A stretch of 64,000 nucleotides of DNA from Calditrichaceae bacterium (GTDB lineage Bacteria; Calditrichota; Calditrichia; Calditrichales; JBFXGD01), in assembly GCA_050173015.1 (NCBI GenBank), contig JBFXLE010000004.1, forward strand, positions 67,470 through 131,469. Reading direction: 5' to 3'. Every line of letters begins with the position of its first letter. The stretch's first letter is position 1. Positions 1-64,000 of this stretch are shown here, in pieces. The position numbers and the translations under genes are program-made. A model generated the notes under the pieces. It had not been told where the DNA came from and did no database searches. It saw only the letters and a program-made list of their open reading frames with translations.

Positions 1-2616
1 GTCGAAGGCAAAAATATTGGCGCCGCCACCGATCTGGATGGATATTTTGTGATTTTAAATGTACCTCCCGGTGTCTATACCGTTTCGGCATATTCGATCG
101 GATATGTCACAATATCCATGCAGAATGTAGATGTATCCATCGATCTAACCGCGCGGGTGAATTTTGATCTTCAGCAAACGACTCTTGAGTCTTCAGAGAC
201 GGTGGTTGTAGAAGCGGAACGCCCGATTATTACGCGTGACCTGACCGCGAGTACCGCTGTTGTGGGCAGCAGCACAATTGACGCCCTTCCGGTGACGGAG
301 CTCAGCGAGATATTGGAGCTGCAGGCGGGTGTTATCGACGGCCATGTTCGCGGCGGGCGAAGCGGAGAAGTAGTTTACGCGATCGATGGTGTTCCCGTAA
401 CGGATACCTATGACGGATCGACTGTCGTTGATGTCAATACCAGCGCGATTCAGGAGTTACAATTTGTAAGCGGCGCGTTTAACGCCGAATATGGTAAAGC
501 GCTGTCCGGTTATGTTAATATCGCCACGAAAGAGGCCAGCAATAAATTGGAAGCCGGCATTACCAGTTACGGCGGTGATTATATCAGTAGTCACACCGAT
601 ATTTTCAGGGGAATTGACCGCTTTGATATAACGGCGATCCGTGATATTGAGGGTTTTGTGAGTTTACCTTTAGTAAAAGATAAACTTTCCTTTTATGGAA
701 ATGTACGATATATATATTTTGATGGCTGGATGAACGGTAAAAAGGTCTTTGAACCCTGGGATATTACCGTTAATAAGGGACCGAGCGAACCGATAGAGGA
801 TCGTTATGATATTCAGTCCAGCGGTGACGGAAAATATGTATCAATGAACTGGAACAGAAAAATAAACGCGCATACTAAATTAACCTATACTCCATTTGCC
901 GGGATAAAGCTGAACTATAATCTGATGTTGGAAAAAGTCGCCTATCAGGACTATGATCATAGTTTCTCCTATAATCCAGATGGTGATTTTCAACGCTTTC
1001 GTAACGGCTTTACAAATATTTTGGGTATGACGCATGTTCTTAATGCGGCCACATTTTACCAGTTCAACCTCTCATATTTCAGCAAAGAATATAAACATTA
1101 CGTCTATGAAGATCCTTATGATTCACGTTATACTCACTATGATCTGTTGAATCAACAGCCGCAGGATGTGCCCAGTTTTTTAACCGGGGGTACAAAGAAT
1201 CAGCATTTTTACCGTAAAACAAATACATATTCGGCAAAACTGGATATAACATCCCAAATTACCAAACGGAACCTGATAAAAGGCGGCATTGAGTTCAGCA
1301 GGCATAAACTTACATACGACAATTATTATTTGTTGCAGGAGGCAGGTCTGCCGAGCCCGTCGGAAAGCGGAGATCCATTTGTGAAAACACGGATCCCGGA
1401 TCCGGATAATCCGAGCGAAAATCTTTCGATTGACCGCTACACCCGTGAACCCATGGAGATATCCGCTTATTTGCAGGATAAAATTGAATTTGACCAGTTG
1501 ATCATCAACCTGGGTCTCCGGTATGATGTTTTTATGCCCGAAGGGCAAATATTATCTGATCCCTCGGATCCTGATATTTATCGCCCTAAAAGACCGGAAA
1601 ACATCGAGAAGACCATAGAGGAGAGATCAACCTACTGGTACAAAGACGCGTCGATCAAATCGCAATTCAGTCCGCGGTTGGGAGTTTCCTTTCCGTTCAG
1701 CACAAACGGGGTCTTTCATTTTTCATACGGTCATTTCTTCCAGATACCAAACTTCGAACTGCTGTACCAGAATCCGCAATATAAGTTCGGCACCGGTACC
1801 GGAAATCTCGGCATCGCGGGTAATCCCGATCTGAAACCGGAACAAACCATAAATGGGGAAGTGGGCTTTTCCTATGGTTTAAACAGAAGCCTGTCAATTG
1901 ATATTACGGGATATTTTCGTGATATCCGTAACTTAGCGGGAACACGCGCCGACGAGATATATATGTTTGGAGGATCGGGAAGCTACAGCCAGCTTGTTAA
2001 CAGTGATTTTGGTTTCGTCCGGGGAATAGTTTTTACCCTGGATAAGCGATTCAGTGATAACTGGTCGGCAAAAATTGATTATACCTTCCAGACGGCAAAA
2101 GGAAACGCTTCCGATCCGGCAGCGACCAGAAACCAGCAGGTTAGCGGCCAGGAGCCTGAGATTCAGTTGATAAATCTGGATTTTGATCAAACGCATACGG
2201 TTAACGCCACATTTAATTATGTCACAAATAACCGGTGGGGAATAAGTGTGATCGGGCGATATGGCAGCGGAATGCCATATACACCTTCACAATCGATTGA
2301 CATATCCAAGCTATTGACGAACTCAGAAATAAAACCATCATTTTATAATGTGGATTTGAAGCTCCGCAAGGATTTAATCATCAACACGCGCGCGGTTACC
2401 TTTTTTGCGCGAATTTATAATTTGTTTGATTTTAAAAATGAGATAAATGTTTACAATGACAGCGGCACAGCTGATTTTACTCTGGAAGAATATTTACGGC
2501 AGCAGCAGGATCTGCCGGCTTTGGTGAATACGCTGAATGAATACTACCGCATTCCTTATTATTATTCTGAGCCGCGCCGGTTGGAATTGGGTTTAACCCT
2601 TCAATTATCTAATTAA
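1..2616 (+). CDS. TonB-dependent outer-membrane receptor (5' end cut by window edge)
   Basis: Frame 1 is open from nt 1 (VEGKNIGAATDLDGYFVILNVPPGVYTV, a carboxypeptidase-regulatory-like N-domain). A plug-like segment follows (ETVVVEAERPIITRDL...IDALPVTELSEILELQAGV), then about 600 aa of beta-barrel-like sequence. The stop overlaps the next start (TAATG). Confidence 0.85.
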   Translation, partial: VEGKNIGAATDLDGYFVILNVPPGVYTVSAYSIGYVTISMQNVDVSIDLTARVNFDLQQTTLESSETVVVEAERPIITRDLTASTAVVGSSTIDALPVTELSEILELQAGVIDGHVRGGRSGEVVYAIDGVPVTDTYDGSTVVDVNTSAIQELQFVSGAFNAEYGKALSGYVNIATKEASNKLEAGITSYGGDYISSHTDIFRGIDRFDITAIRDIEGFVSLPLVKDKLSFYGNVRYIYFDGWMNGKKVFEPWDITVNKGPSEPIEDRYDIQSSGDGKYVSMNWNRKINAHTKLTYTPFAGIKLNYNLMLEKVAYQDYDHSFSYNPDGDFQRFRNGFTNILGMTHVLNAATFYQFNLSYFSKEYKHYVYEDPYDSRYTHYDLLNQQPQDVPSFLTGGTKNQHFYRKTNTYSAKLDITSQITKRNLIKGGIEFSRHKLTYDNYYLLQEAGLPSPSESGDPFVKTRIPDPDNPSENLSIDRYTREPMEISAYLQDKIEFDQLIINLGLRYDVFMPEGQILSDPSDPDIYRPKRPENIEKTIEERSTYWYKDASIKSQFSPRLGVSFPFSTNGVFHFSYGHFFQIPNFELLYQNPQYKFGTGTGNLGIAGNPDLKPEQTINGEVGFSYGLNRSLSIDITGYFRDIRNLAGTRADEIYMFGGSGSYSQLVNSDFGFVRGIVFTLDKRFSDNWSAKIDYTFQTAKGNASDPAATRNQQVSGQEPEIQLINLDFDQTHTVNATFNYVTNNRWGISVIGRYGSGMPYTPSQSIDISKLLTNSEIKPSFYNVDLKLRKDLIINTRAVTFFARIYNLFDFKNEINVYNDSGTADFTLEEYLRQQQDLPALVNTLNEYYRIPYYYSEPRRLELGLTLQLSN

Positions 2617-5600
2617 TGAAGCAGAGGGTTTTGATGAAGAACAGCAGTATATATATTTTTTTAATTTTCATGGTATTTGTCCTGACAGGATTTAATCAAT
2701 CATTTGGCCAGTATGAAAAAAGTACACCGACAGCCCGGAGGGTGGGAAATCATAATGGCAACCAGGTACGGACAACTTTTACGAATTATGGTGTGATTGG
2801 CCAGCCCGGAAGTCAGGGAACTAATTGCGCCTGGAAGTATGACGCCAACGGATATGCCACTGATATACAGCCTCTTGTGGGCGTCCGCCTTCCCATCCGT
2901 GATTATCGTGTCGCGGGAGTGTATGACGGTGTGCCAGATACGCTGTTTTCAGTCATTGGCTGTAATGCCGACCGCTCCGGGGTGCCCGATTATGATCCGG
3001 GTGGCGGTCAGTTTTGGGGATTTGAACCGATCCCCGGTTTTTTTAATCCATCCCTCGATGCATTAGGTATCGGCGTGGCCATGAATCATCTCCCGCAAAC
3101 CTGGCCCGCGTATTGGCCGGATCATCCTGATTGGATAGGTAGTAACGGAAGCGCGGAATGGAATGGTTACTTCGGCCGCGGCGTGGAGAATTCTGATCAG
3201 GAGAGTTATTTTTTGATGGATGATGCCAATGATCTGAAAATGTGGCAGCGCTATCAATTCTTGCCCGACAGTAATGATACAAGCCGCAAGGGACAGGGAA
3301 TTCAGGTGGCTGTTCGGGGTATGCAATGGTCCAATTTTCTGGCGCAGGATGTCATCTTCTGGGTTTATGAAATTACGAACGTGGGGACGGAAGTTTATGA
3401 CCAGGCTTCTTTTGGAACTTTAATAGGCACTTATCTGGGTGTCGGGCCCCAGGGCGGAACGGAATGGATGGATGACGCTTCATTCTTTAATGTCCGCGAA
3501 GCGATCGTTTATACCTGGGACTTTGATCAATACATCAATCCTTCGGCGAATCCCAAATGGCAGCCCAATCCATATGAAGTCGGTTATATCGGATACGCGT
3601 TTCTGGAATCTCCGGGTAACCCTTACGATGGCATTGACAATGACGGGGACAACGCGCCCAGTGGTTCAGCTCCGTATTTTAATGAGGGAGACTTTGTTCC
3701 GCGGACAGTCAAGGCCGGTGATCGATTAATTTTGATCAATAAGGATACCTATGAAAGGACTTTATTTGTCATGCCCAATGAGCGGACTAATGTTGTCTCT
3801 CTCGGCAAGACATTTACACTTATCCCCGATACAACTATCCTTGAAGAAGGTAATATGAAGCTTGGAGGCACGTCGGGTTTAACCATTAACAAAAACGCGT
3901 TTGATGGTCTGGATAATGATCTTGACGGAATGATTGACGAAAATTACCAATTGCATTATCGTCAGTATAAAGAAACCACAGAGGGGAAAGTACTCATAGA
4001 TACGCTGGCTCCGGTCCAGCATTTTGATTATATCAACGGTATCGGTCTCAACGATCTTTTAATCGACGAAGCCAGGGATGACGGTATTGACAATGATGGT
4101 GACTGGGATCCGATGGTGGATGATGTGGGCGCGGACGGGAAGCCCGGCACCGGCGATTATGGCGAGGGTGATGGTCAGCCCACAAGCGGTGAACCACATT
4201 TTGATCAAAAAGATGTGGATGAATCTGACCAGCTCGGTCTCACCAGTTTTGATTATTTTGTTCCTTCAACAGATATAGATATGAGTGATGAAAAAGAGAT
4301 GTGGGAACGATTGCGTCCGGGCCGGTTTGATGTGCCCGAGTCGATTGTCGATAACCGCGCGGTCAGGGGAGAGGACGGCGATTTTATTTTCGGATCGGGT
4401 TATTTCCCTTTACTTCCGGGAAAAACAGAACGATTCTCGATGGCTTTAGTTTTCGGTGATGACTATGAAGCTGTTGTACGCAGTAAGAATATTGCTCAGT
4501 TGATATATAATTCTAATTACAATTTTCCAAGACCCCCGACAAAACCAACTTTGACAGCGGTTCCCGGGGACGGCAGTGTGACATTGTATTGGGATAAGGA
4601 AGCCGAAAAATCTTATGATTTCTCTTTGCAGGAATTTGATTTTGAGGGGTATAAGATATACAAAAGCACGGATCCCGGTTTTTCCGACGCGAAAGTTATA
4701 TCAAATGGTTATGGACAAATTGTTGACTATAAACCCTTTGTCCAATATGATCTCAATAATTCAGTAAGCGGTTTTTTTAATTCAGACCCATTGTTATATG
4801 AGCTCAGCAGCGGTAAGCCATTTTATCTTGGCAATGACAGCGGTATTAAAAACAGTTTTGTCGATACCGATGTGATCAACGGACGCACTTATTATTATGC
4901 CGTAACAGCGTATGATCGCGGAGATGAAACCGAATCAATTTATCCGTCGGAAAACACAAAAACCATTTATCGTGACGCGGCGGGCAATCTGGTTCTTGAT
5001 AGAAATACCGCGGCTGTCACGCCGACCGCTCCGGTCGCCGGTTATGTGACTCCTGAATCCGGACTTTCCGCTGACCGTGTCGCGGGGTATTCGACATTTA
5101 TACCCTTCGCCGAAATCGTTGATCAAACCAATCTGAAACCAACAACTTATGAAATATCATTTTTAGACTCACTGATCCGGGATGTGCCGGTTGCATTCGC
5201 TTATAATATCGTTGATTCAGCGAGCGGTGATACGGTTTATTGGGGGAACACCAATCTGCAAAAGGAAAACGGAGATGTCTTTGACGGCATTCGCTTCTCT
5301 TTCAATACACGATATCAGGTATTGGATAGCGTGCGGCTTGATACATCGAAGAGCGGCTGGAATAATGAAAGAAACGATAATCTTGTTCCGGTCGTTTCAG
5401 AATTTAAATTCGGAAATATTGTCAGTACCCGATTCCCGAAAGATTATTTGTTCGTATTTTATGAAGAGAGAAACCAGACATCTTCCCGGTTACCTCTAAT
5501 TTTCGGCACCAGTTCTCCTCTTCAAACCATTGCCACAAATTTTGCCGTTTATGATGTAACGGATTCTACCAATCATAAAAAAATCCAATATGGCTTTGTG

Positions 5601-6170
5601 GAGTCGCCAAGCACACCAAAGGATACCCTGAGTCATTTTGACAGCGTGTATTTATCAAATGAGGACGGAAGTCAGCTATCATGGCGCATAACATTTACAA
5701 AACCGCCTGCCTGGCTTGGTGTTGATGCTGCCGTGCCACAGGAAGGCGATAGCCTGTATTTGTCATTTTTTAAACCGTTTACTTCAAAAGACCGGTTTGT
5801 ATATCATTCCAAATTGGCAAAAGTGGATTCTAAACTCGCGCGGGACGAAATGGACGATATCCGGGTAGTTCCCAATCCTTATGTGGTGACCAATGTGTAT
5901 GAAGAACCGCTTCCGTCTCAGGTGCGTGGCAGGGGAGAACATGTGGTGAATTTTATAAACCTACCCGCCGGTTCGACGATTCAAATCTTTGCTTCAAACG
6001 GATATCATGTAAGAACAATCCAACACACCGGCAATTTGTTTGACGGTACAAGCACATGGGATTTAAGGACAAAAGAAGGATTGGATGTGGCCGCCGGCGT
6101 TTATTTTTACGTCATTGAAGCGCCCGGAATCAAGCAGAAAAAAATGGGTAAATTAGCAATCATTAAGTAG
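2616..6170 (+). CDS. Large secreted cell-surface protein with acidic Ca-binding (DxDxDG) repeats, an FN3-like module and a T9SS-CTD-like C-terminus; function unknown
   Basis: Signal peptide (IYIFLIFMVFVLTGFNQSFGQ). Motifs DGIDNDGDNA, DGLDNDLDGMIDEN and DDGIDNDGDWDPMVDDVGADGKPGTGDYGEGDG. FN3-like segment PTKPTLTAVPGDGSVTLYWDKE...FEGYKIYKS. C-terminal beta-sandwich-like tail VVPNPYVV...GVYFYVIEA...GKLAIIK. Confidence 0.6.
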   Translation: MKQRVLMKNSSIYIFLIFMVFVLTGFNQSFGQYEKSTPTARRVGNHNGNQVRTTFTNYGVIGQPGSQGTNCAWKYDANGYATDIQPLVGVRLPIRDYRVAGVYDGVPDTLFSVIGCNADRSGVPDYDPGGGQFWGFEPIPGFFNPSLDALGIGVAMNHLPQTWPAYWPDHPDWIGSNGSAEWNGYFGRGVENSDQESYFLMDDANDLKMWQRYQFLPDSNDTSRKGQGIQVAVRGMQWSNFLAQDVIFWVYEITNVGTEVYDQASFGTLIGTYLGVGPQGGTEWMDDASFFNVREAIVYTWDFDQYINPSANPKWQPNPYEVGYIGYAFLESPGNPYDGIDNDGDNAPSGSAPYFNEGDFVPRTVKAGDRLILINKDTYERTLFVMPNERTNVVSLGKTFTLIPDTTILEEGNMKLGGTSGLTINKNAFDGLDNDLDGMIDENYQLHYRQYKETTEGKVLIDTLAPVQHFDYINGIGLNDLLIDEARDDGIDNDGDWDPMVDDVGADGKPGTGDYGEGDGQPTSGEPHFDQKDVDESDQLGLTSFDYFVPSTDIDMSDEKEMWERLRPGRFDVPESIVDNRAVRGEDGDFIFGSGYFPLLPGKTERFSMALVFGDDYEAVVRSKNIAQLIYNSNYNFPRPPTKPTLTAVPGDGSVTLYWDKEAEKSYDFSLQEFDFEGYKIYKSTDPGFSDAKVISNGYGQIVDYKPFVQYDLNNSVSGFFNSDPLLYELSSGKPFYLGNDSGIKNSFVDTDVINGRTYYYAVTAYDRGDETESIYPSENTKTIYRDAAGNLVLDRNTAAVTPTAPVAGYVTPESGLSADRVAGYSTFIPFAEIVDQTNLKPTTYEISFLDSLIRDVPVAFAYNIVDSASGDTVYWGNTNLQKENGDVFDGIRFSFNTRYQVLDSVRLDTSKSGWNNERNDNLVPVVSEFKFGNIVSTRFPKDYLFVFYEERNQTSSRLPLIFGTSSPLQTIATNFAVYDVTDSTNHKKIQYGFVESPSTPKDTLSHFDSVYLSNEDGSQLSWRITFTKPPAWLGVDAAVPQEGDSLYLSFFKPFTSKDRFVYHSKLAKVDSKLARDEMDDIRVVPNPYVVTNVYEEPLPSQVRGRGEHVVNFINLPAGSTIQIFASNGYHVRTIQHTGNLFDGTSTWDLRTKEGLDVAAGVYFYVIEAPGIKQKKMGKLAIIK

Positions 6171-6179
6171 AGAAAATCG

Positions 6180-7187
6180 ATGATTAAAAATACTGTCTAT
6201 ATATGTCTTATAATTTGCTCTCTGGTCCTTAATGCTTTCGGCCAAACGAAAGTAGGGACAACGGCAGCTAATTTCTTAACCATACCTATCGGCGCCCGCG
6301 CTACAGGTATGGGGGGAGCCTTTGTCGCTATAGCGAATGACGCGACGAGCGCGTATTGGAATCCGGCGGGATTGACGCGTCTAAGCGGAAATCAAATAAA
6401 CGCGACGCATACACCATGGCTGGTAAATACGAATCTGAACTGGCTGAGTCTGGTGATGAAATTCGGGGAAAATGCATTGAGTGTCAGTATCAATCAACTC
6501 GACTATGGCAGTGAAGAAATTACAACCGCCGACGCGCCGATGGGTACCGGGCAGAAATGGGAGGCGATGGATTTGTCCTTCGGTATTTCATACGCCAGGG
6601 AACTGACCGACCGTTTTTCATTTGGAACGACTTTTAAAATTATTCAACAACAGATTTGGCACGAGACCGCTAATGCGATAGCCATGGATGTCGGTCTTAT
6701 GTACAATACGGAATTCAGGGGGTTGACCATCGGGATGAATATCTCAAACTTTGGATCGGAATTGCAAATGACCGGTAAAGATCTGCTGCAGCCTGTTGAT
6801 ATTGATCCGGGAAATAGCGGAAATAACGATAATATTGTGGCCAACATGGATACAGATTCCTGGCCTCTGCCATTGGCTTTTACGGTAGGGCTTGGTGTGG
6901 ATATTTTTCAGAACGAAAATTGGCGCGTTACGATGGCCAGCGACGCCACACATCCCAATAATCAGAAACTGCATATGAATCTTGGAACAGAGTTTTCCTG
7001 GCGTGAGATCCTTGCGTTGCGCGCGGGGTATAATTCCATGTTTAAGGAAGAAGCGCAGGAGGGATTCGCTTTTGGATTTGGTCTCAATTATCCTTTCGGT
7101 GATTTAATAGTTTCATTAGATTATAGTTATATGGAATTCGGAGTTTTTAATCCGATTTCACGTTATTCGTTAAATTTGCAATTTTAA
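6180..7187 (+). CDS. PorV/PorQ-family-like outer-membrane beta-barrel protein
   Basis: Signal peptide, then GTTAANFLTIPIGARATGMGGAFVAIANDATSAYWNPAGLTRL, which matches my memory of the PorV/PorQ (UPF0164-like) N-terminal signature. The C-terminal residue is aromatic (LNLQF). Confidence 0.65.
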   Translation: MIKNTVYICLIICSLVLNAFGQTKVGTTAANFLTIPIGARATGMGGAFVAIANDATSAYWNPAGLTRLSGNQINATHTPWLVNTNLNWLSLVMKFGENALSVSINQLDYGSEEITTADAPMGTGQKWEAMDLSFGISYARELTDRFSFGTTFKIIQQQIWHETANAIAMDVGLMYNTEFRGLTIGMNISNFGSELQMTGKDLLQPVDIDPGNSGNNDNIVANMDTDSWPLPLAFTVGLGVDIFQNENWRVTMASDATHPNNQKLHMNLGTEFSWREILALRAGYNSMFKEEAQEGFAFGFGLNYPFGDLIVSLDYSYMEFGVFNPISRYSLNLQF

Positions 7188-7244
7188 GAACTGATTTTGG
7201 GTGTTATCCTGATCTGAAAATGGCAACAATCACTCAAATGGAAA

Positions 7245-8897
7245 ATGAAGGGAATCTCTATGCAATTTGGCACCATTGATTATATCGTCTTTATCGGATA
7301 TCTCCTTCTTATCGTCGGACTTGGTTTATGGGTATCACGTGACAAAAAAGGCCATATCAAAGACTCAAAAGATTATTTTCTTGCCAGTAAATCCCTGCCA
7401 TGGTGGGCCATTGGCGCGTCCCTGATCGCCGCGAATATCTCGGCTGAGCAGTTTATTGGCATGTCCGGTTCGGGCTTTGCGATAGGCCTTGCCATCGCCT
7501 CGTATGAATGGATGGCGGCTATTACACTGATCATCGTCGGGAAGTTTTTTCTCCCGATATTTATTGAAAAGAAACTGTACACTATTCCTGAATTTATTGA
7601 AAAGCGTTTCAGTACAAACCTGAAAACAATTCTTGCTGTTTTCTGGGTGGCGCTCTTTATATTCGTAAATCTCACCTCGGTGCTGTTCCTGGGAGGGAAG
7701 GCTCTGGATACCATTATCGGAAACGGTGACGGCAATTATATCATCTATGCCATCATATTCCTGGCATTTATAGCCGCTGCTTATTCTTTGTACGGCGGTC
7801 TCTCCGCTGTCGCATGGACTGACGTTGTACAGGTCGCGCTTCTGGTGATCGGCGGTTTAATTACATCGGTAATCGCGCTGAATCATGTCACACCCGAAGG
7901 TGGAGTGTTTGCCGGATTGGCTCATATCTACGATCAGGCCGGGGATAAATTCCATATGATACTCTCCAGAGATAATCCAGAGTTTTTTAACCTGCCCGGG
8001 ATAGCCGTTCTGATTGGCGGTATGTGGGTGGCGAATCTCTACTATTGGGGTTTTAACCAGTATATCATTCAGCGGACACTGGCGGCTAAATCGCTTAAAG
8101 AAGCTCAAAACGGTATCGCGTTCGCGGCATTCCTGAAATTAATTATTCCCGTAATCGTCGTGATTCCGGGAATCGTTGCTTATGTCCTATACGCGCAGCC
8201 GGAAGGAACCGCCGTTATTGAGGGCGTCAGAGAGGCTTTTAGTAACGGAAACGGCGGGATCAATTACGATAAAGCTTATCCGTGGCTGATCAGCGTATTT
8301 ATCCCGACGGGATTGAAGGGACTGGTATTGGCCGCGTTGACCGCAGCGATTGTGTCTTCGGTCGCCTCTATGCTTAACTCCACATCGACGATATTTACCA
8401 TGGATATTTTTAAACCGTATATCAATAAAAACGCGTCAGAGAAACAGCTTGTCAGCGTTGGCCGGATCGCCGCGTTTGCCGCTTTGCTGATTGCCGTTTT
8501 TATGGCGCCGGTCATGGGTAATATTCCACAGATGTTTCAGTATATCCAGGAATATACCGGTTTAGTCAGTCCGGGAATTCTGGCGGTATTTCTGATGGGT
8601 TTGTTCTGGAAAAAAGCCACCAACAAAGGAGCAATAGCGGGGGTTCTCTCATCCATCGTTATCGCGCTCGTTCTTAAGAGTCAGGTTGTTGATTTACCAT
8701 GGATGGATCAGATGTTCTATACGATGCTGATAACAATGGCAATAATCGCGGGTGTGAGTTTGACGACATCTGAAAGCTCCGATGATCCAAATGCGATTCA
8801 ACTGGAACCGAAGATGTTTCAAACTTCCCAGGTGTTCAACATCAGCGCTTATATTGTTTTGATTGTTTTGGTGGTGCTGTACACTGCATTCTGGTAA
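7245..8897 (+). CDS. Sodium:solute symporter family (SGLT-like Na+/sugar cotransporter)
   Basis: About 13-14 predicted TM segments. SSF-type N-terminal block WWAIGASLIAANISAEQFIGMSGSGFAIGLAIASYEW. Sits inside a glycoside-hydrolase locus. Confidence 0.85.
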   Translation: MKGISMQFGTIDYIVFIGYLLLIVGLGLWVSRDKKGHIKDSKDYFLASKSLPWWAIGASLIAANISAEQFIGMSGSGFAIGLAIASYEWMAAITLIIVGKFFLPIFIEKKLYTIPEFIEKRFSTNLKTILAVFWVALFIFVNLTSVLFLGGKALDTIIGNGDGNYIIYAIIFLAFIAAAYSLYGGLSAVAWTDVVQVALLVIGGLITSVIALNHVTPEGGVFAGLAHIYDQAGDKFHMILSRDNPEFFNLPGIAVLIGGMWVANLYYWGFNQYIIQRTLAAKSLKEAQNGIAFAAFLKLIIPVIVVIPGIVAYVLYAQPEGTAVIEGVREAFSNGNGGINYDKAYPWLISVFIPTGLKGLVLAALTAAIVSSVASMLNSTSTIFTMDIFKPYINKNASEKQLVSVGRIAAFAALLIAVFMAPVMGNIPQMFQYIQEYTGLVSPGILAVFLMGLFWKKATNKGAIAGVLSSIVIALVLKSQVVDLPWMDQMFYTMLITMAIIAGVSLTTSESSDDPNAIQLEPKMFQTSQVFNISAYIVLIVLVVLYTAFW

Positions 8898-8949
8898 TAA
8901 AAATTGTATGGATCGGAATGGATCCTGACCAACGGTTGTAAATGTTCTC

Positions 8950-10764
8950 GTGTTTAACAATGCCGAAAGAAATATTTTGAAGGAAAACAAAAGGGTGTTG
9001 ACAAAGAATTTAATATATTTGTGGAGTTCTTTTTTTATTTTATCATGCGGATCGACGGTCTCAGATGAATTTTCTCCCCTGATACATGAATCAGGACGCT
9101 GGTTTGCGGAGGTCCGGACGGAAAAAGCAAATTACAAGGATGGAGAAAAAGTCAGCTTTCTGCTGTCATTCCATGATAAACCGCAGCAGGAATCTGAAGT
9201 TTTTATTCGTTACCGATATCTGAATACCGTTTTGGATTCTCAAACAATAAAGACACCGGACAGCCTGGGTATTCACTGGCAATGGAATCCCCCGGCTCAT
9301 GATTTCAGGGGGTATTTGACTGAAATATTCCTGAAGTACAATAACCGCGTATTAGATCAAATCAACATCGCGATTGATGTTTCGTCTGACTGGAGCCGTT
9401 TCCCTCGTTATGGTTTCCTTTCACGCTATCCCGAACTGAGTCAAAGCGCCATTGATTCTGTTATGCGCCGTTTGAATCGTCATCATATAAACGGGATTCA
9501 GTTTTATGACTGGCATTTTAAACATCATATGCCCCTGAGCACAAAGGACGGGCAAGTGACGGATACCTGGCCTGATATAGCCAAACGGCCCATACATCGC
9601 GAGACGATTGAAAAATATATAAAAGCTTGCGCTAAGTATGGTATGAAATCGATGGCCTATAATCTTTTGTATGGAAGCTGGGAGGACGGGCCGCGGGACG
9701 GAGCGCCCGCGAGTTGGCGGTTGTATCGCGACCAAACTCAGAAGGAACCGGTTAAAATTGATTTTGATTCGAGCTGGTCAAGTGATATTTATTGGATGAA
9801 TCCGGACAATAGGGACTGGCAGAATTATATTTTTCATCAGACTGAAAAAGTGTTTAACGCGTTACCATTTGATGGCTGGCATGTGGATCAGCTGGGTGAC
9901 TGGGGGAAGATGTGGACGGCTGATGGCAGGGAAATCATGCCGGATACGACATTTGGAGATTTTTTGACATCCGCGCGTCAATATCTCAATCGACCTCTGG
10001 TTATGAATGCTGTATCGCAGTACGGACAGGAAGAGATTGCCGCAAGCCCGGTCGAATTTCTGTACTCCGAAGTCTGGGACCCTGACAGTACATACGCTGA
10101 TTTGCTAAAGATTATCCGGCAAAACGATACCCTTGGAAATTCCCGGTTAAAGACTGTGTTCGCGGCATATGTGAATCAGGGCCTTGCCGAAAAGCCCGGC
10201 ATGGCGAACACCGCTTCCGTTTTATTGGCTGATGCCCTTATCTTTGCCGCGGGTGGAGATCACCTCGAATTGGGAGAGCATCTGCTGGTTCATCCATATT
10301 TCCCGAATAATAATCTTAAAATGGATGCCGCGTTACAAAAAAGTATGCTCGATTATTATGATTTTATGGTAGCGTATCAAAATATTTTAAGAGGGAATTT
10401 AAAAGACTCAGACATGAAAATTGAATCGGACCAAAGGATTGAATTGAGTAAGGTACCGGAGCAGGGTAAAATATGGTATTCCGCTAAAACGGATAATCGG
10501 CGGAGCGTCGCGCATCTGGTAAATTTTTCATCGGCCAAAACGATGAACTGGCGTGATGATAAGGGAATACAGACCGAACCGGATCTGATTAATCTATTGT
10601 CCATTTCATTTAATAGTACATCGCCCATACGTCAGATTTGGTATGCCTCTCCTGATTTTAATTCCGGTTCCCCTTTTACTATACCTTTCAAACAGGACGG
10701 AGATAAGATATTCCTGAAGCTGCCGCGATTCAGATACTGGTCTATGCTGGTGATGGAACAATAG
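8950..10764 (+). CDS. Glycoside hydrolase family 66-like (dextranase / cycloisomaltooligosaccharide glucanotransferase family), probable lipoprotein
   Basis: Lipobox FFILSCGS. Motifs DVSSDWSRFPRYGFLS, INGIQFYDWHFKHH, FDGWHVDQLGDWG and YSEVW recalled as GH66 catalytic-region signatures. The true start is probably internal (GTG/TTG near 8995). Confidence 0.7.
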   Translation: MFNNAERNILKENKRVLTKNLIYLWSSFFILSCGSTVSDEFSPLIHESGRWFAEVRTEKANYKDGEKVSFLLSFHDKPQQESEVFIRYRYLNTVLDSQTIKTPDSLGIHWQWNPPAHDFRGYLTEIFLKYNNRVLDQINIAIDVSSDWSRFPRYGFLSRYPELSQSAIDSVMRRLNRHHINGIQFYDWHFKHHMPLSTKDGQVTDTWPDIAKRPIHRETIEKYIKACAKYGMKSMAYNLLYGSWEDGPRDGAPASWRLYRDQTQKEPVKIDFDSSWSSDIYWMNPDNRDWQNYIFHQTEKVFNALPFDGWHVDQLGDWGKMWTADGREIMPDTTFGDFLTSARQYLNRPLVMNAVSQYGQEEIAASPVEFLYSEVWDPDSTYADLLKIIRQNDTLGNSRLKTVFAAYVNQGLAEKPGMANTASVLLADALIFAAGGDHLELGEHLLVHPYFPNNNLKMDAALQKSMLDYYDFMVAYQNILRGNLKDSDMKIESDQRIELSKVPEQGKIWYSAKTDNRRSVAHLVNFSSAKTMNWRDDKGIQTEPDLINLLSISFNSTSPIRQIWYASPDFNSGSPFTIPFKQDGDKIFLKLPRFRYWSMLVMEQ

Positions 10765-10773
10765 GAGATTTTA

Positions 10774-12822
10774 ATGCTTTTTCGGCTGAAAAATATATGG
10801 CGTGTAACATTTTTGGTGATGGTGGTATTCACACTGCAATCCCGCGCGGATAGCCTGGGTGAAATCAGGACAGATCAGGCCAGATATTCACCCGGTGATA
10901 GTGTAAACTTTAACCTTGAAATAACGGAATTACCTGGTAATTCCATCTTAAAAATTGAATATCTCTTTCTAAACAGGGTTGTTGACAGCGTTTCATATTA
11001 TCCGGGAAACGCGGGTAATTTTGAATGGGTATGGCAGACGCCCAATGATGATTTTCGGGGATATTTGGTGGTTATTTCCCTCATGCAGGATGCCGTGATA
11101 AGTGACAGGACCGTCATCGGGGTGGACGTGTCCTCCGATTGGAGCCGTTTCCCGCGTTACGGTTTTTTATCCGCGTATCCGTACTTAAGTCAGGCCGGTG
11201 TTGACGCGACCATAGCCGAGTTAAACCGCTATCATATTAACGGAATCCAATATTATGACTGGCATTATAAACATCATCTCCCGTTAAAGGGAACACCGGA
11301 AAATCCCGCCGGTACCTGGCCCGACATTGCCAACAGGACAAATTATTTCGCGACAATCAAACGGTACATCGATACCGGCCATCTGCATGGTATGAAAGCC
11401 ATGGCCTATAATTTACTTTACGGCGCCTATGAAGACGCGCAAAATGATGGTGTACAGGATGAATGGCGGCTTTTTAAAGACACTTTTCATTCTGACCCTG
11501 ATTTTCATGATTTACCGGATACATGGGCCAGTGACATCTATTTAATTGATCCATCCAATCCCGCTTGGAAAAATTATATTTTTGATAAAATGTCCGATGT
11601 TTTTGAGGCGTTACCCTTTGACGGTTGGCATATTGATCAGTTAGGTGACAGAGGGGCGCGTTATAACTACAGCGGCCAGCGGGTGGATCTTAATCAAACT
11701 TTTTTACCGTATATAGAACAAACGAAGGATGCCATGGATGTTTCGCTGGTGATGAATGCCGTCAACCAGTATGGGCAGCAGGATATCGCGAAAAGTCCGG
11801 TGGATTTTCTGTACACGGAAGTCTGGTGGCCCAATGAAACCTATTCAGATCTCGTCTTTATCATTCTGGATAACGCCTCCTATTCCGAAAATAAGCTGTC
11901 GACAGTATTGGCCGCCTATATGGATCGTTCACTTTCTTCCCAAAGCGGCTATTTTAATGCTCCGGGCGTTTTTTTGACGGACGCGGTAATATTCGCCGCG
12001 GGCGGATCGCATCTGGAATTGGGAGAGCATATGCTTGCCAATGAGTACTTTCCCAACAACAATCTGCAGATGTCTGAGGATCTGAAAAATCAATTGGTTC
12101 ATTACTATGATTTCCTGGTGGCATATCAGAACCTGCTGCGTGACGGCGGCGATTTTAATCAGGTTTATCTTACATCGGAAAACGATATTTCAATTAAATA
12201 TTACGCGCAAAAAGGGAGTGTGTGGAATTTTTCAAAACTGAAAGGTGATTTGCAGATTTTTCATTTAATCAATTTTAAAGACGCCACTTCACTTAATTGG
12301 CGGGACGATACAGGCACACAGCCGGAGCCTGAAACAATCTCAAATACACCAGTCTATTTTACGACTCAGGAAAAAGTAAAATCCCTATGGCTGGCCACTC
12401 CCGATTTTAATGGCGGTAATCCCGAAAACTTACTTTTTAGTCAGAAGAATGACACGGTTTATTTTGAAATACCGTATTTAAAGTATTGGGATATGCTTGT
12501 GGCTGAATATGATGTGAACACGGGCATTGATGATGGTGATTTAATCTATCCGGGACAAGCCAGGATGCTGGGCAATTACCCCAATCCGTTTAACCCGGAG
12601 ACCCGGATCAGTTTTGAGCTGAATGCGTCGATGCATATCGAGTTGTCGGTTTATAATATCGCGGGGCAAAAAATCGCGACTTTGGCGAATCAAAAATTTA
12701 CATCAGGGCAGCATTCCGTTTCATGGAAACCGGAAAGCAGTTTGGCCAGCGCGGTTTATTTTGCCGTTCTTAAAACAAATGAGGGCAACGTACTTTTTCA
12801 CAAACTGCTCTATTTAAAATAA
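10774..12822 (+). CDS. GH66-like paralogue with T9SS type-A C-terminal sorting domain
   Basis: Same motif set as the upstream gene (DVSSDWSRFPRYGFLS identical; FDGWHIDQLGDRG; YTEVW). C-terminus NYPNPFNPETRISFEL...AVYFAVLKT...LLYLK. Confidence 0.7.
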   Translation: MLFRLKNIWRVTFLVMVVFTLQSRADSLGEIRTDQARYSPGDSVNFNLEITELPGNSILKIEYLFLNRVVDSVSYYPGNAGNFEWVWQTPNDDFRGYLVVISLMQDAVISDRTVIGVDVSSDWSRFPRYGFLSAYPYLSQAGVDATIAELNRYHINGIQYYDWHYKHHLPLKGTPENPAGTWPDIANRTNYFATIKRYIDTGHLHGMKAMAYNLLYGAYEDAQNDGVQDEWRLFKDTFHSDPDFHDLPDTWASDIYLIDPSNPAWKNYIFDKMSDVFEALPFDGWHIDQLGDRGARYNYSGQRVDLNQTFLPYIEQTKDAMDVSLVMNAVNQYGQQDIAKSPVDFLYTEVWWPNETYSDLVFIILDNASYSENKLSTVLAAYMDRSLSSQSGYFNAPGVFLTDAVIFAAGGSHLELGEHMLANEYFPNNNLQMSEDLKNQLVHYYDFLVAYQNLLRDGGDFNQVYLTSENDISIKYYAQKGSVWNFSKLKGDLQIFHLINFKDATSLNWRDDTGTQPEPETISNTPVYFTTQEKVKSLWLATPDFNGGNPENLLFSQKNDTVYFEIPYLKYWDMLVAEYDVNTGIDDGDLIYPGQARMLGNYPNPFNPETRISFELNASMHIELSVYNIAGQKIATLANQKFTSGQHSVSWKPESSLASAVYFAVLKTNEGNVLFHKLLYLK

Positions 12823-12838
12823 AAATTACTGAAACGAG

Positions 12839-15499
12839 GTGGGAGTGAGACGATCCAGTTTATTTATAATAATGATATTAATGATTGCCGGTTCATGTAT
12901 GCAGTCAAAAATCTACAAGTCAGAAAAGTTTGAAATAACCCAAAACAAAGTGGTTCAGGGTCAATACTACGCGGAAGCGGTTAGCCCGGAACATATCAAA
13001 TCCACTTATCAAAGTGATTTCAAAACTCCTACTAAAAGAGAAATATTTTTTAAATTCAGTTTAAATGGCGGAGATAACGAGCGTTTTCCGGGAGAAGATC
13101 ACCGGATTATTCTGGATGATAACAGTCAGGATATGATATCAGAGATCTACCTTTTTGGGGAAAATGATCCGGATCAGGTCATTCACTCAAAAGTAACAGG
13201 CGCTCCTGAATTATACAAAGCGGTATTGGTCACTTTCAGATGTGATATGAATAATGTGTTAAACGCATTCAGGACGAACGGATTTTACATTACCAAAACC
13301 GGCGAACGCATAACCAGGGAACAGTTCAATGGACTTTATATCGCCGGCGCCCAGTTACCACTCACCTGGGAATTTGGTTCTCTGAGCTCAAAGGATGAAT
13401 TTCGGTTAAACGATGAAGATGGTGACGGCATCTTTGAAATAACACTCAAATTTAACCCAACCCAGGTTGAAAACGACAAGGAAGGCGAATGGAGCTTAAG
13501 TACAGATATATCATCTCTGCCTCAATATAAATCCGGCATTCCAATTATGGATGCATTGTACAACTTATCTTTGGAAGAATTGTTGCTGGATATCCGGGAA
13601 GACGGCGCCTTTATGGCGGGTCAAAAATGGCCGGGTGTGTGGACGCGCGATGTCAGCTACAGTATTTTACTTTCGCTGGCCGCCATAAGGCCCGATGCCG
13701 CCAAAAAGAGTTTGATGAAAAAGGTTCAGAACGACAGGATCATTCAGGATACAGGAACGGGCGGTTCCTGGCCGGTTTCCACCGATAGAATGACCTGGAC
13801 ACTGGCGGCCTGGGAAATCTATCAGGTTACCGGAGATCAGGATTGGTTACGGTACGCGTTTGGCATAATCAAAAACTCAGCCCGGGATGATCTGGCTACG
13901 GCGTTCAATCCGTCAACCGGTTTATTTTATGGTGAATCGTCTTTTTTGGACTGGAGGGAACAAACCTATCCTTTGTGGATGGATCCCAAAGATATCTATA
14001 AATCACAATGTCTGGGGACAAATGCCGTTCATTTTCAGACCTATCATATTTTAGCTCAAATGGCAGAGATTTTGGGCGAAGACGGAAATGACTATCGTAC
14101 CCGTGCCATTCAAGTGAAGGACGCGGTAAACAAATGGTTGTGGCTTCCTGAAAAAGGGTATTACGGGCAATATTTATATGGCCGGACATTTCTGACTCTA
14201 TCCCCTAAATCCGAAACCCTCGGTGAAGCATTAAGCATAATATTTAATATCACCGATGAAGACCGGCAAAGTTCGATTATGAGTAACATGCCTTTAACTG
14301 AATTTGGACCGGTCTGCATATATCCGCAAATCCCGGATTTACCTCCATATCACAACAATGGTATCTGGCCATTTGTTTCGGCATACTGGACCTGGGCGGC
14401 AGCAGAAGCGAAGAATGTCAAAGCGGTCGAACACGGCCTGGCCTCGGTTTACCGCAGCGCCGCTCTGTTTCTGACCAACAAGGAAAATATGGTCGCTCAA
14501 TCGGGTGATTATCTGGGAACCGAGATCAATTCGGACCGGCAATTGTGGAGTGTCGCCGGTAATCTGGCGATGACATACCGCGTATTTTTCGGAATGCGCT
14601 TCACTCCGGATTCCCTACGATTCAATCCGTTTATTCCCGAGTCATATGCCGGATTAAAGGAGCTGAAGAATTTTCCGTTCCGAAACGCGAGCCTTAATAT
14701 TACAATTAGCGGTTTTGGAGATGCTATCAAGGAAATTCAACTGGATGGAGAAAAATTGGAACATGCCGCGATTCCCGGCAGCATAACGGGACAACATACA
14801 ATCGCCATCATTATGAACGGAAAACTGCCGGCGAATACAAGGATCAATCTGGTTGAAAATTATACCGCACCGCAAACTCCCGTAATAAAAGTTGATCAGA
14901 ACGCGCTGGTTTGGCAACCGGTCAGTCCGGACGCGGAATACATCATTGTAAAAAATGGCAGAGAAGAGGCCAAAAGTAAAGAAACCGTATTTAAACTTCC
15001 CGATTCGAATGAGCGCGCGGAATACCAGGTGAAAGCAATTGACCCTAAAGGTTATGAATCATTTTTAAGTGAACCGGTATTGGTGAATATGGAAGAAAAA
15101 ACACTGTACGCGTACCCGCCGCGGAATCAGTCAGCCGGCAAAGACGCTTATCTTGTATTGAGCAAAACTAAAAATATCCGTATTGATTTGCGGGTGAAGA
15201 TTGATGAGTCCGGCACCTACAGTATCGACTGTTTTTACGCGAACGGCAACGGACCAATCAATACAAACAATCAATGCGCCATCCGTACACTGGTAATTGA
15301 TGGAACGGTCGCGGGCAAAATGGTGATGGCGCAGCGCGGCACCGAAAAATGGGACGATTGGGGGTATAGCAACAGTATTCTCAGGAATTTTGATAAAGGC
15401 GCGCACACCATCACTTTGTTATATGACGCGACCGATGAAAATATGAACGGTGAAGTAAATACGGCGCACCTGCAACATATCCGTTTGTTTAAGATATAG
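12839..15499 (+). CDS. (alpha/alpha)6-barrel glycoside hydrolase (GH15 / glycogen-debranching-like) with C-terminal CBM6/35-like module, lipoprotein
   Basis: Lipobox IAGSC. PGVWTRDVSYSILLSLA resembles the WTRD block of GH15-type toroid hydrolases. The C-terminal YSIDCFYANGNGPINTNNQCAIRTLVIDG...GAHTITLLY resembles a CBM6/35 beta-sandwich. Family assignment is uncertain. Confidence 0.55.
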   Translation: MGVRRSSLFIIMILMIAGSCMQSKIYKSEKFEITQNKVVQGQYYAEAVSPEHIKSTYQSDFKTPTKREIFFKFSLNGGDNERFPGEDHRIILDDNSQDMISEIYLFGENDPDQVIHSKVTGAPELYKAVLVTFRCDMNNVLNAFRTNGFYITKTGERITREQFNGLYIAGAQLPLTWEFGSLSSKDEFRLNDEDGDGIFEITLKFNPTQVENDKEGEWSLSTDISSLPQYKSGIPIMDALYNLSLEELLLDIREDGAFMAGQKWPGVWTRDVSYSILLSLAAIRPDAAKKSLMKKVQNDRIIQDTGTGGSWPVSTDRMTWTLAAWEIYQVTGDQDWLRYAFGIIKNSARDDLATAFNPSTGLFYGESSFLDWREQTYPLWMDPKDIYKSQCLGTNAVHFQTYHILAQMAEILGEDGNDYRTRAIQVKDAVNKWLWLPEKGYYGQYLYGRTFLTLSPKSETLGEALSIIFNITDEDRQSSIMSNMPLTEFGPVCIYPQIPDLPPYHNNGIWPFVSAYWTWAAAEAKNVKAVEHGLASVYRSAALFLTNKENMVAQSGDYLGTEINSDRQLWSVAGNLAMTYRVFFGMRFTPDSLRFNPFIPESYAGLKELKNFPFRNASLNITISGFGDAIKEIQLDGEKLEHAAIPGSITGQHTIAIIMNGKLPANTRINLVENYTAPQTPVIKVDQNALVWQPVSPDAEYIIVKNGREEAKSKETVFKLPDSNERAEYQVKAIDPKGYESFLSEPVLVNMEEKTLYAYPPRNQSAGKDAYLVLSKTKNIRIDLRVKIDESGTYSIDCFYANGNGPINTNNQCAIRTLVIDGTVAGKMVMAQRGTEKWDDWGYSNSILRNFDKGAHTITLLYDATDENMNGEVNTAHLQHIRLFKI

Positions 15500-16093
15500 A
15501 AGCAGGGGAAGATTGGCGTAATGGTAATATTCTTTTACAATGCGCCTGTCACAACAAATAGTCAGAATATTTAGTAAATCACTGACATCTTACTTATCGA
15601 AATTTTCAAATGCTTACCGGTATGAGAAGGGAAATATGTTTCATTTCTCATGCCGGTTTTTTATATGGAATTAACCGATGCAGTTCGAACAAAGCTCTAT
15701 ATATTAATTTTTTTTATTCTCCTTTTTCAGTTAAACAATTATATATTGGTAGAGGTAAAGCATTCATGTTTCAGGATGAGCGATTCTATTGTATAATGAA
15801 TGGGGATAATCTATGAATTTGAAACCGGCCGCTGAAATAATTGTCGCGTTGGTAACCGCCGCTTGTGTGATTTTCATTGCAATCCTGTTTAAACAAGTCC
15901 TTCATATTCAGGCCGATTTTTTAATGTCAAACGGCCCATCGTATTTATTTATTATCTATATTCTGACAAGAGAGCAGGCCAGAAAATCTAAATTTGATAA
16001 ACCAGTATAATTGGAGTTTAGCAATAATAGGCATTTCTTTTTTAACCATAATAGTACACATTATATGATGATATACTCGCCGGGTGGATAAAA

Positions 16094-16636
16094 ATGAGAT
16101 ATATTTCCCTGCTTCGCGGAATAAATGTAAGTGGTCAGAAGAAAATCAAAATGGCTGATTTAAAATCTATGTATGAGTCGCTTGGATTTAAAAACGTCAT
16201 TACGTACATACAGAGCGGAAATGTTATATTTGATGCCGAATCACTGAACAGGGGCGAATTAAAAATAAAGATTGAAAAAGCGATAGAGCATAAATATACA
16301 TTTCATGTTTCTGTGGAGATTCGAACGGTCAGTGAATTTGAGAGTATTATAAAAAACTGTCCCTTCGGCCCTGTTGACCCGGCGGAGGAAGGCGCGAAAT
16401 TATTAGTGACATTTTTTTCATCACCGCCATCCGGAATAAGGATTTCCGATATTCAAAACTATGCGGACGCGTCAGAAAAATTAATCGTGAGTAATAAAGA
16501 GGCATATCTGTACTGCCCAAACGGCTATGGGAAAACAAAACTGTCGAATGCCTTTTTAGAAAAAAAGCTTGGTGTCGCGGCAACAACGCGAAACTGGAAA
16601 TCTGTTCATAAATTGTATGAATTAGCTCAAGGGTGA
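16094..16636 (+). CDS. DUF1697 family protein
   Basis: N-terminus MRYISLLRGINVSGQKKIKMADLK is the characteristic DUF1697 start; the length (180 aa) fits. Confidence 0.8.
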   Translation: MRYISLLRGINVSGQKKIKMADLKSMYESLGFKNVITYIQSGNVIFDAESLNRGELKIKIEKAIEHKYTFHVSVEIRTVSEFESIIKNCPFGPVDPAEEGAKLLVTFFSSPPSGIRISDIQNYADASEKLIVSNKEAYLYCPNGYGKTKLSNAFLEKKLGVAATTRNWKSVHKLYELAQG

Positions 16637-16774
16637 AATAATAATGAACAAAGGATAGTTTGGACAATAATTAAAAAGGAAGCATCCCCGGTGATTTACA
16701 CCGCCGCGGCGGGTTGATGATCAATAAAACCGGTTTAGATTAATGACAGGAGCGCAACACTGGATTCAAACTAT

Positions 16775-17260
16775 TTGACAGTATATAAATATAATGGCGC
16801 GCGTTCTATGGTTTTGCTGCATGAGCATTATTTAAAATCACTCCTTCGGACCTGGCGGGAAGCCAAACGCGTCAATTTAGCTCTTCCGGAAACAGAAGAT
16901 TCAGATTATCAATCATTGGATACGCTTCTTAAACATATTTTTAGATCGGCAAGGGGTTATATGATTTGGATGTGCGATAAATTAAATCTTCCGGATCCCG
17001 ACATCAAAGCTGTACCTGAAACGGATATCATTGAAAACGCGGCAAATGAGTATCTTGATCACCTTTTAGAAAAATGGCGTATGCCTCTGTCCGAAATAGA
17101 AGAGGATAAATTTCATTCACCGACTTTTACATCCCGTTGGGGAGTTGAATATTGTATTGATGCCATGCTAGAGCACGCGGTGATGCATCCGATACGCCAT
17201 GAATTTCAGCTAAAAACTTTGATGACTATTAACCAAAACAAGTCAGAAAGTATTAAATAG
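16775..17260 (+). CDS. Hypothetical protein, possibly DinB-like four-helix bundle
   Basis: Helical protein with spaced His residues (LHEHYL ... EHAVMHPIRHE). The start is uncertain; the first in-frame ATG is at 16808. Confidence 0.4.
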   Translation: MTVYKYNGARSMVLLHEHYLKSLLRTWREAKRVNLALPETEDSDYQSLDTLLKHIFRSARGYMIWMCDKLNLPDPDIKAVPETDIIENAANEYLDHLLEKWRMPLSEIEEDKFHSPTFTSRWGVEYCIDAMLEHAVMHPIRHEFQLKTLMTINQNKSESIK

Positions 17261-17311
17261 GAAAACATAAAAAACAATGGGCATTACACATCAAATGATA
17301 AGGAGTAAGAA

Positions 17312-17737
17312 ATGAAACGTAAAGCATCAGCGGTTTGGAAGGGTGGTTTAAGAGGCGGACAGGGAGCTCTGTCCACAGACAGCGGTGTACTTGCCGGGAC
17401 GCAATATTCATTTAGTACACGATTTGAGAATGGAATCGGTACAAATCCGGAAGAATTAATCGGGGCAGCCCATGCAGGTTGTTTTTCGATGGCTTTGTCT
17501 GGTCAGTTGGAAAATATGGGTTTTGCGCCGGAAAGCATCAACACACAAGCGGCCGTAAAACTCGAAAAAACGGATGCCGGTTTTACCATTACACAAATAC
17601 ATCTGGAAGTTAAAGCGAAAGTTCCGGGAGCAGACCAGGAAAAATTTGAAACGGCGGCAAAAAACGCTAAATCCGGATGCCCTGTATCACGGGTATTGAA
17701 TGCTGAAATCACAATGACTACTATTCTCGAATCATAA
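17312..17737 (+). CDS. osmC: OsmC family peroxiredoxin
   Basis: ASAVWKGGLRGGQGALSTDSGVL... with the two conserved Cys (AHAGCFSMAL and KSGCPVSRVL) typical of OsmC. Confidence 0.85.
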   Translation: MKRKASAVWKGGLRGGQGALSTDSGVLAGTQYSFSTRFENGIGTNPEELIGAAHAGCFSMALSGQLENMGFAPESINTQAAVKLEKTDAGFTITQIHLEVKAKVPGADQEKFETAAKNAKSGCPVSRVLNAEITMTTILES

Positions 17738-17790
17738 AAAGAATAAATTAATACATACAGGACGAACCATTCAGACCTTGATTCGACAGA

Positions 17791-17835
17791 AAGCTTATCC
17801 CGACCCGATTTTGATGGTCGGGTATGCTTTTGTCT
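17791..17835 (+). terminator. Putative Rho-independent terminator after osmC
   Basis: CCCGACC (17799-17805) pairs with GGTCGGG (17816-17822) with extended flanking pairing, followed by TATGCTTTTGTCTG. Confidence 0.5.
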
Positions 17836-17901
17836 GAAAGAAGTTTATAGCAATCCGTCAAATTTCATCCGGTTCGGATCCGGGTTAAAGGAGTCTTTCG
17901 C

Positions 17902-18369
17902 TTGTTGCACATTTTTGTAGATGCGGACGCGTGTCCGGTTAAACAGGAAATCTATCGCGTCGCCAAACGATATGACCTTAATGTCACATTAGTAACAAAC
18001 ACATGGATGCGTGTACCGAATGAGCCATGGCTGGCGCTGGAAATTGTCGGTGACGGCCTGGACGCGGCCGATGATTGGATCGCCGAAAATGTGAAGTCAG
18101 ACGATATCGTAGTCACAGCCGACATACCACTTGCCAGCCGCTGTCTGAAACAGGGAGCGCGTGTTATTGGTTCAACCGGAAAACCGTTTACCGATAGTAA
18201 TATCGGTGAAGCTGTGGCGACCCGTAACCTTTTGTCCGAGCTGCGCGGCGCGGGAGAGATAACAGGCGGTCCGCCACCGCTGCAGAAGCGCGACCGGTCA
18301 CGATTTCTTCAGCAGCTTGATGATGTGATTCAATCAATCCGCCGAAAGCAACGGCTCAAATCCGACTGA
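17902..18369 (+). CDS. YaiI/YqxD family protein (UPF0178/DUF188)
   Basis: LHIFVDADACPVKQEIYRVAKRY is the family's N-terminal signature. Non-ATG (TTG) start. Confidence 0.8.
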   Translation: MLHIFVDADACPVKQEIYRVAKRYDLNVTLVTNTWMRVPNEPWLALEIVGDGLDAADDWIAENVKSDDIVVTADIPLASRCLKQGARVIGSTGKPFTDSNIGEAVATRNLLSELRGAGEITGGPPPLQKRDRSRFLQQLDDVIQSIRRKQRLKSD

Positions 18370-18729
18370 TCACCGGATCCTCCAGGACGTTTGTCCGAAA
18401 ACAGATAGCTGCCGTAAAAATCTGTTCACTAATGTTTCTGCTGTTTTGCTGACCTTTTTATCACTAATTCTATTACGACGGAATTCCCCTTTTTTACTTT
18501 TTTATCAATATAAATAATAACATTTCCATAACTTTCCGTATTGTCTTTAATGATAAAATATATGTGGCACCGATGGCTGCAGATAGATGGTCTGTTGAGC
18601 CCGGTAATAGACTTGTTGGCTCGTCTGTGACATGAAAGCAGGTAACTGGAAAATTATTTTCCACTCTCCTAATCCCGAGAAATATTATGCCGATTATCCA
18701 TGATGAAATAATCATTAGGGAGGTAATTC

Positions 18730-19401
18730 ATGCGTTATGGTGTTCTTTTAATTCTTGGATTATTTGTTTTTCTGAGTTCCTGTGCAACGGTACCCCCGCC
18801 TTCGGAAATTGACGATGAAACGGATCTTGTCCTGGATCTGCCGCCGTATTCCGGTGAGAAACTTACCATCGCGGTCCTCGATTTGCAAAACCAAACCGAA
18901 TTTGACGACCCGAGAATCGGCCGGGGAGTCGCCAACATGTTAGTAACCGCGCTGGTAAATTCCGATCGTTTTACCGTAGTGGAGCGAAATTCTGAAGCGA
19001 TTCAAAAACTGCTGGAAGAACAGGCGCTCGGGTTAAGCGGAGTGGTGGACGCGGCTACAGCAGCCAAAGTGGGTAAAATGTTAGGAGCGAAAGGTGTAGT
19101 CATCGGGGAAGTCAGCGAATTCGGTATTCGAAAAACCGGAGCTTTCGTGGGAGTCGGGGGGCAAAAAACCATTACAACCAGGGTTGTCATTGACGCGCGC
19201 ATGGTGGATGTGGAAACAGGAAGAATTATGATGGCTTCCCCGGGTATTGGTAAAAGCAGAACAAGCACTTCGGGAATCGCTCTGACATTCGAATTCGGAA
19301 CAACCGGATTTGACGAAACGACTATCGGTATGGCCACCAGGAAAGCGGTAAACCAGATTGTCAAAAAATTTGCCATGACATTCAACCCGACTAATATTTA
19401 A
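18730..19401 (+). CDS. CsgG/HfaB-family lipoprotein (curli-type secretion channel family)
   Basis: Lipobox FLSSC. TIAVLDLQNQTEF...GRGVANMLVTALVNSDRFTVVERN...LLEEQAL matches the CsgG-family core as I recall it. Confidence 0.75.
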   Translation: MRYGVLLILGLFVFLSSCATVPPPSEIDDETDLVLDLPPYSGEKLTIAVLDLQNQTEFDDPRIGRGVANMLVTALVNSDRFTVVERNSEAIQKLLEEQALGLSGVVDAATAAKVGKMLGAKGVVIGEVSEFGIRKTGAFVGVGGQKTITTRVVIDARMVDVETGRIMMASPGIGKSRTSTSGIALTFEFGTTGFDETTIGMATRKAVNQIVKKFAMTFNPTNI

Positions 19402-19450
19402 TGTTAGTGTCTCAATAAAGACACTATTGATTTAATTTCATGGAGGATGT

Positions 19451-20356
19451 ATGAAAAGGACTATTTTGTATTTTCTTCTGTTTTTAACGATTGGTTTTAT
19501 GACTGTTCACGCGGATGACAACACTACGGATTTTAAGATTACCCCGCCGCCGGTATCATGTATCAAGTTTTTTCCAGGAGTAAAACAGTTCTCAGTCACG
19601 GGTATTTATTATAAAATGGGAGAACTTGAGGGTCAGACGGGATCCAGTGACAGTCCCGTCGCGTACGGGTTTAACGCGAATTACGCGTTTTCCTCTCCTA
19701 GTACCTTATTTGGAGCTCAAAACGGTGGAATCATTACTTTCTCTTATATGAGAATCACCATGCCGGCGGGTGCTTCCGAAATTTATGATGAGGATATAAA
19801 TACCAATTCTTTTAATTTGGGTTATACCGCGGTGTTGGATCTGATTAACGGGGAGAAAAGAGATATTGCCGGAGAAATAATCGCGCTCAAACCCACATGG
19901 GCGGTGTTTTTTGGCAGCTCTATCAATTACTTCAGTCTGAACATGGGGCCTTTGTATCAGGCATTCGGGCATTCACAGGATATCAAAGCCATAAACCTTA
20001 TAACGAGTCTTTCTTTGGGCTCGGCTGCTGATTTTCCTATCGGATCCCATATTGCCCTGGTCCCATTTATCCGTTATACAATGAATATAGCGCAAACCAT
20101 TATGGATGTGCCTGAACCATTTAATCCTGATAAGCTATACTCGGAAACTTATACATCAGACTACAGTTATCTGGATTATGGTATGGATATCGATGTCAGG
20201 CCTTTCAGCAATTCACCGGACTGGATCATCAGTCTGGGAACTGCAATGGCCCAGGTGGAAGGAATGAAAAACGGTAATCTTCTCATCACTTTGGGCATCA
20301 AACATGAAATTGGCAAGTACTACAGCAGCACAACGGTAGGACCCGCGCTTCATTAA
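19451..20356 (+). CDS. Hypothetical secreted protein, possibly an outer-membrane beta-barrel
   Basis: Signal peptide (FLLFLTIGFMTVHA). Alternating hydrophobic pattern, Gly/Ser/Tyr-rich. No recognised motif. Confidence 0.5.
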   Translation: MKRTILYFLLFLTIGFMTVHADDNTTDFKITPPPVSCIKFFPGVKQFSVTGIYYKMGELEGQTGSSDSPVAYGFNANYAFSSPSTLFGAQNGGIITFSYMRITMPAGASEIYDEDINTNSFNLGYTAVLDLINGEKRDIAGEIIALKPTWAVFFGSSINYFSLNMGPLYQAFGHSQDIKAINLITSLSLGSAADFPIGSHIALVPFIRYTMNIAQTIMDVPEPFNPDKLYSETYTSDYSYLDYGMDIDVRPFSNSPDWIISLGTAMAQVEGMKNGNLLITLGIKHEIGKYYSSTTVGPALH

Positions 20357-20375
20357 TTCCATGATCCCATTCAAA

Positions 20376-20420
20376 AATCATACCCTCCAGCCATCTTGGT
20401 CGGAGGGGTATGATTTATTC
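20376..20420 (+). terminator. Rho-independent terminator
   Basis: AATCATACCCTCC / GGAGGGGTATGATT form a 13-bp stem (one bulge) with a 13-nt loop, followed by TATTC. It lies 20 nt after the stop at 20356. Confidence 0.6.
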
Positions 20421-20658
20421 AATTCATTTAAGTGATTTCGAAAAATTATTTGATTTCCATTTTTTAAGTTAACCGGATTTACATCTACCAATTATTTGAT
20501 CATTTGCTAAATGAAACCGGAATTATTCCCTAAGATTTAATAGTTAAACAGACAAAAGCCTGTGTCCGGATTCTTGTGATGTTTTGTAAAAATCAAAGTT
20601 GGAATCAGGTCTTAGCGCGGCGAAGAATGGTTAAATTATTTTTATCAGGGGATAAATT

Positions 20659-21744
20659 ATGTCTGAGAAAATCCGTTTTACAGAACAGACAGGTTTCTAT
20701 CAGGAACTGAGGTCACGGGTCAATGAGTATTTCACACAGAACAAACTGACACAAACCGGAGGATGGCGCATCTTTTTAAAAGGCTCCATCATCTTTTCAC
20801 TCTTTATTACATCTTATGTTTTACTTGTGTTTTTTACGACCTCATGGATAATGGCGATTATTTCAGCTTTTGTTCTTGCCCAGGGATTCGCCCTGATAGG
20901 CTTTAATATTATGCATGACAGTGTGCACGGCAGTTTTTCAAAAAACAAAAAACTAAATAAAACGCTTGGTTATACCCTGGATTTGATCGGCGGAAGCAAA
21001 AGGTTGTGGTATCATAAACACAATATTTTACACCATACTTATACAAATATTGCCGGGGTGGACATGGATTTGGATTCAAACGGTCTGCTGAGATTAAGCC
21101 CAAACCAAAAATGGCGCCCCTGGCACCGGTTACAGTTTTTATATGCTTTTCCCATGTACAGCTTATTAACACTTTCGATGATTACTTTTACCGATTTTCA
21201 TAAATTCTTTAACGGCCGCATAGGAAATTATAAACTGCCAAAGCCATCCGCCGGTGAAACAACACTCTTTTTATTAGCTAAGATTTTCTATTTTGTATAT
21301 ACTTTGATAATCCCACTGTTTTTTAACCCGTTTCTGTATGTAATCGGTGTTTTTTTACTGGTTCATCTCATTCTTGGATTCACATTTTCTATCGTTTTTC
21401 AGCTTGCCCACACGGTTGATGAGAATGAATTTCCGGTTGTTGATAATGAAAGCGGAATAATAGAAAATGAGTGGGCTATTCACCAGGCTCAGACAACGGC
21501 AAATTTTTCACCTAAAAGCCGACTGGCGAATTGGTATCTCGGAGGATTAAATTTTCAGATTGAACATCATTTATTTGCTAGAATTAGTCATGTGCATTAC
21601 CGGAAGATCAGCAGGATTGTCCAAAATGTCTGCACTGATTTCGGTATAAAATATACATCCTATTCCAATATTTTCAAGGCGATAATGGTTCACTGGAAAT
21701 GGCTTTATATGATGGGCAAAAAACCGGCTCTTATCGTCGAATAG
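20659..21744 (+). CDS. Membrane fatty-acid desaturase (front-end-like His-box pattern)
   Basis: Three His boxes, HDSVHG, HKHNILHH and QIEHHLF, with TM pairs between them. Confidence 0.85.
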   Translation: MSEKIRFTEQTGFYQELRSRVNEYFTQNKLTQTGGWRIFLKGSIIFSLFITSYVLLVFFTTSWIMAIISAFVLAQGFALIGFNIMHDSVHGSFSKNKKLNKTLGYTLDLIGGSKRLWYHKHNILHHTYTNIAGVDMDLDSNGLLRLSPNQKWRPWHRLQFLYAFPMYSLLTLSMITFTDFHKFFNGRIGNYKLPKPSAGETTLFLLAKIFYFVYTLIIPLFFNPFLYVIGVFLLVHLILGFTFSIVFQLAHTVDENEFPVVDNESGIIENEWAIHQAQTTANFSPKSRLANWYLGGLNFQIEHHLFARISHVHYRKISRIVQNVCTDFGIKYTSYSNIFKAIMVHWKWLYMMGKKPALIVE

Positions 21745-22264
21745 TTAATAAAGAAGGGGTGTTCATTTTGGAATATCCCTTCATCTTTTCCTAATGCGCG
21801 GGTATATTAATCGATGTTGATAAGCCGAACTTCTGCGGTGAATTTAAACCGGATTGCGGTATTATTTCCATTCCTCAGCCAATTTGTTCCGGCATTAACG
21901 CGTGATGGTAGTTTATAAAGGCCTGCTGTCACTTTCTTGTAAAAAGCATACCCATTTATCTAATTTAGATTTGAGCTCCTAATTTCTTAAGATGATTATC
22001 AGATAGCTCATTCTGCTCAGTTAACCGCACAGTTTGTAAATCGTAAGCAATCTTTTATTTTTAATATTTAGATGTTTAGAAATGAAATTATGTATATTAT
22101 ATCCGCAAATTAGAGTGTGATGATGTGAATAAGATCTGCGCGCCCGTGGTATGTGGATGGTGATGCGTTTTGGTTCGCTTTCTTTTTAAATAGAGATTAT
22201 TTTCAGATATGAACATGGATGGCCGTTCTAATCATGTTTCATTTTACAGAAAAGACATCCTGCT

Positions 22265-24442
22265 ATGATAAAGAAAACGTTTGGAACATTTGCCGGGGTA
22301 TTTACACCTACAACATTAACGATTTTAGGTGTAATAATGTACATCAGACAACCCTGGGTTGTTGGAAATGCCGGCATTGTTGGGGCTTTGATGATCGTAT
22401 TACTGTCTGTGGCAATCACCTTTACTACGGCCCTGAGCTTGTCTTCCATCACTACCAATGTCAGAATTGGCGCGGGCGGCGCTTTCAGTTTAATATCGCA
22501 ATCGCTTGGTCTCGAAATTGGCGGGGCGATCGGCATTCCATTTTACTTCGCCCAGGCCATTGCCGTGGCCATGTATATTTTTGGATTCAGGGAAGGTCTT
22601 CAAACGCTTACTCCTGATGCCAGTCCTTTGCTTCTCGATATGGCTGTTTTTGTTTTGGTGATGATCATTGCTTTCATAAGTACAAGCTTTGCGTTTAAAA
22701 TTCAATATGTCATTTTAGGTGTTATCGCTCTGTCATTAGTCTCAATATACGGCGCCTTATTTGTGAATGAGCTGAATTATAATGTCGAGTGGTTTGGTAA
22801 ATATCCCGGGTCTGTTGAAAATAATTTTAGCGGTTCATCATTTTGGGGCGTGTTTGCCGTATTCTTTCCGGCAGTGACAGGCGTTATGGCCGGTTCCAAT
22901 ATGTCCGGTGATCTGACCAATCCAAGGAAAAGTATTCCGTATGGTACCATCTCTTCAGTCATTATTACCACGATTATTTACATCAGTTTAATTTTTGTCG
23001 CGGCCGTACTGGCAACGCCTGATGAATTATCACAAAACTACAATCTGTTTATTGATAAAGCCCTATTCAGTCCAATTGTGTTGGCGGGTCTATTAGGCGC
23101 GACACTTTCATCAGCGCTTGGCTCTTTCGTCGGTGCGCCGAGAATCTTGCTGGCATTGGGAGAAAAAAATATTCTTCCTGAAAGCCATAAACTAGCCAAA
23201 ACTTCAAAAAGAGGTGAACCGGTCAATGCGATGCTGGTAACAGCAGTCATTGTTTTAGTCGGAATTTCGCTCAGAGACTTAAATACGATAGCACCTCTGT
23301 TAACCATGTTTTTTATGATCACCTACGCGATGGTGAATGTTGTTGTGCTGGTGGAACAAACACTGGCATTGCCCAGCTACCGGCCAACATTAAAAGTCCC
23401 AATCGTGATACCGACGATTGGCGCTTTCGGTTCGATTGCGATAATGTTTGTTATGAATGTGATCGTGGCGTTGTTTTCGTTAATATTTATTGTGTTTTTT
23501 TATTTTTATCTGGTGAAAAAAAATATCAAATCAGCAGCGGGCGACTCGCGTAGCGGGTTATTTACCGCCCTGGCGGAATGGGCCACTAAAAAGACGAATA
23601 ACCTGCGTCCGCAAAGAGAAGTGAGATCATGGCGTCCCGATTTACTCATACCTATGACTATGCCAAAAGATATAAGAAGTTCTTTTAAACTTATTCAGTC
23701 AATTGTCTCCCCGAAAGGTTCCATTAAAATTTTAGTTCTCAGAAATGAAAATGAATCTGAACAAAGAAATATGGAAAGTTTCCTTAAAAATGCAATTCAA
23801 AAATTTAAAGAAAGTGAATTGCCTGTGTCTTTTACGGTAATTGATAATACTGATTTTAATAATACCATAAATATCAGCATGCAGTCCTTAAACGCCGCGT
23901 TTTTTAAGCCAAACGTTCTTTTTATCACTGTTGACGCAGCAAATTCTAATAAGGACTATTATGACAGACTTTTGATAGACGCCAAAAAAAATAACTTTGG
24001 CGTGATTATATACGTGCCATTTTCAACCGCCGGTTTAGCTATCGAAAAAAATATTAATTTATGGATGACCAACATACCGGCCGATTGGAAGGAGACCTTT
24101 AGCGTTAAAAATAATGATTTATCGACGCTGGTCTCCATACTGATTTGCCGGAATTGGAAGGGATCTATTGATGTACACCTTTTAAATAATGATCCTCTGC
24201 TGGCAATTACAGATGAAGATATTGAAGACTTTCGGGTGATGGTTAGGTTTCCAAGTAAGACGACAATTGACGTTAAAACCGGCAATTTGATTGAAAATGT
24301 TAAAAAAGAACGAAATACCGATATAAATATTATTAACATTGATCAGGGTATGACTATTGATGATATGGTTAAGATTGTGATTGAATCCCGGATCTCTGCC
24401 ATATTTTGCGCTGATTCAGAATACGAAAACGTTCTGGTATAA
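22265..24442 (+). CDS. APC-superfamily transporter of the cation-chloride cotransporter (SLC12-like) type with a large cytoplasmic C-terminal domain
   Basis: N-terminus FGTFAGVFTPTTLTILGVIMYIRQPWVVGNAG is the SLC12/CCC TM1 signature. About 12 TM segments, then a roughly 290-aa soluble tail. Confidence 0.8.
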   Translation: MIKKTFGTFAGVFTPTTLTILGVIMYIRQPWVVGNAGIVGALMIVLLSVAITFTTALSLSSITTNVRIGAGGAFSLISQSLGLEIGGAIGIPFYFAQAIAVAMYIFGFREGLQTLTPDASPLLLDMAVFVLVMIIAFISTSFAFKIQYVILGVIALSLVSIYGALFVNELNYNVEWFGKYPGSVENNFSGSSFWGVFAVFFPAVTGVMAGSNMSGDLTNPRKSIPYGTISSVIITTIIYISLIFVAAVLATPDELSQNYNLFIDKALFSPIVLAGLLGATLSSALGSFVGAPRILLALGEKNILPESHKLAKTSKRGEPVNAMLVTAVIVLVGISLRDLNTIAPLLTMFFMITYAMVNVVVLVEQTLALPSYRPTLKVPIVIPTIGAFGSIAIMFVMNVIVALFSLIFIVFFYFYLVKKNIKSAAGDSRSGLFTALAEWATKKTNNLRPQREVRSWRPDLLIPMTMPKDIRSSFKLIQSIVSPKGSIKILVLRNENESEQRNMESFLKNAIQKFKESELPVSFTVIDNTDFNNTINISMQSLNAAFFKPNVLFITVDAANSNKDYYDRLLIDAKKNNFGVIIYVPFSTAGLAIEKNINLWMTNIPADWKETFSVKNNDLSTLVSILICRNWKGSIDVHLLNNDPLLAITDEDIEDFRVMVRFPSKTTIDVKTGNLIENVKKERNTDINIINIDQGMTIDDMVKIVIESRISAIFCADSEYENVLV

Positions 24443-24492
24443 CACATAATCCGTTGCGGTAAGCTCAATATTCAGTTTAATGCGGAGTAAAC

Positions 24493-25395
24493 ATGACCTT
24501 TCAGGATCTGTACAGTCAATTAAAAGCCGCTTACAACGAATCAAACTTAAATTATATTACTACACGAATTATTGAACTGTATCGCCATAATAATGATGCG
24601 GCAATATTAAAACTTGGCAGAAAGATAAAAGAATTCGCCGAGCTCGATAGCTCAAAGGCAAATCGGCTGTTTAGCCAATTAATCTTGCTTTACCATCCCG
24701 ACAAATTAAACTATTACCGGAATATGCTTGAAAAGTATCATTTGCAAAAGGATCATGAGAAATTAAGTCAGTTCACGCATATATTTATAATTCAGGAAGC
24801 CCTGAACACCTCAATTGTTCATAATAATTTTGATTATGAAAACCTTTATTATTCTCAGGTGCAATATGGGCTGGATGAAGATGATCTGAGTTCAATGGGT
24901 CAAACAGACTCATTGGAAAATGGATGGGATAATGAGGTTGCCGCGGTGCCCGATGATCGTTTTATTGATTTTCTCAGGGCTTTTCAGAATCAAGAAAACA
25001 TAGATTTTAATATTAACTCTCCTGATTTTATCCTGGAACAGCTGGTGGGGGAACTTGATTTGTCTGATTCAAATATTGGTGATCTAAAAGGCGTGGAATA
25101 CTGTAAAAATATTACATCCATAGATCTTTCCCGCAATCAAATAATTGATATTTCAGAACTAAGTGAGCTGGTGAACCTGGAGTCTGTTTATCTTTCAAAT
25201 AACTATATTTCCGATATTTTCATTTTATCAAACCTGATAAATTTAAAATATATCGATCTGTCTTTTAATGACATGTCTGATATAGAGCCGTTAATGGATC
25301 TGGATAAGCTTGAATATTTAAATGTCATCGGCAATGTGGTCCCGGTTGAACAAATCAATAGAATGCGAAAGAGAGGCGTAGTCGTTATTGACTAA
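24493..25395 (+). CDS. Cytoplasmic protein with a divergent J-like (HPD) region and C-terminal internalin-type leucine-rich repeats
   Basis: ANRLFSQLILLYHPDKLNYY contains an HPD tripeptide in J-domain-like context. About five 22-aa LRRs follow (ITSIDLSRNQIIDISELSELVNLESVYLSNNYISDIFILSNLINLKYIDLSFNDMSDIEPL). No signal peptide. Confidence 0.6.
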   Translation: MTFQDLYSQLKAAYNESNLNYITTRIIELYRHNNDAAILKLGRKIKEFAELDSSKANRLFSQLILLYHPDKLNYYRNMLEKYHLQKDHEKLSQFTHIFIIQEALNTSIVHNNFDYENLYYSQVQYGLDEDDLSSMGQTDSLENGWDNEVAAVPDDRFIDFLRAFQNQENIDFNINSPDFILEQLVGELDLSDSNIGDLKGVEYCKNITSIDLSRNQIIDISELSELVNLESVYLSNNYISDIFILSNLINLKYIDLSFNDMSDIEPLMDLDKLEYLNVIGNVVPVEQINRMRKRGVVVID

Positions 25396-25487
25396 ACCAA
25401 TCTATTGATCTTTCTTCAACAATGTCTGAAAAAGGCAGTAAATTTTATTGGCTGCTGTAAATTTCCAATACAATTTCGATTTGTTTC

Positions 25488-26138
25488 ATGAATATTGAGG
25501 GAATAATGATTTTATCCGCCATCTCTGTTCTGGTTATAATCACGGCTATCTTACATATCATTGCCGATTATAAAAAACAACGATATCAAACTTATATATT
25601 TAAACCGCTGACCATTGGTTTGATTATTTTGATCGCGTTTATTCAACCGGCCGAGGTTTCTCCGGCTTACCGATATCTGATTATTGCCGGTTTATTCTTT
25701 GCTTTTATCGGTGATATTTTTTTGATGCTGCCTTCGGATCGATTTCTATTTGGGCTGTCCAGTTTTTTTGTTACTCATGTTTTTTACATCGTTGCTTTTT
25801 TAAGTGATTCAAGTTTCCCGGTAAGTTATATATACCTCATACCGGGTTTAATTTTGAGCGTCGTCTTTTTAAAAATATTACTTCCTCATGCGCGTCTGAA
25901 AACAGTCCCGGTTATAATATATTCCATGATCCTGGTGTTTTTGCTCTGGCAGGCGACCGGCCGGATGGAAGAGATGTTTACACATAGTTCAATCATCGCG
26001 TTGATCGGAACACTCTTATTTGTTTTTTCTGATGTCGTTTTGGCATATAACCGGTTTGTGAGAAAATTCAGGAGCGCGCAATTAATCATTTTGAGCACAT
26101 ACTATACAGCCCAATTATTGATCGCTTATTCTGTATAG
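25488..26138 (+). CDS. YhhN-family membrane protein (lysoplasmalogenase family)
   Basis: Seven or eight TM segments; FAFIGDIFLM and FVFSDVVLAYNRF motifs are typical of YhhN/TMEM86. Confidence 0.75.
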   Translation: MNIEGIMILSAISVLVIITAILHIIADYKKQRYQTYIFKPLTIGLIILIAFIQPAEVSPAYRYLIIAGLFFAFIGDIFLMLPSDRFLFGLSSFFVTHVFYIVAFLSDSSFPVSYIYLIPGLILSVVFLKILLPHARLKTVPVIIYSMILVFLLWQATGRMEEMFTHSSIIALIGTLLFVFSDVVLAYNRFVRKFRSAQLIILSTYYTAQLLIAYSV

Positions 26139-26362
26139 TATTTTTCTTTACTTAAAGATAAAGAATATGACCAATGAAAGGATTTCAGATGATTAAATAT
26201 GGAAATGGTATCTGTTTTTTAGATTGTTTTCGACGAGATGGCGGTGTTCAATGCCTGTAAAACAGTGTCATCCGGTCTGTTTGCAATAGACAATTAAATT
26301 CCAGACAACGATCACCCTAATTTTTTATTTTTTTCTTGACTTCATAATTTTTTTTAATATCT

Positions 26363-26382
26363 TCTACTATAAAAATAGTAGA
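26363..26382. promoter_or_regulatory. Perfect 8-4-8 palindrome, candidate BlaI-family operator
   Basis: TCTACTAT-AAAA-ATAGTAGA lies 18 nt upstream of the blaI-like ATG. TTGACT is at 26336-26341. Confidence 0.5.
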
Positions 26383-26399
26383 TAAACTATGGCAATAGG

Positions 26400-26798
26400 A
26401 TGATTGTTATGAAAGAAGTGAATCAAAATCTTACACCCCTCGAATGGGAGATTATGGATATCATCTGGGAACTTAAAAAAAGCCTGTCCGTACGTGAAGT
26501 TTTGGAAACAGCCTATCCTGACGGTAATAAGGCTTATACCACTGTTCAAACTGTGATGAACAATCTTGAAGCAAAGGGCTTCCTCAAAAAAGAAAAAATT
26601 GGACTTGTAAATTTTTATAAACCGCTCATCTTTCATAAAGATATGCTCAGAAAAGAAACATCTCAGTTTGTGAAACGGGTGTTCGGCGGTTCATTTCCGG
26701 GGCTTGTTAATTATCTGATTGACTCCAAGGCGCTAACAGAAGAGGAAATCAACGACCTGAAAAAACTCATCGCCGAAAAGGGAGAGGGAGAATCGTGA
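26400..26798 (+). CDS. BlaI/MecI/CopY-family transcriptional repressor
   Basis: LTPLEWEIMDIIWELKKSLSVREVLE...YTTVQTVMNNLEAKGFLKKEK is a winged-helix Penicillinase_R pattern. It overlaps the downstream M56 gene. Confidence 0.85.
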   Translation: MIVMKEVNQNLTPLEWEIMDIIWELKKSLSVREVLETAYPDGNKAYTTVQTVMNNLEAKGFLKKEKIGLVNFYKPLIFHKDMLRKETSQFVKRVFGGSFPGLVNYLIDSKALTEEEINDLKKLIAEKGEGES

Positions 26799-28105
26799 TG
26801 GTAAGTCTGCTAAATGATATCAGTCTGCATTGGGCCAATCTATTCTTAGCGATGATAGTTCAGAGTTCTGTCTTTGTTTCCCTGATCCTTTTTTTTCTCC
26901 ATATGATGCGCCATAAAGAAGCATGGTTTTTAAAATCTGTTACCGTTGTCGGTTTAGTTAAATTAGTTGTGCCTCCGTTTCTCATATCTGACCGCGTGAA
27001 TGAAGCGATTATTTCAGGAATGGGTTGGCTTCCAATCATCACCGTTTTTCCGAATGCGAAAGTCGATCCTGTTGAGCAATTATCCTTATCCGGTTTCGTT
27101 TTTCTCTCCTGGCTGGGCATTTGCTTAATTCTGCTAATCGCTGTTTCCATACGTCATTTGGCGTTTCGCTATGGGTTTCGTGATATAATACCGATAGATA
27201 ATCCGTTGAGTCACCCGGATGAGCGCGATTTAAAGATCATGTTTCTGCAATCAAAGAAAGTACACAGTCCTTTTGTAATCGGTTTGTTCAGGCATAAAAT
27301 CATTCTACCGGCAAACTGGTCGCAATGGAATAGTCAGACACAACGCGCCATTATTACTCATGAAATCGGTCACATCAGGCAAGGAGATCGATGGTTGAAT
27401 TTGTTGAAAATATTTGTCCTTAGTATCCATTTTTTCAATCCGCTCGCCTGGATACTAACGCGTAAATTAACCTGTTTCAGCGAAATTTTATGTGATGAGG
27501 TATCATTAAAGTCAAACGGATTTGGGAGAAAAGCATACGCGCGTGTTTTATTGACGATTGCCGAAGAAACCGGAGGGAGGTTAACCGGCGTCTCGGCGCT
27601 AAATTTCTCCAGGACCCATCGTTTACTAAAAACCCGTATTACCTATCAGTTAAGTCAAAAAGAGGAGACAATGATGAAGAACTCAACATGGGCGAACCGG
27701 ATCACTATTCTGGGGCTGTCGCTAATGGTCATTCTGTTTTCCTGGCAATGCAGTAATGATAACAATGCCGCGCCAAGCGAAACCAAACAGCAGATTTCAT
27801 CAGTCGTGACACAATCCGATGCCATGGACTTTTCAAGTGTGGATGTTAAGCCGGAACTGGTTAAGAAGGAAAGACCGGAATATCCTGAAGACGCCAGAAG
27901 AGGAGGCATTGAAGGAACCGTTATTGTCGCGGTCACCATTGATGTTGATGGATCGGTGACAGAGGCCAGTATATTAAAATCGGTACCACTGCTTGATCAG
28001 GCTGCCCTTGATGCCGCCAGGATGGCGCAATTCACACCCGCGGAGCATGACGGGAAAAAAGTAAAAGTGACAATGAAAATTCCGTATCAGTTCAAACTAA
28101 AATAA
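26795..28105 (+). CDS. BlaR1-like M56 peptidase sensor fused to a TonB C-terminal domain
   Basis: HEIGHIRQGD (HExxH) lies in an M56 membrane context. The C-terminus VKPELVKKERPEYPEDARRGGIEGTVIVAVTIDVDGSV...IPYQFKL is a TonB_C fold signature. Confidence 0.85.
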   Translation: MMVSLLNDISLHWANLFLAMIVQSSVFVSLILFFLHMMRHKEAWFLKSVTVVGLVKLVVPPFLISDRVNEAIISGMGWLPIITVFPNAKVDPVEQLSLSGFVFLSWLGICLILLIAVSIRHLAFRYGFRDIIPIDNPLSHPDERDLKIMFLQSKKVHSPFVIGLFRHKIILPANWSQWNSQTQRAIITHEIGHIRQGDRWLNLLKIFVLSIHFFNPLAWILTRKLTCFSEILCDEVSLKSNGFGRKAYARVLLTIAEETGGRLTGVSALNFSRTHRLLKTRITYQLSQKEETMMKNSTWANRITILGLSLMVILFSWQCSNDNNAAPSETKQQISSVVTQSDAMDFSSVDVKPELVKKERPEYPEDARRGGIEGTVIVAVTIDVDGSVTEASILKSVPLLDQAALDAARMAQFTPAEHDGKKVKVTMKIPYQFKLK

Positions 28106-28237
28106 TGATACCCCTGGTCTTAACTCCATCCGGATAGGTTTTAAGACCATTCGTGTAAGCCCGGGCTTTATTTTAACATCAATAATGACATCACTATTAA
28201 CTCAAGTGTCTTCGTTGCATTCATTTTCAAAGATGTC

Positions 28238-30559
28238 TCAGTATTCATCCAAATCAATGACCAGAAAGGCATTTAAATTATCAGTTACAAAAGTTTTTAC
28301 CCATACCGGTAACTCGTGGCCGTCTAAAAGTGGAATATCATTGCGATAGACATCATCCAGCCATTTCCGGCTTTTTTCGGTGATCGCGCGCCACATATTT
28401 GATTGTCTCAAAAAGCGGGTCCGGAGAATCTCGAAAACCAGAACGGTGGAAAGCAGCGTAAATAAATCGACATTCTGCCCTGTTTTGATGTTTTTTGAGA
28501 GTTTTTGAATTGTATTCAAATCGAGTTTAAGTACATGTGCCAGGTCTTCAGTAATCCGGAATCCACCCTCGGATTGCTGAGAAGCGAGCAGTGACATCAA
28601 CACATCAGTTGTGCCGATTTTATTATAGGAAGGGGAAGAACTGAAAAGTTTATTCAATGTGTGAATTTCAGGAATTTGACACATATCAACGCTGCGAGTG
28701 GCTGGTAGATCGTTGATATTCATATTTTCAATAAATCTATCTTTAATTATTTTCATTCGCGCGGTTTTTACATGATCGTGCCAACCGGTGGTAACCATGG
28801 TTGGGACCAGCGTGAGTTCGACTTCGCCAAAAGTTTTTTCGCTTTTCTTCCGTCTCTCTATTCCCAGAAAACTGGTATGTTTCGATAGGATACCGTATTC
28901 CTTTGAAAGTTCGATAATCATGTTGGTTGTTTTGTCCTGCTTCCGTTCTTCCTGTCTGGATCCGGATCTTTGAGCCGATTCCTCCAGATCACGAATTCTT
29001 TCCCTCGCCCATAGCTGCGGCAGCGGCATGTTTTCATGTGAAGTTTCGATCACCTCAAAATGCCATTCTTTCCTTTCCGCTCCGGCGCGGCCGTGTACAA
29101 CTATTCGGGAAGGCAGGGAGGTCATTAATGCTCCGCGGGCGAAAATTGTGGATACTTTATCGCCAAATAAAGTGGGATGAGCCGGCGCCTGTTCAATATC
29201 CTCGCCGTCCCAGGAAATACTTTCTATTTCCAGTTCAGGAGCTATGATCCGGTCAAAGATTCTAAGCACTTTGGGTTCGATCCGTTCTCCGGGATAAACA
29301 AATTCCGCTGCTCCGTTGCCCGCGCGCGCCACGCCTTTGATCAGGTGTTCATTGGGTCCGCTACCGATGCCGATCGAGAAAACTCTCGTATGTGAGCGGT
29401 TGGAAGCCGCGAGATCGATGATTTCCTGTTCATTTCCGACTTCACCGTCGGTTAATAATAATATCGTTCGTCCGTTCTCCGCGGATTCTGAATAGATTTC
29501 CTTCAATGGTTCATAGATTTCAGTACCACCCAGGATGGCCTGGGTTCTTTCCAATTTGTTGAGAGCCAAAGTCAGTTTGTCTTCCGAGTAGTCTTGTGAT
29601 TTGATGAAAAATGAATTAAACGATGACCCAAAACGATACACATTAAATTTGCATGCCTTTGGTAATGCCTTAAGGCAGATCTCCAATGCCTTTTTTGCTT
29701 CAAGAATCGAATCTCCCGACATAGACCCGGAACAGTCCAGCAGAAAAATCACTTCCTTTGATCCGGTTTTAGGGGTGAAATAAATTTGCGGAATCGAAAA
29801 ATCCAGTTGCCAGTAAGAATAATCACCGTCATTGCAGCAATAGGCCGCGCCGGATTCACTCTCCCCTGGATCGATTACAAGGATAAAATCACGATCCATG
29901 TTCACTGAATCGCTGACAAATTCAACAGCTACAAGTTTCTTCCGCAGTTTAATTCTGATAGGATGTGTGATGGATTCCACGGAGGCCAGACCGCCGTCAT
30001 GATAAATGTTAAGTTGCAAGGATAAACCGTAGGGGACTTCCGGCGCGTAGGGTGGATTTACAATGTCATGAATTGGAATCCCCTGATCGTCAGGCATGTC
30101 GCCCGGGATATAACGAGGGGAAATAGTTGTGGGCAGCGTGAAACGATAGTTGTGACCTTCGCTGTCAAGCAGCATTACCAGCTCGATTTCAACAATTACC
30201 TCCATACCGGGATTCAAATTGCCGACAGACAGCGTAAAAATATTCGGCCTCTCCTCATCCAAAAGATAGCCGCCGTCGCCAGCCATTAATGCATCGTCGT
30301 AATTATCGAAAGCCTTGTCACGCTCTTCTATCTTTCCGTCAATCCGCCTTTCCCCAACCCAGACCTGAAAACCGGTAATAGCGCTGCTTTCCGGTAACGG
30401 GAATTTATAAACAGCTTCAATGGCATTTTTTTCTTTATTACGGAATTTTTGCCGGATGATAATCTTTGCCCCGCGACCAAGCAATTCACCATTCACAGTA
30501 ACACCTGTCAAAGGAACGGAATGGTTGTTTGTTGAGAAAAGACCCCAAAAAGCACTCAT
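28238..30559 (-). CDS. Cytoplasmic VIT domain + von Willebrand A domain protein with a long helical C-terminal region
   Basis: VIT-like N-terminus (VPLTGVTVNGELLGRGAKIIIRQKFRN...AVYKFPLPESSAITGFQVWVGERRIDGKIEER). Intact MIDAS (VIFLLDCSGSMSG). C-terminal LLASQQSEGGF repeat-like motif. No signal peptide. Confidence 0.85.
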   Translation of the reverse strand: MSAFWGLFSTNNHSVPLTGVTVNGELLGRGAKIIIRQKFRNKEKNAIEAVYKFPLPESSAITGFQVWVGERRIDGKIEERDKAFDNYDDALMAGDGGYLLDEERPNIFTLSVGNLNPGMEVIVEIELVMLLDSEGHNYRFTLPTTISPRYIPGDMPDDQGIPIHDIVNPPYAPEVPYGLSLQLNIYHDGGLASVESITHPIRIKLRKKLVAVEFVSDSVNMDRDFILVIDPGESESGAAYCCNDGDYSYWQLDFSIPQIYFTPKTGSKEVIFLLDCSGSMSGDSILEAKKALEICLKALPKACKFNVYRFGSSFNSFFIKSQDYSEDKLTLALNKLERTQAILGGTEIYEPLKEIYSESAENGRTILLLTDGEVGNEQEIIDLAASNRSHTRVFSIGIGSGPNEHLIKGVARAGNGAAEFVYPGERIEPKVLRIFDRIIAPELEIESISWDGEDIEQAPAHPTLFGDKVSTIFARGALMTSLPSRIVVHGRAGAERKEWHFEVIETSHENMPLPQLWARERIRDLEESAQRSGSRQEERKQDKTTNMIIELSKEYGILSKHTSFLGIERRKKSEKTFGEVELTLVPTMVTTGWHDHVKTARMKIIKDRFIENMNINDLPATRSVDMCQIPEIHTLNKLFSSSPSYNKIGTTDVLMSLLASQQSEGGFRITEDLAHVLKLDLNTIQKLSKNIKTGQNVDLFTLLSTVLVFEILRTRFLRQSNMWRAITEKSRKWLDDVYRNDIPLLDGHELPVWVKTFVTDNLNAFLVIDLDEY

Positions 30560-30966
30560 TTTTTATCTCCTTTTAAAATCGATTTAGCTATACGAATAAG
30601 CTCGGTAATCCGCCGCCCTTTGTCCTGTTCTACATCGCGTCGGATATGAATCTCGATTCCCGGGATAATGGGATATCTGACCCATATATCCCTGACAGAC
30701 TCCGGTGTGTTTTCCAAATCGGTTTTTGTCAGTTCCTGAATAGCGGCTAATTTGATTCCCTGTTCCTGATTTGCCCGGATTTCTTGTAATTTATGCAGGT
30801 GACTGTCATAATAAAATCCACCGCGCCCTCTTCCGGCCGGCGGCTCAATAAGTCCTTGTTGTATATAGTATCTTATGGTACGTCGTGTGTATCCGGTTAG
30901 CTCAGATAACTGCTCAATGGTATATTTTTTGCTATTCATGGATTCATAATAACAGTAAACTGTCAT
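30556..30966 (-). CDS. MerR-family HTH protein, translationally coupled to the VIT-vWA gene
   Basis: YTIEQLSELTGYTRRTIRYYIQQGLIEPP is a MerR-type HTH. A 4-nt ATGA overlap joins it to the downstream gene. The true start may be the internal ATG at 30939 (MNSKKY...). Confidence 0.8.
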   Translation of the reverse strand: MTVYCYYESMNSKKYTIEQLSELTGYTRRTIRYYIQQGLIEPPAGRGRGGFYYDSHLHKLQEIRANQEQGIKLAAIQELTKTDLENTPESVRDIWVRYPIIPGIEIHIRRDVEQDKGRRITELIRIAKSILKGDKK

Positions 30967-31030
30967 AAAAGCAATAAGAAAATAAAATATTTTAATTCTG
31001 TTGGATCTATGCTTTTTGTTGGAGATTTTT

Positions 31031-31051
31031 GATCATACTTTTGTTATGATC
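31031..31051. promoter_or_regulatory. 7-7-7 palindrome in the MerR/clpS divergent region (candidate operator)
   Basis: GATCATA-CTTTTGT-TATGATC lies about 65-90 nt upstream of the MerR start candidates. Confidence 0.3.
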
Positions 31052-31210
31052 ATTAAATATGATGATGTGTTCTTAAGAAGAATCATGGACCGGGAAGGGA
31101 AGCGGCTGATGGGGTGATTCCCGGTTCCTAAGTTTTCATAGTTGCAAATTCCATGATGCATCATTAATATGGTTGACAGTAGAATGTCATGAAAAGAGAA
31201 ATTTAATCGC

Positions 31211-31555
31211 ATGAAGTCTGATATACCTGATATCAAAGTAAAAAAAGAGAAACGGGATAAAACAGTCCCAAAACTCATTCCGTTGTATCATGTGATTCTG
31301 CTTGATGATAACGATCATAGTTATGATTATGTCATCGAGATGCTGATGCAGATTTTTGGACACAGCCGTGAAAAATCTTTTCAGATGGCCAGGGAGGTTG
31401 ATACAAAAAGTCGCGTGATTGTGGATACTACCCATATGGAAAGGGCGGAGATGAAGCAGGATCAGATCCATGCATACGGAGCCGACTGGAGAATTCCGCA
31501 TTGCAAAGGTTCCATGTCAGCCGTCATTGAACCGGCGGAAAATCAGAACTCATGA
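31211..31555 (+). CDS. clpS: ATP-dependent Clp protease adaptor ClpS
   Basis: LYHVILLDDNDHSYDYVIEMLMQIFGHSREKSFQMAREVDTKSRVIV is the canonical ClpS core. Confidence 0.85.
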   Translation: MKSDIPDIKVKKEKRDKTVPKLIPLYHVILLDDNDHSYDYVIEMLMQIFGHSREKSFQMAREVDTKSRVIVDTTHMERAEMKQDQIHAYGADWRIPHCKGSMSAVIEPAENQNS

Positions 31556-31602
31556 TTCAAAGGCCTGAGAAATCGTGTAATGATGTTCACAGGGAATAGT
31601 CT

Positions 31603-31860
31603 ATGCCGAAAAAACCGGTAATATTTGAAATAATTGATGTTGAGTGCTATCACGGTTATAAATCCAACGAACGGCCCTTGTCTTTCACCTATCGCGAACA
31701 GCGATGGAAGGTGGATGAAATCCTGGATCGTTGGTATGAAAGCGGTGTTGTGGCCGGACATCCGAATCTGGATTATTTTAAGGTGCGGACGGATGAAGGA
31801 GGGGTCTTTCTGCTACGCCATAACATCAGATATAAAACCTGGGCCATTCGTCAAATTTAA
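31603..31860 (+). CDS. Small hypothetical protein (85 aa)
   Basis: Composition looks coding (EILDRWYESGVVAGHPNLDYFKVRTDEGGVFLLRHN). No recognised family. Confidence 0.4.
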   Translation: MPKKPVIFEIIDVECYHGYKSNERPLSFTYREQRWKVDEILDRWYESGVVAGHPNLDYFKVRTDEGGVFLLRHNIRYKTWAIRQI

Positions 31861-31961
31861 ATACGATTCCCACCGCGTAACCAAATAAATTCTAAATTTT
31901 CTATTGAAATTGAATTGTTGGTTTTTTATACTGGTGTACATAAGTACAAGATTAAAATAAA

Positions 31962-32990
31962 TTGATAATGAACAATGCCGATCATTCCCTGCGCCTGATA
32001 TTTTTTGCGGATACGCATCTCGGATTTGACTATCCCATGCGCCCGCGAATTAATATCCGGAGACGCGGGCCCGATTTCTTCAAAAATTTTTATCAGGTCC
32101 TTGATTACGCGCGCGCTCACAAACCTGATCTGGTTATTCATGGTGGTGATATGTTTTTCAGAAGCCGGGTACCAGAGAAGATTGTTGACATGGCGTATCA
32201 GTCTTTGGCCGATTTAGCCGATTTCGGCATCCCCGTATTTATTGTTCCCGGAAATCACGAGCGATCGAGATTACCGGTATCGATATTTTTGTCGCATCCC
32301 GGGATAAAAATATTTTCAGTTCCGAAAACATACACGTTTGAGACCGTTCATGGTAAAGTGTCCATCTCAGGATTTCCGTCTGTTCGCGATAATATCCGTG
32401 ATCACTTCAATACCGTTATCCGTCAAACCGGTTACGCTGAACACGAAAGCAAAATCAGATTGTTATGCATGCATCAGACCGTCGAGGGCGCCGTGGTAGG
32501 ACCAAATTCATACACATTCCGTTCAGGGAAAGATGTAGTAAATATAGATGATATTCCTTCAAACCTTACCGCGGTACTATCCGGTCATATACACCGGAGT
32601 CAAATTTTGCGGACAGCAGATCATATACCTGTGATTTATCCGGGATCAACGGAACGAACCTCGTTTGCCGAACGCTCTGAAACAAAAGGATTCTATGATA
32701 TCAGGATATGCGCCAATGACAGGAATGATCAATTGGTCAAAACGGATTTTGTAAAACTGAATGCCAGACCGATGACGGATATTATGATTAATAATTCCAT
32801 CACCGAAAATGAACTGGAGGGATATCTGGCTGAAAAATTTTCATCACTTCACCCTGAATCAATTGTGAGAATCAGGACATGCAACGCGATAGACCGAAAA
32901 ATTAAATCAAAATTGACATCAGGCTTTTTGAGAAATATCGCTCCGGCCCGCATCAATATTCAGTTTGGTTCTGTCTTTGAACGCTTATAA
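31962..32990 (+). CDS. Calcineurin-like metallophosphoesterase (SbcD/Mre11-like nuclease family)
   Basis: Motifs FFADTHLG, IHGGDMF, VPGNHE and LSGHIHR appear in canonical order. No SbcC partner is adjacent. Confidence 0.7.
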   Translation: MIMNNADHSLRLIFFADTHLGFDYPMRPRINIRRRGPDFFKNFYQVLDYARAHKPDLVIHGGDMFFRSRVPEKIVDMAYQSLADLADFGIPVFIVPGNHERSRLPVSIFLSHPGIKIFSVPKTYTFETVHGKVSISGFPSVRDNIRDHFNTVIRQTGYAEHESKIRLLCMHQTVEGAVVGPNSYTFRSGKDVVNIDDIPSNLTAVLSGHIHRSQILRTADHIPVIYPGSTERTSFAERSETKGFYDIRICANDRNDQLVKTDFVKLNARPMTDIMINNSITENELEGYLAEKFSSLHPESIVRIRTCNAIDRKIKSKLTSGFLRNIAPARINIQFGSVFERL

Positions 32991-33201
32991 AAAAGGAAAG
33001 TCATCTTGATTGGATTTTAGGTGTAATATTGATCCCTTAAATGATCGAAAATTCTTCCAAAATCGACTATTTTATATTAAAACTCGTCCGATTAGTCGAA
33101 TTTGATTAAACTCAGTTCAATAAAAACAATAACTTACGAGTTGGTACGACATTTGAAATAGAATATCTTGAAAACAGTCCAACAACCCAAAGGAGTAGGA
33201 A

Positions 33202-33654
33202 ATGAAATTATTAACGACATTTTTAGTCATCTTTTTTGCAGCCCTTTCATTATACGGTCAGGAAGTGCAGGTAAAGGAGAAAGTTAAGACGGAAGCCAAA
33301 GAAAAAGTACAGATCAAAGAGCAGGCAAAAACCGCCGAAAAAGAGCAAGTCCAGGTTAAGAACGAATTGAAAGAACAAGAACAGACTAAAAGCAAAGAAA
33401 TGATTCAGACCAAAACCAAAAAAGAAGAGCAGGTAAAAGAAAAAGTTCAGGAAAAAGCGGAAGAAAAGGCGCAGATCAAAACAAAAGAGCAAACAAAAGA
33501 ACAAACCGGATTTATTGATGAAGACGGCGACGGCATCAATGATAAGTCAAAAAAGGATGAAGGAAGTCAGTTTAAGGAAACCAACCGAAATCATTCCGGT
33601 GAAGGAACCACAAGCGAAGACGCGGCTAAACAGATTCAAAAAGGAAAGAAATAA
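33202..33654 (+). CDS. Secreted low-complexity Lys/Glu/Gln-rich protein with a DxDxDG motif
   Basis: Signal peptide, then degenerate KEKVQ/KEQ repeats, then FIDEDGDGINDK. The antisense F/L-rich ORF is a mirror artefact. Confidence 0.55.
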   Translation: MKLLTTFLVIFFAALSLYGQEVQVKEKVKTEAKEKVQIKEQAKTAEKEQVQVKNELKEQEQTKSKEMIQTKTKKEEQVKEKVQEKAEEKAQIKTKEQTKEQTGFIDEDGDGINDKSKKDEGSQFKETNRNHSGEGTTSEDAAKQIQKGKK

Positions 33655-33696
33655 TCATCACGGAAGTTCTAAATCAATAAAACTGAATATAATGAA

Positions 33697-33719
33697 GGAG
33701 CAGAGATGCTCCTTTTTTT
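33697..33719 (+). terminator. Rho-independent terminator
   Basis: GGAGCA-GAGA-TGCTCC followed by T7. Confidence 0.6.
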
Positions 33720-33916
33720 GTTTTAAATATCTTTATTGAGTCTTCCTGTTCACGCGCCTCAATGTGAATCCATTCTCAAAACTGCCAAATTTTTTCCCGT
33801 CATTCTCAAATTTAAGAGGAAAATCGGTTCATTTAACATCATACTCCCTGATCGTATCATATTTCACAAGGATATGTCATCTAAAATTGTTTTGGTACGA
33901 TTTTTGTAAATCTATA

Positions 33917-33954
33917 TTGAAAAATGTAGATATTTCTACAATTTAAACTATAGG
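33917..33954 (+). promoter_or_regulatory. Candidate promoter with embedded 6-4-6 palindrome (MerR-style operator)
   Basis: TTGAAA (33917-33922), then TGTAGA-TATT-TCTACA (33925-33940), then TTTAAACTATAGG. The palindrome sits between the putative -35 and -10, as in MerR-regulated promoters. Confidence 0.4.
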
Positions 33955-33956
33955 TT

Positions 33957-34418
33957 GTGAGGATGGAAGAGAAAAAAGGCCAAAAAAATGTACTGTATCC
34001 CATAGGGATGGTCGCCAAAATTTTTGATATTTCTGTGGCGACGCTCCGGCTGTATGAAGCGGAGGGATTAATCATTCCACGCAAAAGTAAGGGAGGACAT
34101 CGTCTGTTTACAGAGGTCGATCTTGACCGTATCCACTGTATCAGGGATATGATTGATGAAAAAGGCCTGAATCTGGCGGGAATCCGCATGATGTTGTCGG
34201 CAATTCCCTGTTGGGAGTTAAAACCATGCTCCCTTGAAGAGCGCCAGAGTTGCGACGCTTATTATGAATCCAATTCTCCCTGCTGGATGGTCGAAAATAA
34301 AGCTGAAATTTGTGCTAATGAGGACTGTAGTCAATGTCCCGTATATACGCAATCAAACAATTGTACCAATATAAAAATGATTTTAAAGAAATATTGGAGG
34401 GCGAAAGGTAATGGCTAA
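33957..34418 (+). CDS. MerR-family regulator with a C-terminal Cys-rich (two 'CW' motifs) domain
   Basis: HTH YPIGMVAKIFDISVATLRLYEAEGLIIPRKSKGGHRLF. C-terminus PCWELKPCSLEERQSCDAYYESNSPCWMVENKAEICANEDCSQCPVY holds 8 Cys. The start may be the ATG at 33963. The 3' end overlaps the psrA-like start by 8 nt. Confidence 0.75.
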   Translation: MRMEEKKGQKNVLYPIGMVAKIFDISVATLRLYEAEGLIIPRKSKGGHRLFTEVDLDRIHCIRDMIDEKGLNLAGIRMMLSAIPCWELKPCSLEERQSCDAYYESNSPCWMVENKAEICANEDCSQCPVYTQSNNCTNIKMILKKYWRAKGNG

Positions 34419-36621
34419 GAAATTCGACAGACGCGAATTTATCAAAATTATGGGTGTCGGTACCGGAGGGGTAATGGTCGGTTCATCCATGTTGCAAGCG
34501 CTGGATTTTGGTTCGCTTAATGCCGTCACGCAAGGGGCAATGGACAGAACCCCCACCTACTGCGAGATATGTTTCTGGAAATGCGCCGGATGGGTTTATA
34601 AAAAAGATGATAAACCATGGAAGATCGAAGGTAATCCGGATGATCCAAACAGCAACGGGCGGTTTTGTCCCCGTGGGACAGGCGGTATTGGCGCGTATAA
34701 CGATCCTGATCGTTTAAAAACACCGCTAATCAGGGTTGAAGAACGTGGAAAACAGGTTTTCCGTGAAGCCTCCTGGGAAGAAGCGTTCGACTATATCGCT
34801 GAAAAAATGATTGATATTAAAGAAAATCATGGTCCGGAATGCGTGGCTTTGTTTACGCATGGTTCCGGCGGTGATTATTTTAAAACACTATTGCGGGGAT
34901 ACGGTTCAAACAACATCGCAGCTCCGTCATACGCTCAGTGCCGCGGGCCGCGTGAAGAAGCTTACATGCTTACTTTTGGCGAGGCGGTCGGTTCTCCGGA
35001 AAGAACCGATATCGCTAACAGTAAATGCATCGTTCTGATCGGATCACATCTTGGTGAAAATATGCATAACGGTCAGGTACAGGAGTTCTCTGAAGCGGTG
35101 GCAAAAGGCGCGTCTGTTATCACGGTTGACCCCAGATTTTCGACGGCCGCCAGCAAATCAAAATATTGGCTTCCGATAAAACCCGGAACGGATATGGCCT
35201 TACTTCTTGCCTGGATACATGTCATTATAAATGAAGAATTGTATGATAAAAAGTATGTGGAAAAATATACCTATGGATTTGAACAATTAAAGGCAGCGGT
35301 TAAGGATAAAACCCCGGAGTGGGCATACACGAAAACAACAATTAAACCGAACGTCATCCGGGAAACGGCCAGGGAAATGGCTAAAAACGCGCCTGCTACA
35401 TTAGTGCATCCGGGACGCCATGTTACATGGTACGGCGATGATACTCAGCGTGTCAGGGCAGGAGCAATCCTCAATGCGCTGCTCGGCTCCTGGGGACGCA
35501 GGGGAGGGTTTTATGTTCCAGCGAAAGCTCATCTCGCCAAAGCCAAATTACCTCCGTTTCCGGCAACCAACAAGAGCTGGAAAGACGCGTTCCCCGGGAA
35601 ATTCCCGCTGGCGAGCCTGGCCCTATCTTCGGGAATCTGTGACGCCACGATCCCTTCTCCCCAGCATGATTGTTCATTCAAGGGGTGGATCGTATACGGA
35701 ACAAATCTGCCGCTGACACTTCCGGAACCGAAAAAAACATTGGAAGCGATTCAAAATCTTGAACTACTTGTGGCGATCGATATCATGCCCGCGGAGATCA
35801 CCGGTTGGGCCGATGTTGTGCTTCCTGAATGCACATATTTGGAACGTTACGATGACATAAGAATATCTCCGGGACGCGTTCCGACCATTGCTTTACGCGC
35901 GCCGGCATTCGAGCCTAAGTATAATACAAAACCGGCATACTGGATGGCCAGGGAACTGTCAAAACGATTGGGTCTTCAGCAATATTTTCCGGCTGAAACG
36001 ATGGAAAAACATATTGATCAGAGACTCAAGACAATCGGCAGCAGTCTGAAAGAAATGAAAAAGATTGGCGTTAAGCGGTTTGAAAACGAATATGACCTCT
36101 ATTTTCTTAATGGAGAAGATTATGAGTTCGGCACGCCAACCGGTAAGATCGAATTATACTCAACCACACTAAGCGACGCGGGATTTGATCCAATTCCACA
36201 ATATACCGCCCATGAGGAACCGCCTGCAAATTATTACCGCCTTCTTTACGGACGGGCACCAATGCATACTTTTGGAAGGACAGCAAATAATCCTAACCTG
36301 AATGATCTGATGGATGAGAATGAAGTCTGGATAAATCCTAAAGTCGCCAAAGAATGGGGAATCAAGAACAGGCAATATATTAAATTAGAGAACCAGGATG
36401 GTGTCATATCTAATAAAATTCGCGTAAAAGTGACTGAACGAATTCGTCATGATTCAGTCTATATGGTTCATGGATTCGGTCACACACAGAAACAAATGAC
36501 CCGTTCTTATCAGAAGGGTGCAAATGACACGGGACTGATTAGCAGGGTTAAAGTTGATCCGATTATGGGAGGCACGGGAATGCGTGTTAATTTTGTCACC
36601 TTTAAGAGGGAGGTAGCGTAA
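34411..36621 (+). CDS. Periplasmic Mo-bisPGD oxidoreductase catalytic subunit, PsrA/PhsA-like (polysulfide/thiosulfate-reductase clade; substrate unproven)
   Basis: Tat signal (DRREFIKIMGVG). N-terminal FS0 motif CEICFWKCAGW...x27...CPRG. Its size (736 aa) and its PsrB/PsrC-like partners fit the clade. Confidence 0.85.
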   Translation: MAKKFDRREFIKIMGVGTGGVMVGSSMLQALDFGSLNAVTQGAMDRTPTYCEICFWKCAGWVYKKDDKPWKIEGNPDDPNSNGRFCPRGTGGIGAYNDPDRLKTPLIRVEERGKQVFREASWEEAFDYIAEKMIDIKENHGPECVALFTHGSGGDYFKTLLRGYGSNNIAAPSYAQCRGPREEAYMLTFGEAVGSPERTDIANSKCIVLIGSHLGENMHNGQVQEFSEAVAKGASVITVDPRFSTAASKSKYWLPIKPGTDMALLLAWIHVIINEELYDKKYVEKYTYGFEQLKAAVKDKTPEWAYTKTTIKPNVIRETAREMAKNAPATLVHPGRHVTWYGDDTQRVRAGAILNALLGSWGRRGGFYVPAKAHLAKAKLPPFPATNKSWKDAFPGKFPLASLALSSGICDATIPSPQHDCSFKGWIVYGTNLPLTLPEPKKTLEAIQNLELLVAIDIMPAEITGWADVVLPECTYLERYDDIRISPGRVPTIALRAPAFEPKYNTKPAYWMARELSKRLGLQQYFPAETMEKHIDQRLKTIGSSLKEMKKIGVKRFENEYDLYFLNGEDYEFGTPTGKIELYSTTLSDAGFDPIPQYTAHEEPPANYYRLLYGRAPMHTFGRTANNPNLNDLMDENEVWINPKVAKEWGIKNRQYIKLENQDGVISNKIRVKVTERIRHDSVYMVHGFGHTQKQMTRSYQKGANDTGLISRVKVDPIMGGTGMRVNFVTFKREVA

Positions 36622-37158
36622 ATGTCTCGATATGCAATGGCTATAGATACAAAACGATGTGTGGGTTGCGCCGATTGCGTTGTTGCCTGCCAGACGGAAA
36701 ATAATGTTCCGATAGGATACTGTAAAGACTGGATTGTTGAGGAAATGACCGGTGTCTATCCGGAATTACAGCTTGAAATCCGCTCAGAACGATGCAATCA
36801 CTGTGAAGACGCGCCCTGTGTGCGTTCCTGCCCGACCAGCGCCAGTCATTATGAAGAAGGTGGCATTGTTCTGGTGACTCATGAGGAATGTATCGGTTGT
36901 AAGGCGTGTATTGCTTCCTGCCCTTACGATGCAAGATTTGTTCATCCTGAAGGCTATGTGGATAAGTGTACATTTTGTATTCACAGAGTTAAAGACGGAA
37001 AAGATCCGGCATGTGTCAGCGTCTGTCCGACACACGCGATGATTTTTGGAGATCTGGATGATCCGAATAGTGAGATCTCAAAAACAATCCGTACGAGAAA
37101 AAATAAGACACTCATCCCGGAAGCAGGTACAAAACCTCATGTTTATTATCTGCTGTAA
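36622..37158 (+). CDS. 4x[4Fe-4S] ferredoxin subunit (PsrB/NrfC-like)
   Basis: Four Cys clusters: CVGCADCVVAC, CNHCEDAPCVRSC, CIGCKACIASC and CTFC...CVSVCP. Confidence 0.9.
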   Translation: MSRYAMAIDTKRCVGCADCVVACQTENNVPIGYCKDWIVEEMTGVYPELQLEIRSERCNHCEDAPCVRSCPTSASHYEEGGIVLVTHEECIGCKACIASCPYDARFVHPEGYVDKCTFCIHRVKDGKDPACVSVCPTHAMIFGDLDDPNSEISKTIRTRKNKTLIPEAGTKPHVYYLL

Positions 37159-37208
37159 AATATGAACCGGTTTTTAGGATTTGTAAATAAAATTTCTGGA
37201 GAATCAAA

Positions 37209-38162
37209 ATGAAAGAAATAACCATCACATCAGGGAGAATGAATCCGGGTATTGATCCGGTGCTTCATGCATGGGGTTGGGAAATCCCTGTTTACCTGTT
37301 TCTTGGAGGGCTTGTTGCCGGTATTCTGTTCTTCTCAACTCTATATTATATCCGCGGCCGACAGAATGACTACCCGACAGCGGTGAAAATCGCGCCGTTA
37401 TTTGTCCCCGTGTTTTTATCAATCGGATTGCTGGCGTTGTTTCTCGATTTGTCGCATAAACTCTATTTTTGGCGACTGTACACGACAGTCCGGTGGGAGT
37501 CACCGATGTCCTGGGGCGCGTGGACGCTTCTTTTAATCTTTCCGCTCTCCATACTCTGGATCGCAACATGGATCGAGGATGTATTTCCTAAATGGAACTG
37601 GAAATATAAAATATTAAAAATCAGCGCGGATTTACTAAAAAATTACCGCAAACTTCTGGCCTGGTCGGTTATGATCCTCGCGCTTATTCTCGGTATGTAC
37701 ACAGGTATTCTGCTTTCCGCCTTTAATGCGCGTCCATTCTGGAACACATCGATACTCGGGCCCTTATTTCTGGTTTCCGGTTTATCCACAGGAACGGCGT
37801 TCATCATTTTGCTGTCAAAATCTCATGAAGAGAAGAAAAGGTTCAGTCAGATTGATTTAACCCTGATTGGTGCGGAGCTGTTCTTAATCGTTCATATGTT
37901 TATGGGATTTCTGGCCAGCACCGAGGTCCATATTCAGGCCGCGGAACTTTTCCTCGGCGGACCGTACACCGCTGTATTCTGGACATTTATCGTCGGATTA
38001 GGGCTGGTGATTCCGCTTATTGTAGAGCTTCTGGAACTTCGCGGCGTGAAGATTCCTTTGCAAATTCCGGCATTGCTTGTGCTTATGGGCGGATTTATTC
38101 TGAGATTCATTGTTGTTGACGCCGGGCAGACTTCGAGATGGCTGTATAAGTTTTTGGAGTAG
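37209..38162 (+). CDS. NrfD/PsrC-family integral-membrane quinol-interacting subunit
   Basis: Eight TM segments with an NrfD-like N-terminus (WGWEIPVYLFLGGLVAG). Confidence 0.85.
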   Translation: MKEITITSGRMNPGIDPVLHAWGWEIPVYLFLGGLVAGILFFSTLYYIRGRQNDYPTAVKIAPLFVPVFLSIGLLALFLDLSHKLYFWRLYTTVRWESPMSWGAWTLLLIFPLSILWIATWIEDVFPKWNWKYKILKISADLLKNYRKLLAWSVMILALILGMYTGILLSAFNARPFWNTSILGPLFLVSGLSTGTAFIILLSKSHEEKKRFSQIDLTLIGAELFLIVHMFMGFLASTEVHIQAAELFLGGPYTAVFWTFIVGLGLVIPLIVELLELRGVKIPLQIPALLVLMGGFILRFIVVDAGQTSRWLYKFLE

Positions 38163-38248
38163 GGAGGAAGAAGAAGTAGGAAGTAAGAAGTAGGAAGTAG
38201 GAAGGTTAAGAAAAAAGAAAAAAGAAAAAAGAAAAAAGATTAAGAACG

Positions 38249-38341
38249 GTCTGAACCTGGATTAAAATGATTAAATGATTTGGATGATTAAGAAATTGGA
38301 AATCAGAGTTGTCATTTAATCAGTCGAATCAGAGTTCAGAC
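38249..38341 (+). other. 93-nt imperfect hairpin module, copy 1
   Basis: GTCTGAAC...GTTCAGAC closing stem; GATT/AATC; inner 10-bp stem GATTAAATGA/TCATTTAATC. Confidence 0.6.
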
Positions 38342-38420
38342 AAAGAAGTAAGAAGTAGGAAGTTGGAAGTGGGAAGTGGGAAGGTTAAGAAAAAAGAAAA
38401 AAGAAAAAAGATTAAGAACG

Positions 38421-38513
38421 GTCTGAACCGGGATTAAAATGATTAAATGATTTGGATGATTAAGAAATTGGAAATCAGAGTTGTCATTTAATCAGTCGAA
38501 TCAGAGTTCAGAC
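38421..38513 (+). other. 93-nt imperfect hairpin module, copy 2
   Basis: Same arms as copy 1, with a single substitution (CCGGG versus CCTGG) in the internal loop. Confidence 0.6.
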
Positions 38514-38592
38514 AAAGAAGTAAGAAGTAGGAAGTAAGAAGTAGGAAGTGGGAAGGTTAAGAAAAAAGAAAAATGAAAAAAGATTAAGAACG

Positions 38593-38685
38593 GTCTGAAC
38601 CGGGATTAAAATGATTAAATGATTTGGATGATTAAGAAATTGGAAATCAGAGTTGTCATTTAATCAGTCGAATCAGAGTTCAGAC
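38593..38685 (+). other. 93-nt imperfect hairpin module, copy 3
   Basis: Identical to copy 2 by eye. Confidence 0.6.
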
Positions 38686-38810
38686 AAAGAAGTAAGAAGT
38701 AGGAAGGTTTAAAAAAAATATTGGGTGAGGAAGTCCGTGCCCAAAGAAAAAAGTGGATCTTAAAATAAATATAAAGAATAATTCCGGGTTTTAACGAGAG
38801 GAATCAAAAG

Positions 38811-39314
38811 ATGAAAGAACAAAAGTATTGGTCACCCTATTTATCAGGAATTGGCCTGGGGATTACACTCTTGCTGGCTTTTGTGATTATGGGGCGGGGA
38901 CTTGGCGCTTCCGGTGCCATGATGAGGTTTGAAGTCTGGTTTCTAAACCTGTTCGCAGCCGATCATGTGGCGGCAAATCCTTATTTTAGCAAATATGCAA
39001 ATAATCCTTTGTCAAACTGGCTGATTTTTGAAGTAATTGGTGTCATTATCGGCGGATTTTTATCAGGGGCTCTCGCGGGACGCCTGAAATTTAAAATCGG
39101 CAAAGGTCCGAATATTTCAAACAAAGGGCGTTTAGCTCTTGCTTTTGGTGGAGGCGCCTTAATGGGATTCGCCGCGCGTTTGGCGCGAGGATGTACCAGT
39201 GGTCTTGCGCTTACCGGTGGGGCGACGCTCGCTCTTGGAGGCTGGGTTTTTATGCTGATGATCTTCGCGGGTGGATACATGACCGCATATTTCGTCCGGA
39301 GACAGTGGTTATAA
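38811..39314 (+). CDS. YeeE/YedE-family sulfur-compound transporter, half-size subunit 1
   Basis: GRGLGASGA and ARLARGCTSGLALTGG motifs (DUF395 'sulphur transport' signature). Confidence 0.8.
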   Translation: MKEQKYWSPYLSGIGLGITLLLAFVIMGRGLGASGAMMRFEVWFLNLFAADHVAANPYFSKYANNPLSNWLIFEVIGVIIGGFLSGALAGRLKFKIGKGPNISNKGRLALAFGGGALMGFAARLARGCTSGLALTGGATLALGGWVFMLMIFAGGYMTAYFVRRQWL

Positions 39315-39375
39315 ATCAATGATCGTCAAAGGGAATATGATCTGATAAGAATTTTAGATCTTCTCGGAAATTTAA

Positions 39376-39981
39376 ATGATGGAGAAAACTATGGCACCCT
39401 TTTTTAAAATGGGATTTTTTGGAGAGCAGACAAGTTTTATAATCGCTCTGATCCTTGGTATCAGTTTTGGTTTCTGGCTGGAAAGAGCCGGTTTTGGCGA
39501 CAGCCGTAAATTAGCCCTTCAATTTTATTTTGAAGATATGACGGTCCTGAAAGTCATGTTTACGGCCATACTGGTGGCGATGGTAGGAATGATGTATATG
39601 ACCTTGTTTGGCTATCTCGATATTGAAAAAGTATATATCAATCCGACATATATCTGGGCTCAGACAATCGGCGGACTCGTTTTGGGAGTCGGTTTCGCGA
39701 TCGGCGGATATTGCCCGGGTACCTCAGTTGTGGGCGCGGCGACTGGAAGAATTGACGGTTTTGTGTATATTTTGGGAGCTCTGTTCGGGATGTTCGTGTT
39801 TGGGGAGATGTTCCCGTTCATCGAAGAGTTCTATTATGCCGGTTTCATGGGTAACGCGAAGCTGACCGACTTTTTTGGTCTTTCCACCGGTGTGGTGGGA
39901 CTTCTCGTTATTCTGATGGCCGTGGGTATGTTTTACGGCGGTGAATGGTTGGAGAGAAAGTTCAGGAAGGAGACTGTATAA
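39376..39981 (+). CDS. YeeE/YedE-family sulfur-compound transporter, half-size subunit 2
   Basis: GFAIGGYCPGTSVVGAATG motif; 4-5 TM segments. Its stop overlaps the next ATG (TAATG). Confidence 0.8.
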   Translation: MMEKTMAPFFKMGFFGEQTSFIIALILGISFGFWLERAGFGDSRKLALQFYFEDMTVLKVMFTAILVAMVGMMYMTLFGYLDIEKVYINPTYIWAQTIGGLVLGVGFAIGGYCPGTSVVGAATGRIDGFVYILGALFGMFVFGEMFPFIEEFYYAGFMGNAKLTDFFGLSTGVVGLLVILMAVGMFYGGEWLERKFRKETV

Positions 39982-40607
39982 TGACATTTTCAAGCAAAAC
40001 TCTCGGTTTTGGTTTGTTGGTTTTATTGGGTCTGATTCTGGCATTCTCACCCGTGGATAAGATGAGCCGGAAGCCGGTTACAGCCGAACAACTGATCAAA
40101 GAAATCACGACAAAAAAAGATTTTGTTCAGCCGGAAGACCTGGCGCACTGGATTATTGATAAAGATCCGGGTTTTCAGGTGATTGATGTCCGGTCAAAGG
40201 ATGACTATGCAAAATATCATATTCCCGGAAGTGTCAGCATTCCGCTTGAGAAATTGGTCGATTCAGAGAGCAGGGACTATATCTATGCGAATAAAATGTT
40301 GATTCTTACTTCAAACGGAAACACAAATGCATCCCAGGCCTGGATTTTTATGAAGCAATTGGGATATAAGGAAGTTTATATTCTTTCGGGCGGAATGAAT
40401 TACTGGGTAGATGTTTTTAGCAATCCTAATCCTCCGGAAGGTAGCTACACGGACGATGAACTCTTCACTTACCAGTTCCGAAAAGCGGCTGGGCCGGTGA
40501 TGATGGGAACGGCGGTCGCTACTTCATCCGAAGTAACAATTGAAGCGCCGGCTCCTGTAAAAAGAGCAATCAGGATGCCAAAGAAAAAGCGTGATGAGGG
40601 ATGTTAA
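39981..40607 (+). CDS. Exported rhodanese-homology-domain protein lacking the catalytic Cys
   Basis: I chose the ATG at 39981 (MTFSSKTLGFGLLVLLGLILA signal/anchor) over the track's 39945. Rhodanese fold FQVIDVRSKDDYAKYHIPGSVSIP...LILTSNGNTNASQAW...GYKEVYILSGGMNYW. Ser occupies the active-site Cys position. Confidence 0.75.
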   Translation: MTFSSKTLGFGLLVLLGLILAFSPVDKMSRKPVTAEQLIKEITTKKDFVQPEDLAHWIIDKDPGFQVIDVRSKDDYAKYHIPGSVSIPLEKLVDSESRDYIYANKMLILTSNGNTNASQAWIFMKQLGYKEVYILSGGMNYWVDVFSNPNPPEGSYTDDELFTYQFRKAAGPVMMGTAVATSSEVTIEAPAPVKRAIRMPKKKRDEGC

Positions 40608-40615
40608 GATTACCT

Positions 40616-40651
40616 GAAGCAGGGCAGATAATTTCTGCTCTGCTTTTTTTT
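40616..40651 (+). terminator. Rho-independent terminator at the convergence point
   Basis: GAAGCAGGGCAGA-TAAT-TTCTGCTCTGCTT (one G:T pair) followed by T8. It abuts the stop of the minus-strand cytochrome gene. Confidence 0.7.
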
Positions 40652-42290
40652 ATTTGTTGAATAGTTCTTCTATGCCGTCGTTTTTAAATGCCCTTGTCCG
40701 CCACTTTTTGTAATCCGCCGATTTTTCCAACAATCTTCGTTGTTCCTGACTGTTTAATAAACGGCTTCCCGGTATAACAGGTTCGGTCGGCAGAGTTATT
40801 GAATTTGAAACGGAGTTCGAAAAAGCATTGCGAATTCCCAATCCGGCGGCTTTGGTATTACCGTGACAGCTTTCACAGACGCGCCCACTCTTCCCGGTTG
40901 TGTGGGGTGTGTACGCATCCCATGACCAACCGGGGCGCCCGTCAGATCTTTTCGGGATGACCGAATCAAGCCATAAATTTTCACTGGAATCCACATACGT
41001 TATAAAATACTGATGTAGCGGTCGGATAATTGAGTATTTTCCATTGGAATTTACTCCCAGCACGGGATCTTCCCATCGTCTGAACGACCAGCCTTTATAC
41101 CAGATTCCGGTTGATTCCACACCTGTTAAACGATTGGGCGAATGAGCGGTTGGCCGTACTGTCGGATCAATCAGAAACATATCGGTCAATAAATTGATAA
41201 CGGATTTATCTCCCTGCCAAATCAAATTTTCCCATATTTCATAATGTTTGGTTTCATCCAGAAAAAGATGAAGACCGTAATCCTGGTATGACCATTGCGC
41301 GTGACACGAACCGCAGGTTAAATCCGCGTGAAAATCCATATGTGATATGATGTCTTTATTAAATTTTATTACATCTTTTTTATTTGGAGCTTGTTTAAAT
41401 CCGCCGTGGCAATTTTCGCACCTGATATCCGAAGGCTGCTCTCCAAATTTTCTATTTCGGAAATCACCCATGACACTCTGTGAAGTGTGACAGTCAAGAC
41501 ATGTCATACCCGCATTCTGATGCACATCGGTAGCGAGACGGTGCTGATAGGCGCCGAAGAAGGGTTGGCTTCCGTAAGGCGTCGCGTATTCCTGATGATA
41601 GTCATGTTCAAAATAACCATAATAGTCACCACCGATATGATTATTTGAATGACAAGTCAGACAGGTTTTATCCACAACTTTTTTCTGCATTTTATGACCA
41701 TGCAGGGGCTCACCATTTTTCTGATCGAAGGGAATATGACAAGATGCGCATCCGCCGGCTCTTATTTTACCAGGCTGCTCATCCTTCCCTGAAGCGTTAA
41801 AGTGACAGGAAAGACATTTTTTTGCCAGCAGATTGTCCACGAGCTCCGGAGGGGTCGTACCTGTGGCGCGTCCTGTTCTGCCCAGCAGTTTCCATTGATC
41901 GGGATCAGGATTCGTAACAAGCGTTTTGTCTTTTCCCCAAAGATATCTGGTCTGTGAGATCATTCCCCCGGCAGAGTAGTGAAGGCTGTTTTTAAATTGA
42001 GTGATTTCTTTTTGATGACAGCTGAGACATTTTTCACGCCACCATTTTTCTAATGAAGGATTTTGTATCACACGCGAATGACCTGCCTGATCGGGTTGAA
42101 AATCAGCGTTTGGTGAGGAATGACAGTCCGCGCAGGTAATATTGCAGCTGGATTCAATACCCTTATGACAATCAACGCAGTTCTCGCCCGCGTATCCGGC
42201 GGACACGACCATGAGCAATAAAACCTGAAGGCTTATTTGTCGGATTAACCTCACAGAATAACAACTCTTAATCATCAATTTTTTCTGCAT
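40650..42290 (-). CDS. Decahaem c-type cytochrome (periplasmic)
   Basis: Signal peptide and 10 CxxCH motifs (CVDCH, CADCH, CLSCH x2, CASCH, CLTCH, CLDCH, CENCH, CGSCH, CESCH). Overlaps the upstream gene by 16 nt. Confidence 0.9.
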   Translation of the reverse strand: MQKKLMIKSCYSVRLIRQISLQVLLLMVVSAGYAGENCVDCHKGIESSCNITCADCHSSPNADFQPDQAGHSRVIQNPSLEKWWREKCLSCHQKEITQFKNSLHYSAGGMISQTRYLWGKDKTLVTNPDPDQWKLLGRTGRATGTTPPELVDNLLAKKCLSCHFNASGKDEQPGKIRAGGCASCHIPFDQKNGEPLHGHKMQKKVVDKTCLTCHSNNHIGGDYYGYFEHDYHQEYATPYGSQPFFGAYQHRLATDVHQNAGMTCLDCHTSQSVMGDFRNRKFGEQPSDIRCENCHGGFKQAPNKKDVIKFNKDIISHMDFHADLTCGSCHAQWSYQDYGLHLFLDETKHYEIWENLIWQGDKSVINLLTDMFLIDPTVRPTAHSPNRLTGVESTGIWYKGWSFRRWEDPVLGVNSNGKYSIIRPLHQYFITYVDSSENLWLDSVIPKRSDGRPGWSWDAYTPHTTGKSGRVCESCHGNTKAAGLGIRNAFSNSVSNSITLPTEPVIPGSRLLNSQEQRRLLEKSADYKKWRTRAFKNDGIEELFNK

Positions 42291-44071
42291 GGCAGGTGGC
42301 TCTCATTCCGGTACCTTTCGATACTTTGTTCAAAATTTCTATAAATGGCGTCATTATAGGTATCATGACAGGTGATACAAAGACTAACCCTGTAAATGTT
42401 TTTGATCTCTTTCATGTCAAACGGGCGGGCGGTGAGTCTTGACATGCGTTGGGTCAGCCTGCCCTGACCATCGGTCATCATCTCAAGGCTAGTTTTCCCA
42501 AGGCCGGCCGTTTGCGTATCGTACAGTTGCTGTGTTTCGAAACCATTTTCTCGCGGTTTCAGAAATCCTTCTCCCATTCCTAGACGCTTGATATTACTGT
42601 GGCAATCTATACATTCCGGCACTGATTTTCTTGTAGAATGCGGATCAAACGGGGCCATGGTCAGCCAGGTTTTTTGCTGTCTGATCTGCAAAGAGTCATT
42701 CAGTTCGGTTAAATACACCTGGCATCCGGGAGCGAAGGGCATAACCCGATCCAGATTGTCCACACCGAGTGTGGGTTTTTCATAGCGCAGGTATGAGCGT
42801 CCCTCACGCCAGTGGCCGAATGTTTCCTCATTGCTGACTTTGTCAAGCTGTTTTTTGGTGGGATCGTAAATATCATGACAACCGTAACACTGCGGCGTAT
42901 AAGCGGAGTGACAGGACTGACATCCCATCCTATCATGTCCCTGAAAATTACAGGCTTCATTATTTTTGTTTTGCGGAATTTCCAGCTCTTTACCGTCAAG
43001 TTTTCTGGTCAGCACGGGCTTTCCCGACCGCATTTCTACATTGGCGTAAAATGAACCGCGGGTTGTTCTTGCCAACAGGGAATCATCCGGCATCATAAGA
43101 TTTTGGTTGACAGATATAATTTTCCATACAATATTATCCGCGGGAGGACGTTCAAATTCCGCGTCATGACAGTCTTCACATTTGATATGCACCTGCTGTT
43201 CAAGGTGCTCGTATCTTTTGCCGTCTCCCATGATATCTTCCGCGACATGGCAGTCGATACAGGTCATTCCCGCGTCAAAATGGACATCCGCTGTTATATG
43301 ATAGTAAAATCTGCCGCCTGAGAGTTCCATTTGGGAAGTATTTCCGCCCTCATAGGGTGTGCCGTATCCTTCTGATTCAAATTTTCCCTGATAGGTCAGC
43401 GCTGTTCTGTTGGAGCGGTTATGGCATTTTTCACAGGTCGGGATATCGATTTCCACACTCAGCGTTGGATGTATTTTCAAATTCTCGTTTTTCACCAGGT
43501 GACAATCGTTGCATCCGCCACCGCGTTCTCCGATTTCTCCGGGGAAATCATTTTCGCGTTTATTGATATGACAACTCGCGCAAAGCTTTCGGAGATGCGA
43601 GGTCGCCAGCGAAGTGTCCGGAATGTTCTGATCTATATGAAGCGTGGAATCATCGGGAGTTGATTTTTCATACCATTGATAGAGAGTTGACGCAACCAGT
43701 CCTGAATTTGAAGTCATTATGGAATTTTTAACGGAATGCGCCAGATCGGAATGGCATTCGCTTTTACCGCAGGTTTGGTCAACCCAGTGTAGATCGGATG
43801 GATTCCTGACCATGCCGTAGTGCGCGTTTCTTTCATCGGCTGCATCCGGATTTCCGAGATGACAGGTGTAACATCCAAAGATTTTATTTGGGTGTGAAGA
43901 ACTCATATCCTTCTCATCAGCATGACAGGAAATACAGCGGTCAGGCCGATTAAGGGCGTTTATGTTATCATTCGTGCCGTTATTCTGTATGGTTAAAATG
44001 ATAACCAGAAGAAGAATCAAAATTGAAAGAATTAAATATGTCCGGGGTTTCATCTGTTTAAAAATTGCCAT
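42275..44071 (-). CDS. Multihaem c-type cytochrome: 11 CxxCH plus 1 CxxxxCH, with an N-terminal membrane anchor
   Basis: CISCH, CYTCH, CASCH, CNDCH, CEKCH, CIDCH x2, CEDCH, CQSCH, CYGCH, CITCH, plus CGKSECH. Shares the block DVHxxAGMTC(I/L)DCH with the decahaem paralogue. Confidence 0.9.
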   Translation of the reverse strand: MAIFKQMKPRTYLILSILILLLVIILTIQNNGTNDNINALNRPDRCISCHADEKDMSSSHPNKIFGCYTCHLGNPDAADERNAHYGMVRNPSDLHWVDQTCGKSECHSDLAHSVKNSIMTSNSGLVASTLYQWYEKSTPDDSTLHIDQNIPDTSLATSHLRKLCASCHINKRENDFPGEIGERGGGCNDCHLVKNENLKIHPTLSVEIDIPTCEKCHNRSNRTALTYQGKFESEGYGTPYEGGNTSQMELSGGRFYYHITADVHFDAGMTCIDCHVAEDIMGDGKRYEHLEQQVHIKCEDCHDAEFERPPADNIVWKIISVNQNLMMPDDSLLARTTRGSFYANVEMRSGKPVLTRKLDGKELEIPQNKNNEACNFQGHDRMGCQSCHSAYTPQCYGCHDIYDPTKKQLDKVSNEETFGHWREGRSYLRYEKPTLGVDNLDRVMPFAPGCQVYLTELNDSLQIRQQKTWLTMAPFDPHSTRKSVPECIDCHSNIKRLGMGEGFLKPRENGFETQQLYDTQTAGLGKTSLEMMTDGQGRLTQRMSRLTARPFDMKEIKNIYRVSLCITCHDTYNDAIYRNFEQSIERYRNESHLPCRKN

Positions 44072-44961
44072 CCATCCCCTCGAAAATATGTACCAATGAT
44101 GCTTTCAATCATATAAATAATAATCATAAGGAGTATAAAATACAGCACGGACTTTTCAAATTTCTTTACTACCGGTAACAGAAAGAAGGCGATGAGTATC
44201 AGCGAGGGGAAAACAACACCAGCGATCGAAACCGGCAGCCAGGCAAGAAGTTCCTGCAATCCGATGAAGTACCAGGGTCCTTTTACAACTTCAATAACCG
44301 CGTCCGGTCTGAATCCCAGTTTTGCGGGAAACAAAATTGCAAAAAGTGAGATCAATATGATTGTATATGCAAACGCGTACCGCTCCGATTTTAATCTGTG
44401 AATATGAATATAGGTAAGAATCACGGATAAGATTGAAAAAGTGGCCGCGTGATGCGTATAGATTACCGCCAGCGGTGTTGTTGAACGTTCCGACTGCAGG
44501 AGAAAGTTTGACAGAGTATTCCCAAGCGCGGGAAGCGTTTGCAGGATTCCGTCAAAGATATGCACCGCGGAAAAACTTTCCTTGCTGCCGATACTTAAAA
44601 ATCCGCTGAAGACGGTAAGAATGGAGATTACGAACAGAATGATAAGCAATCCCCATGATTTCATGGTATAGCTTTGATAAGTTTTTTTTAAAAGATATTC
44701 AATGATATGGATGACTGTTGAAATTAGAAATATATCACCCGCGTAAGAATGGAAACCGTGTAAAAAAGCACCCATATAGCCGGCGCTGATGAATTGACTG
44801 ACACTCCGGAATGGATCGTCGCCGGAAATATAGAAGGGTATGAGCATTAATCCTGAAATCAGGGCTAATACAAGGCTGCTGAGTGAAATTTCCCCCCAGC
44901 CCGGCATCCACAATGTTTTTTCAAAAAAGACTGATCGGTTCAAGATTTTATCCATTTTCAA
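44050..44961 (-). CDS. Cytochrome b of a Rieske/cyt b complex
   Basis: FHSYAGDIFLISTVIH gives H-x13-H and HAATFSILSVILTYIH gives H-x14-H, the bis-His haem ligand spacing of helices B and D. A Qo-loop-like GPWYF sits where PEWYF occurs in canonical cyt b. Confidence 0.75.
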   Translation of the reverse strand: MKMDKILNRSVFFEKTLWMPGWGEISLSSLVLALISGLMLIPFYISGDDPFRSVSQFISAGYMGAFLHGFHSYAGDIFLISTVIHIIEYLLKKTYQSYTMKSWGLLIILFVISILTVFSGFLSIGSKESFSAVHIFDGILQTLPALGNTLSNFLLQSERSTTPLAVIYTHHAATFSILSVILTYIHIHRLKSERYAFAYTIILISLFAILFPAKLGFRPDAVIEVVKGPWYFIGLQELLAWLPVSIAGVVFPSLILIAFFLLPVVKKFEKSVLYFILLMIIIYMIESIIGTYFRGDGWQFLNR

Positions 44962-44967
44962 AAAAGA

Positions 44968-45363
44968 TCAAATAATTATCTCAATATCATTCGTTTCGTT
45001 GAGTTTATAATCCAGATCGGTCAGATTTTTTTTTGCCGGTCCGGATAAATAATTCCCTTCATTGTCAAATTTGCTGCCGTGACAGGGGCAGATGAACATT
45101 TTGCTGTTTTCGTTAAAATTTACGGTGCATCCCAAATGAGTACATTTTTTTGAAATGATGCGCAATTTTTGATGGTCAGTTCTGACAAAGAAAAATTCGG
45201 TTTCCTTCAGGTCTTTCAATTTTAATTTTAGAACATGTTTCTTTTGGGAAATACGATTTAAAAAACCGGAAAATGGAAAATACAAAAGACCTGCAGCCAG
45301 AAATAAAATTCTCCGGCCTAATGTATGTAAAAATGTGCGGCGTTTGTAAGTGTTTTCCGACAT
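44968..45363 (-). CDS. Rieske [2Fe-2S] protein
   Basis: CTHLGC...CPCHGS cluster-binding boxes. N-terminal RRTFL Tat-like motif plus a TM anchor. Confidence 0.85.
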   Translation of the reverse strand: MSENTYKRRTFLHTLGRRILFLAAGLLYFPFSGFLNRISQKKHVLKLKLKDLKETEFFFVRTDHQKLRIISKKCTHLGCTVNFNENSKMFICPCHGSKFDNEGNYLSGPAKKNLTDLDYKLNETNDIEIII

Positions 45364-45403
45364 ATCAATTATTTTTTTGTGAGACTATTTTATATGATAA
45401 GGG

Positions 45404-46543
45404 TTAGATCCCCGATGAGTCATTCTTCTCCCGGACAGTTGTTTCGACTGTTAAAACCTGGATGAAGAGCTGTGTCATAAAACTGTCCAATCTCCTGATT
45501 CCCTTATTATCTCCGGATACGATCCAGCTTTGCCGGATAATTTGTTTAAATAAGGGGAACAATCCAATTATAGATTCAATTTCCGGCGAATAGTGTATTT
45601 TTTTTCTGCTCAAATATGACCTGAGTTTGTTGATCACTATCGGTCCTAATATAAAGTACCAGATAGTCATTATAAGAACGGATCTCGCTACCATTAATAA
45701 AGCTGCTGTTCCTTGGTTTTTCTCAAATACGGGAAAAATATAGGACAAAATCAGGATCGATGATATAATCACGAGTAGCATTATATTGGAAAATTTATGC
45801 CAGGGACGTTTTCTTTTCTTTTTTTTCGGAGGATTATCCGCTTTATCAGAATCCACAGTCAGATTCAACGATACCGGATTGTTTTTTAATTCGTTTTTTA
45901 TTTTAACGCTAAGGATAGGCGCCCAAACACCTGCCGATACACCGGCCGCAACGTGAATGCCTACATATAGAATGATAAATAAGGCGCTGATGCTGAGTGG
46001 CAGGGAATCCGTTCCTGAAAGAAAAAGTTGACCAAGAATATATTCTGTAAACAAGTCAATCGAATTCCACAGATTATTACCGAAAACAACGGTCAAAATG
46101 ATGATTTTCTGAATTCCCGATTGAAACAAGGCCAGAGCTCCGAGGATGGGAGCGGCTATACCGGGGTATTTTATCCATCGGAATATAAATTCACCGAACA
46201 AACCCTGCAAACCCACGGCGATATACGCGGTAATCGGTGTGTGTGGACTGACAAGACCTTTCACAATTAAAACCAATAGAGTGGCGCGGAGAATGGTGTT
46301 TTTTTTATCCGAAAAACAAGCGATAAGCGTCATAAATATCACAGCGCTGCTGCCGATTATCAATCCGGTGAACGGGATTTTAAATGCATGCAGAATGCCT
46401 CCGAGTCCTGCTTCGCTTAAGGCCCAAAGCGCTGTAATTCGGTCGATAGCTCTCGTACGGGAAAAGTAATACCCGGCCGGAGAATCATTGGTAATCATTG
46501 TATTTTTGATGGGATTATTCATTTTTCTTGCTTCAGGTATCAC
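45404..46543 (-). CDS. Polytopic membrane protein of unknown function
   Basis: About 9-10 TM segments interrupted by a basic loop (PPKKKKRKRPWHK). A 4-nt overlap joins it to mobA. No family recognised. Confidence 0.6.
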   Translation of the reverse strand: MIPEARKMNNPIKNTMITNDSPAGYYFSRTRAIDRITALWALSEAGLGGILHAFKIPFTGLIIGSSAVIFMTLIACFSDKKNTILRATLLVLIVKGLVSPHTPITAYIAVGLQGLFGEFIFRWIKYPGIAAPILGALALFQSGIQKIIILTVVFGNNLWNSIDLFTEYILGQLFLSGTDSLPLSISALFIILYVGIHVAAGVSAGVWAPILSVKIKNELKNNPVSLNLTVDSDKADNPPKKKKRKRPWHKFSNIMLLVIISSILILSYIFPVFEKNQGTAALLMVARSVLIMTIWYFILGPIVINKLRSYLSRKKIHYSPEIESIIGLFPLFKQIIRQSWIVSGDNKGIRRLDSFMTQLFIQVLTVETTVREKNDSSGI

Positions 46544-47175
46544 TCTGTCTGATCAGGAAACTCATCTGTCTGCATCAATCTTGCCAGGTCTTCCCGGGTA
46601 TTGACATTATAAAAGTATTCGGGTTTATACCCCGGCATATTATTGGGGATATCGACCTGAACGGCGTTTAAGCGTGAAAGAAGTTTGTGCAGACTGTAAT
46701 TTCCCTCACGGATTGACTGTTCGACGATCCTTAATGCGTTGGCCGGCCAGATAGAGACCAAGGGCTCGATACCCTTATCGGACTTTGCGACAACTGCTTG
46801 ATCGGCCGATCGGGAGTTCATCATATAATGATACACTTTTGCCGAAAGGCGGGGCATATCACATGGCAGAACGGCAATCCATTGGTCCGGGAAACAGGCC
46901 AGCGCCGTATAGATACCGCCAATAGGCCCCCGGTCGGTAACTTTGTCCCGCACAGACCTGATGTGATCAAAATATTTGATCTCTTCCGGGCCTGAAACGA
47001 TAACGATATTGTCCGCGATACCTTCAGCCAGCCCGGCGGCCCAGTCTATAAGTCGCTTATTTTTATAGACAGCTGTGACCTTCGAAGTACCAAATCTGGC
47101 GCTTTTTCCACCGGCAATGATCGCCGCGGAAAGTGCATTTATATTTTCCAAACATTTCTCATAGTAAATGATCAT
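46540..47175 (-). CDS. mobA: Molybdenum cofactor guanylyltransferase MobA
   Basis: LSAAIIAGGKSARFGTSK...LPCDMP pattern of MobA/NTP_transf_3. Confidence 0.8.
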   Translation of the reverse strand: MIIYYEKCLENINALSAAIIAGGKSARFGTSKVTAVYKNKRLIDWAAGLAEGIADNIVIVSGPEEIKYFDHIRSVRDKVTDRGPIGGIYTALACFPDQWIAVLPCDMPRLSAKVYHYMMNSRSADQAVVAKSDKGIEPLVSIWPANALRIVEQSIREGNYSLHKLLSRLNAVQVDIPNNMPGYKPEYFYNVNTREDLARLMQTDEFPDQTE

Positions 47176-47263
47176 GTAAAACTATAAAGGTAATCAAAAT
47201 ATGAACTTAAACAAGTAAAAAGTTTGGGTTCAATTGAAGTTTGGCTGGAAAGAAAGAGATAAA

Positions 47264-47300
47264 GTAAAGAAAAAAGCCTTTCCCGGTGAAGGGAAAGGCT
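47264..47300 (-). terminator. Rho-independent terminator after the TPR lipoprotein gene
   Basis: On the minus strand, AGCCTTTCCC-TTCACC-GGGAAAGGCT (10-bp stem) followed by TTTTTTCTTT. Confidence 0.7.
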
Positions 47301-47318
47301 TTAAACCTGACGGTTTTG

Positions 47319-47948
47319 TTAAATGACGCCGCGTAATCTCATAATTTCTTCATGCAATGCCTGTTGTCCGTCGGAAGTACTGACATCCGCATTAAAACTG
47401 GCATTTAATTTCTGAACTTCAGTCAGGCTGCCATCGAAATCACCGAGCCAGAAATAATCCTGGGCCATACACAATTGTAAATCCTTGTAATCCAGATCGA
47501 TTCCGATGGACGGAGAATTATAGGTGAATGACCAGTTAGCCTCATTGCTGATTGCCATTGAGGCGTGCACAATAGAATTGTCATATAAACCGAGAACGAG
47601 TTCGGCAAAAGCCATACCTGCATACAGATCATTGCTTGAAATGTTCAGGTCATCTGCGGAGTCAAAATAATCGTATGCCGTCGCGATTTCTCCCAATTTG
47701 GAATAACTCCAGGCAAGACCGAGATGGGCTGCAAATTCATTCGGGTTGTCAGAAAGGGCGGTATCAAAATATCCAATGGCTTCCTGATAATTTCCCGCCT
47801 TAAACGCATTCCAGCCACTAACGCTCGCGTCAGATATTGTCGTGCCATCGTCCTTATTGCTCGTAGAATCTGAACTGCAGCCGACAAATGCAATAGAAAA
47901 TATTAATATCAGCCACAAATTATATAACAGAAGTTTTTTGATTTTCAT
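47319..47948 (-). CDS. TPR-like lipoprotein
   Basis: Lipobox IAFVGCSS. Helical repeats with TPR-like A/Y/G spacing (AFKAGNYQEAIGYFDTAL..., AHLGLAWSYSKLGE...). Confidence 0.65.
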   Translation of the reverse strand: MKIKKLLLYNLWLILIFSIAFVGCSSDSTSNKDDGTTISDASVSGWNAFKAGNYQEAIGYFDTALSDNPNEFAAHLGLAWSYSKLGEIATAYDYFDSADDLNISSNDLYAGMAFAELVLGLYDNSIVHASMAISNEANWSFTYNSPSIGIDLDYKDLQLCMAQDYFWLGDFDGSLTEVQKLNASFNADVSTSDGQQALHEEIMRLRGVI

Positions 47949-47973
47949 AATAAAGCTCCTTATCCAATCTGTT

Positions 47974-50892
47974 TTATTTTATCAATATCATTTTTTTAGA
48001 AACTACCTGGTCGCCTGAAACAAGCTGGTAGAAATACACACCACTGGAAACTTTTTGTCCGGATGAATTGGTTCCATCCCAGCGGACTTTGAAAGTGCCA
48101 AAAGAATATTTTCCGCTGAACAAAGTTTTTAATTTTTGTCCCAGACTGTTATACACGACCAGTTCGGTATTCTGAGGAACCTTATTTGCAATTGTAAACT
48201 CAATATCAGTGACCGGGTTAAAAGGATTTGGGAAATTCTGATTCAGGACAAAACTCTGAGGCATCGCGTTAGTTATTGCGTCACCTTCACCCAATTTATA
48301 TGTACCGAGTTTGGAAGTGTTAATGACAAGTTCTTTGTTCGTCTTATCAATGTAGGTCTCTTGCTCTACCCATCCCGCCGCAGAACGATAATATACCTTA
48401 AGTCTTGATTCATCATATACCTGATTCTTGATGAGCTCATCATATTTAAAGGTCAGAACAAATTCTTTATCTGATACGTAATCGGTCGGTCCAAATTGTA
48501 TTTCTGAACCTTCAAACATACCCGATTCATTCCTGATGATATCTGATTTAAAGATTGTCATGAACATTTCATCTCTAACGGCATCTGCAGGGATAAACAG
48601 GCTCACATCACCATCGGGACTGTAGGCCAGTGTTTCTTCACCGGGTTTTAGCAGCTGAACTCCGAAGTCTTTTTCAAAGGATGCGTCCGGTCCGAAAACA
48701 CTGATGGCATCCACGCTTAAATGGATAGTACCGGAAGCCGTAAAATAAACTTTACAGCCATAATTGTAGAGGGAGATGTCATTCACTGTTAGATCTGCGC
48801 TTGATTCTCCGAGGGACGCGGTCACTTCAGGCGGCGCCATGAGAGGAATATCCGTGGTCATAAATATTTCGGCAAACATGGTGAATGCAGAATTCTGAAC
48901 AAGGGAAATACCCAGATCAGGCGGATCCAGCTTATTTATCTGAATCATACGTTCGATGATTTTTGCGGGAGCGTTATCCGCGTCAACGGTGATGGTGTAA
49001 AAAAATACATCTCCGGCAGGAAGGTTGTCAACATGAATAGGCCAGACAGTATAGTCACCGCCATTTGCCTGCATATTCCCAAATTCGGTAGTCGCGTTGC
49101 CTTCGACCAGGGAAAGACCGCTTGGGAGATTTATTGTGGCTGTGACATTTGTCGCTTCCACACCACCGGTATTGAACAGGCTCGCGGTAACTGAAAATGA
49201 AGTGGTCTGCGGTACGCTGTTTTCCACTTTTATTGATGATATTGATGAAACCGATACCGATATTGGCGGCAGCAGGTCATCGTTTGGTATGACGAACCTA
49301 TAAGCGATATTGTTTGAGCCGTTTGATTCAACTACCACATCGTTTGGATCAATCTGAGCATAGATAGCGTGATAAGCTGGATTAGTAGGCACCGTCCAGT
49401 CGAATGAAAATGTATAGCTTGATCCGGCCTGGATTGAATCGACATACATGACTGCCGAGATTGGAATACCGCCGTCAGGGTCGCCGTCGAATAAGCGGAT
49501 TCCCACATTCATCGCGGTGGCAAATCCATAGTTATGCACCGTTGTTTTGATGGTGATGGGATCACCGGCATTTCTTGTTTCAGTGTCAGGCAATAAAACA
49601 ATATCACTTGCCGAGACAGCGAGATCGGGCAATCCCAGCGCAAAATTCAGCGGCATAAAATCAGCGCCGGCCGCGCCACCAAATGAGCTTATAATTGATA
49701 AGTTTTTTGTCCCCGTTACATGATAAACGGTTTTAGTCGAATAAAAATAATAGCCTTCGCCTTCATTTAAAGTCCCTGTCCAGACGTTTGACTCTGTATT
49801 GGGATCATAAACCGTAATTTCATTTCCGTCCTCGTATGAGAAGATATTATAGTCGCCGGGAATAACGGGTGTATAGAAATTAGTACCTATCCCGCGTCCT
49901 GATTCATCCACTTGCCTTGTCAGATAGTAATAACTACCTGAGTAATATGCATAGGGAGTATTACATACTGTCGCATTATTGCTGGTTTCGACTTCCCAGT
50001 AAGTATCTTCATATATGATGTCATAGGCCACTTCGCCTTCATTTAACGTTCCTGATGAAATCACTTCCTGAGTTGTGGAGTTGGTCACCGTATAAGTGGT
50101 GTTATCTGAATATGCGGTAATGATGATTCCGTTTGGCCAGCCGCCCACATATCCGGCAAAACCATAAAAATGCGTACCGGTAAACAGACCGTTGGTAGCC
50201 GGTATAAAGTATCCCTGATCGCCATAACTCAGAGCGGATACCGGTTTGCTCGATCTGACACCAAGAAAAACACCATAATAACCGTCTAATTGAAAATGTT
50301 CACCCTCATTTAATATTCCGGCGGCAATGGTGTTTCCGGATGAGAGATCCCGGATAGTGAATTCTGTTCCGTCTTCATAACCGAATAGGATAAAATGAGC
50401 ATAACCGTATGCATCGGGCATATATGTGTTTATCCTTGTGGATAAGGCTCTGCCGGCTTCATCAACAGCGAAATAACCCATTACATAATTAGAAACAGGA
50501 TCGCCAACAAGCAGAGTAAAGGAGTTAGAACCTTCAACTCTATATACACCGGCGCCGGAAGTAAAAGCATAATATTCATCATTATTTAATGTGGTTGTGC
50601 CAATTAATTCACCCGCAGAATTAAAAAAGTTAAATGTTGTATTATCGAAGTAGCTAAAAACAATAAGATCTGAAAAGGTGTAAGAAGTAGTAGCAAAGAC
50701 AAAATCCGCGGGTTTAAGCAAAGATTTCTCGATTTGCGACGAGATCACGCCCTGCTGAAATCCGGGAGACGCGTTATCTGTTGTAAATCCGGGCGCTGCG
50801 CCCGGTATCTGCTGGGCAAACAAACTGCCGACAGACAGATATAGAAGAATTAATAATACCGTAAACTTCTTCTGCATAAAAACCTCCTTCAA
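47974..50892 (-). CDS. Large T9SS-secreted adhesin-like protein (internal beta-repeats, CARDB-like domains, type-A CTD)
   Basis: Signal peptide. Four repeats of about 90 aa, each ending in (G)xLNEGE. CARDB-like segment PDLAVSASDIVLLPD...GDPITIKTTVHNYGFATAMNVGIRLFDG. C-terminus NFPNPFNPVTDIEFTI...GVYFYQLVSG...KKMILIK. Confidence 0.8.
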   Translation of the reverse strand: MKEVFMQKKFTVLLILLYLSVGSLFAQQIPGAAPGFTTDNASPGFQQGVISSQIEKSLLKPADFVFATTSYTFSDLIVFSYFDNTTFNFFNSAGELIGTTTLNNDEYYAFTSGAGVYRVEGSNSFTLLVGDPVSNYVMGYFAVDEAGRALSTRINTYMPDAYGYAHFILFGYEDGTEFTIRDLSSGNTIAAGILNEGEHFQLDGYYGVFLGVRSSKPVSALSYGDQGYFIPATNGLFTGTHFYGFAGYVGGWPNGIIITAYSDNTTYTVTNSTTQEVISSGTLNEGEVAYDIIYEDTYWEVETSNNATVCNTPYAYYSGSYYYLTRQVDESGRGIGTNFYTPVIPGDYNIFSYEDGNEITVYDPNTESNVWTGTLNEGEGYYFYSTKTVYHVTGTKNLSIISSFGGAAGADFMPLNFALGLPDLAVSASDIVLLPDTETRNAGDPITIKTTVHNYGFATAMNVGIRLFDGDPDGGIPISAVMYVDSIQAGSSYTFSFDWTVPTNPAYHAIYAQIDPNDVVVESNGSNNIAYRFVIPNDDLLPPISVSVSSISSIKVENSVPQTTSFSVTASLFNTGGVEATNVTATINLPSGLSLVEGNATTEFGNMQANGGDYTVWPIHVDNLPAGDVFFYTITVDADNAPAKIIERMIQINKLDPPDLGISLVQNSAFTMFAEIFMTTDIPLMAPPEVTASLGESSADLTVNDISLYNYGCKVYFTASGTIHLSVDAISVFGPDASFEKDFGVQLLKPGEETLAYSPDGDVSLFIPADAVRDEMFMTIFKSDIIRNESGMFEGSEIQFGPTDYVSDKEFVLTFKYDELIKNQVYDESRLKVYYRSAAGWVEQETYIDKTNKELVINTSKLGTYKLGEGDAITNAMPQSFVLNQNFPNPFNPVTDIEFTIANKVPQNTELVVYNSLGQKLKTLFSGKYSFGTFKVRWDGTNSSGQKVSSGVYFYQLVSGDQVVSKKMILIK

Positions 50893-51522
50893 TAAGTTAG
50901 ATTTGTAGATGGTGAAAAAAGTTGTTACAAATATTATTAAAATCCCGGGCGGTATATTGACCGTGCCAGGTAAATATAATCATAATTCAACCTTCAATTT
51001 TGCAGGAGATAATCTCATATCGATTCGTACACGGGTTAAAATTAAATGAAATCTTTTTTCCTTTGTCCGTTTACCAAAATTGTTAATCCGGGTTTAAATA
51101 AGAGCCCCGGGTCAAATCTGCTTCCCGATTAAAAAGGGAAGATGACTAAAACTATCAGGATATTTATCCAGTAACGCTGTAATGATAAATTAGTCATGTC
51201 CTTTTTTTGGTGAAAATTCTGAATAGTTTTGTGATATTTTAAAGGGGAATATAAACAATAATCATCGGGGAGCTTTGATCTACGTCAAAAGAATGGAGAT
51301 TCATAACACTTTATTCTATAAAATTGTTAATAAATATGGCTAAAAAATAGGGAAATGTTTAAAAATTGATAAATTTTACCGAATATTAAAGAAATAGTAC
51401 TGTCTATAAATCATATAAAATTAATGACTTACAAAAATTATACGGGAATATTTTGATATAAAACACATTTAATTTGATTTGGAATAAAAAAAAGACCTTT
51501 TTTAAGGCTTTTTTTTGTTTGC

Positions 51523-52515
51523 TCATTTCCCCGCGGAAATAATTTTTTCAAGTGTTGCATGATCCACATTCAGAAGTCCGTTTTTGACAATTCGCCTTGT
51601 CAGTTCCGCCCAGTTCTTATCTTTTTTAAATATTTCTTCGAACATGGGCAGGGCTTTGTCTAACATGCCAATGTTTACAAGTGAGACCGCGTGCCAGTAT
51701 TTCATCTCGATGTTTTTCGGAAACATCGATTCAGCCGCTCCGTATTCCCGCAGCGCTCCCTGTTCATCGCCTTTTTCGATGGCCAGATCACCGTTGTTCA
51801 TGTGTTCATAAGCGCGGTAAACTCTGAGAACGCGTTCAATTTCATTAACCGCGTCGGGATGATCTTCAACTCTTAAATCAATTTTGCGGTCCTCCCAAAG
51901 ATTACCCGTCGCTTTTCCTTTAACAACAAGTATGGCCGCCGACTGTTGTCCGCGAATATCGCCTCCCGCTGCCTGTGCCGCTTTCAGAGCCGCCAGCATT
52001 CTTTCCGCGAGAGGGCCTGTACTCGATTCAAATGCCTTGGACATGGCGGGGACAACTTTATCATTTAGCATCATGTTTGCCTGAACGGAATAATTTTTAC
52101 CGGTAATATGTCCGGCGTCAGCTATACATTTCTCTCCGGTGTAAGCCGCGACCTGACCCTTTGTATTGATTATTGCCACCTGCCGAAAATCACGCCCCTC
52201 ATCCGAGGCGATGAGATCATTGAGCGCTTCGGAAGATGATTGACCGGATTTTAGCAAATCGAGTCCGCGCGGGCCAAAAGAAGCGTTTACCATCGATTGT
52301 GTGGCTACTGCTCCAACGCCGGCCTCCGCCCATGAAACAATCGATCCCACGGAAAACCAGTGTGACTGAACAGCCACTCCCAGTTCGCCTGTCTGTTCAT
52401 CACGTGCTACGATTGAAAATGTGTGTGTAAAAGGTTCCCCGTTAAAAGTTTGCGCAAAGAGTGTTGATGCAAGGAAAAAAATAGTTAATGAAGTGAAATT
52501 AATAAATATTTTCAT
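51523..52515 (-). CDS. DUF1028-family (Ntn-hydrolase-like) secreted protein
   Basis: TFSIVARDEQTGELGVAVQSHWFSVGSIVSWAEAGVGAVATQS is the DUF1028 N-terminal signature following a signal peptide. Confidence 0.75.
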   Translation of the reverse strand: MKIFINFTSLTIFFLASTLFAQTFNGEPFTHTFSIVARDEQTGELGVAVQSHWFSVGSIVSWAEAGVGAVATQSMVNASFGPRGLDLLKSGQSSSEALNDLIASDEGRDFRQVAIINTKGQVAAYTGEKCIADAGHITGKNYSVQANMMLNDKVVPAMSKAFESSTGPLAERMLAALKAAQAAGGDIRGQQSAAILVVKGKATGNLWEDRKIDLRVEDHPDAVNEIERVLRVYRAYEHMNNGDLAIEKGDEQGALREYGAAESMFPKNIEMKYWHAVSLVNIGMLDKALPMFEEIFKKDKNWAELTRRIVKNGLLNVDHATLEKIISAGK

Positions 52516-52955
52516 AAAGAGCCTCCGGTTGAATGCTTATTGAGCAACATATGAATCAATTCCGTTTCGTCAGCCTTCATTTTTAGAGTGGCGGGATTAA
52601 TAAAGACGATCTGTCTCCAATTATAAAAGACCTTGTAAACTTTTAAATTTAAAATAAAATTTCTTCGGTTCAATTAATATTCCTTTAAAGAAATAAATTA
52701 GTTTAAGCAGAATTAATCCACAAGATTTTTTATTCCTTCACTGATTTCGGATTTCAATATGGATGAATAATTCAAGGAATATGGGGGTTAGAGAATGACT
52801 TAAGGATATAAATATTCATTTCTTTGATGGTTTTTATTGTTTTAAGCGTTATTTTTAAATGTTTGTATTTAACGTTCAGAATATAGAATTTATAAAAATA
52901 TATTAGTTAACGATGTGGGCGATATTGTCTGGAAATGTCTAACTAAGGAGTCAGC

Positions 52956-54254
52956 ATGCAATCAAGAAAAAATCATGCTCCGGGGGTTAACCTTAATCTT
53001 AATGTGAGAGGATTGCAGCAATCCGCGACATTACGAATCAATGAAATCAGTGATAAAATGATTCGCGAAGGCCACCAGATTTTCAAGTTGGGACTGGGGC
53101 AATCGCCTTTTCCGGTGCCACAGGTCGTTCAGGATGAATTAAAAGCGAATACCCATCAAAAGGATTATCTGCCGGTCATGGGTCTCAGGGAACTAAGAGG
53201 CGCGGTTGCGGGATATCTGCATCGCGCCCAAGGTGTAGATTTTACTCCTGACAACATCATGATCGGTCCCGGTTCAAAAGAATTAATGTTTATTCTTCAA
53301 CTGGTCTATTACGGCGATTTAGTTATTCCTACGCCAAGCTGGGTTTCCTATGCGCCACAGGCGCATATTGTGGGACGGCACATAAGCTGGGTACCCACCA
53401 ACGCCGGGGACTGCTGGCGTATCATGCCGGAAGAGTTTGAAAAGTTATGTAGTATGGATCCGGACAGGCCGAGGCTGGTGATACTGAATTACCCTGCTAA
53501 TCCACATGGGTGTACCTACCGGATTGATGAACTTAAAGCGATCGCGCATATTGCCCGTAAATACCATGTATTGCTTTTATCAGATGAAATTTATGGTGAA
53601 TTGCACCACCTGGGACAGCATGTTTCCATCGCGCGGTATTATCCCGAAGGCACCATTATAAGCTCAGGCTTGAGTAAGTGGTGCGGCGCCGGCGGATGGC
53701 GTCTTGGTACATTCGCGTTTCCAAGATCATTGACCTGGCTGCGTGATGCCATGGCTGTTGTAGCCAGTGAAACATACACTTCCACATCAGCCCCTATTCA
53801 ATACGCGGCAGTGAGAGCCTTTCAGGGCGGGCTGGAAATTGAGAGATATCTGTCGCAGTCGAGGCGGGTTTTAAGATCTCTAAGCGCGGTTCTGGTATCT
53901 AAATTAAGAAAGTCCGGGGTCAGCCTGTCAGAACCAAAAGGCGCTTTTTATCTCTTCCCTGATTTTAGCCCTTTCAGGGAGAAAATGATACAGAGGGGAA
54001 TTTATAACAATGAACAGTTATGTGAGCGTCTTCTTGAAGAAACCGGCGTGGCTATACTGCCGGGGAGTGTTTTTGGAAGATCACCTGAAGAACTCACGGC
54101 AAGACTGGCTTATGTTGATTTTGACGGGGCGCGTGTCCTGACCGCCGCTTCTCAAATCGCCGAGGGAAAATCGCTTGATCATGTATTTCTCGAAACGTAT
54201 TGCCGGAATTGCCTGACGGCTGTGGATAAAATTTGTGATTGGTTAATCACGTAA
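52956..54254 (+). CDS. Class I/II PLP-dependent aminotransferase
   Basis: NYPANPHG, LLSDEIYGEL and SSGLSKWCGAGGWRLG (PLP-Lys motif) appear in canonical order. Confidence 0.85.
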   Translation: MQSRKNHAPGVNLNLNVRGLQQSATLRINEISDKMIREGHQIFKLGLGQSPFPVPQVVQDELKANTHQKDYLPVMGLRELRGAVAGYLHRAQGVDFTPDNIMIGPGSKELMFILQLVYYGDLVIPTPSWVSYAPQAHIVGRHISWVPTNAGDCWRIMPEEFEKLCSMDPDRPRLVILNYPANPHGCTYRIDELKAIAHIARKYHVLLLSDEIYGELHHLGQHVSIARYYPEGTIISSGLSKWCGAGGWRLGTFAFPRSLTWLRDAMAVVASETYTSTSAPIQYAAVRAFQGGLEIERYLSQSRRVLRSLSAVLVSKLRKSGVSLSEPKGAFYLFPDFSPFREKMIQRGIYNNEQLCERLLEETGVAILPGSVFGRSPEELTARLAYVDFDGARVLTAASQIAEGKSLDHVFLETYCRNCLTAVDKICDWLIT

Positions 54255-54267
54255 ATTACTTTTTTAA

Positions 54268-55158
54268 TTGAGCTGCAAATTTATATACTTAATCTTCACA
54301 AAAATCGGGGGATGTGGGGTGAGAAAAGTATTTCTTTATCAGATTATATTGGCGCTTATTCTGTTTCATACAACGCTTTGCGCGACGGAAATCCAGAGGG
54401 ATGAGAATGCTCCCGGCGCGAGAGCGGCCATGGGGCTATTCGCCAATGCGTACAGTAAGTCACTAACTGCAAATGTTTTTAACCTTGAACCTTTATCGCT
54501 TAAAGGGCGGTTAAGCAGCCTGGCAATCGCTGCGGCAGGTTACCAGATGATCTCATATGACACGATGAAAGGTATTCAGCTTAATCCGTTTAAATTCAGG
54601 AAAGAATGGCATGGTTATTGGGAAGGATATCTCGCGGCAGAAGGATTGGATATTTTTCTCAGCATCGTCCGCAAGTATGACGGAGCAAAATTTATTGTCG
54701 CGTCTACGGTTCTCATATCGATGGGAATAATTATTGCAAACGGTGAAGATGGCGATGGATGGCGAAATGCGGATGATGCGCCGCTGACGTTAAAAAACCT
54801 TTTTAAAAACCGGGATTCCTACTGGATTCACTTTTCGGGGTCGGGGGGATTATACTGGGCAATCGCCAATCATACGGTTTCGAAAGAATCCGCTTTGCTT
54901 TATGCCGCTTCACTTGTTTGGCTTTGGGAAATTAAGGATGGATATCTCAAATGGGAAGACGCAGGTTTTATTGGTGGAGACGGTTTCTCCTGGAGGGACG
55001 GGACAGCGGGGACGATTGCGGTTCTTGGCAGTTATGCGGTCAGCAAATGGATATTTCCCCGGGTAAAAGAGTTTCTGGGAAGATTTGGAGCGGATGGGAT
55101 ATCAGCAGACGCGGACAGAGACAGGTTCAGACTAACAGTAAGATTCGATCTGCTCTAA
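54268..55158 (+). CDS. Hypothetical exported/membrane protein
   Basis: Long ORF with plausible composition. The likely start is the GTG at 54319 (VRKVFLYQIILALILFHTTLCA signal). No family recognised. Confidence 0.5.
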   Translation: MSCKFIYLIFTKIGGCGVRKVFLYQIILALILFHTTLCATEIQRDENAPGARAAMGLFANAYSKSLTANVFNLEPLSLKGRLSSLAIAAAGYQMISYDTMKGIQLNPFKFRKEWHGYWEGYLAAEGLDIFLSIVRKYDGAKFIVASTVLISMGIIIANGEDGDGWRNADDAPLTLKNLFKNRDSYWIHFSGSGGLYWAIANHTVSKESALLYAASLVWLWEIKDGYLKWEDAGFIGGDGFSWRDGTAGTIAVLGSYAVSKWIFPRVKEFLGRFGADGISADADRDRFRLTVRFDLL

Positions 55159-55240
55159 AAACTTTCTAAAATATTATTTTGATGGTTTACCATAAATGCC
55201 ATGATTATCTTAAACAATCAAAAAACAGTACAGGTCTGAT

Positions 55241-55939
55241 ATGAAGAAGATTTTTATCACGGGATCAAACAGAGGAATTGGGATCGAGTTTGTCAGACAA
55301 TATCTGGCGCGGGGTGATCATGTGTTTGCCGGATGCAGAAATCCCGATGCTGCAAACGGCTTAAAGCGGCTGATGGATGCCTGGCCGGAAAGGCTGAATA
55401 TAGTAAAATTGGATCTCGGGGAGACGGATTCATTTGATGTTGCCGTAACTGAGGTAAGCAGGGTGACCGGCAGTCTGGATATATTGATCAATAATGCGGG
55501 CATTTATATAAAAAATGAAAATCTGGACAATCTGGATGTCTCAAAGATGTTGGCCTCATTCAGAATTAATTCTATCGCGCCGATTTTAATTGCCCGGAGT
55601 TTTATAAATTTGCTTGAAAAAGGCAAAGAGCCCAAAATCGTAAATATCAGTTCACAAATGGGGTCGCTACAAAATAAAACATCTGGTGGCGATTACAGTT
55701 ACTGTTCTTCCAAAGCGTCTCTTAATATGCTCACACGGTCGTTGGCCTATGATGTCAGGCGCCGGGGAATTATCACGGTTTCACTTCACCCGGGATGGGT
55801 AAAAACAGATATGGGCGGATTCAATGCCATGATCGAGCCGTCAGAGTCCGTTTATGACATGATCAAGCTCATCGATCGTTTAGAATTGAATGATTCATCA
55901 AAATTTTTTACGCGGGACGGCAGAATCCATCCCTGGTAA
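55241..55939 (+). CDS. Short-chain dehydrogenase/reductase (SDR)
   Basis: ITGSNRGIG (TGxxxGxG), NNAG and YCSSK (YxxxK). Confidence 0.85.
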   Translation: MKKIFITGSNRGIGIEFVRQYLARGDHVFAGCRNPDAANGLKRLMDAWPERLNIVKLDLGETDSFDVAVTEVSRVTGSLDILINNAGIYIKNENLDNLDVSKMLASFRINSIAPILIARSFINLLEKGKEPKIVNISSQMGSLQNKTSGGDYSYCSSKASLNMLTRSLAYDVRRRGIITVSLHPGWVKTDMGGFNAMIEPSESVYDMIKLIDRLELNDSSKFFTRDGRIHPW

Positions 55940-56144
55940 AAGTAAAAACTGTTTGGTTTTATATTTAAAGATAATTGTAACTCTATCTTGATATTAAATA
56001 AATATTATTTATGAATCGCTTTTTTGGTTCGATATTAGAAAATAGAATGTGATGGTGTTTACCTACCGGTCATTTTGAATGATATACGCGTCTTTATACG
56101 TATATCTACTCCGGAAATATTCGTGAGAAAGGTAATAAAGAGAC

Positions 56145-56609
56145 TTGAAGTCGAATGGGGGGAAAATAATGGACACTAAAATACCTATTCCCGGGAAAGA
56201 CGTGGATGAACAGGAAACCAGCGTTAAAAATACAAAACACAAGCGTATATTTATAGTTGAGGACGAAGAAATTATAAGAGACCTCTATAAAGATATTCTC
56301 GGAGAGAACGGATACGTGCTCCTGATGTCAAAGACGGTTGAAGAAGGGAAATCAAATTGGGGTGACGGAAATTATCATCTTGTGATTTGCGATCTGGGGC
56401 TGCCCGGCGAAAATGGCTGGGAGTTTATAAAATTCGCGAGAGAAAAGAATCAAAGTATTCCTATTGTCGCGCTTACGGGTTGGGGAGATATGATTTCGAA
56501 AGAACAATCCGCAAAATTTAATATACAGCGTGTAGTCGCAAAGCCGGTTTCCGTGGGACAGTTATTGAAACTGGTATCAGAATTAACTTCCGACACACAG
56601 GCTATTTAA
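56145..56609 (+). CDS. Stand-alone response-regulator receiver domain
   Basis: IFIVEDEE, HLVICDLGLPGENG (phospho-acceptor Asp) and VVAKP. The start is possibly the ATG at 56169. Confidence 0.8.
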   Translation: MKSNGGKIMDTKIPIPGKDVDEQETSVKNTKHKRIFIVEDEEIIRDLYKDILGENGYVLLMSKTVEEGKSNWGDGNYHLVICDLGLPGENGWEFIKFAREKNQSIPIVALTGWGDMISKEQSAKFNIQRVVAKPVSVGQLLKLVSELTSDTQAI

Positions 56610-56839
56610 TGAACACATGGAGCCCTTTTGTGTAACGCCAATTGGCATCTTTAATCGGCTGGTTCTCCCGCGTGCGGATAAAACCCGGCATGAATACATC
56701 TATCCTCAGCACCCTCAATAAAGCCTTCTATCCAATGAACTAAAAAAATGGATTCAAAATTTTTTGTTCGGATATTTTTAGATTGCAATATAATTTAATA
56801 ATATGTTCGATTCCTTTAAACTCATAAAATGAGATAAAT

Positions 56840-57997
56840 ATGAAAATCAGCGGATTTGTAATATTTCTAACCATTATTCTTGCTATCTACGGTTCAGTTA
56901 ATTTTTATATATTTCTGCGAGGCTGGGAGGCGCTGTCTCGATATCCCACTTTTAAAATATATTTTTTTATATTTTTCTGGTCAATCGCCGCGTCATTTAT
57001 TGCCGGAAGGATTCTTGAAAAATATGGATTTTTCGCGGTTTCCAAAATTTTGATTCATATGGGATCCTACTGGCTGGCGATGATGCTTTATTTGTTTCTG
57101 ATTTTACTGGTTATTGATCTGGTCAGGTTAATAAATCATTTCATCCCATTTTTCCCGGACTATATCTATAATAATTATCATTCAGTCAAACAAATCACCG
57201 CGGTGTCCGTCGTCCTGTCTGCATTAATCATTGTGTGGGCAGGGCATATCAATGCTGTCATTCCCGGAATCAGAACACTTGAACTCAAAATTGACAAACG
57301 TGTTGAAAATACAAAAAACTTAAATATAGTCCTTGCATCGGATATCCATCTCGGGACCATTATCGGTCGTTCCGAAATTGATAATATCGTGGCTATGATT
57401 AACAAACTTGAACCTGATATTGTTCTCTTGCCCGGAGATATTGTTGATGAGGATATCGGTCCGGTAATAAGACAAAATTTGGGAGAAGCGCTCAATAATA
57501 TCCGGACTCGATACGGTGTCTTTGCCGTTACGGGAAATCATGAATTTATAGGCGGTGTTGAATCTGCTCATCAATACCTTTCGGGACATAGAATAACCAT
57601 GCTAAGGGATAGCGTCGCCAGGATTAACAGCGGTATTTTTATAGTGGGAAGAGAAGATATTTCTGTGAATCGTTTTATGGGAAAAAAACGGAAAACTATT
57701 GAGAAGTTATTAGAGAACGTGGATAAGGAGTATCCGGTGATTTTGCTTGATCATCAGCCATTCAATCTGGATGAGGCTGCCGATAATGGAATTGATTTAC
57801 AGATCTCCGGGCACACGCATCACGGGCAGTTATGGCCGTTTAATTTTATAACTTCTAAGGTGTATGAAATAAGTCATGGTTATAAAAAAATCAAACACAC
57901 ACATTTTTATATCTCATCCGGGGTAGGGACATGGGGGCCCCCGGTCAGGATCGGCAACCGTCCTGAGATTGTCAATATAAAACTAAGTTTTAAGTGA
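56840..57997 (+). CDS. Membrane-anchored metallophosphoesterase
   Basis: Four N-terminal TM segments, then ASDIHLG, LPGDIVD, TGNHE and SGHTHHGQ. Confidence 0.8.
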   Translation: MKISGFVIFLTIILAIYGSVNFYIFLRGWEALSRYPTFKIYFFIFFWSIAASFIAGRILEKYGFFAVSKILIHMGSYWLAMMLYLFLILLVIDLVRLINHFIPFFPDYIYNNYHSVKQITAVSVVLSALIIVWAGHINAVIPGIRTLELKIDKRVENTKNLNIVLASDIHLGTIIGRSEIDNIVAMINKLEPDIVLLPGDIVDEDIGPVIRQNLGEALNNIRTRYGVFAVTGNHEFIGGVESAHQYLSGHRITMLRDSVARINSGIFIVGREDISVNRFMGKKRKTIEKLLENVDKEYPVILLDHQPFNLDEAADNGIDLQISGHTHHGQLWPFNFITSKVYEISHGYKKIKHTHFYISSGVGTWGPPVRIGNRPEIVNIKLSFK

Positions 57998-58150
57998 CTG
58001 GAATCGATGGATTTAGTAGAAAATAACTGTGAGATCAGATCAAATATAGATTCCCGGTCGGGAAAATTGACCAGGCGGATAAGAATAAATGAAATTTAAT
58101 GAATTTTTGCCGATGATATTTATAAGGATATCTAACGCAGGGAGGCTTGT

Positions 58151-58477
58151 ATGAAAATATTTATCGGAAATGTGTCAAAATCCGTTGAAGCAAAAGAATT
58201 AAAAGAGGCGTTCCAGGCTTTCGGCCGACTTGAGTCGATCGAAATTAAAGAGCAGGAAGTAATGGGAAAAATGGAAACGTATGTTATTGTTGAAATGCCG
58301 GTTGAGTCCGAAGCAAGGAGGGCAATGGAAAGTCTGGACGGAATGGAGTGGATGGGAAACATCATCAGTGTCCATCCGGCAAGGGTAAACCTGGAAGACC
58401 GCCGGAAAAGTGGAAGAGGTGGTGGGCGCCGATTTACTGATCATCACAGATCCGAGGTGTCCAAAGGGGGGAAATAA
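58151..58477 (+). CDS. RRM-type RNA-binding protein with an Arg/Gly-rich tail
   Basis: MKIFIGNVS (RNP-2-like), an RRM fold and the tail RRKSGRGGGRRF. Confidence 0.85.
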   Translation: MKIFIGNVSKSVEAKELKEAFQAFGRLESIEIKEQEVMGKMETYVIVEMPVESEARRAMESLDGMEWMGNIISVHPARVNLEDRRKSGRGGGRRFTDHHRSEVSKGGK

Positions 58478-58767
58478 TAACCGGTATTCACATCAGAATC
58501 GCCCATAACCGCATTTTTGAGTGCGATCCTTGTTTTCTGTACTGCCATCCCGGAGTAAAGTACTGTTTAATGTCCGGGAATTGGAAAGTGATCACCGATT
58601 TGTGGATGAATTTCATTGGCGCTTTTAGATTGCTAAATCGCTCCGGAATATATCCCTGATATACTGACTCCGGGTCAGATATATGGTCTGTAAATCGTAA
58701 AGAATGAATAAATCAAGACTGAAACATAAACAGAAAACGGCCGTAGATTATAGAAAACTAAATTGGG

Positions 58768-58968
58768 ATGAAAATGGAAAAATTATATCGATCCAAAAAA
58801 GACAGAAAAATCGCAGGAATCTGTGGAGGACTTGAGACTCTGATGGGAGTAGATTCAACAATAATACGGTTGCTGGCCATTCTGATCGGGATTGTCACCG
58901 GGATATTTCCGGTGCTCATCACTTACATTATCGGCTGGATAATCATTCCGGAATCGCCGGAGTCGTAA
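58768..58968 (+). CDS. PspC-domain membrane protein
   Basis: LYRSKKDRKIAGICGGLE followed by one TM segment. Confidence 0.75.
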   Translation: MKMEKLYRSKKDRKIAGICGGLETLMGVDSTIIRLLAILIGIVTGIFPVLITYIIGWIIIPESPES

Positions 58969-59413
58969 AAACGCAATTTCCAGATTAGATTCACCAATTT
59001 CCGCCGAAGTTTTTTATTATATTTATGGAATTGGCCTAATCCGCTCGTTTTGTCCGGAAATAATTTAATTCTTGATTATCGCATAGAACACATCTATTAT
59101 ATTCCTGTTCGGCCGGATTTTCAGCTGAGTTTCTCTGAAAATTATATGGACCGCACCACCGGTCGATCGGTCGTATTCTGATCATTCATTATTCATAAAA
59201 AATTGACAGTTTATCGAATGGGGGAGATTCGATGTAAATATCAATTACCGGATAATGACACACCTGAAAAAATAATATTAAAGCACTTTCGGACCACCGC
59301 CTGTATCGTCGCGAGAGCGCCGATTTATTCTGCCAACAATAACGACACCATCCGCATCCTATCATCACGCGCTAAGAATAAATGAGATATCTTTTTGATA
59401 ACAGGAAAATTAA

Positions 59414-61600
59414 ATGCATGGAGGAAAGCGGTTAATCCATTTATTCGGAGGAACTATGATAAAATCTTTCATGTTAGTGCTCGGACTTATCCTGATTAGC
59501 GCGGGACAAATGCCGGCGCAGGCTGTAACTCACGGCCCGGTCGTTGGCGGGGTAACCTCTCAATCAGCGGAATTCGTCCTAAGAGTTGACGTAGCTGCTA
59601 AAATACAGTTGCAAATATCAACGAATCTTTCTTTTTCTCCATCCATCTTGTCCACGACGGTTTATGTGGATAATTCTACCGATTACTTCGGAAAAGTATC
59701 TGCCGCGGGACTTTCACCGGCAACACGATATTACTACAGACCGGTTATTAACGGGATACCGCTTGAGACTGCCGCTGTCCGGACATTTAGAACTTTTCCG
59801 CCCTCCGGAAGTCATGCTGAATTCAAATTCTTAACAGGATCATGCCAACAGGCGGATCCGGATCCGAATTCGGGGATAGGAATGATTTTCCCAAAAATGG
59901 CCAAGGAAAACGCGCTTTTCCTTTTGCATCAGGGAGACTGGGGTTATCCGGATACAACTGATATAGAATCAGGCAATCCGGGCCATTATTTTGCCCTGGA
60001 CTACGGTCGTGTTCGGGAGACTTATCGCGCCAGATATGATCCCACTTTTCCAATGGATGCCCTTTTAAAAGTGATGCCTGTCGCTTACACCTATGATGAT
60101 CATGACATGGTTGACGACAACAGTGATTATACCTATGCGGGGATTGCCAATTCAATAAAAGGGTACATGGAGATGTTTCCGGATTATCCCCTTCCGAATC
60201 CTGATGGCGGTATTTGGCATAAATTTAGCTGCGGCAATGCCGATTTCTTTATGCTGGATAATCGATCTCAGCGTGATCCTTCATTGGAGTCATTTTTCTC
60301 CCTGCCATCCAATAGTTTTCTGGGTGACGGATATGTTATGTATAATCCGTCTCCGGAACATCGAATTCTGTCCGGGAATCCTTTTATGACGGGTGAGGAT
60401 CAGATGACCTGGCTTCTCAGGGAATTAAGCCGTTCAACCGCGCACTGGAAATTTATATCGACCGGAACCCCTTTTAATCCTGCCCTGAGGGGCGGGCTGG
60501 AACTTGCCTTATTACTGCAGAATGAACCGCGCTTCAATCCGATTATAACACCGCAGGGATCATTTACTCCGCTGCAGATTGCCGGGGAATTTGCCGATAA
60601 ATGGGCCGGTTATCCTGAAAGCATCATCCGGCTGCTCAATCATATCATTACAAATAAAATTGAAAATGTCATTTTTCTCAGCGGGGATACTCATACATCG
60701 GGCATTGATGACGGGGCCAATTCAATCATCCCCGAACTCATGGCCGGACCGCTTGACAGAACTAACAGCCGGATTGTCGCGCTGCTGGAGCAGTTTGGGG
60801 TGTTTATCTTCAATAAAGGCGGACAGACGAGCACGCAGACAGATTTTGGAAACGCGTACGGTCGTGTCAGCGTATCAGGTACCGAATTGGTCACCCTGGA
60901 AGTTGTGAGCGAAAGTGGAAATGTCATTGCAAGTCATGTTGTCAAATCAGGATTTCTCCCATCCCGTGTGGGGGGGCTTGTGGTTCCGGCCGGTCTGGCT
61001 TTTGGAGAATTGAATACAGGGACTATTGGAACGCAGGCTATAGTGATTGTCAATACCAGTGTTGACCCGCTTGTTGTGTCAAATATTACAAGCAGCGATC
61101 CGCTCCATTTCAGGGTTTTTCCAAAATCCTTTACTGTTCTGCCCGGTACAGTCCGGCGCGCTGTAGTGACCTACTTTCCATTTGGTGCAGGAAAAACCCA
61201 TCAGGCTCTTCTTACTGTACATACAAATGACCCCGACGGACCGGGTTATGTTCAGGTGTCCGGATCCGCGGCGGCTGCTTTCGCAATGGTAGAGGAACAG
61301 AGCGCTGTATCCGGAATGCCATATCAGTTTAAACTGCATCAGAATCATCCAAATCCGTTTAATCCCCGGACAGATATTCAGTATAGCATACCGGAAATGA
61401 GCCAGGTTTCGATTACGGTGTTTAATGTTCTGGGTGAAAGGATAAAAACTCTGATTAACGAGGAAAAACAATCTGGAAATTATTTTGTTTCCTGGGATGG
61501 GACTAATGAACAGCAAATTCCGGTTCAAAGTGGTATATATTTTTATACGATAACAGCCGGAAAATTTAAAGAAACCCGAAAGATGATGCTCTTAAAATAG
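59414..61600 (+). CDS. PhoD-like metallophosphatase with T9SS type-A CTD
   Basis: THGPVVGGVTSQSAEFVLRV (PhoD_N-like), HQGDWGYPD, YDDHDMVDDN and LSGDTHTSG. C-terminus NHPNPFNPRTDIQYSI...GIYFYTITAG...KMMLLK. The likely start is MIKSF at 59456. Confidence 0.75.
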   Translation: MHGGKRLIHLFGGTMIKSFMLVLGLILISAGQMPAQAVTHGPVVGGVTSQSAEFVLRVDVAAKIQLQISTNLSFSPSILSTTVYVDNSTDYFGKVSAAGLSPATRYYYRPVINGIPLETAAVRTFRTFPPSGSHAEFKFLTGSCQQADPDPNSGIGMIFPKMAKENALFLLHQGDWGYPDTTDIESGNPGHYFALDYGRVRETYRARYDPTFPMDALLKVMPVAYTYDDHDMVDDNSDYTYAGIANSIKGYMEMFPDYPLPNPDGGIWHKFSCGNADFFMLDNRSQRDPSLESFFSLPSNSFLGDGYVMYNPSPEHRILSGNPFMTGEDQMTWLLRELSRSTAHWKFISTGTPFNPALRGGLELALLLQNEPRFNPIITPQGSFTPLQIAGEFADKWAGYPESIIRLLNHIITNKIENVIFLSGDTHTSGIDDGANSIIPELMAGPLDRTNSRIVALLEQFGVFIFNKGGQTSTQTDFGNAYGRVSVSGTELVTLEVVSESGNVIASHVVKSGFLPSRVGGLVVPAGLAFGELNTGTIGTQAIVIVNTSVDPLVVSNITSSDPLHFRVFPKSFTVLPGTVRRAVVTYFPFGAGKTHQALLTVHTNDPDGPGYVQVSGSAAAAFAMVEEQSAVSGMPYQFKLHQNHPNPFNPRTDIQYSIPEMSQVSITVFNVLGERIKTLINEEKQSGNYFVSWDGTNEQQIPVQSGIYFYTITAGKFKETRKMMLLK

Positions 61601-61624
61601 TGTAAACCCGGAAAAATTTTAAAC

Positions 61625-62164
61625 ATGGTACATCAGAAAATGAAAAAGCCCGGATTAAATTTTATGATGAAAAAGTTTCTAGTGATGAGCATAATAATTA
61701 TGACGGGGGTAATGGCTTGTTCGCAGAAGTCGAAGCATTCGGAAAGGTCAAATGTGAAGTACAAAATCCAGAAATCGGACGAAGAATGGCGCAAAATTCT
61801 GACAAATGAACAATATATCATCACCAGAAAAAAAGGAACGGAATCGCCTTTTTCGGGAAAATATAACAACTTCAAAGAGCAGGGGATATTTGAGTGCGTA
61901 TGTTGCGGAAATGAGTTGTTTAGTTCGGAAACAAAATATAATTCGGGAAGCGGATGGCCGAGTTTCTGGGCTCCTTTCTCCAATGAAAAAATAAATAAGG
62001 ATGAAGACCGAACTCTTTTCATGACGAGAACGGAAGTGACATGCAGTCAGTGCGGGGCGCATCTCGGACATGTTTTTGAAGATGGTCCCGAACCGACCGG
62101 TCTCCGTTATTGCATAAATTCTGCCGCGCTAAAGTTTGTGGGGAATGAAGACGATAAAGAGTAA
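61625..62164 (+). CDS. msrB: Peptide-methionine (R)-S-oxide reductase MsrB (lipoprotein form)
   Basis: CVCCGNELF...GSGWPSF...CSQCGAHLGHVFEDGP is the canonical MsrB. Lipobox GVMACS. The start is probably an internal Met (about 61664). Confidence 0.9.
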   Translation: MVHQKMKKPGLNFMMKKFLVMSIIIMTGVMACSQKSKHSERSNVKYKIQKSDEEWRKILTNEQYIITRKKGTESPFSGKYNNFKEQGIFECVCCGNELFSSETKYNSGSGWPSFWAPFSNEKINKDEDRTLFMTRTEVTCSQCGAHLGHVFEDGPEPTGLRYCINSAALKFVGNEDDKE

Positions 62165-62376
62165 ATGACATACAAACCGTCATTGAAAATTTAATTGAAC
62201 TTATCGGGATACGGTTTGTAAAATAAAATAATTTACGCTGCGCGGGAAATTTAACAGGGAAATTTTCTGCGCGATGATTGATGCCCTGAAGCAAGGAGGT
62301 GATCCTATTAGTAGTCGAAGTATGAAAGGAGCCTCCGTCGAGATCTGCTAGCACCAGATCCGCGGGCTCCATAAGT

Positions 62377-62412
62377 AAAAGCCCCCGTTTGTTTACGGGG
62401 GCTTTTTTTTTA
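62377..62412. terminator. Bidirectional Rho-independent terminator
   Basis: GCCCCCG-TTTGTTTA-CGGGGGC is flanked by an A-run upstream and T9 downstream. It lies between convergent msrB and the GGDEF-EAL gene. Confidence 0.8.
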
Positions 62413-62462
62413 TTGAAGATGCCAGATGTATTCAATTTATATCTATCGAGAAGGATGTATAC

Positions 62463-64000
62463 CTAGGAAAAAACCGTACTAAGCAGATTTTCTTTCTGCA
62501 AATACTTTTCGAACGCGCTGAGAGTCAATGGAGGACTGAATAAAAAGCCCTGAAACTTTGCGCAATTTTGGGACTCAAGAAGATAAAGATCTTCCAACTG
62601 TTCAATACCTTCTGCAATGACGTCCTTGTTCAAATCCATCCCCAGTTTGATAATTGAATTTACAAGTTCCATATGTTTGGGATTTGTGCTGATGTGTTTG
62701 ATAAATGATTTGTCTATTTTAATGGTCTGGGCGGTGAATTTCTGAAGATAAACAAGTGAAGCATAACCGGTTCCAAAGTCATCGATCGCGAGCCTGAAGC
62801 CGAGTGTTGATAATTCATTTAGATTTCTAAGAACCTCAATATGATTATCCATATAACTCGTTTCGGTTAATTCAATTTGTACCATACCCGGATCCACATC
62901 CAGAATCCGCATCATTTTCTCGATTTTTCGTATCATATTTGTCGCCTGAAGCTGCTTTGCCGAAAAATTGACGGAGACGTACAGGCGATCACTATGGCGC
63001 GAGATTATCTCTTTAAAATCCCGGCAAGCCTTATATAAAATCCATTCCCCGATAGTCGATATGAGATTGGATTGTTCGGCGATTGGAATAAATAGATCCG
63101 GATGAACAACACCAAGTTCAGGATGCTTCCAGCGTACCAATGCTTCCGAACCAATCGTTTTATATGAATTTTTTGAAATTTTTTCTACAATCGGCTGAAA
63201 TAAGATTTCAAACTGACTTGAAAAATCGGCTTCATTTGAAACCCTTCTAAGCGCTTTTTCAATGTTTAATTTCCTGAGCAGTTGTTCCGTCATATTTCTT
63301 GAAAAGAACTGAAAATTGTTTTTGCCTTTCTTTTTTGCGTTATACATGGCTGTGTCAGCATTCTGGATGAGCAGTTCATTTACCATACCATCCATTGGAA
63401 ATAATACAATCCCGATACTTATACTCAGGAATGTAATTTTATGACCGGATATATAATAAGGATCGGCGACGTATTGTATGATTTTCTCAGCAATTTTTCC
63501 CGCATCATAATCCTGATGGATATTTTTGAGGATAATGGAGAACTCATCACCGCCAACTCTGAATACAGAATCTGATTTACGAACACAAATGTTGATTCTT
63601 GATGCGACCTCTTTCAATACTTTATCGCCGATATCATGACCAAACGAGTCGTTTATCACCTTGAAATTGTCCAGGTCACAATATAGAACAGCCGTTATAT
63701 TTTCGTCGGTGTCTCTTTCCGCGTCCAGAATGATCTGATTAACAACTTCGTAGAACGCGTACCGGTTTTTGAGTCCGGTGAGCATATCGTGATAGGCCTG
63801 ATATTTTAGTTCTTTTTGCCCAAGGATTGTAGAGCTGAGATTGGTTCCAAACAGACAAATAGATGAAATTTTTTTCTGATCTTTATCAGCGAAAATGGGT
63901 TGATAATATCTTTTGTAATATAAGGTCTTTTTTTTATCAGGGATGTAAAGTTTTTCAGTGAATTTTACTGTTGTTTTTTCGGTTAGCGCGCGTTCAAAAT
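62463..64000 (-). CDS. GGDEF-EAL signalling protein (5' end beyond window)
   Basis: Intact RVGGDEF and SEALVRW motifs. I checked the minus-strand frame codon by codon from 63786 to 64000 and found no stop, so the gene continues upstream (...LKYQAYHDMLTGLKNR is a typical sensor-to-GGDEF junction). Confidence 0.9.
   Translation of the reverse strand, partial: FERALTEKTTVKFTEKLYIPDKKKTLYYKRYYQPIFADKDQKKISSICLFGTNLSSTILGQKELKYQAYHDMLTGLKNRYAFYEVVNQIILDAERDTDENITAVLYCDLDNFKVINDSFGHDIGDKVLKEVASRINICVRKSDSVFRVGGDEFSIILKNIHQDYDAGKIAEKIIQYVADPYYISGHKITFLSISIGIVLFPMDGMVNELLIQNADTAMYNAKKKGKNNFQFFSRNMTEQLLRKLNIEKALRRVSNEADFSSQFEILFQPIVEKISKNSYKTIGSEALVRWKHPELGVVHPDLFIPIAEQSNLISTIGEWILYKACRDFKEIISRHSDRLYVSVNFSAKQLQATNMIRKIEKMMRILDVDPGMVQIELTETSYMDNHIEVLRNLNELSTLGFRLAIDDFGTGYASLVYLQKFTAQTIKIDKSFIKHISTNPKHMELVNSIIKLGMDLNKDVIAEGIEQLEDLYLLESQNCAKFQGFLFSPPLTLSAFEKYLQKENLLSTVFS

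Follow-up and report, generated by a model that had tools for sequence, protein, structure and literature searches.

The question raised by this locus is what is served by a Rieske/cytochrome b complex whose genes are followed by those of two large multihaem cytochromes. The window (64,000 nucleotides; a piece of a Calditrichaceae MAG) holds, at 40650–45363 on the minus strand, four genes in this order: Rieske protein, dihaem cytochrome b, 12-haem cytochrome with a membrane anchor, and its 10-haem paralogue (Table 1). The gene of the 598-aa cytochrome overlaps the cytochrome b gene by 22 nt and that of the 546-aa cytochrome by 16 nt.

Table 1: Features of the Rieske/cytochrome b locus and its flanks (positions within the window).
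Feature	Positions	Strand	Evidence or remark
Convergent neighbour operon, MerR to rhodanese	33957..40607	plus	Pfam and NCBIfam
Hairpin, 13-bp stem	40616..40646		between convergent rhodanese and decahaem genes
ExtN-like secreted decahaem cytochrome, 546 aa	40650..42290	minus	BLASTP to 598-aa protein; NCBIfam
ExtM-like membrane-anchored dodecahaem cytochrome, 598 aa	42275..44071	minus	NCBIfam ExtM; haem motifs
Cytochrome b, 303 aa	44050..44961	minus	Pfam Cytochrome_B; NCBIfam ExtP and ExtQ
Rieske [2Fe-2S] subunit, 131 aa	44968..45363	minus	Pfam Rieske, E 1.5e-12
Polytopic membrane protein without family, 379 aa	45404..46543	minus	40 nt 5' of Rieske gene
MobA, molybdenum cofactor guanylyltransferase	46540..47175	minus	NCBIfam MobA, E 2.8e-34

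The Rieske subunit carries the cluster-binding boxes CTHLGC (C74, H76, C79) and CPCHGS (C92, C94, H95), and a Tat-like KRRTFL motif and an anchor at the N-terminus. The second box reads CPCHGSKF, i.e., the Ser/Phe type; the Ser plus Phe/Tyr pattern was found in 38/38 Rieske proteins of the clade. Among solved chains, Kuste4569 and Kustd1480 of anammox bacteria (9rk4 and 9rk3) are the closest; measured potentials of the nearest solved Rieske proteins are +303 and +335 mV, and mid-plus to high potential has been predicted for Rieske proteins of the GPWY clade (PMC4122944).

In cytochrome b, a b6-like four-helix part is fused to a subunit-IV-like part (seven helices, dihaem); NCBIfam ExtP covers residues 19–193 and ExtQ residues 193–301. 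Haem ligands: His71/His85 (x13) and His171/His186 (x14). The sequence-only reading had described the Rieske boxes and these spacings as intact, and the ligands are indeed invariant among the homologues (n = 43 for cytochrome b). Its observation of a Qo motif devoid of Glu also held: in the alignment, GPWYF (residues 228–232) stands where solved cytochromes b have PEWY. The protein is free of Cys and therefore of haem ci. [quoted passage not shown] The present complex shares with this clade (Kao and Hunte 2014) the GPWY/GPWF motif and a Ser-Phe or Ser-Tyr Rieske protein; 12 + 10 haem partners are not described in that paper, its Ignavibacterium example being a fusion to a trihaem c7 domain instead.

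The same motif bears on which way electrons flow. The Pro in the second position of GPWY is also found in the Qo motifs APWY and PPWY, which have been linked to complexes proposed to run backward, and GPWY Rieske proteins group with APWY ones (PMC4122944). On this ground the multihaem cytochromes might gather periplasmic electrons from sulfide, polysulfide or thiosulfate and deliver them by way of the Rieske centre, menaquinone being reduced by a pmf-driven reverse Q cycle. This is decidedly unlikely: as donors, sulfide and polysulfide have a lower potential than menaquinone to begin with and need no uphill route, no GPWY complex has ever been characterised, and no dedicated oxidising enzyme (Sox, TsdA) is encoded nearby.

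The claimed haem counts were reproduced: 11 CxxCH plus CGKSECH (residue 101) in the 598-aa protein, 10 CxxCH in the 546-aa protein; CxxCK is absent from both by motif count. The former has a single N-terminal hydrophobic helix (residues 11–29), and the N-terminus of the latter resembles a signal peptide. The ORFs and BLASTP (27% identity, 519 columns, E 1e-39) confirm an operon with two large paralogous multihaem c-type partners; ADVHFDAGMTCIDCH and TDVHQNAGMTCLDCH are common to both. All haem motifs are 100% conserved, 12/12 among 79 homologues of the 598-aa protein and 10/10 among 52 homologues of the 546-aa protein; judged from the sequences, the pattern is far above chance. Opposite CGKSECH the paralogue has CLSCH in the alignment, and CxxxxCH as an oddity of this gene was ruled out, the site being invariant across the 12-haem family.

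Other conserved elements lie outside the haem motifs. The 598-aa protein has a beta-rich domain at ca. residues 394–474 (AF2 model) and two conserved cysteines, Cys450 (100%) and Cys595 (99%); the 546-aa protein has a Trp-rich beta domain at ca. residues 334–444 (AF2 model: pLDDT 77.5, pTM 0.80). These conserved domains gave no structural match in the PDB. Such features, the cysteines included, would suit cytochromes that are themselves enzymes, one or both reducing a small periplasmic substrate at an open or His/Cys-ligated haem with the bc core as dedicated quinol dehydrogenase; polysulfide, selenite, sulfite and nitrite are candidate substrates. Conserved candidates for distal ligands are fewer than the haems (6 His and 2 Met for 12; 8 His and 0 Met for 10), although this alignment-based count is crude and variable positions or a partner subunit can supply ligands. 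Weak matches to NrfA and NrfB were obtained, and ExtN was rated potentially catalytic, with a pentacoordinate haem, in a study of cable bacteria (PMC11976967). On the other side, neither CxxCK nor another known catalytic signature is present, and in the haem-free AF2 models an active site is not visible. A catalytic role of this kind is unlikely.

For four proteins of the window, the top NCBIfam models come from the Geobacter ext operon (ExtM, ExtN, ExtP and ExtQ). The 598-aa protein matched ExtM with 311 bits (model positions 17–586 of 599); the 546-aa protein gave 153 bits with ExtM and 104 bits with ExtN and, because the ExtM model outscores the ExtN model, is not a simple ExtN orthologue. 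The scores are far under the equivalog cut-offs (311 vs 800, 104 vs 200, 68 vs 290). The Geobacter ext operon comprises 12-haem ExtM, 10-haem ExtN, Rieske ExtO, cytochrome b ExtP, and ExtQ (PMC5877670), and the first report of extMNOPQ, under the name of a bc complex cluster, dates from 2010 (PMC2825233). The sequence-only reading had held the 10 + 12 haem arrangement to be distinct from known ones; this did not stand, since Geobacter carries the matching set (PMC5877670, PMC2825233). The cytochromes thus fall into a family already known to accompany Rieske/cytochrome b, albeit one annotated rather than biochemically characterised: the literature searched contained neither biochemical nor genetic work testing ExtMNOPQ, in any organism. 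The design is widespread and was already on record for Geobacter in 2010.

Comparison with Geobacter sulfurreducens ExtMNOPQ (GSU2935-2932 plus GSU3620; 'bc complex' cluster of Butler et al. 2010 and Jahan et al. 2018): both have 12-haem and 10-haem genes with a Rieske protein, a b6-like cytochrome b and a subunit-IV-like protein, and in both rhodanese and polysulfide reductase genes lie in the vicinity. Here the equivalents of ExtP and ExtQ form one polypeptide; the gene order is Rieske-cytochrome b-M-N, not M-N-O-P-Q; the 10-haem protein is larger (546 aa vs ca. 415 for ExtN) and closer to ExtM; genes of ExtI, ExtJ, ExtKL and ExtS are missing; and the nearby polysulfide reductase is a molybdoenzyme (Psr), in contrast to the haem and selenocysteine enzyme MccSep of Geobacter.

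The anammox Rieske/cytochrome b complexes (Kuste4569-4574 and Kustd1480-1485) are similar in the b6-like cytochrome b with subunit IV, menaquinol as substrate, multihaem c subunits (there hexa- or octahaem) in place of cytochrome f, and the Ser/Phe or Ser/Tyr pair of the Rieske protein, 9rk4 and 9rk3 being the nearest solved relatives. The present complex differs in the absence of an NAD(P) oxidoreductase subunit, of an HAO-like octahaem protein and of the N-terminal His that would bind the additional b haem postulated for anammox, and its multihaem subunits are of another family. The x13/x14 spacing of the His ligands, the disulfide of the Rieske protein and an architecture of b6 plus subunit IV, split or fused, are common to this complex, cytochrome b6f and the menaquinol:cytochrome c reductases of Firmicutes; the present complex differs from the other two in lacking the Cys for haem ci, in the Qo motif (GPWY, not PEWY/PDWY) and in a c-type subunit that is an N-terminally anchored 12-haem protein with a further 10-haem protein.

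Relatives of the 12-haem protein were found in at least 315 species genomes. In a survey of 145 family representatives (50% identity), 33 were natural fusions in which a GPW[YF] cytochrome b domain precedes the 12 haem motifs; the Rieske gene lies directly upstream in 3/3 fused loci inspected. From sequence, this argues that the 12-haem protein is physically the c-type subunit. The Rieske gene is upstream of the 12-haem gene in 17/17 Calditrichota and 7/8 Campylobacterota loci; under a strict distance rule the cytochrome b gene is directly adjacent in 12/17 and 7/8, respectively, and the 10-haem gene is directly downstream in 14/15 and 6/6. Multihaem genes devoid of adjoining Rieske/cytochrome b genes were found at 29/37 Desulfobacterota and 4/4 WOR-3 loci; therefore, the cytochromes can work with other partners.

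The convergent operon encodes a MerR regulator, PsrA (Tat, Mo-bisPGD), PsrB, PsrC (NrfD type), a pair of half-size YeeE/YedE sulfur transporters and a rhodanese targeted to the membrane or the periplasm. PsrA matches Thermus polysulfide reductase 2VPW over its full length (E 9.9e-215, 718 bits). The PsrA match, Tat signal, PsrB ferredoxin, PsrC NrfD anchor and periplasmic rhodanese are as in Thermus thermophilus and Wolinella PsrABC with Sud-type rhodanese; the two half-size YeeE transporters, the MerR regulator and the adjoining bc operon are additional. This PsrABC-YeeE-rhodanese operon adjoins the module across Calditrichota and recurs in Campylobacterota (Sulfurospirillum, all in one direction: rhodanese(ExtH-like)-PsrCAB-Rieske-cytochrome b-M-N). 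Fused loci have a rhodanese and a Porin_O_P gene; in Geobacter, extM directly follows the gene of MccSep (ExtKL), a polysulfide reductase that S0 respiration requires; and linkage of the module to rhodanese, PsrABC, YeeE and ExtI-like porin genes is repeated in several phyla. The cytochrome b::12-haem fusions and this recurrent linkage to sulfur genes are newly found. Synteny is a correlation only; the linkage (rhodanese, PsrABC, YeeE, ExtI-like porin, MccSep) points to chalcogen respiration as the likeliest role. We favour an ExtMNOPQ-type, GPWY-clade Rieske/cytochrome b complex, likeliest acting in electron transfer of periplasmic sulfur/selenium respiration (probability ca. 0.6).

Such a complex would most likely act as a menaquinol:multihaem-cytochrome oxidoreductase for redox chemistry of sulfur or selenium in the periplasm. 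Menaquinol would be oxidised at the Qo site, where Pro stands in place of the usual Glu or Asp; the first electron would pass to the Rieske cluster (Ser/Phe type, predicted high potential), thence to the anchored 12-haem subunit, in place of cytochrome c1 or f, and on to the soluble 10-haem protein as periplasmic outlet or terminal enzyme; the second would be recycled by the b haems in Q-cycle fashion. The potential of polysulfide is ca. −260 mV; a Rieske centre at ca. +250 to +330 mV is not downhill to it, so that a simple forward route to Psr/polysulfide is energetically implausible. PsrABC does not need the bc complex, because PsrC itself oxidises quinol.

This mismatch is removed if the two operons form a chain: PsrABC as sulfide/polysulfide:menaquinone oxidoreductase or as ordinary reductase, and the bc complex re-oxidising menaquinol and passing electrons along the 22 haems to an acceptor of higher potential that is encoded elsewhere. 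Candidates for this acceptor are reductases of nitrate or nitrite, Fe(III), selenite and tetrathionate. Synteny kept under differing gene orders fits such a chain, and in Geobacter the ext cluster has been connected with the reduction of selenite and tellurite and is up-regulated with Fe(III). Reverse operation of Psr is unproven here and the window holds no terminal reductase for a high-potential acceptor; the chain is unlikely.

Entry at the inner membrane to extracellular electron transfer, with insoluble Fe(III)/Mn(IV) minerals or partner cells as acceptors, would accord with the porin of the Geobacter ext cluster. It is very improbable here: the conserved neighbours are sulfur genes, not those of extracellular electron transfer, and the window has neither a porin nor an outer-membrane cytochrome nor any c-type cytochrome gene besides the two described. 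As noted earlier from the sequence, no MtrB-like barrel (nor an ExtI-like one) occurs among the Pfam-scanned window ORFs of at least 120 aa; the outer-membrane-type matches are a TonB-dependent receptor and PorV-like and CsgG-like proteins, all distant from the operon.

The favoured complex is probably encoded by a unit of six genes: mobA, the 379-aa membrane protein, Rieske, cytochrome b, 12-haem and 10-haem. The membrane protein (no Pfam or NCBIfam match even at E 5) is confined to the closest relatives (present at loci L001, L002 and L004, not L003), and its gene is probably co-transcribed with the Rieske gene. It is overlapped by mobA by 4 nt. The apparent inclusion of mobA in one transcript with the bc genes adds to the link with sulfur metabolism; a terminator-like hairpin at 47273–47302 lies directly upstream of mobA, the probable first gene of the unit. 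At the opposite end, the 42-nt gap between the rhodanese and decahaem genes holds the hairpin listed in Table 1, a probable terminator serving both convergent units.

The four-gene Rieske/cytochrome b/two-cytochrome set described by the sequence-only reading is real, with open reading frames, haem counts and ligands as given there; the cytochrome b gene overlaps the gene of the 598-aa cytochrome by 22 nt, and the latter overlaps the 546-aa gene by 16 nt. The Rieske protein (Pfam Rieske match) carries CTHLGC at residues 74–79 and CPCH at residues 92–95, the disulfide cysteines included; a Tat-like KRRTFL motif precedes CTHLGC and CPCHGSKF. Cytochrome b: His71/His85 (x13) and His171/His186 (x14) were aligned on the haem bL/bH ligands of solved cytochromes b, all four histidines being invariant in 43 homologues; GPWY (residues 228–231) was aligned on PEWY of the Qo ef loop of the solved proteins and is a variant without the acidic residue, the missing conserved Glu having been read correctly. 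The Qo motif is GPW[YF] in 40/43 homologues and SPWF in 3/43. No cysteine was found in the whole window cytochrome b, so haem ci of the b6f type is lacking. The Rieske boxes, the four histidines and the PEWY-type motif place the pair in the bc1/b6f superfamily, and the activity predicted for the window complex is that of a quinol:cytochrome c oxidoreductase with a Q cycle.

Cytochromes b with GPWY or GPWF form a named clade, the partners of which are Ser-Phe or Ser-Tyr Rieske proteins and which includes one of two Caldithrix abyssi cytochromes b (PMC4122944). The Ser-Phe/Ser-Tyr pattern was found in all 38 Rieske proteins collected from this clade, and the window cytochrome b and Rieske protein are assigned to it by motif and by Rieske partner type. 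The Rieske proteins of the clade are predicted to be of mid-plus to high potential (PMC4122944); the nearest solved relatives of the window protein measure +303 and +335 mV. The C. abyssi genome paper places the sole Rieske/cytochrome b pair at the nap locus (PMC5317091); contrary to this, a C. abyssi-labelled assembly (L003) has a second, GPWY-type operon beside psr, and Kao and Hunte likewise counted two cytochromes b in this organism (PMC4122944).

Features of the window with positions and strand
Feature	Positions	Strand	Remarks
Rieske/cytochrome b/multihaem set	40650-45363	minus	four closely packed genes: 131, 303, 598 and 546 aa
Cys450 and Cys595 of the 12-haem protein	42275-44071	minus	outside the haem motifs; conservation 100% and 99% across 79 homologues
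379-aa polytopic membrane protein	45404-46543	minus	between mobA and the Rieske gene
Terminator-like hairpin	47273-47302
Terminator-like hairpin	40616-40646
Neighbour operon, convergent with the bc operon			MerR, PsrA, PsrB, PsrC, YeeE, YeeE, rhodanese
Purine-rich tandem repeat	38171-38706		172-nt unit, 3.1 copies, 95% identity; psrC-yeeE intergenic gap
Polysaccharide-utilisation-like block, unrelated	49-15499

The 598-aa and 546-aa genes are the only c-type cytochrome genes within the 64-kb window. By motif count the former protein has 11 CxxCH and one CGKSECH (CxxxxCH), the latter 10 CxxCH; a single N-terminal hydrophobic helix was found in the 598-aa protein and a signal-peptide-like N-terminus in the 546-aa protein. 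The two were aligned with 27% identity across 519 columns (E 1e-39) and are judged from this to be paralogues, in keeping with the earlier description of overlapping paralogous genes. CGKSECH was aligned with the canonical CLSCH of the paralogue; the haem motifs are 100% conserved (12/12 across 79 sequences, 10/10 across 52, CGKxxCH included), and one homologue has CGKCH at the CGKSECH site, which supports haem binding there. Family searches, proposed as a check of both cytochromes, gave ExtM/ExtN matches among the NCBIfam models; the PDB sequence search gave NrfA and NrfB only, and these marginally. AF2 models were of pLDDT 66.8 (598 aa, N-terminal half poor) and 77.5 (546 aa); Foldseek of both models against the PDB gave no match with E < 0.5, a weak negative, the models being haem-free. 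For the 598-aa protein a role as NapC/NrfH-type quinol dehydrogenase was weighed but rejected, since its weak matches fall mid-protein and not at the anchor; T9SS secretion or an outer-membrane location was likewise rejected, the C-terminal sorting domain being absent.

That the cytochromes are themselves catalytic is hinted at by several of their features. In both proteins the conserved distal-ligand candidates are fewer than the haems, the 12-haem protein having 6 His and 2 Met and the 10-haem protein 8 His; the two extra cysteines of the 12-haem protein, Cys450 and Cys595, could form a disulfide or serve as His/Cys haem ligands as in sulfur-converting cytochromes; both proteins carry conserved beta-rich domains, which have no PDB match; and a cable-bacteria study listed ExtN as potentially catalytic (PMC11976967).

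The place of the 12-haem protein as the c-type subunit of the bc complex is argued most strongly by natural fusions. A GPW[YF]-type cytochrome b ahead of 12 haem motifs was found in 33 of 145 representatives (ca. 900 aa; collected family proteins P0269-P0346), one of the fusion proteins having 27% identity to the window cytochrome b over 285 residues. Such Rosetta-stone fusions argue for one complex of cytochrome b with the dodecahaem cytochrome, in which the N-terminal helix of the latter would follow the last helix of cytochrome b. At the fused loci (L084-L088 set) the Rieske gene was immediately upstream in 3/3 examined; rhodanese and Porin_O_P (ExtI-like) genes were present in 2/3, one of these two also having a 106-aa ExtJ-sized gene.

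The complex has a counterpart in the Geobacter ext cluster, which comprises 12-haem ExtM, 10-haem ExtN, Rieske ExtO, cytochrome b ExtP and membrane protein ExtQ (PMC5877670); a Geobacter bc complex with unusual multiple cytochromes, kept in six genomes, was first highlighted in 2010 (PMC2825233). The link to Geobacter rests on NCBIfam models, those of its 'selenite/tellurite reduction operon' (equivalog cut-offs: ExtM NF040943 800, ExtN NF040967 200, ExtP NF040969 290, ExtQ NF040970 150 bits) and on these papers, GSU2935-2932 not having been aligned directly. Scores were: 598-aa protein, 311 bits with the ExtM model (E 1.2e-92, residues 41–579 on 17–586 of 599), which marks it as an ExtM homologue and not an equivalog (311 < 800 bits); 546-aa protein, 153 bits with the ExtM model and 104 bits with the ExtN model, below the ExtN cut-off; cytochrome b, 68 bits with ExtP (residues 19–193) and 25 bits with ExtQ (193–301), under the cut-offs, these being still the best-scoring families. 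ExtP and ExtQ are separate in Geobacter, whereas the window has both in one polypeptide. ExtM is a 12-haem, 68-kDa protein (PMC5877670), and the window protein likewise has 12 motifs in 598 aa; ExtN has 10 haems, as does the 546-aa protein, the latter being ca. 130 aa longer. The model NF040968 ('FeS_ExtO', 416 positions) gave no match to the window Rieske protein; it matches multihaem cytochromes in the same region and with the same score as the ExtN model, from which it seems that the model named for ExtO describes a cytochrome and not a Rieske protein.

Of the ext cluster partners, no Porin_O_P (ExtI-type) protein and no ExtKL/ExtS-type cytochrome genes were found in the 64-kb window, the former in agreement with the earlier remark that a porin-cytochrome partner is missing from it; the rhodanese beside the bc operon (220 aa, single-domain) gave no match to the ExtH model. 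The locus is a member of a known family annotated from genes, and an ordinary one. The sequence-only reading thus holds for the operon, the cofactor sites and the cytochrome partners, but its view of the 10 + 12 haem arrangement as distinct from known ones does not, since the ext cluster has the same set.

The closest proteins (97–100% identical) come from Calditrichaceae MAGs. The 12-haem family numbers 2521 members at E < 1e-5 (90% clusters) and 222 representatives (50% identity, E <= 1e-30); relatives of the 12-haem protein were found in at least 315 species genomes of Calditrichota, WOR-3, Desulfobacterota and Campylobacterota. Loci were scanned for the best 80 of 315, Geobacter not being among those. 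Within these 80, the Rieske gene was upstream of the 12-haem gene in 17/17 Calditrichota and 7/8 Campylobacterota loci; the cytochrome b gene adjoined it, by a strict adjacency rule, in 12/17 and 7/8; Rieske/cytochrome b stood beside it in just 8/37 Desulfobacterota and 0/4 WOR-3 loci; and in most loci the 10-haem gene followed directly. In many Desulfobacterota (L035, L042, L054 and L068) the genes of the 12-haem and 10-haem proteins stand as a pair with no adjacent Rieske/cytochrome b, and in WOR-3 L023, L025, L026 and L031 the 12-haem gene is alone, which points to cytochromes able to stand apart from the bc core and to work with other partners.

The operon next to the bc genes is assigned to PsrABC, a predicted polysulfide reductase, the substrate being taken from likeness: PsrA, a Mo-bisPGD subunit orthologous to Thermus PsrA, was matched to Thermus polysulfide reductase 2VPW with E 9.9e-215 and has the Tat motif DRREFIK; PsrB, a four-cluster ferredoxin, and PsrC, the membrane anchor, gave Fer4_11 and NrfD matches. 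The two terminator-like hairpins suggest that mobA, the 379-aa membrane protein, Rieske, cytochrome b, 12-haem and 10-haem genes are a single transcription unit; mobA, needed for the Psr cofactor, appears to be co-transcribed with the bc genes in the window. The 379-aa membrane protein gave no Pfam or NCBIfam family at a threshold as lax as E 5 and is confined to the closest Calditrichaceae relatives; no RNA family (Rfam) was found at 33000–48000.

Pairing of Psr and bc genes is conserved in Calditrichota, in both convergent and co-directional orders. One Campylobacterota cluster, from Sulfurospirillum, is co-directional: rhodanese (ExtH-like, 62 bits), PsrC, PsrA, PsrB, a small gene, Rieske, cytochrome b, 12-haem, 10-haem; the Sulfurospirillum loci examined were MAG loci. 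At L016, a homologous locus of one Calditrichaceae genome, a second, divergent Psr-like set lies on the same strand directly downstream of the 10-haem gene (11694-17418), with PsrA of 43% identity, PsrB, a membrane subunit of another kind (282 aa), two YeeE and a rhodanese. In Geobacter, ExtKL is encoded directly upstream of extM; a 2025 preprint shows it to be MccSep, a polysulfide reductase of the periplasm that S0 respiration requires. The bc genes are absent from the discussion of that preprint.

As the boldest reading, with a probability of about one in five, the ExtM-type complex would be the long-missing, dedicated quinol-linked module of periplasmic polysulfide/chalcogen respiration, conserved across at least four phyla with swappable terminal enzymes: in Calditrichota and Campylobacterota the molybdenum enzyme Psr, in Geobacter MccSep, which carries haem and selenocysteine. 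On the simplest reading, the Rieske/cytochrome b core would oxidise menaquinol and pass electrons to the anchored 12-haem subunit, from which the soluble, periplasmic 10-haem protein would receive them. A direct route to polysulfide is energetically awkward given the predicted mid-plus to high potential of the Rieske protein, and Psr has a quinol site of its own; alternatives are a serial chain, in which Psr and the bc complex act on opposite sides of the quinone pool and electrons end on an acceptor of higher potential, a bc complex working in reverse, or catalysis by the cytochromes themselves. For the dedicated module two options may be drawn: the large gap from menaquinol to an unusually high-potential Rieske centre would, in a bifurcation-like manner, drive low-potential electrons toward polysulfide, or the complex would bear its own His/Cys-ligated catalytic haem.

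What is new is the cytochrome b::dodecahaem fusions and the link to sulfur genes, the 12 + 10 haem set having been known since 2010; the value lies in these two family-level patterns more than in the Calditrichaceae locus. The range of the module extends well beyond Geobacter; cytochrome b and the 12-haem subunit are at times a single polypeptide, and rhodanese, Psr, YeeE and porin genes accompany the module in several phyla. The fusions and the cross-phylum rhodanese/polysulfide-reductase link turn the role of the bc complex, which all Geobacter genomes share, into a concrete hypothesis testable in Geobacter, a genetically tractable genus; it bears on how quinol electrons reach periplasmic sulfur/selenium reductases and on how the uphill menaquinol-to-polysulfide step is paid for.

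The tandem repeat gave no Rfam match for its 172-nt unit and explains the GC-skew spike at 38–40 kb; the relatives L001 and L002 (97%-identical) carry the repeat core only once, so the copy number differs between strains. In the unrelated polysaccharide-utilisation-like block lie genes for a TonB-dependent receptor, a sodium:solute symporter, a PorV-like protein, a large T9SS-tailed protein and three glycosidases, of which two are GH66 enzymes (one T9SS-tailed); the T9SS tails in the window are consistent with an FCB-group origin.
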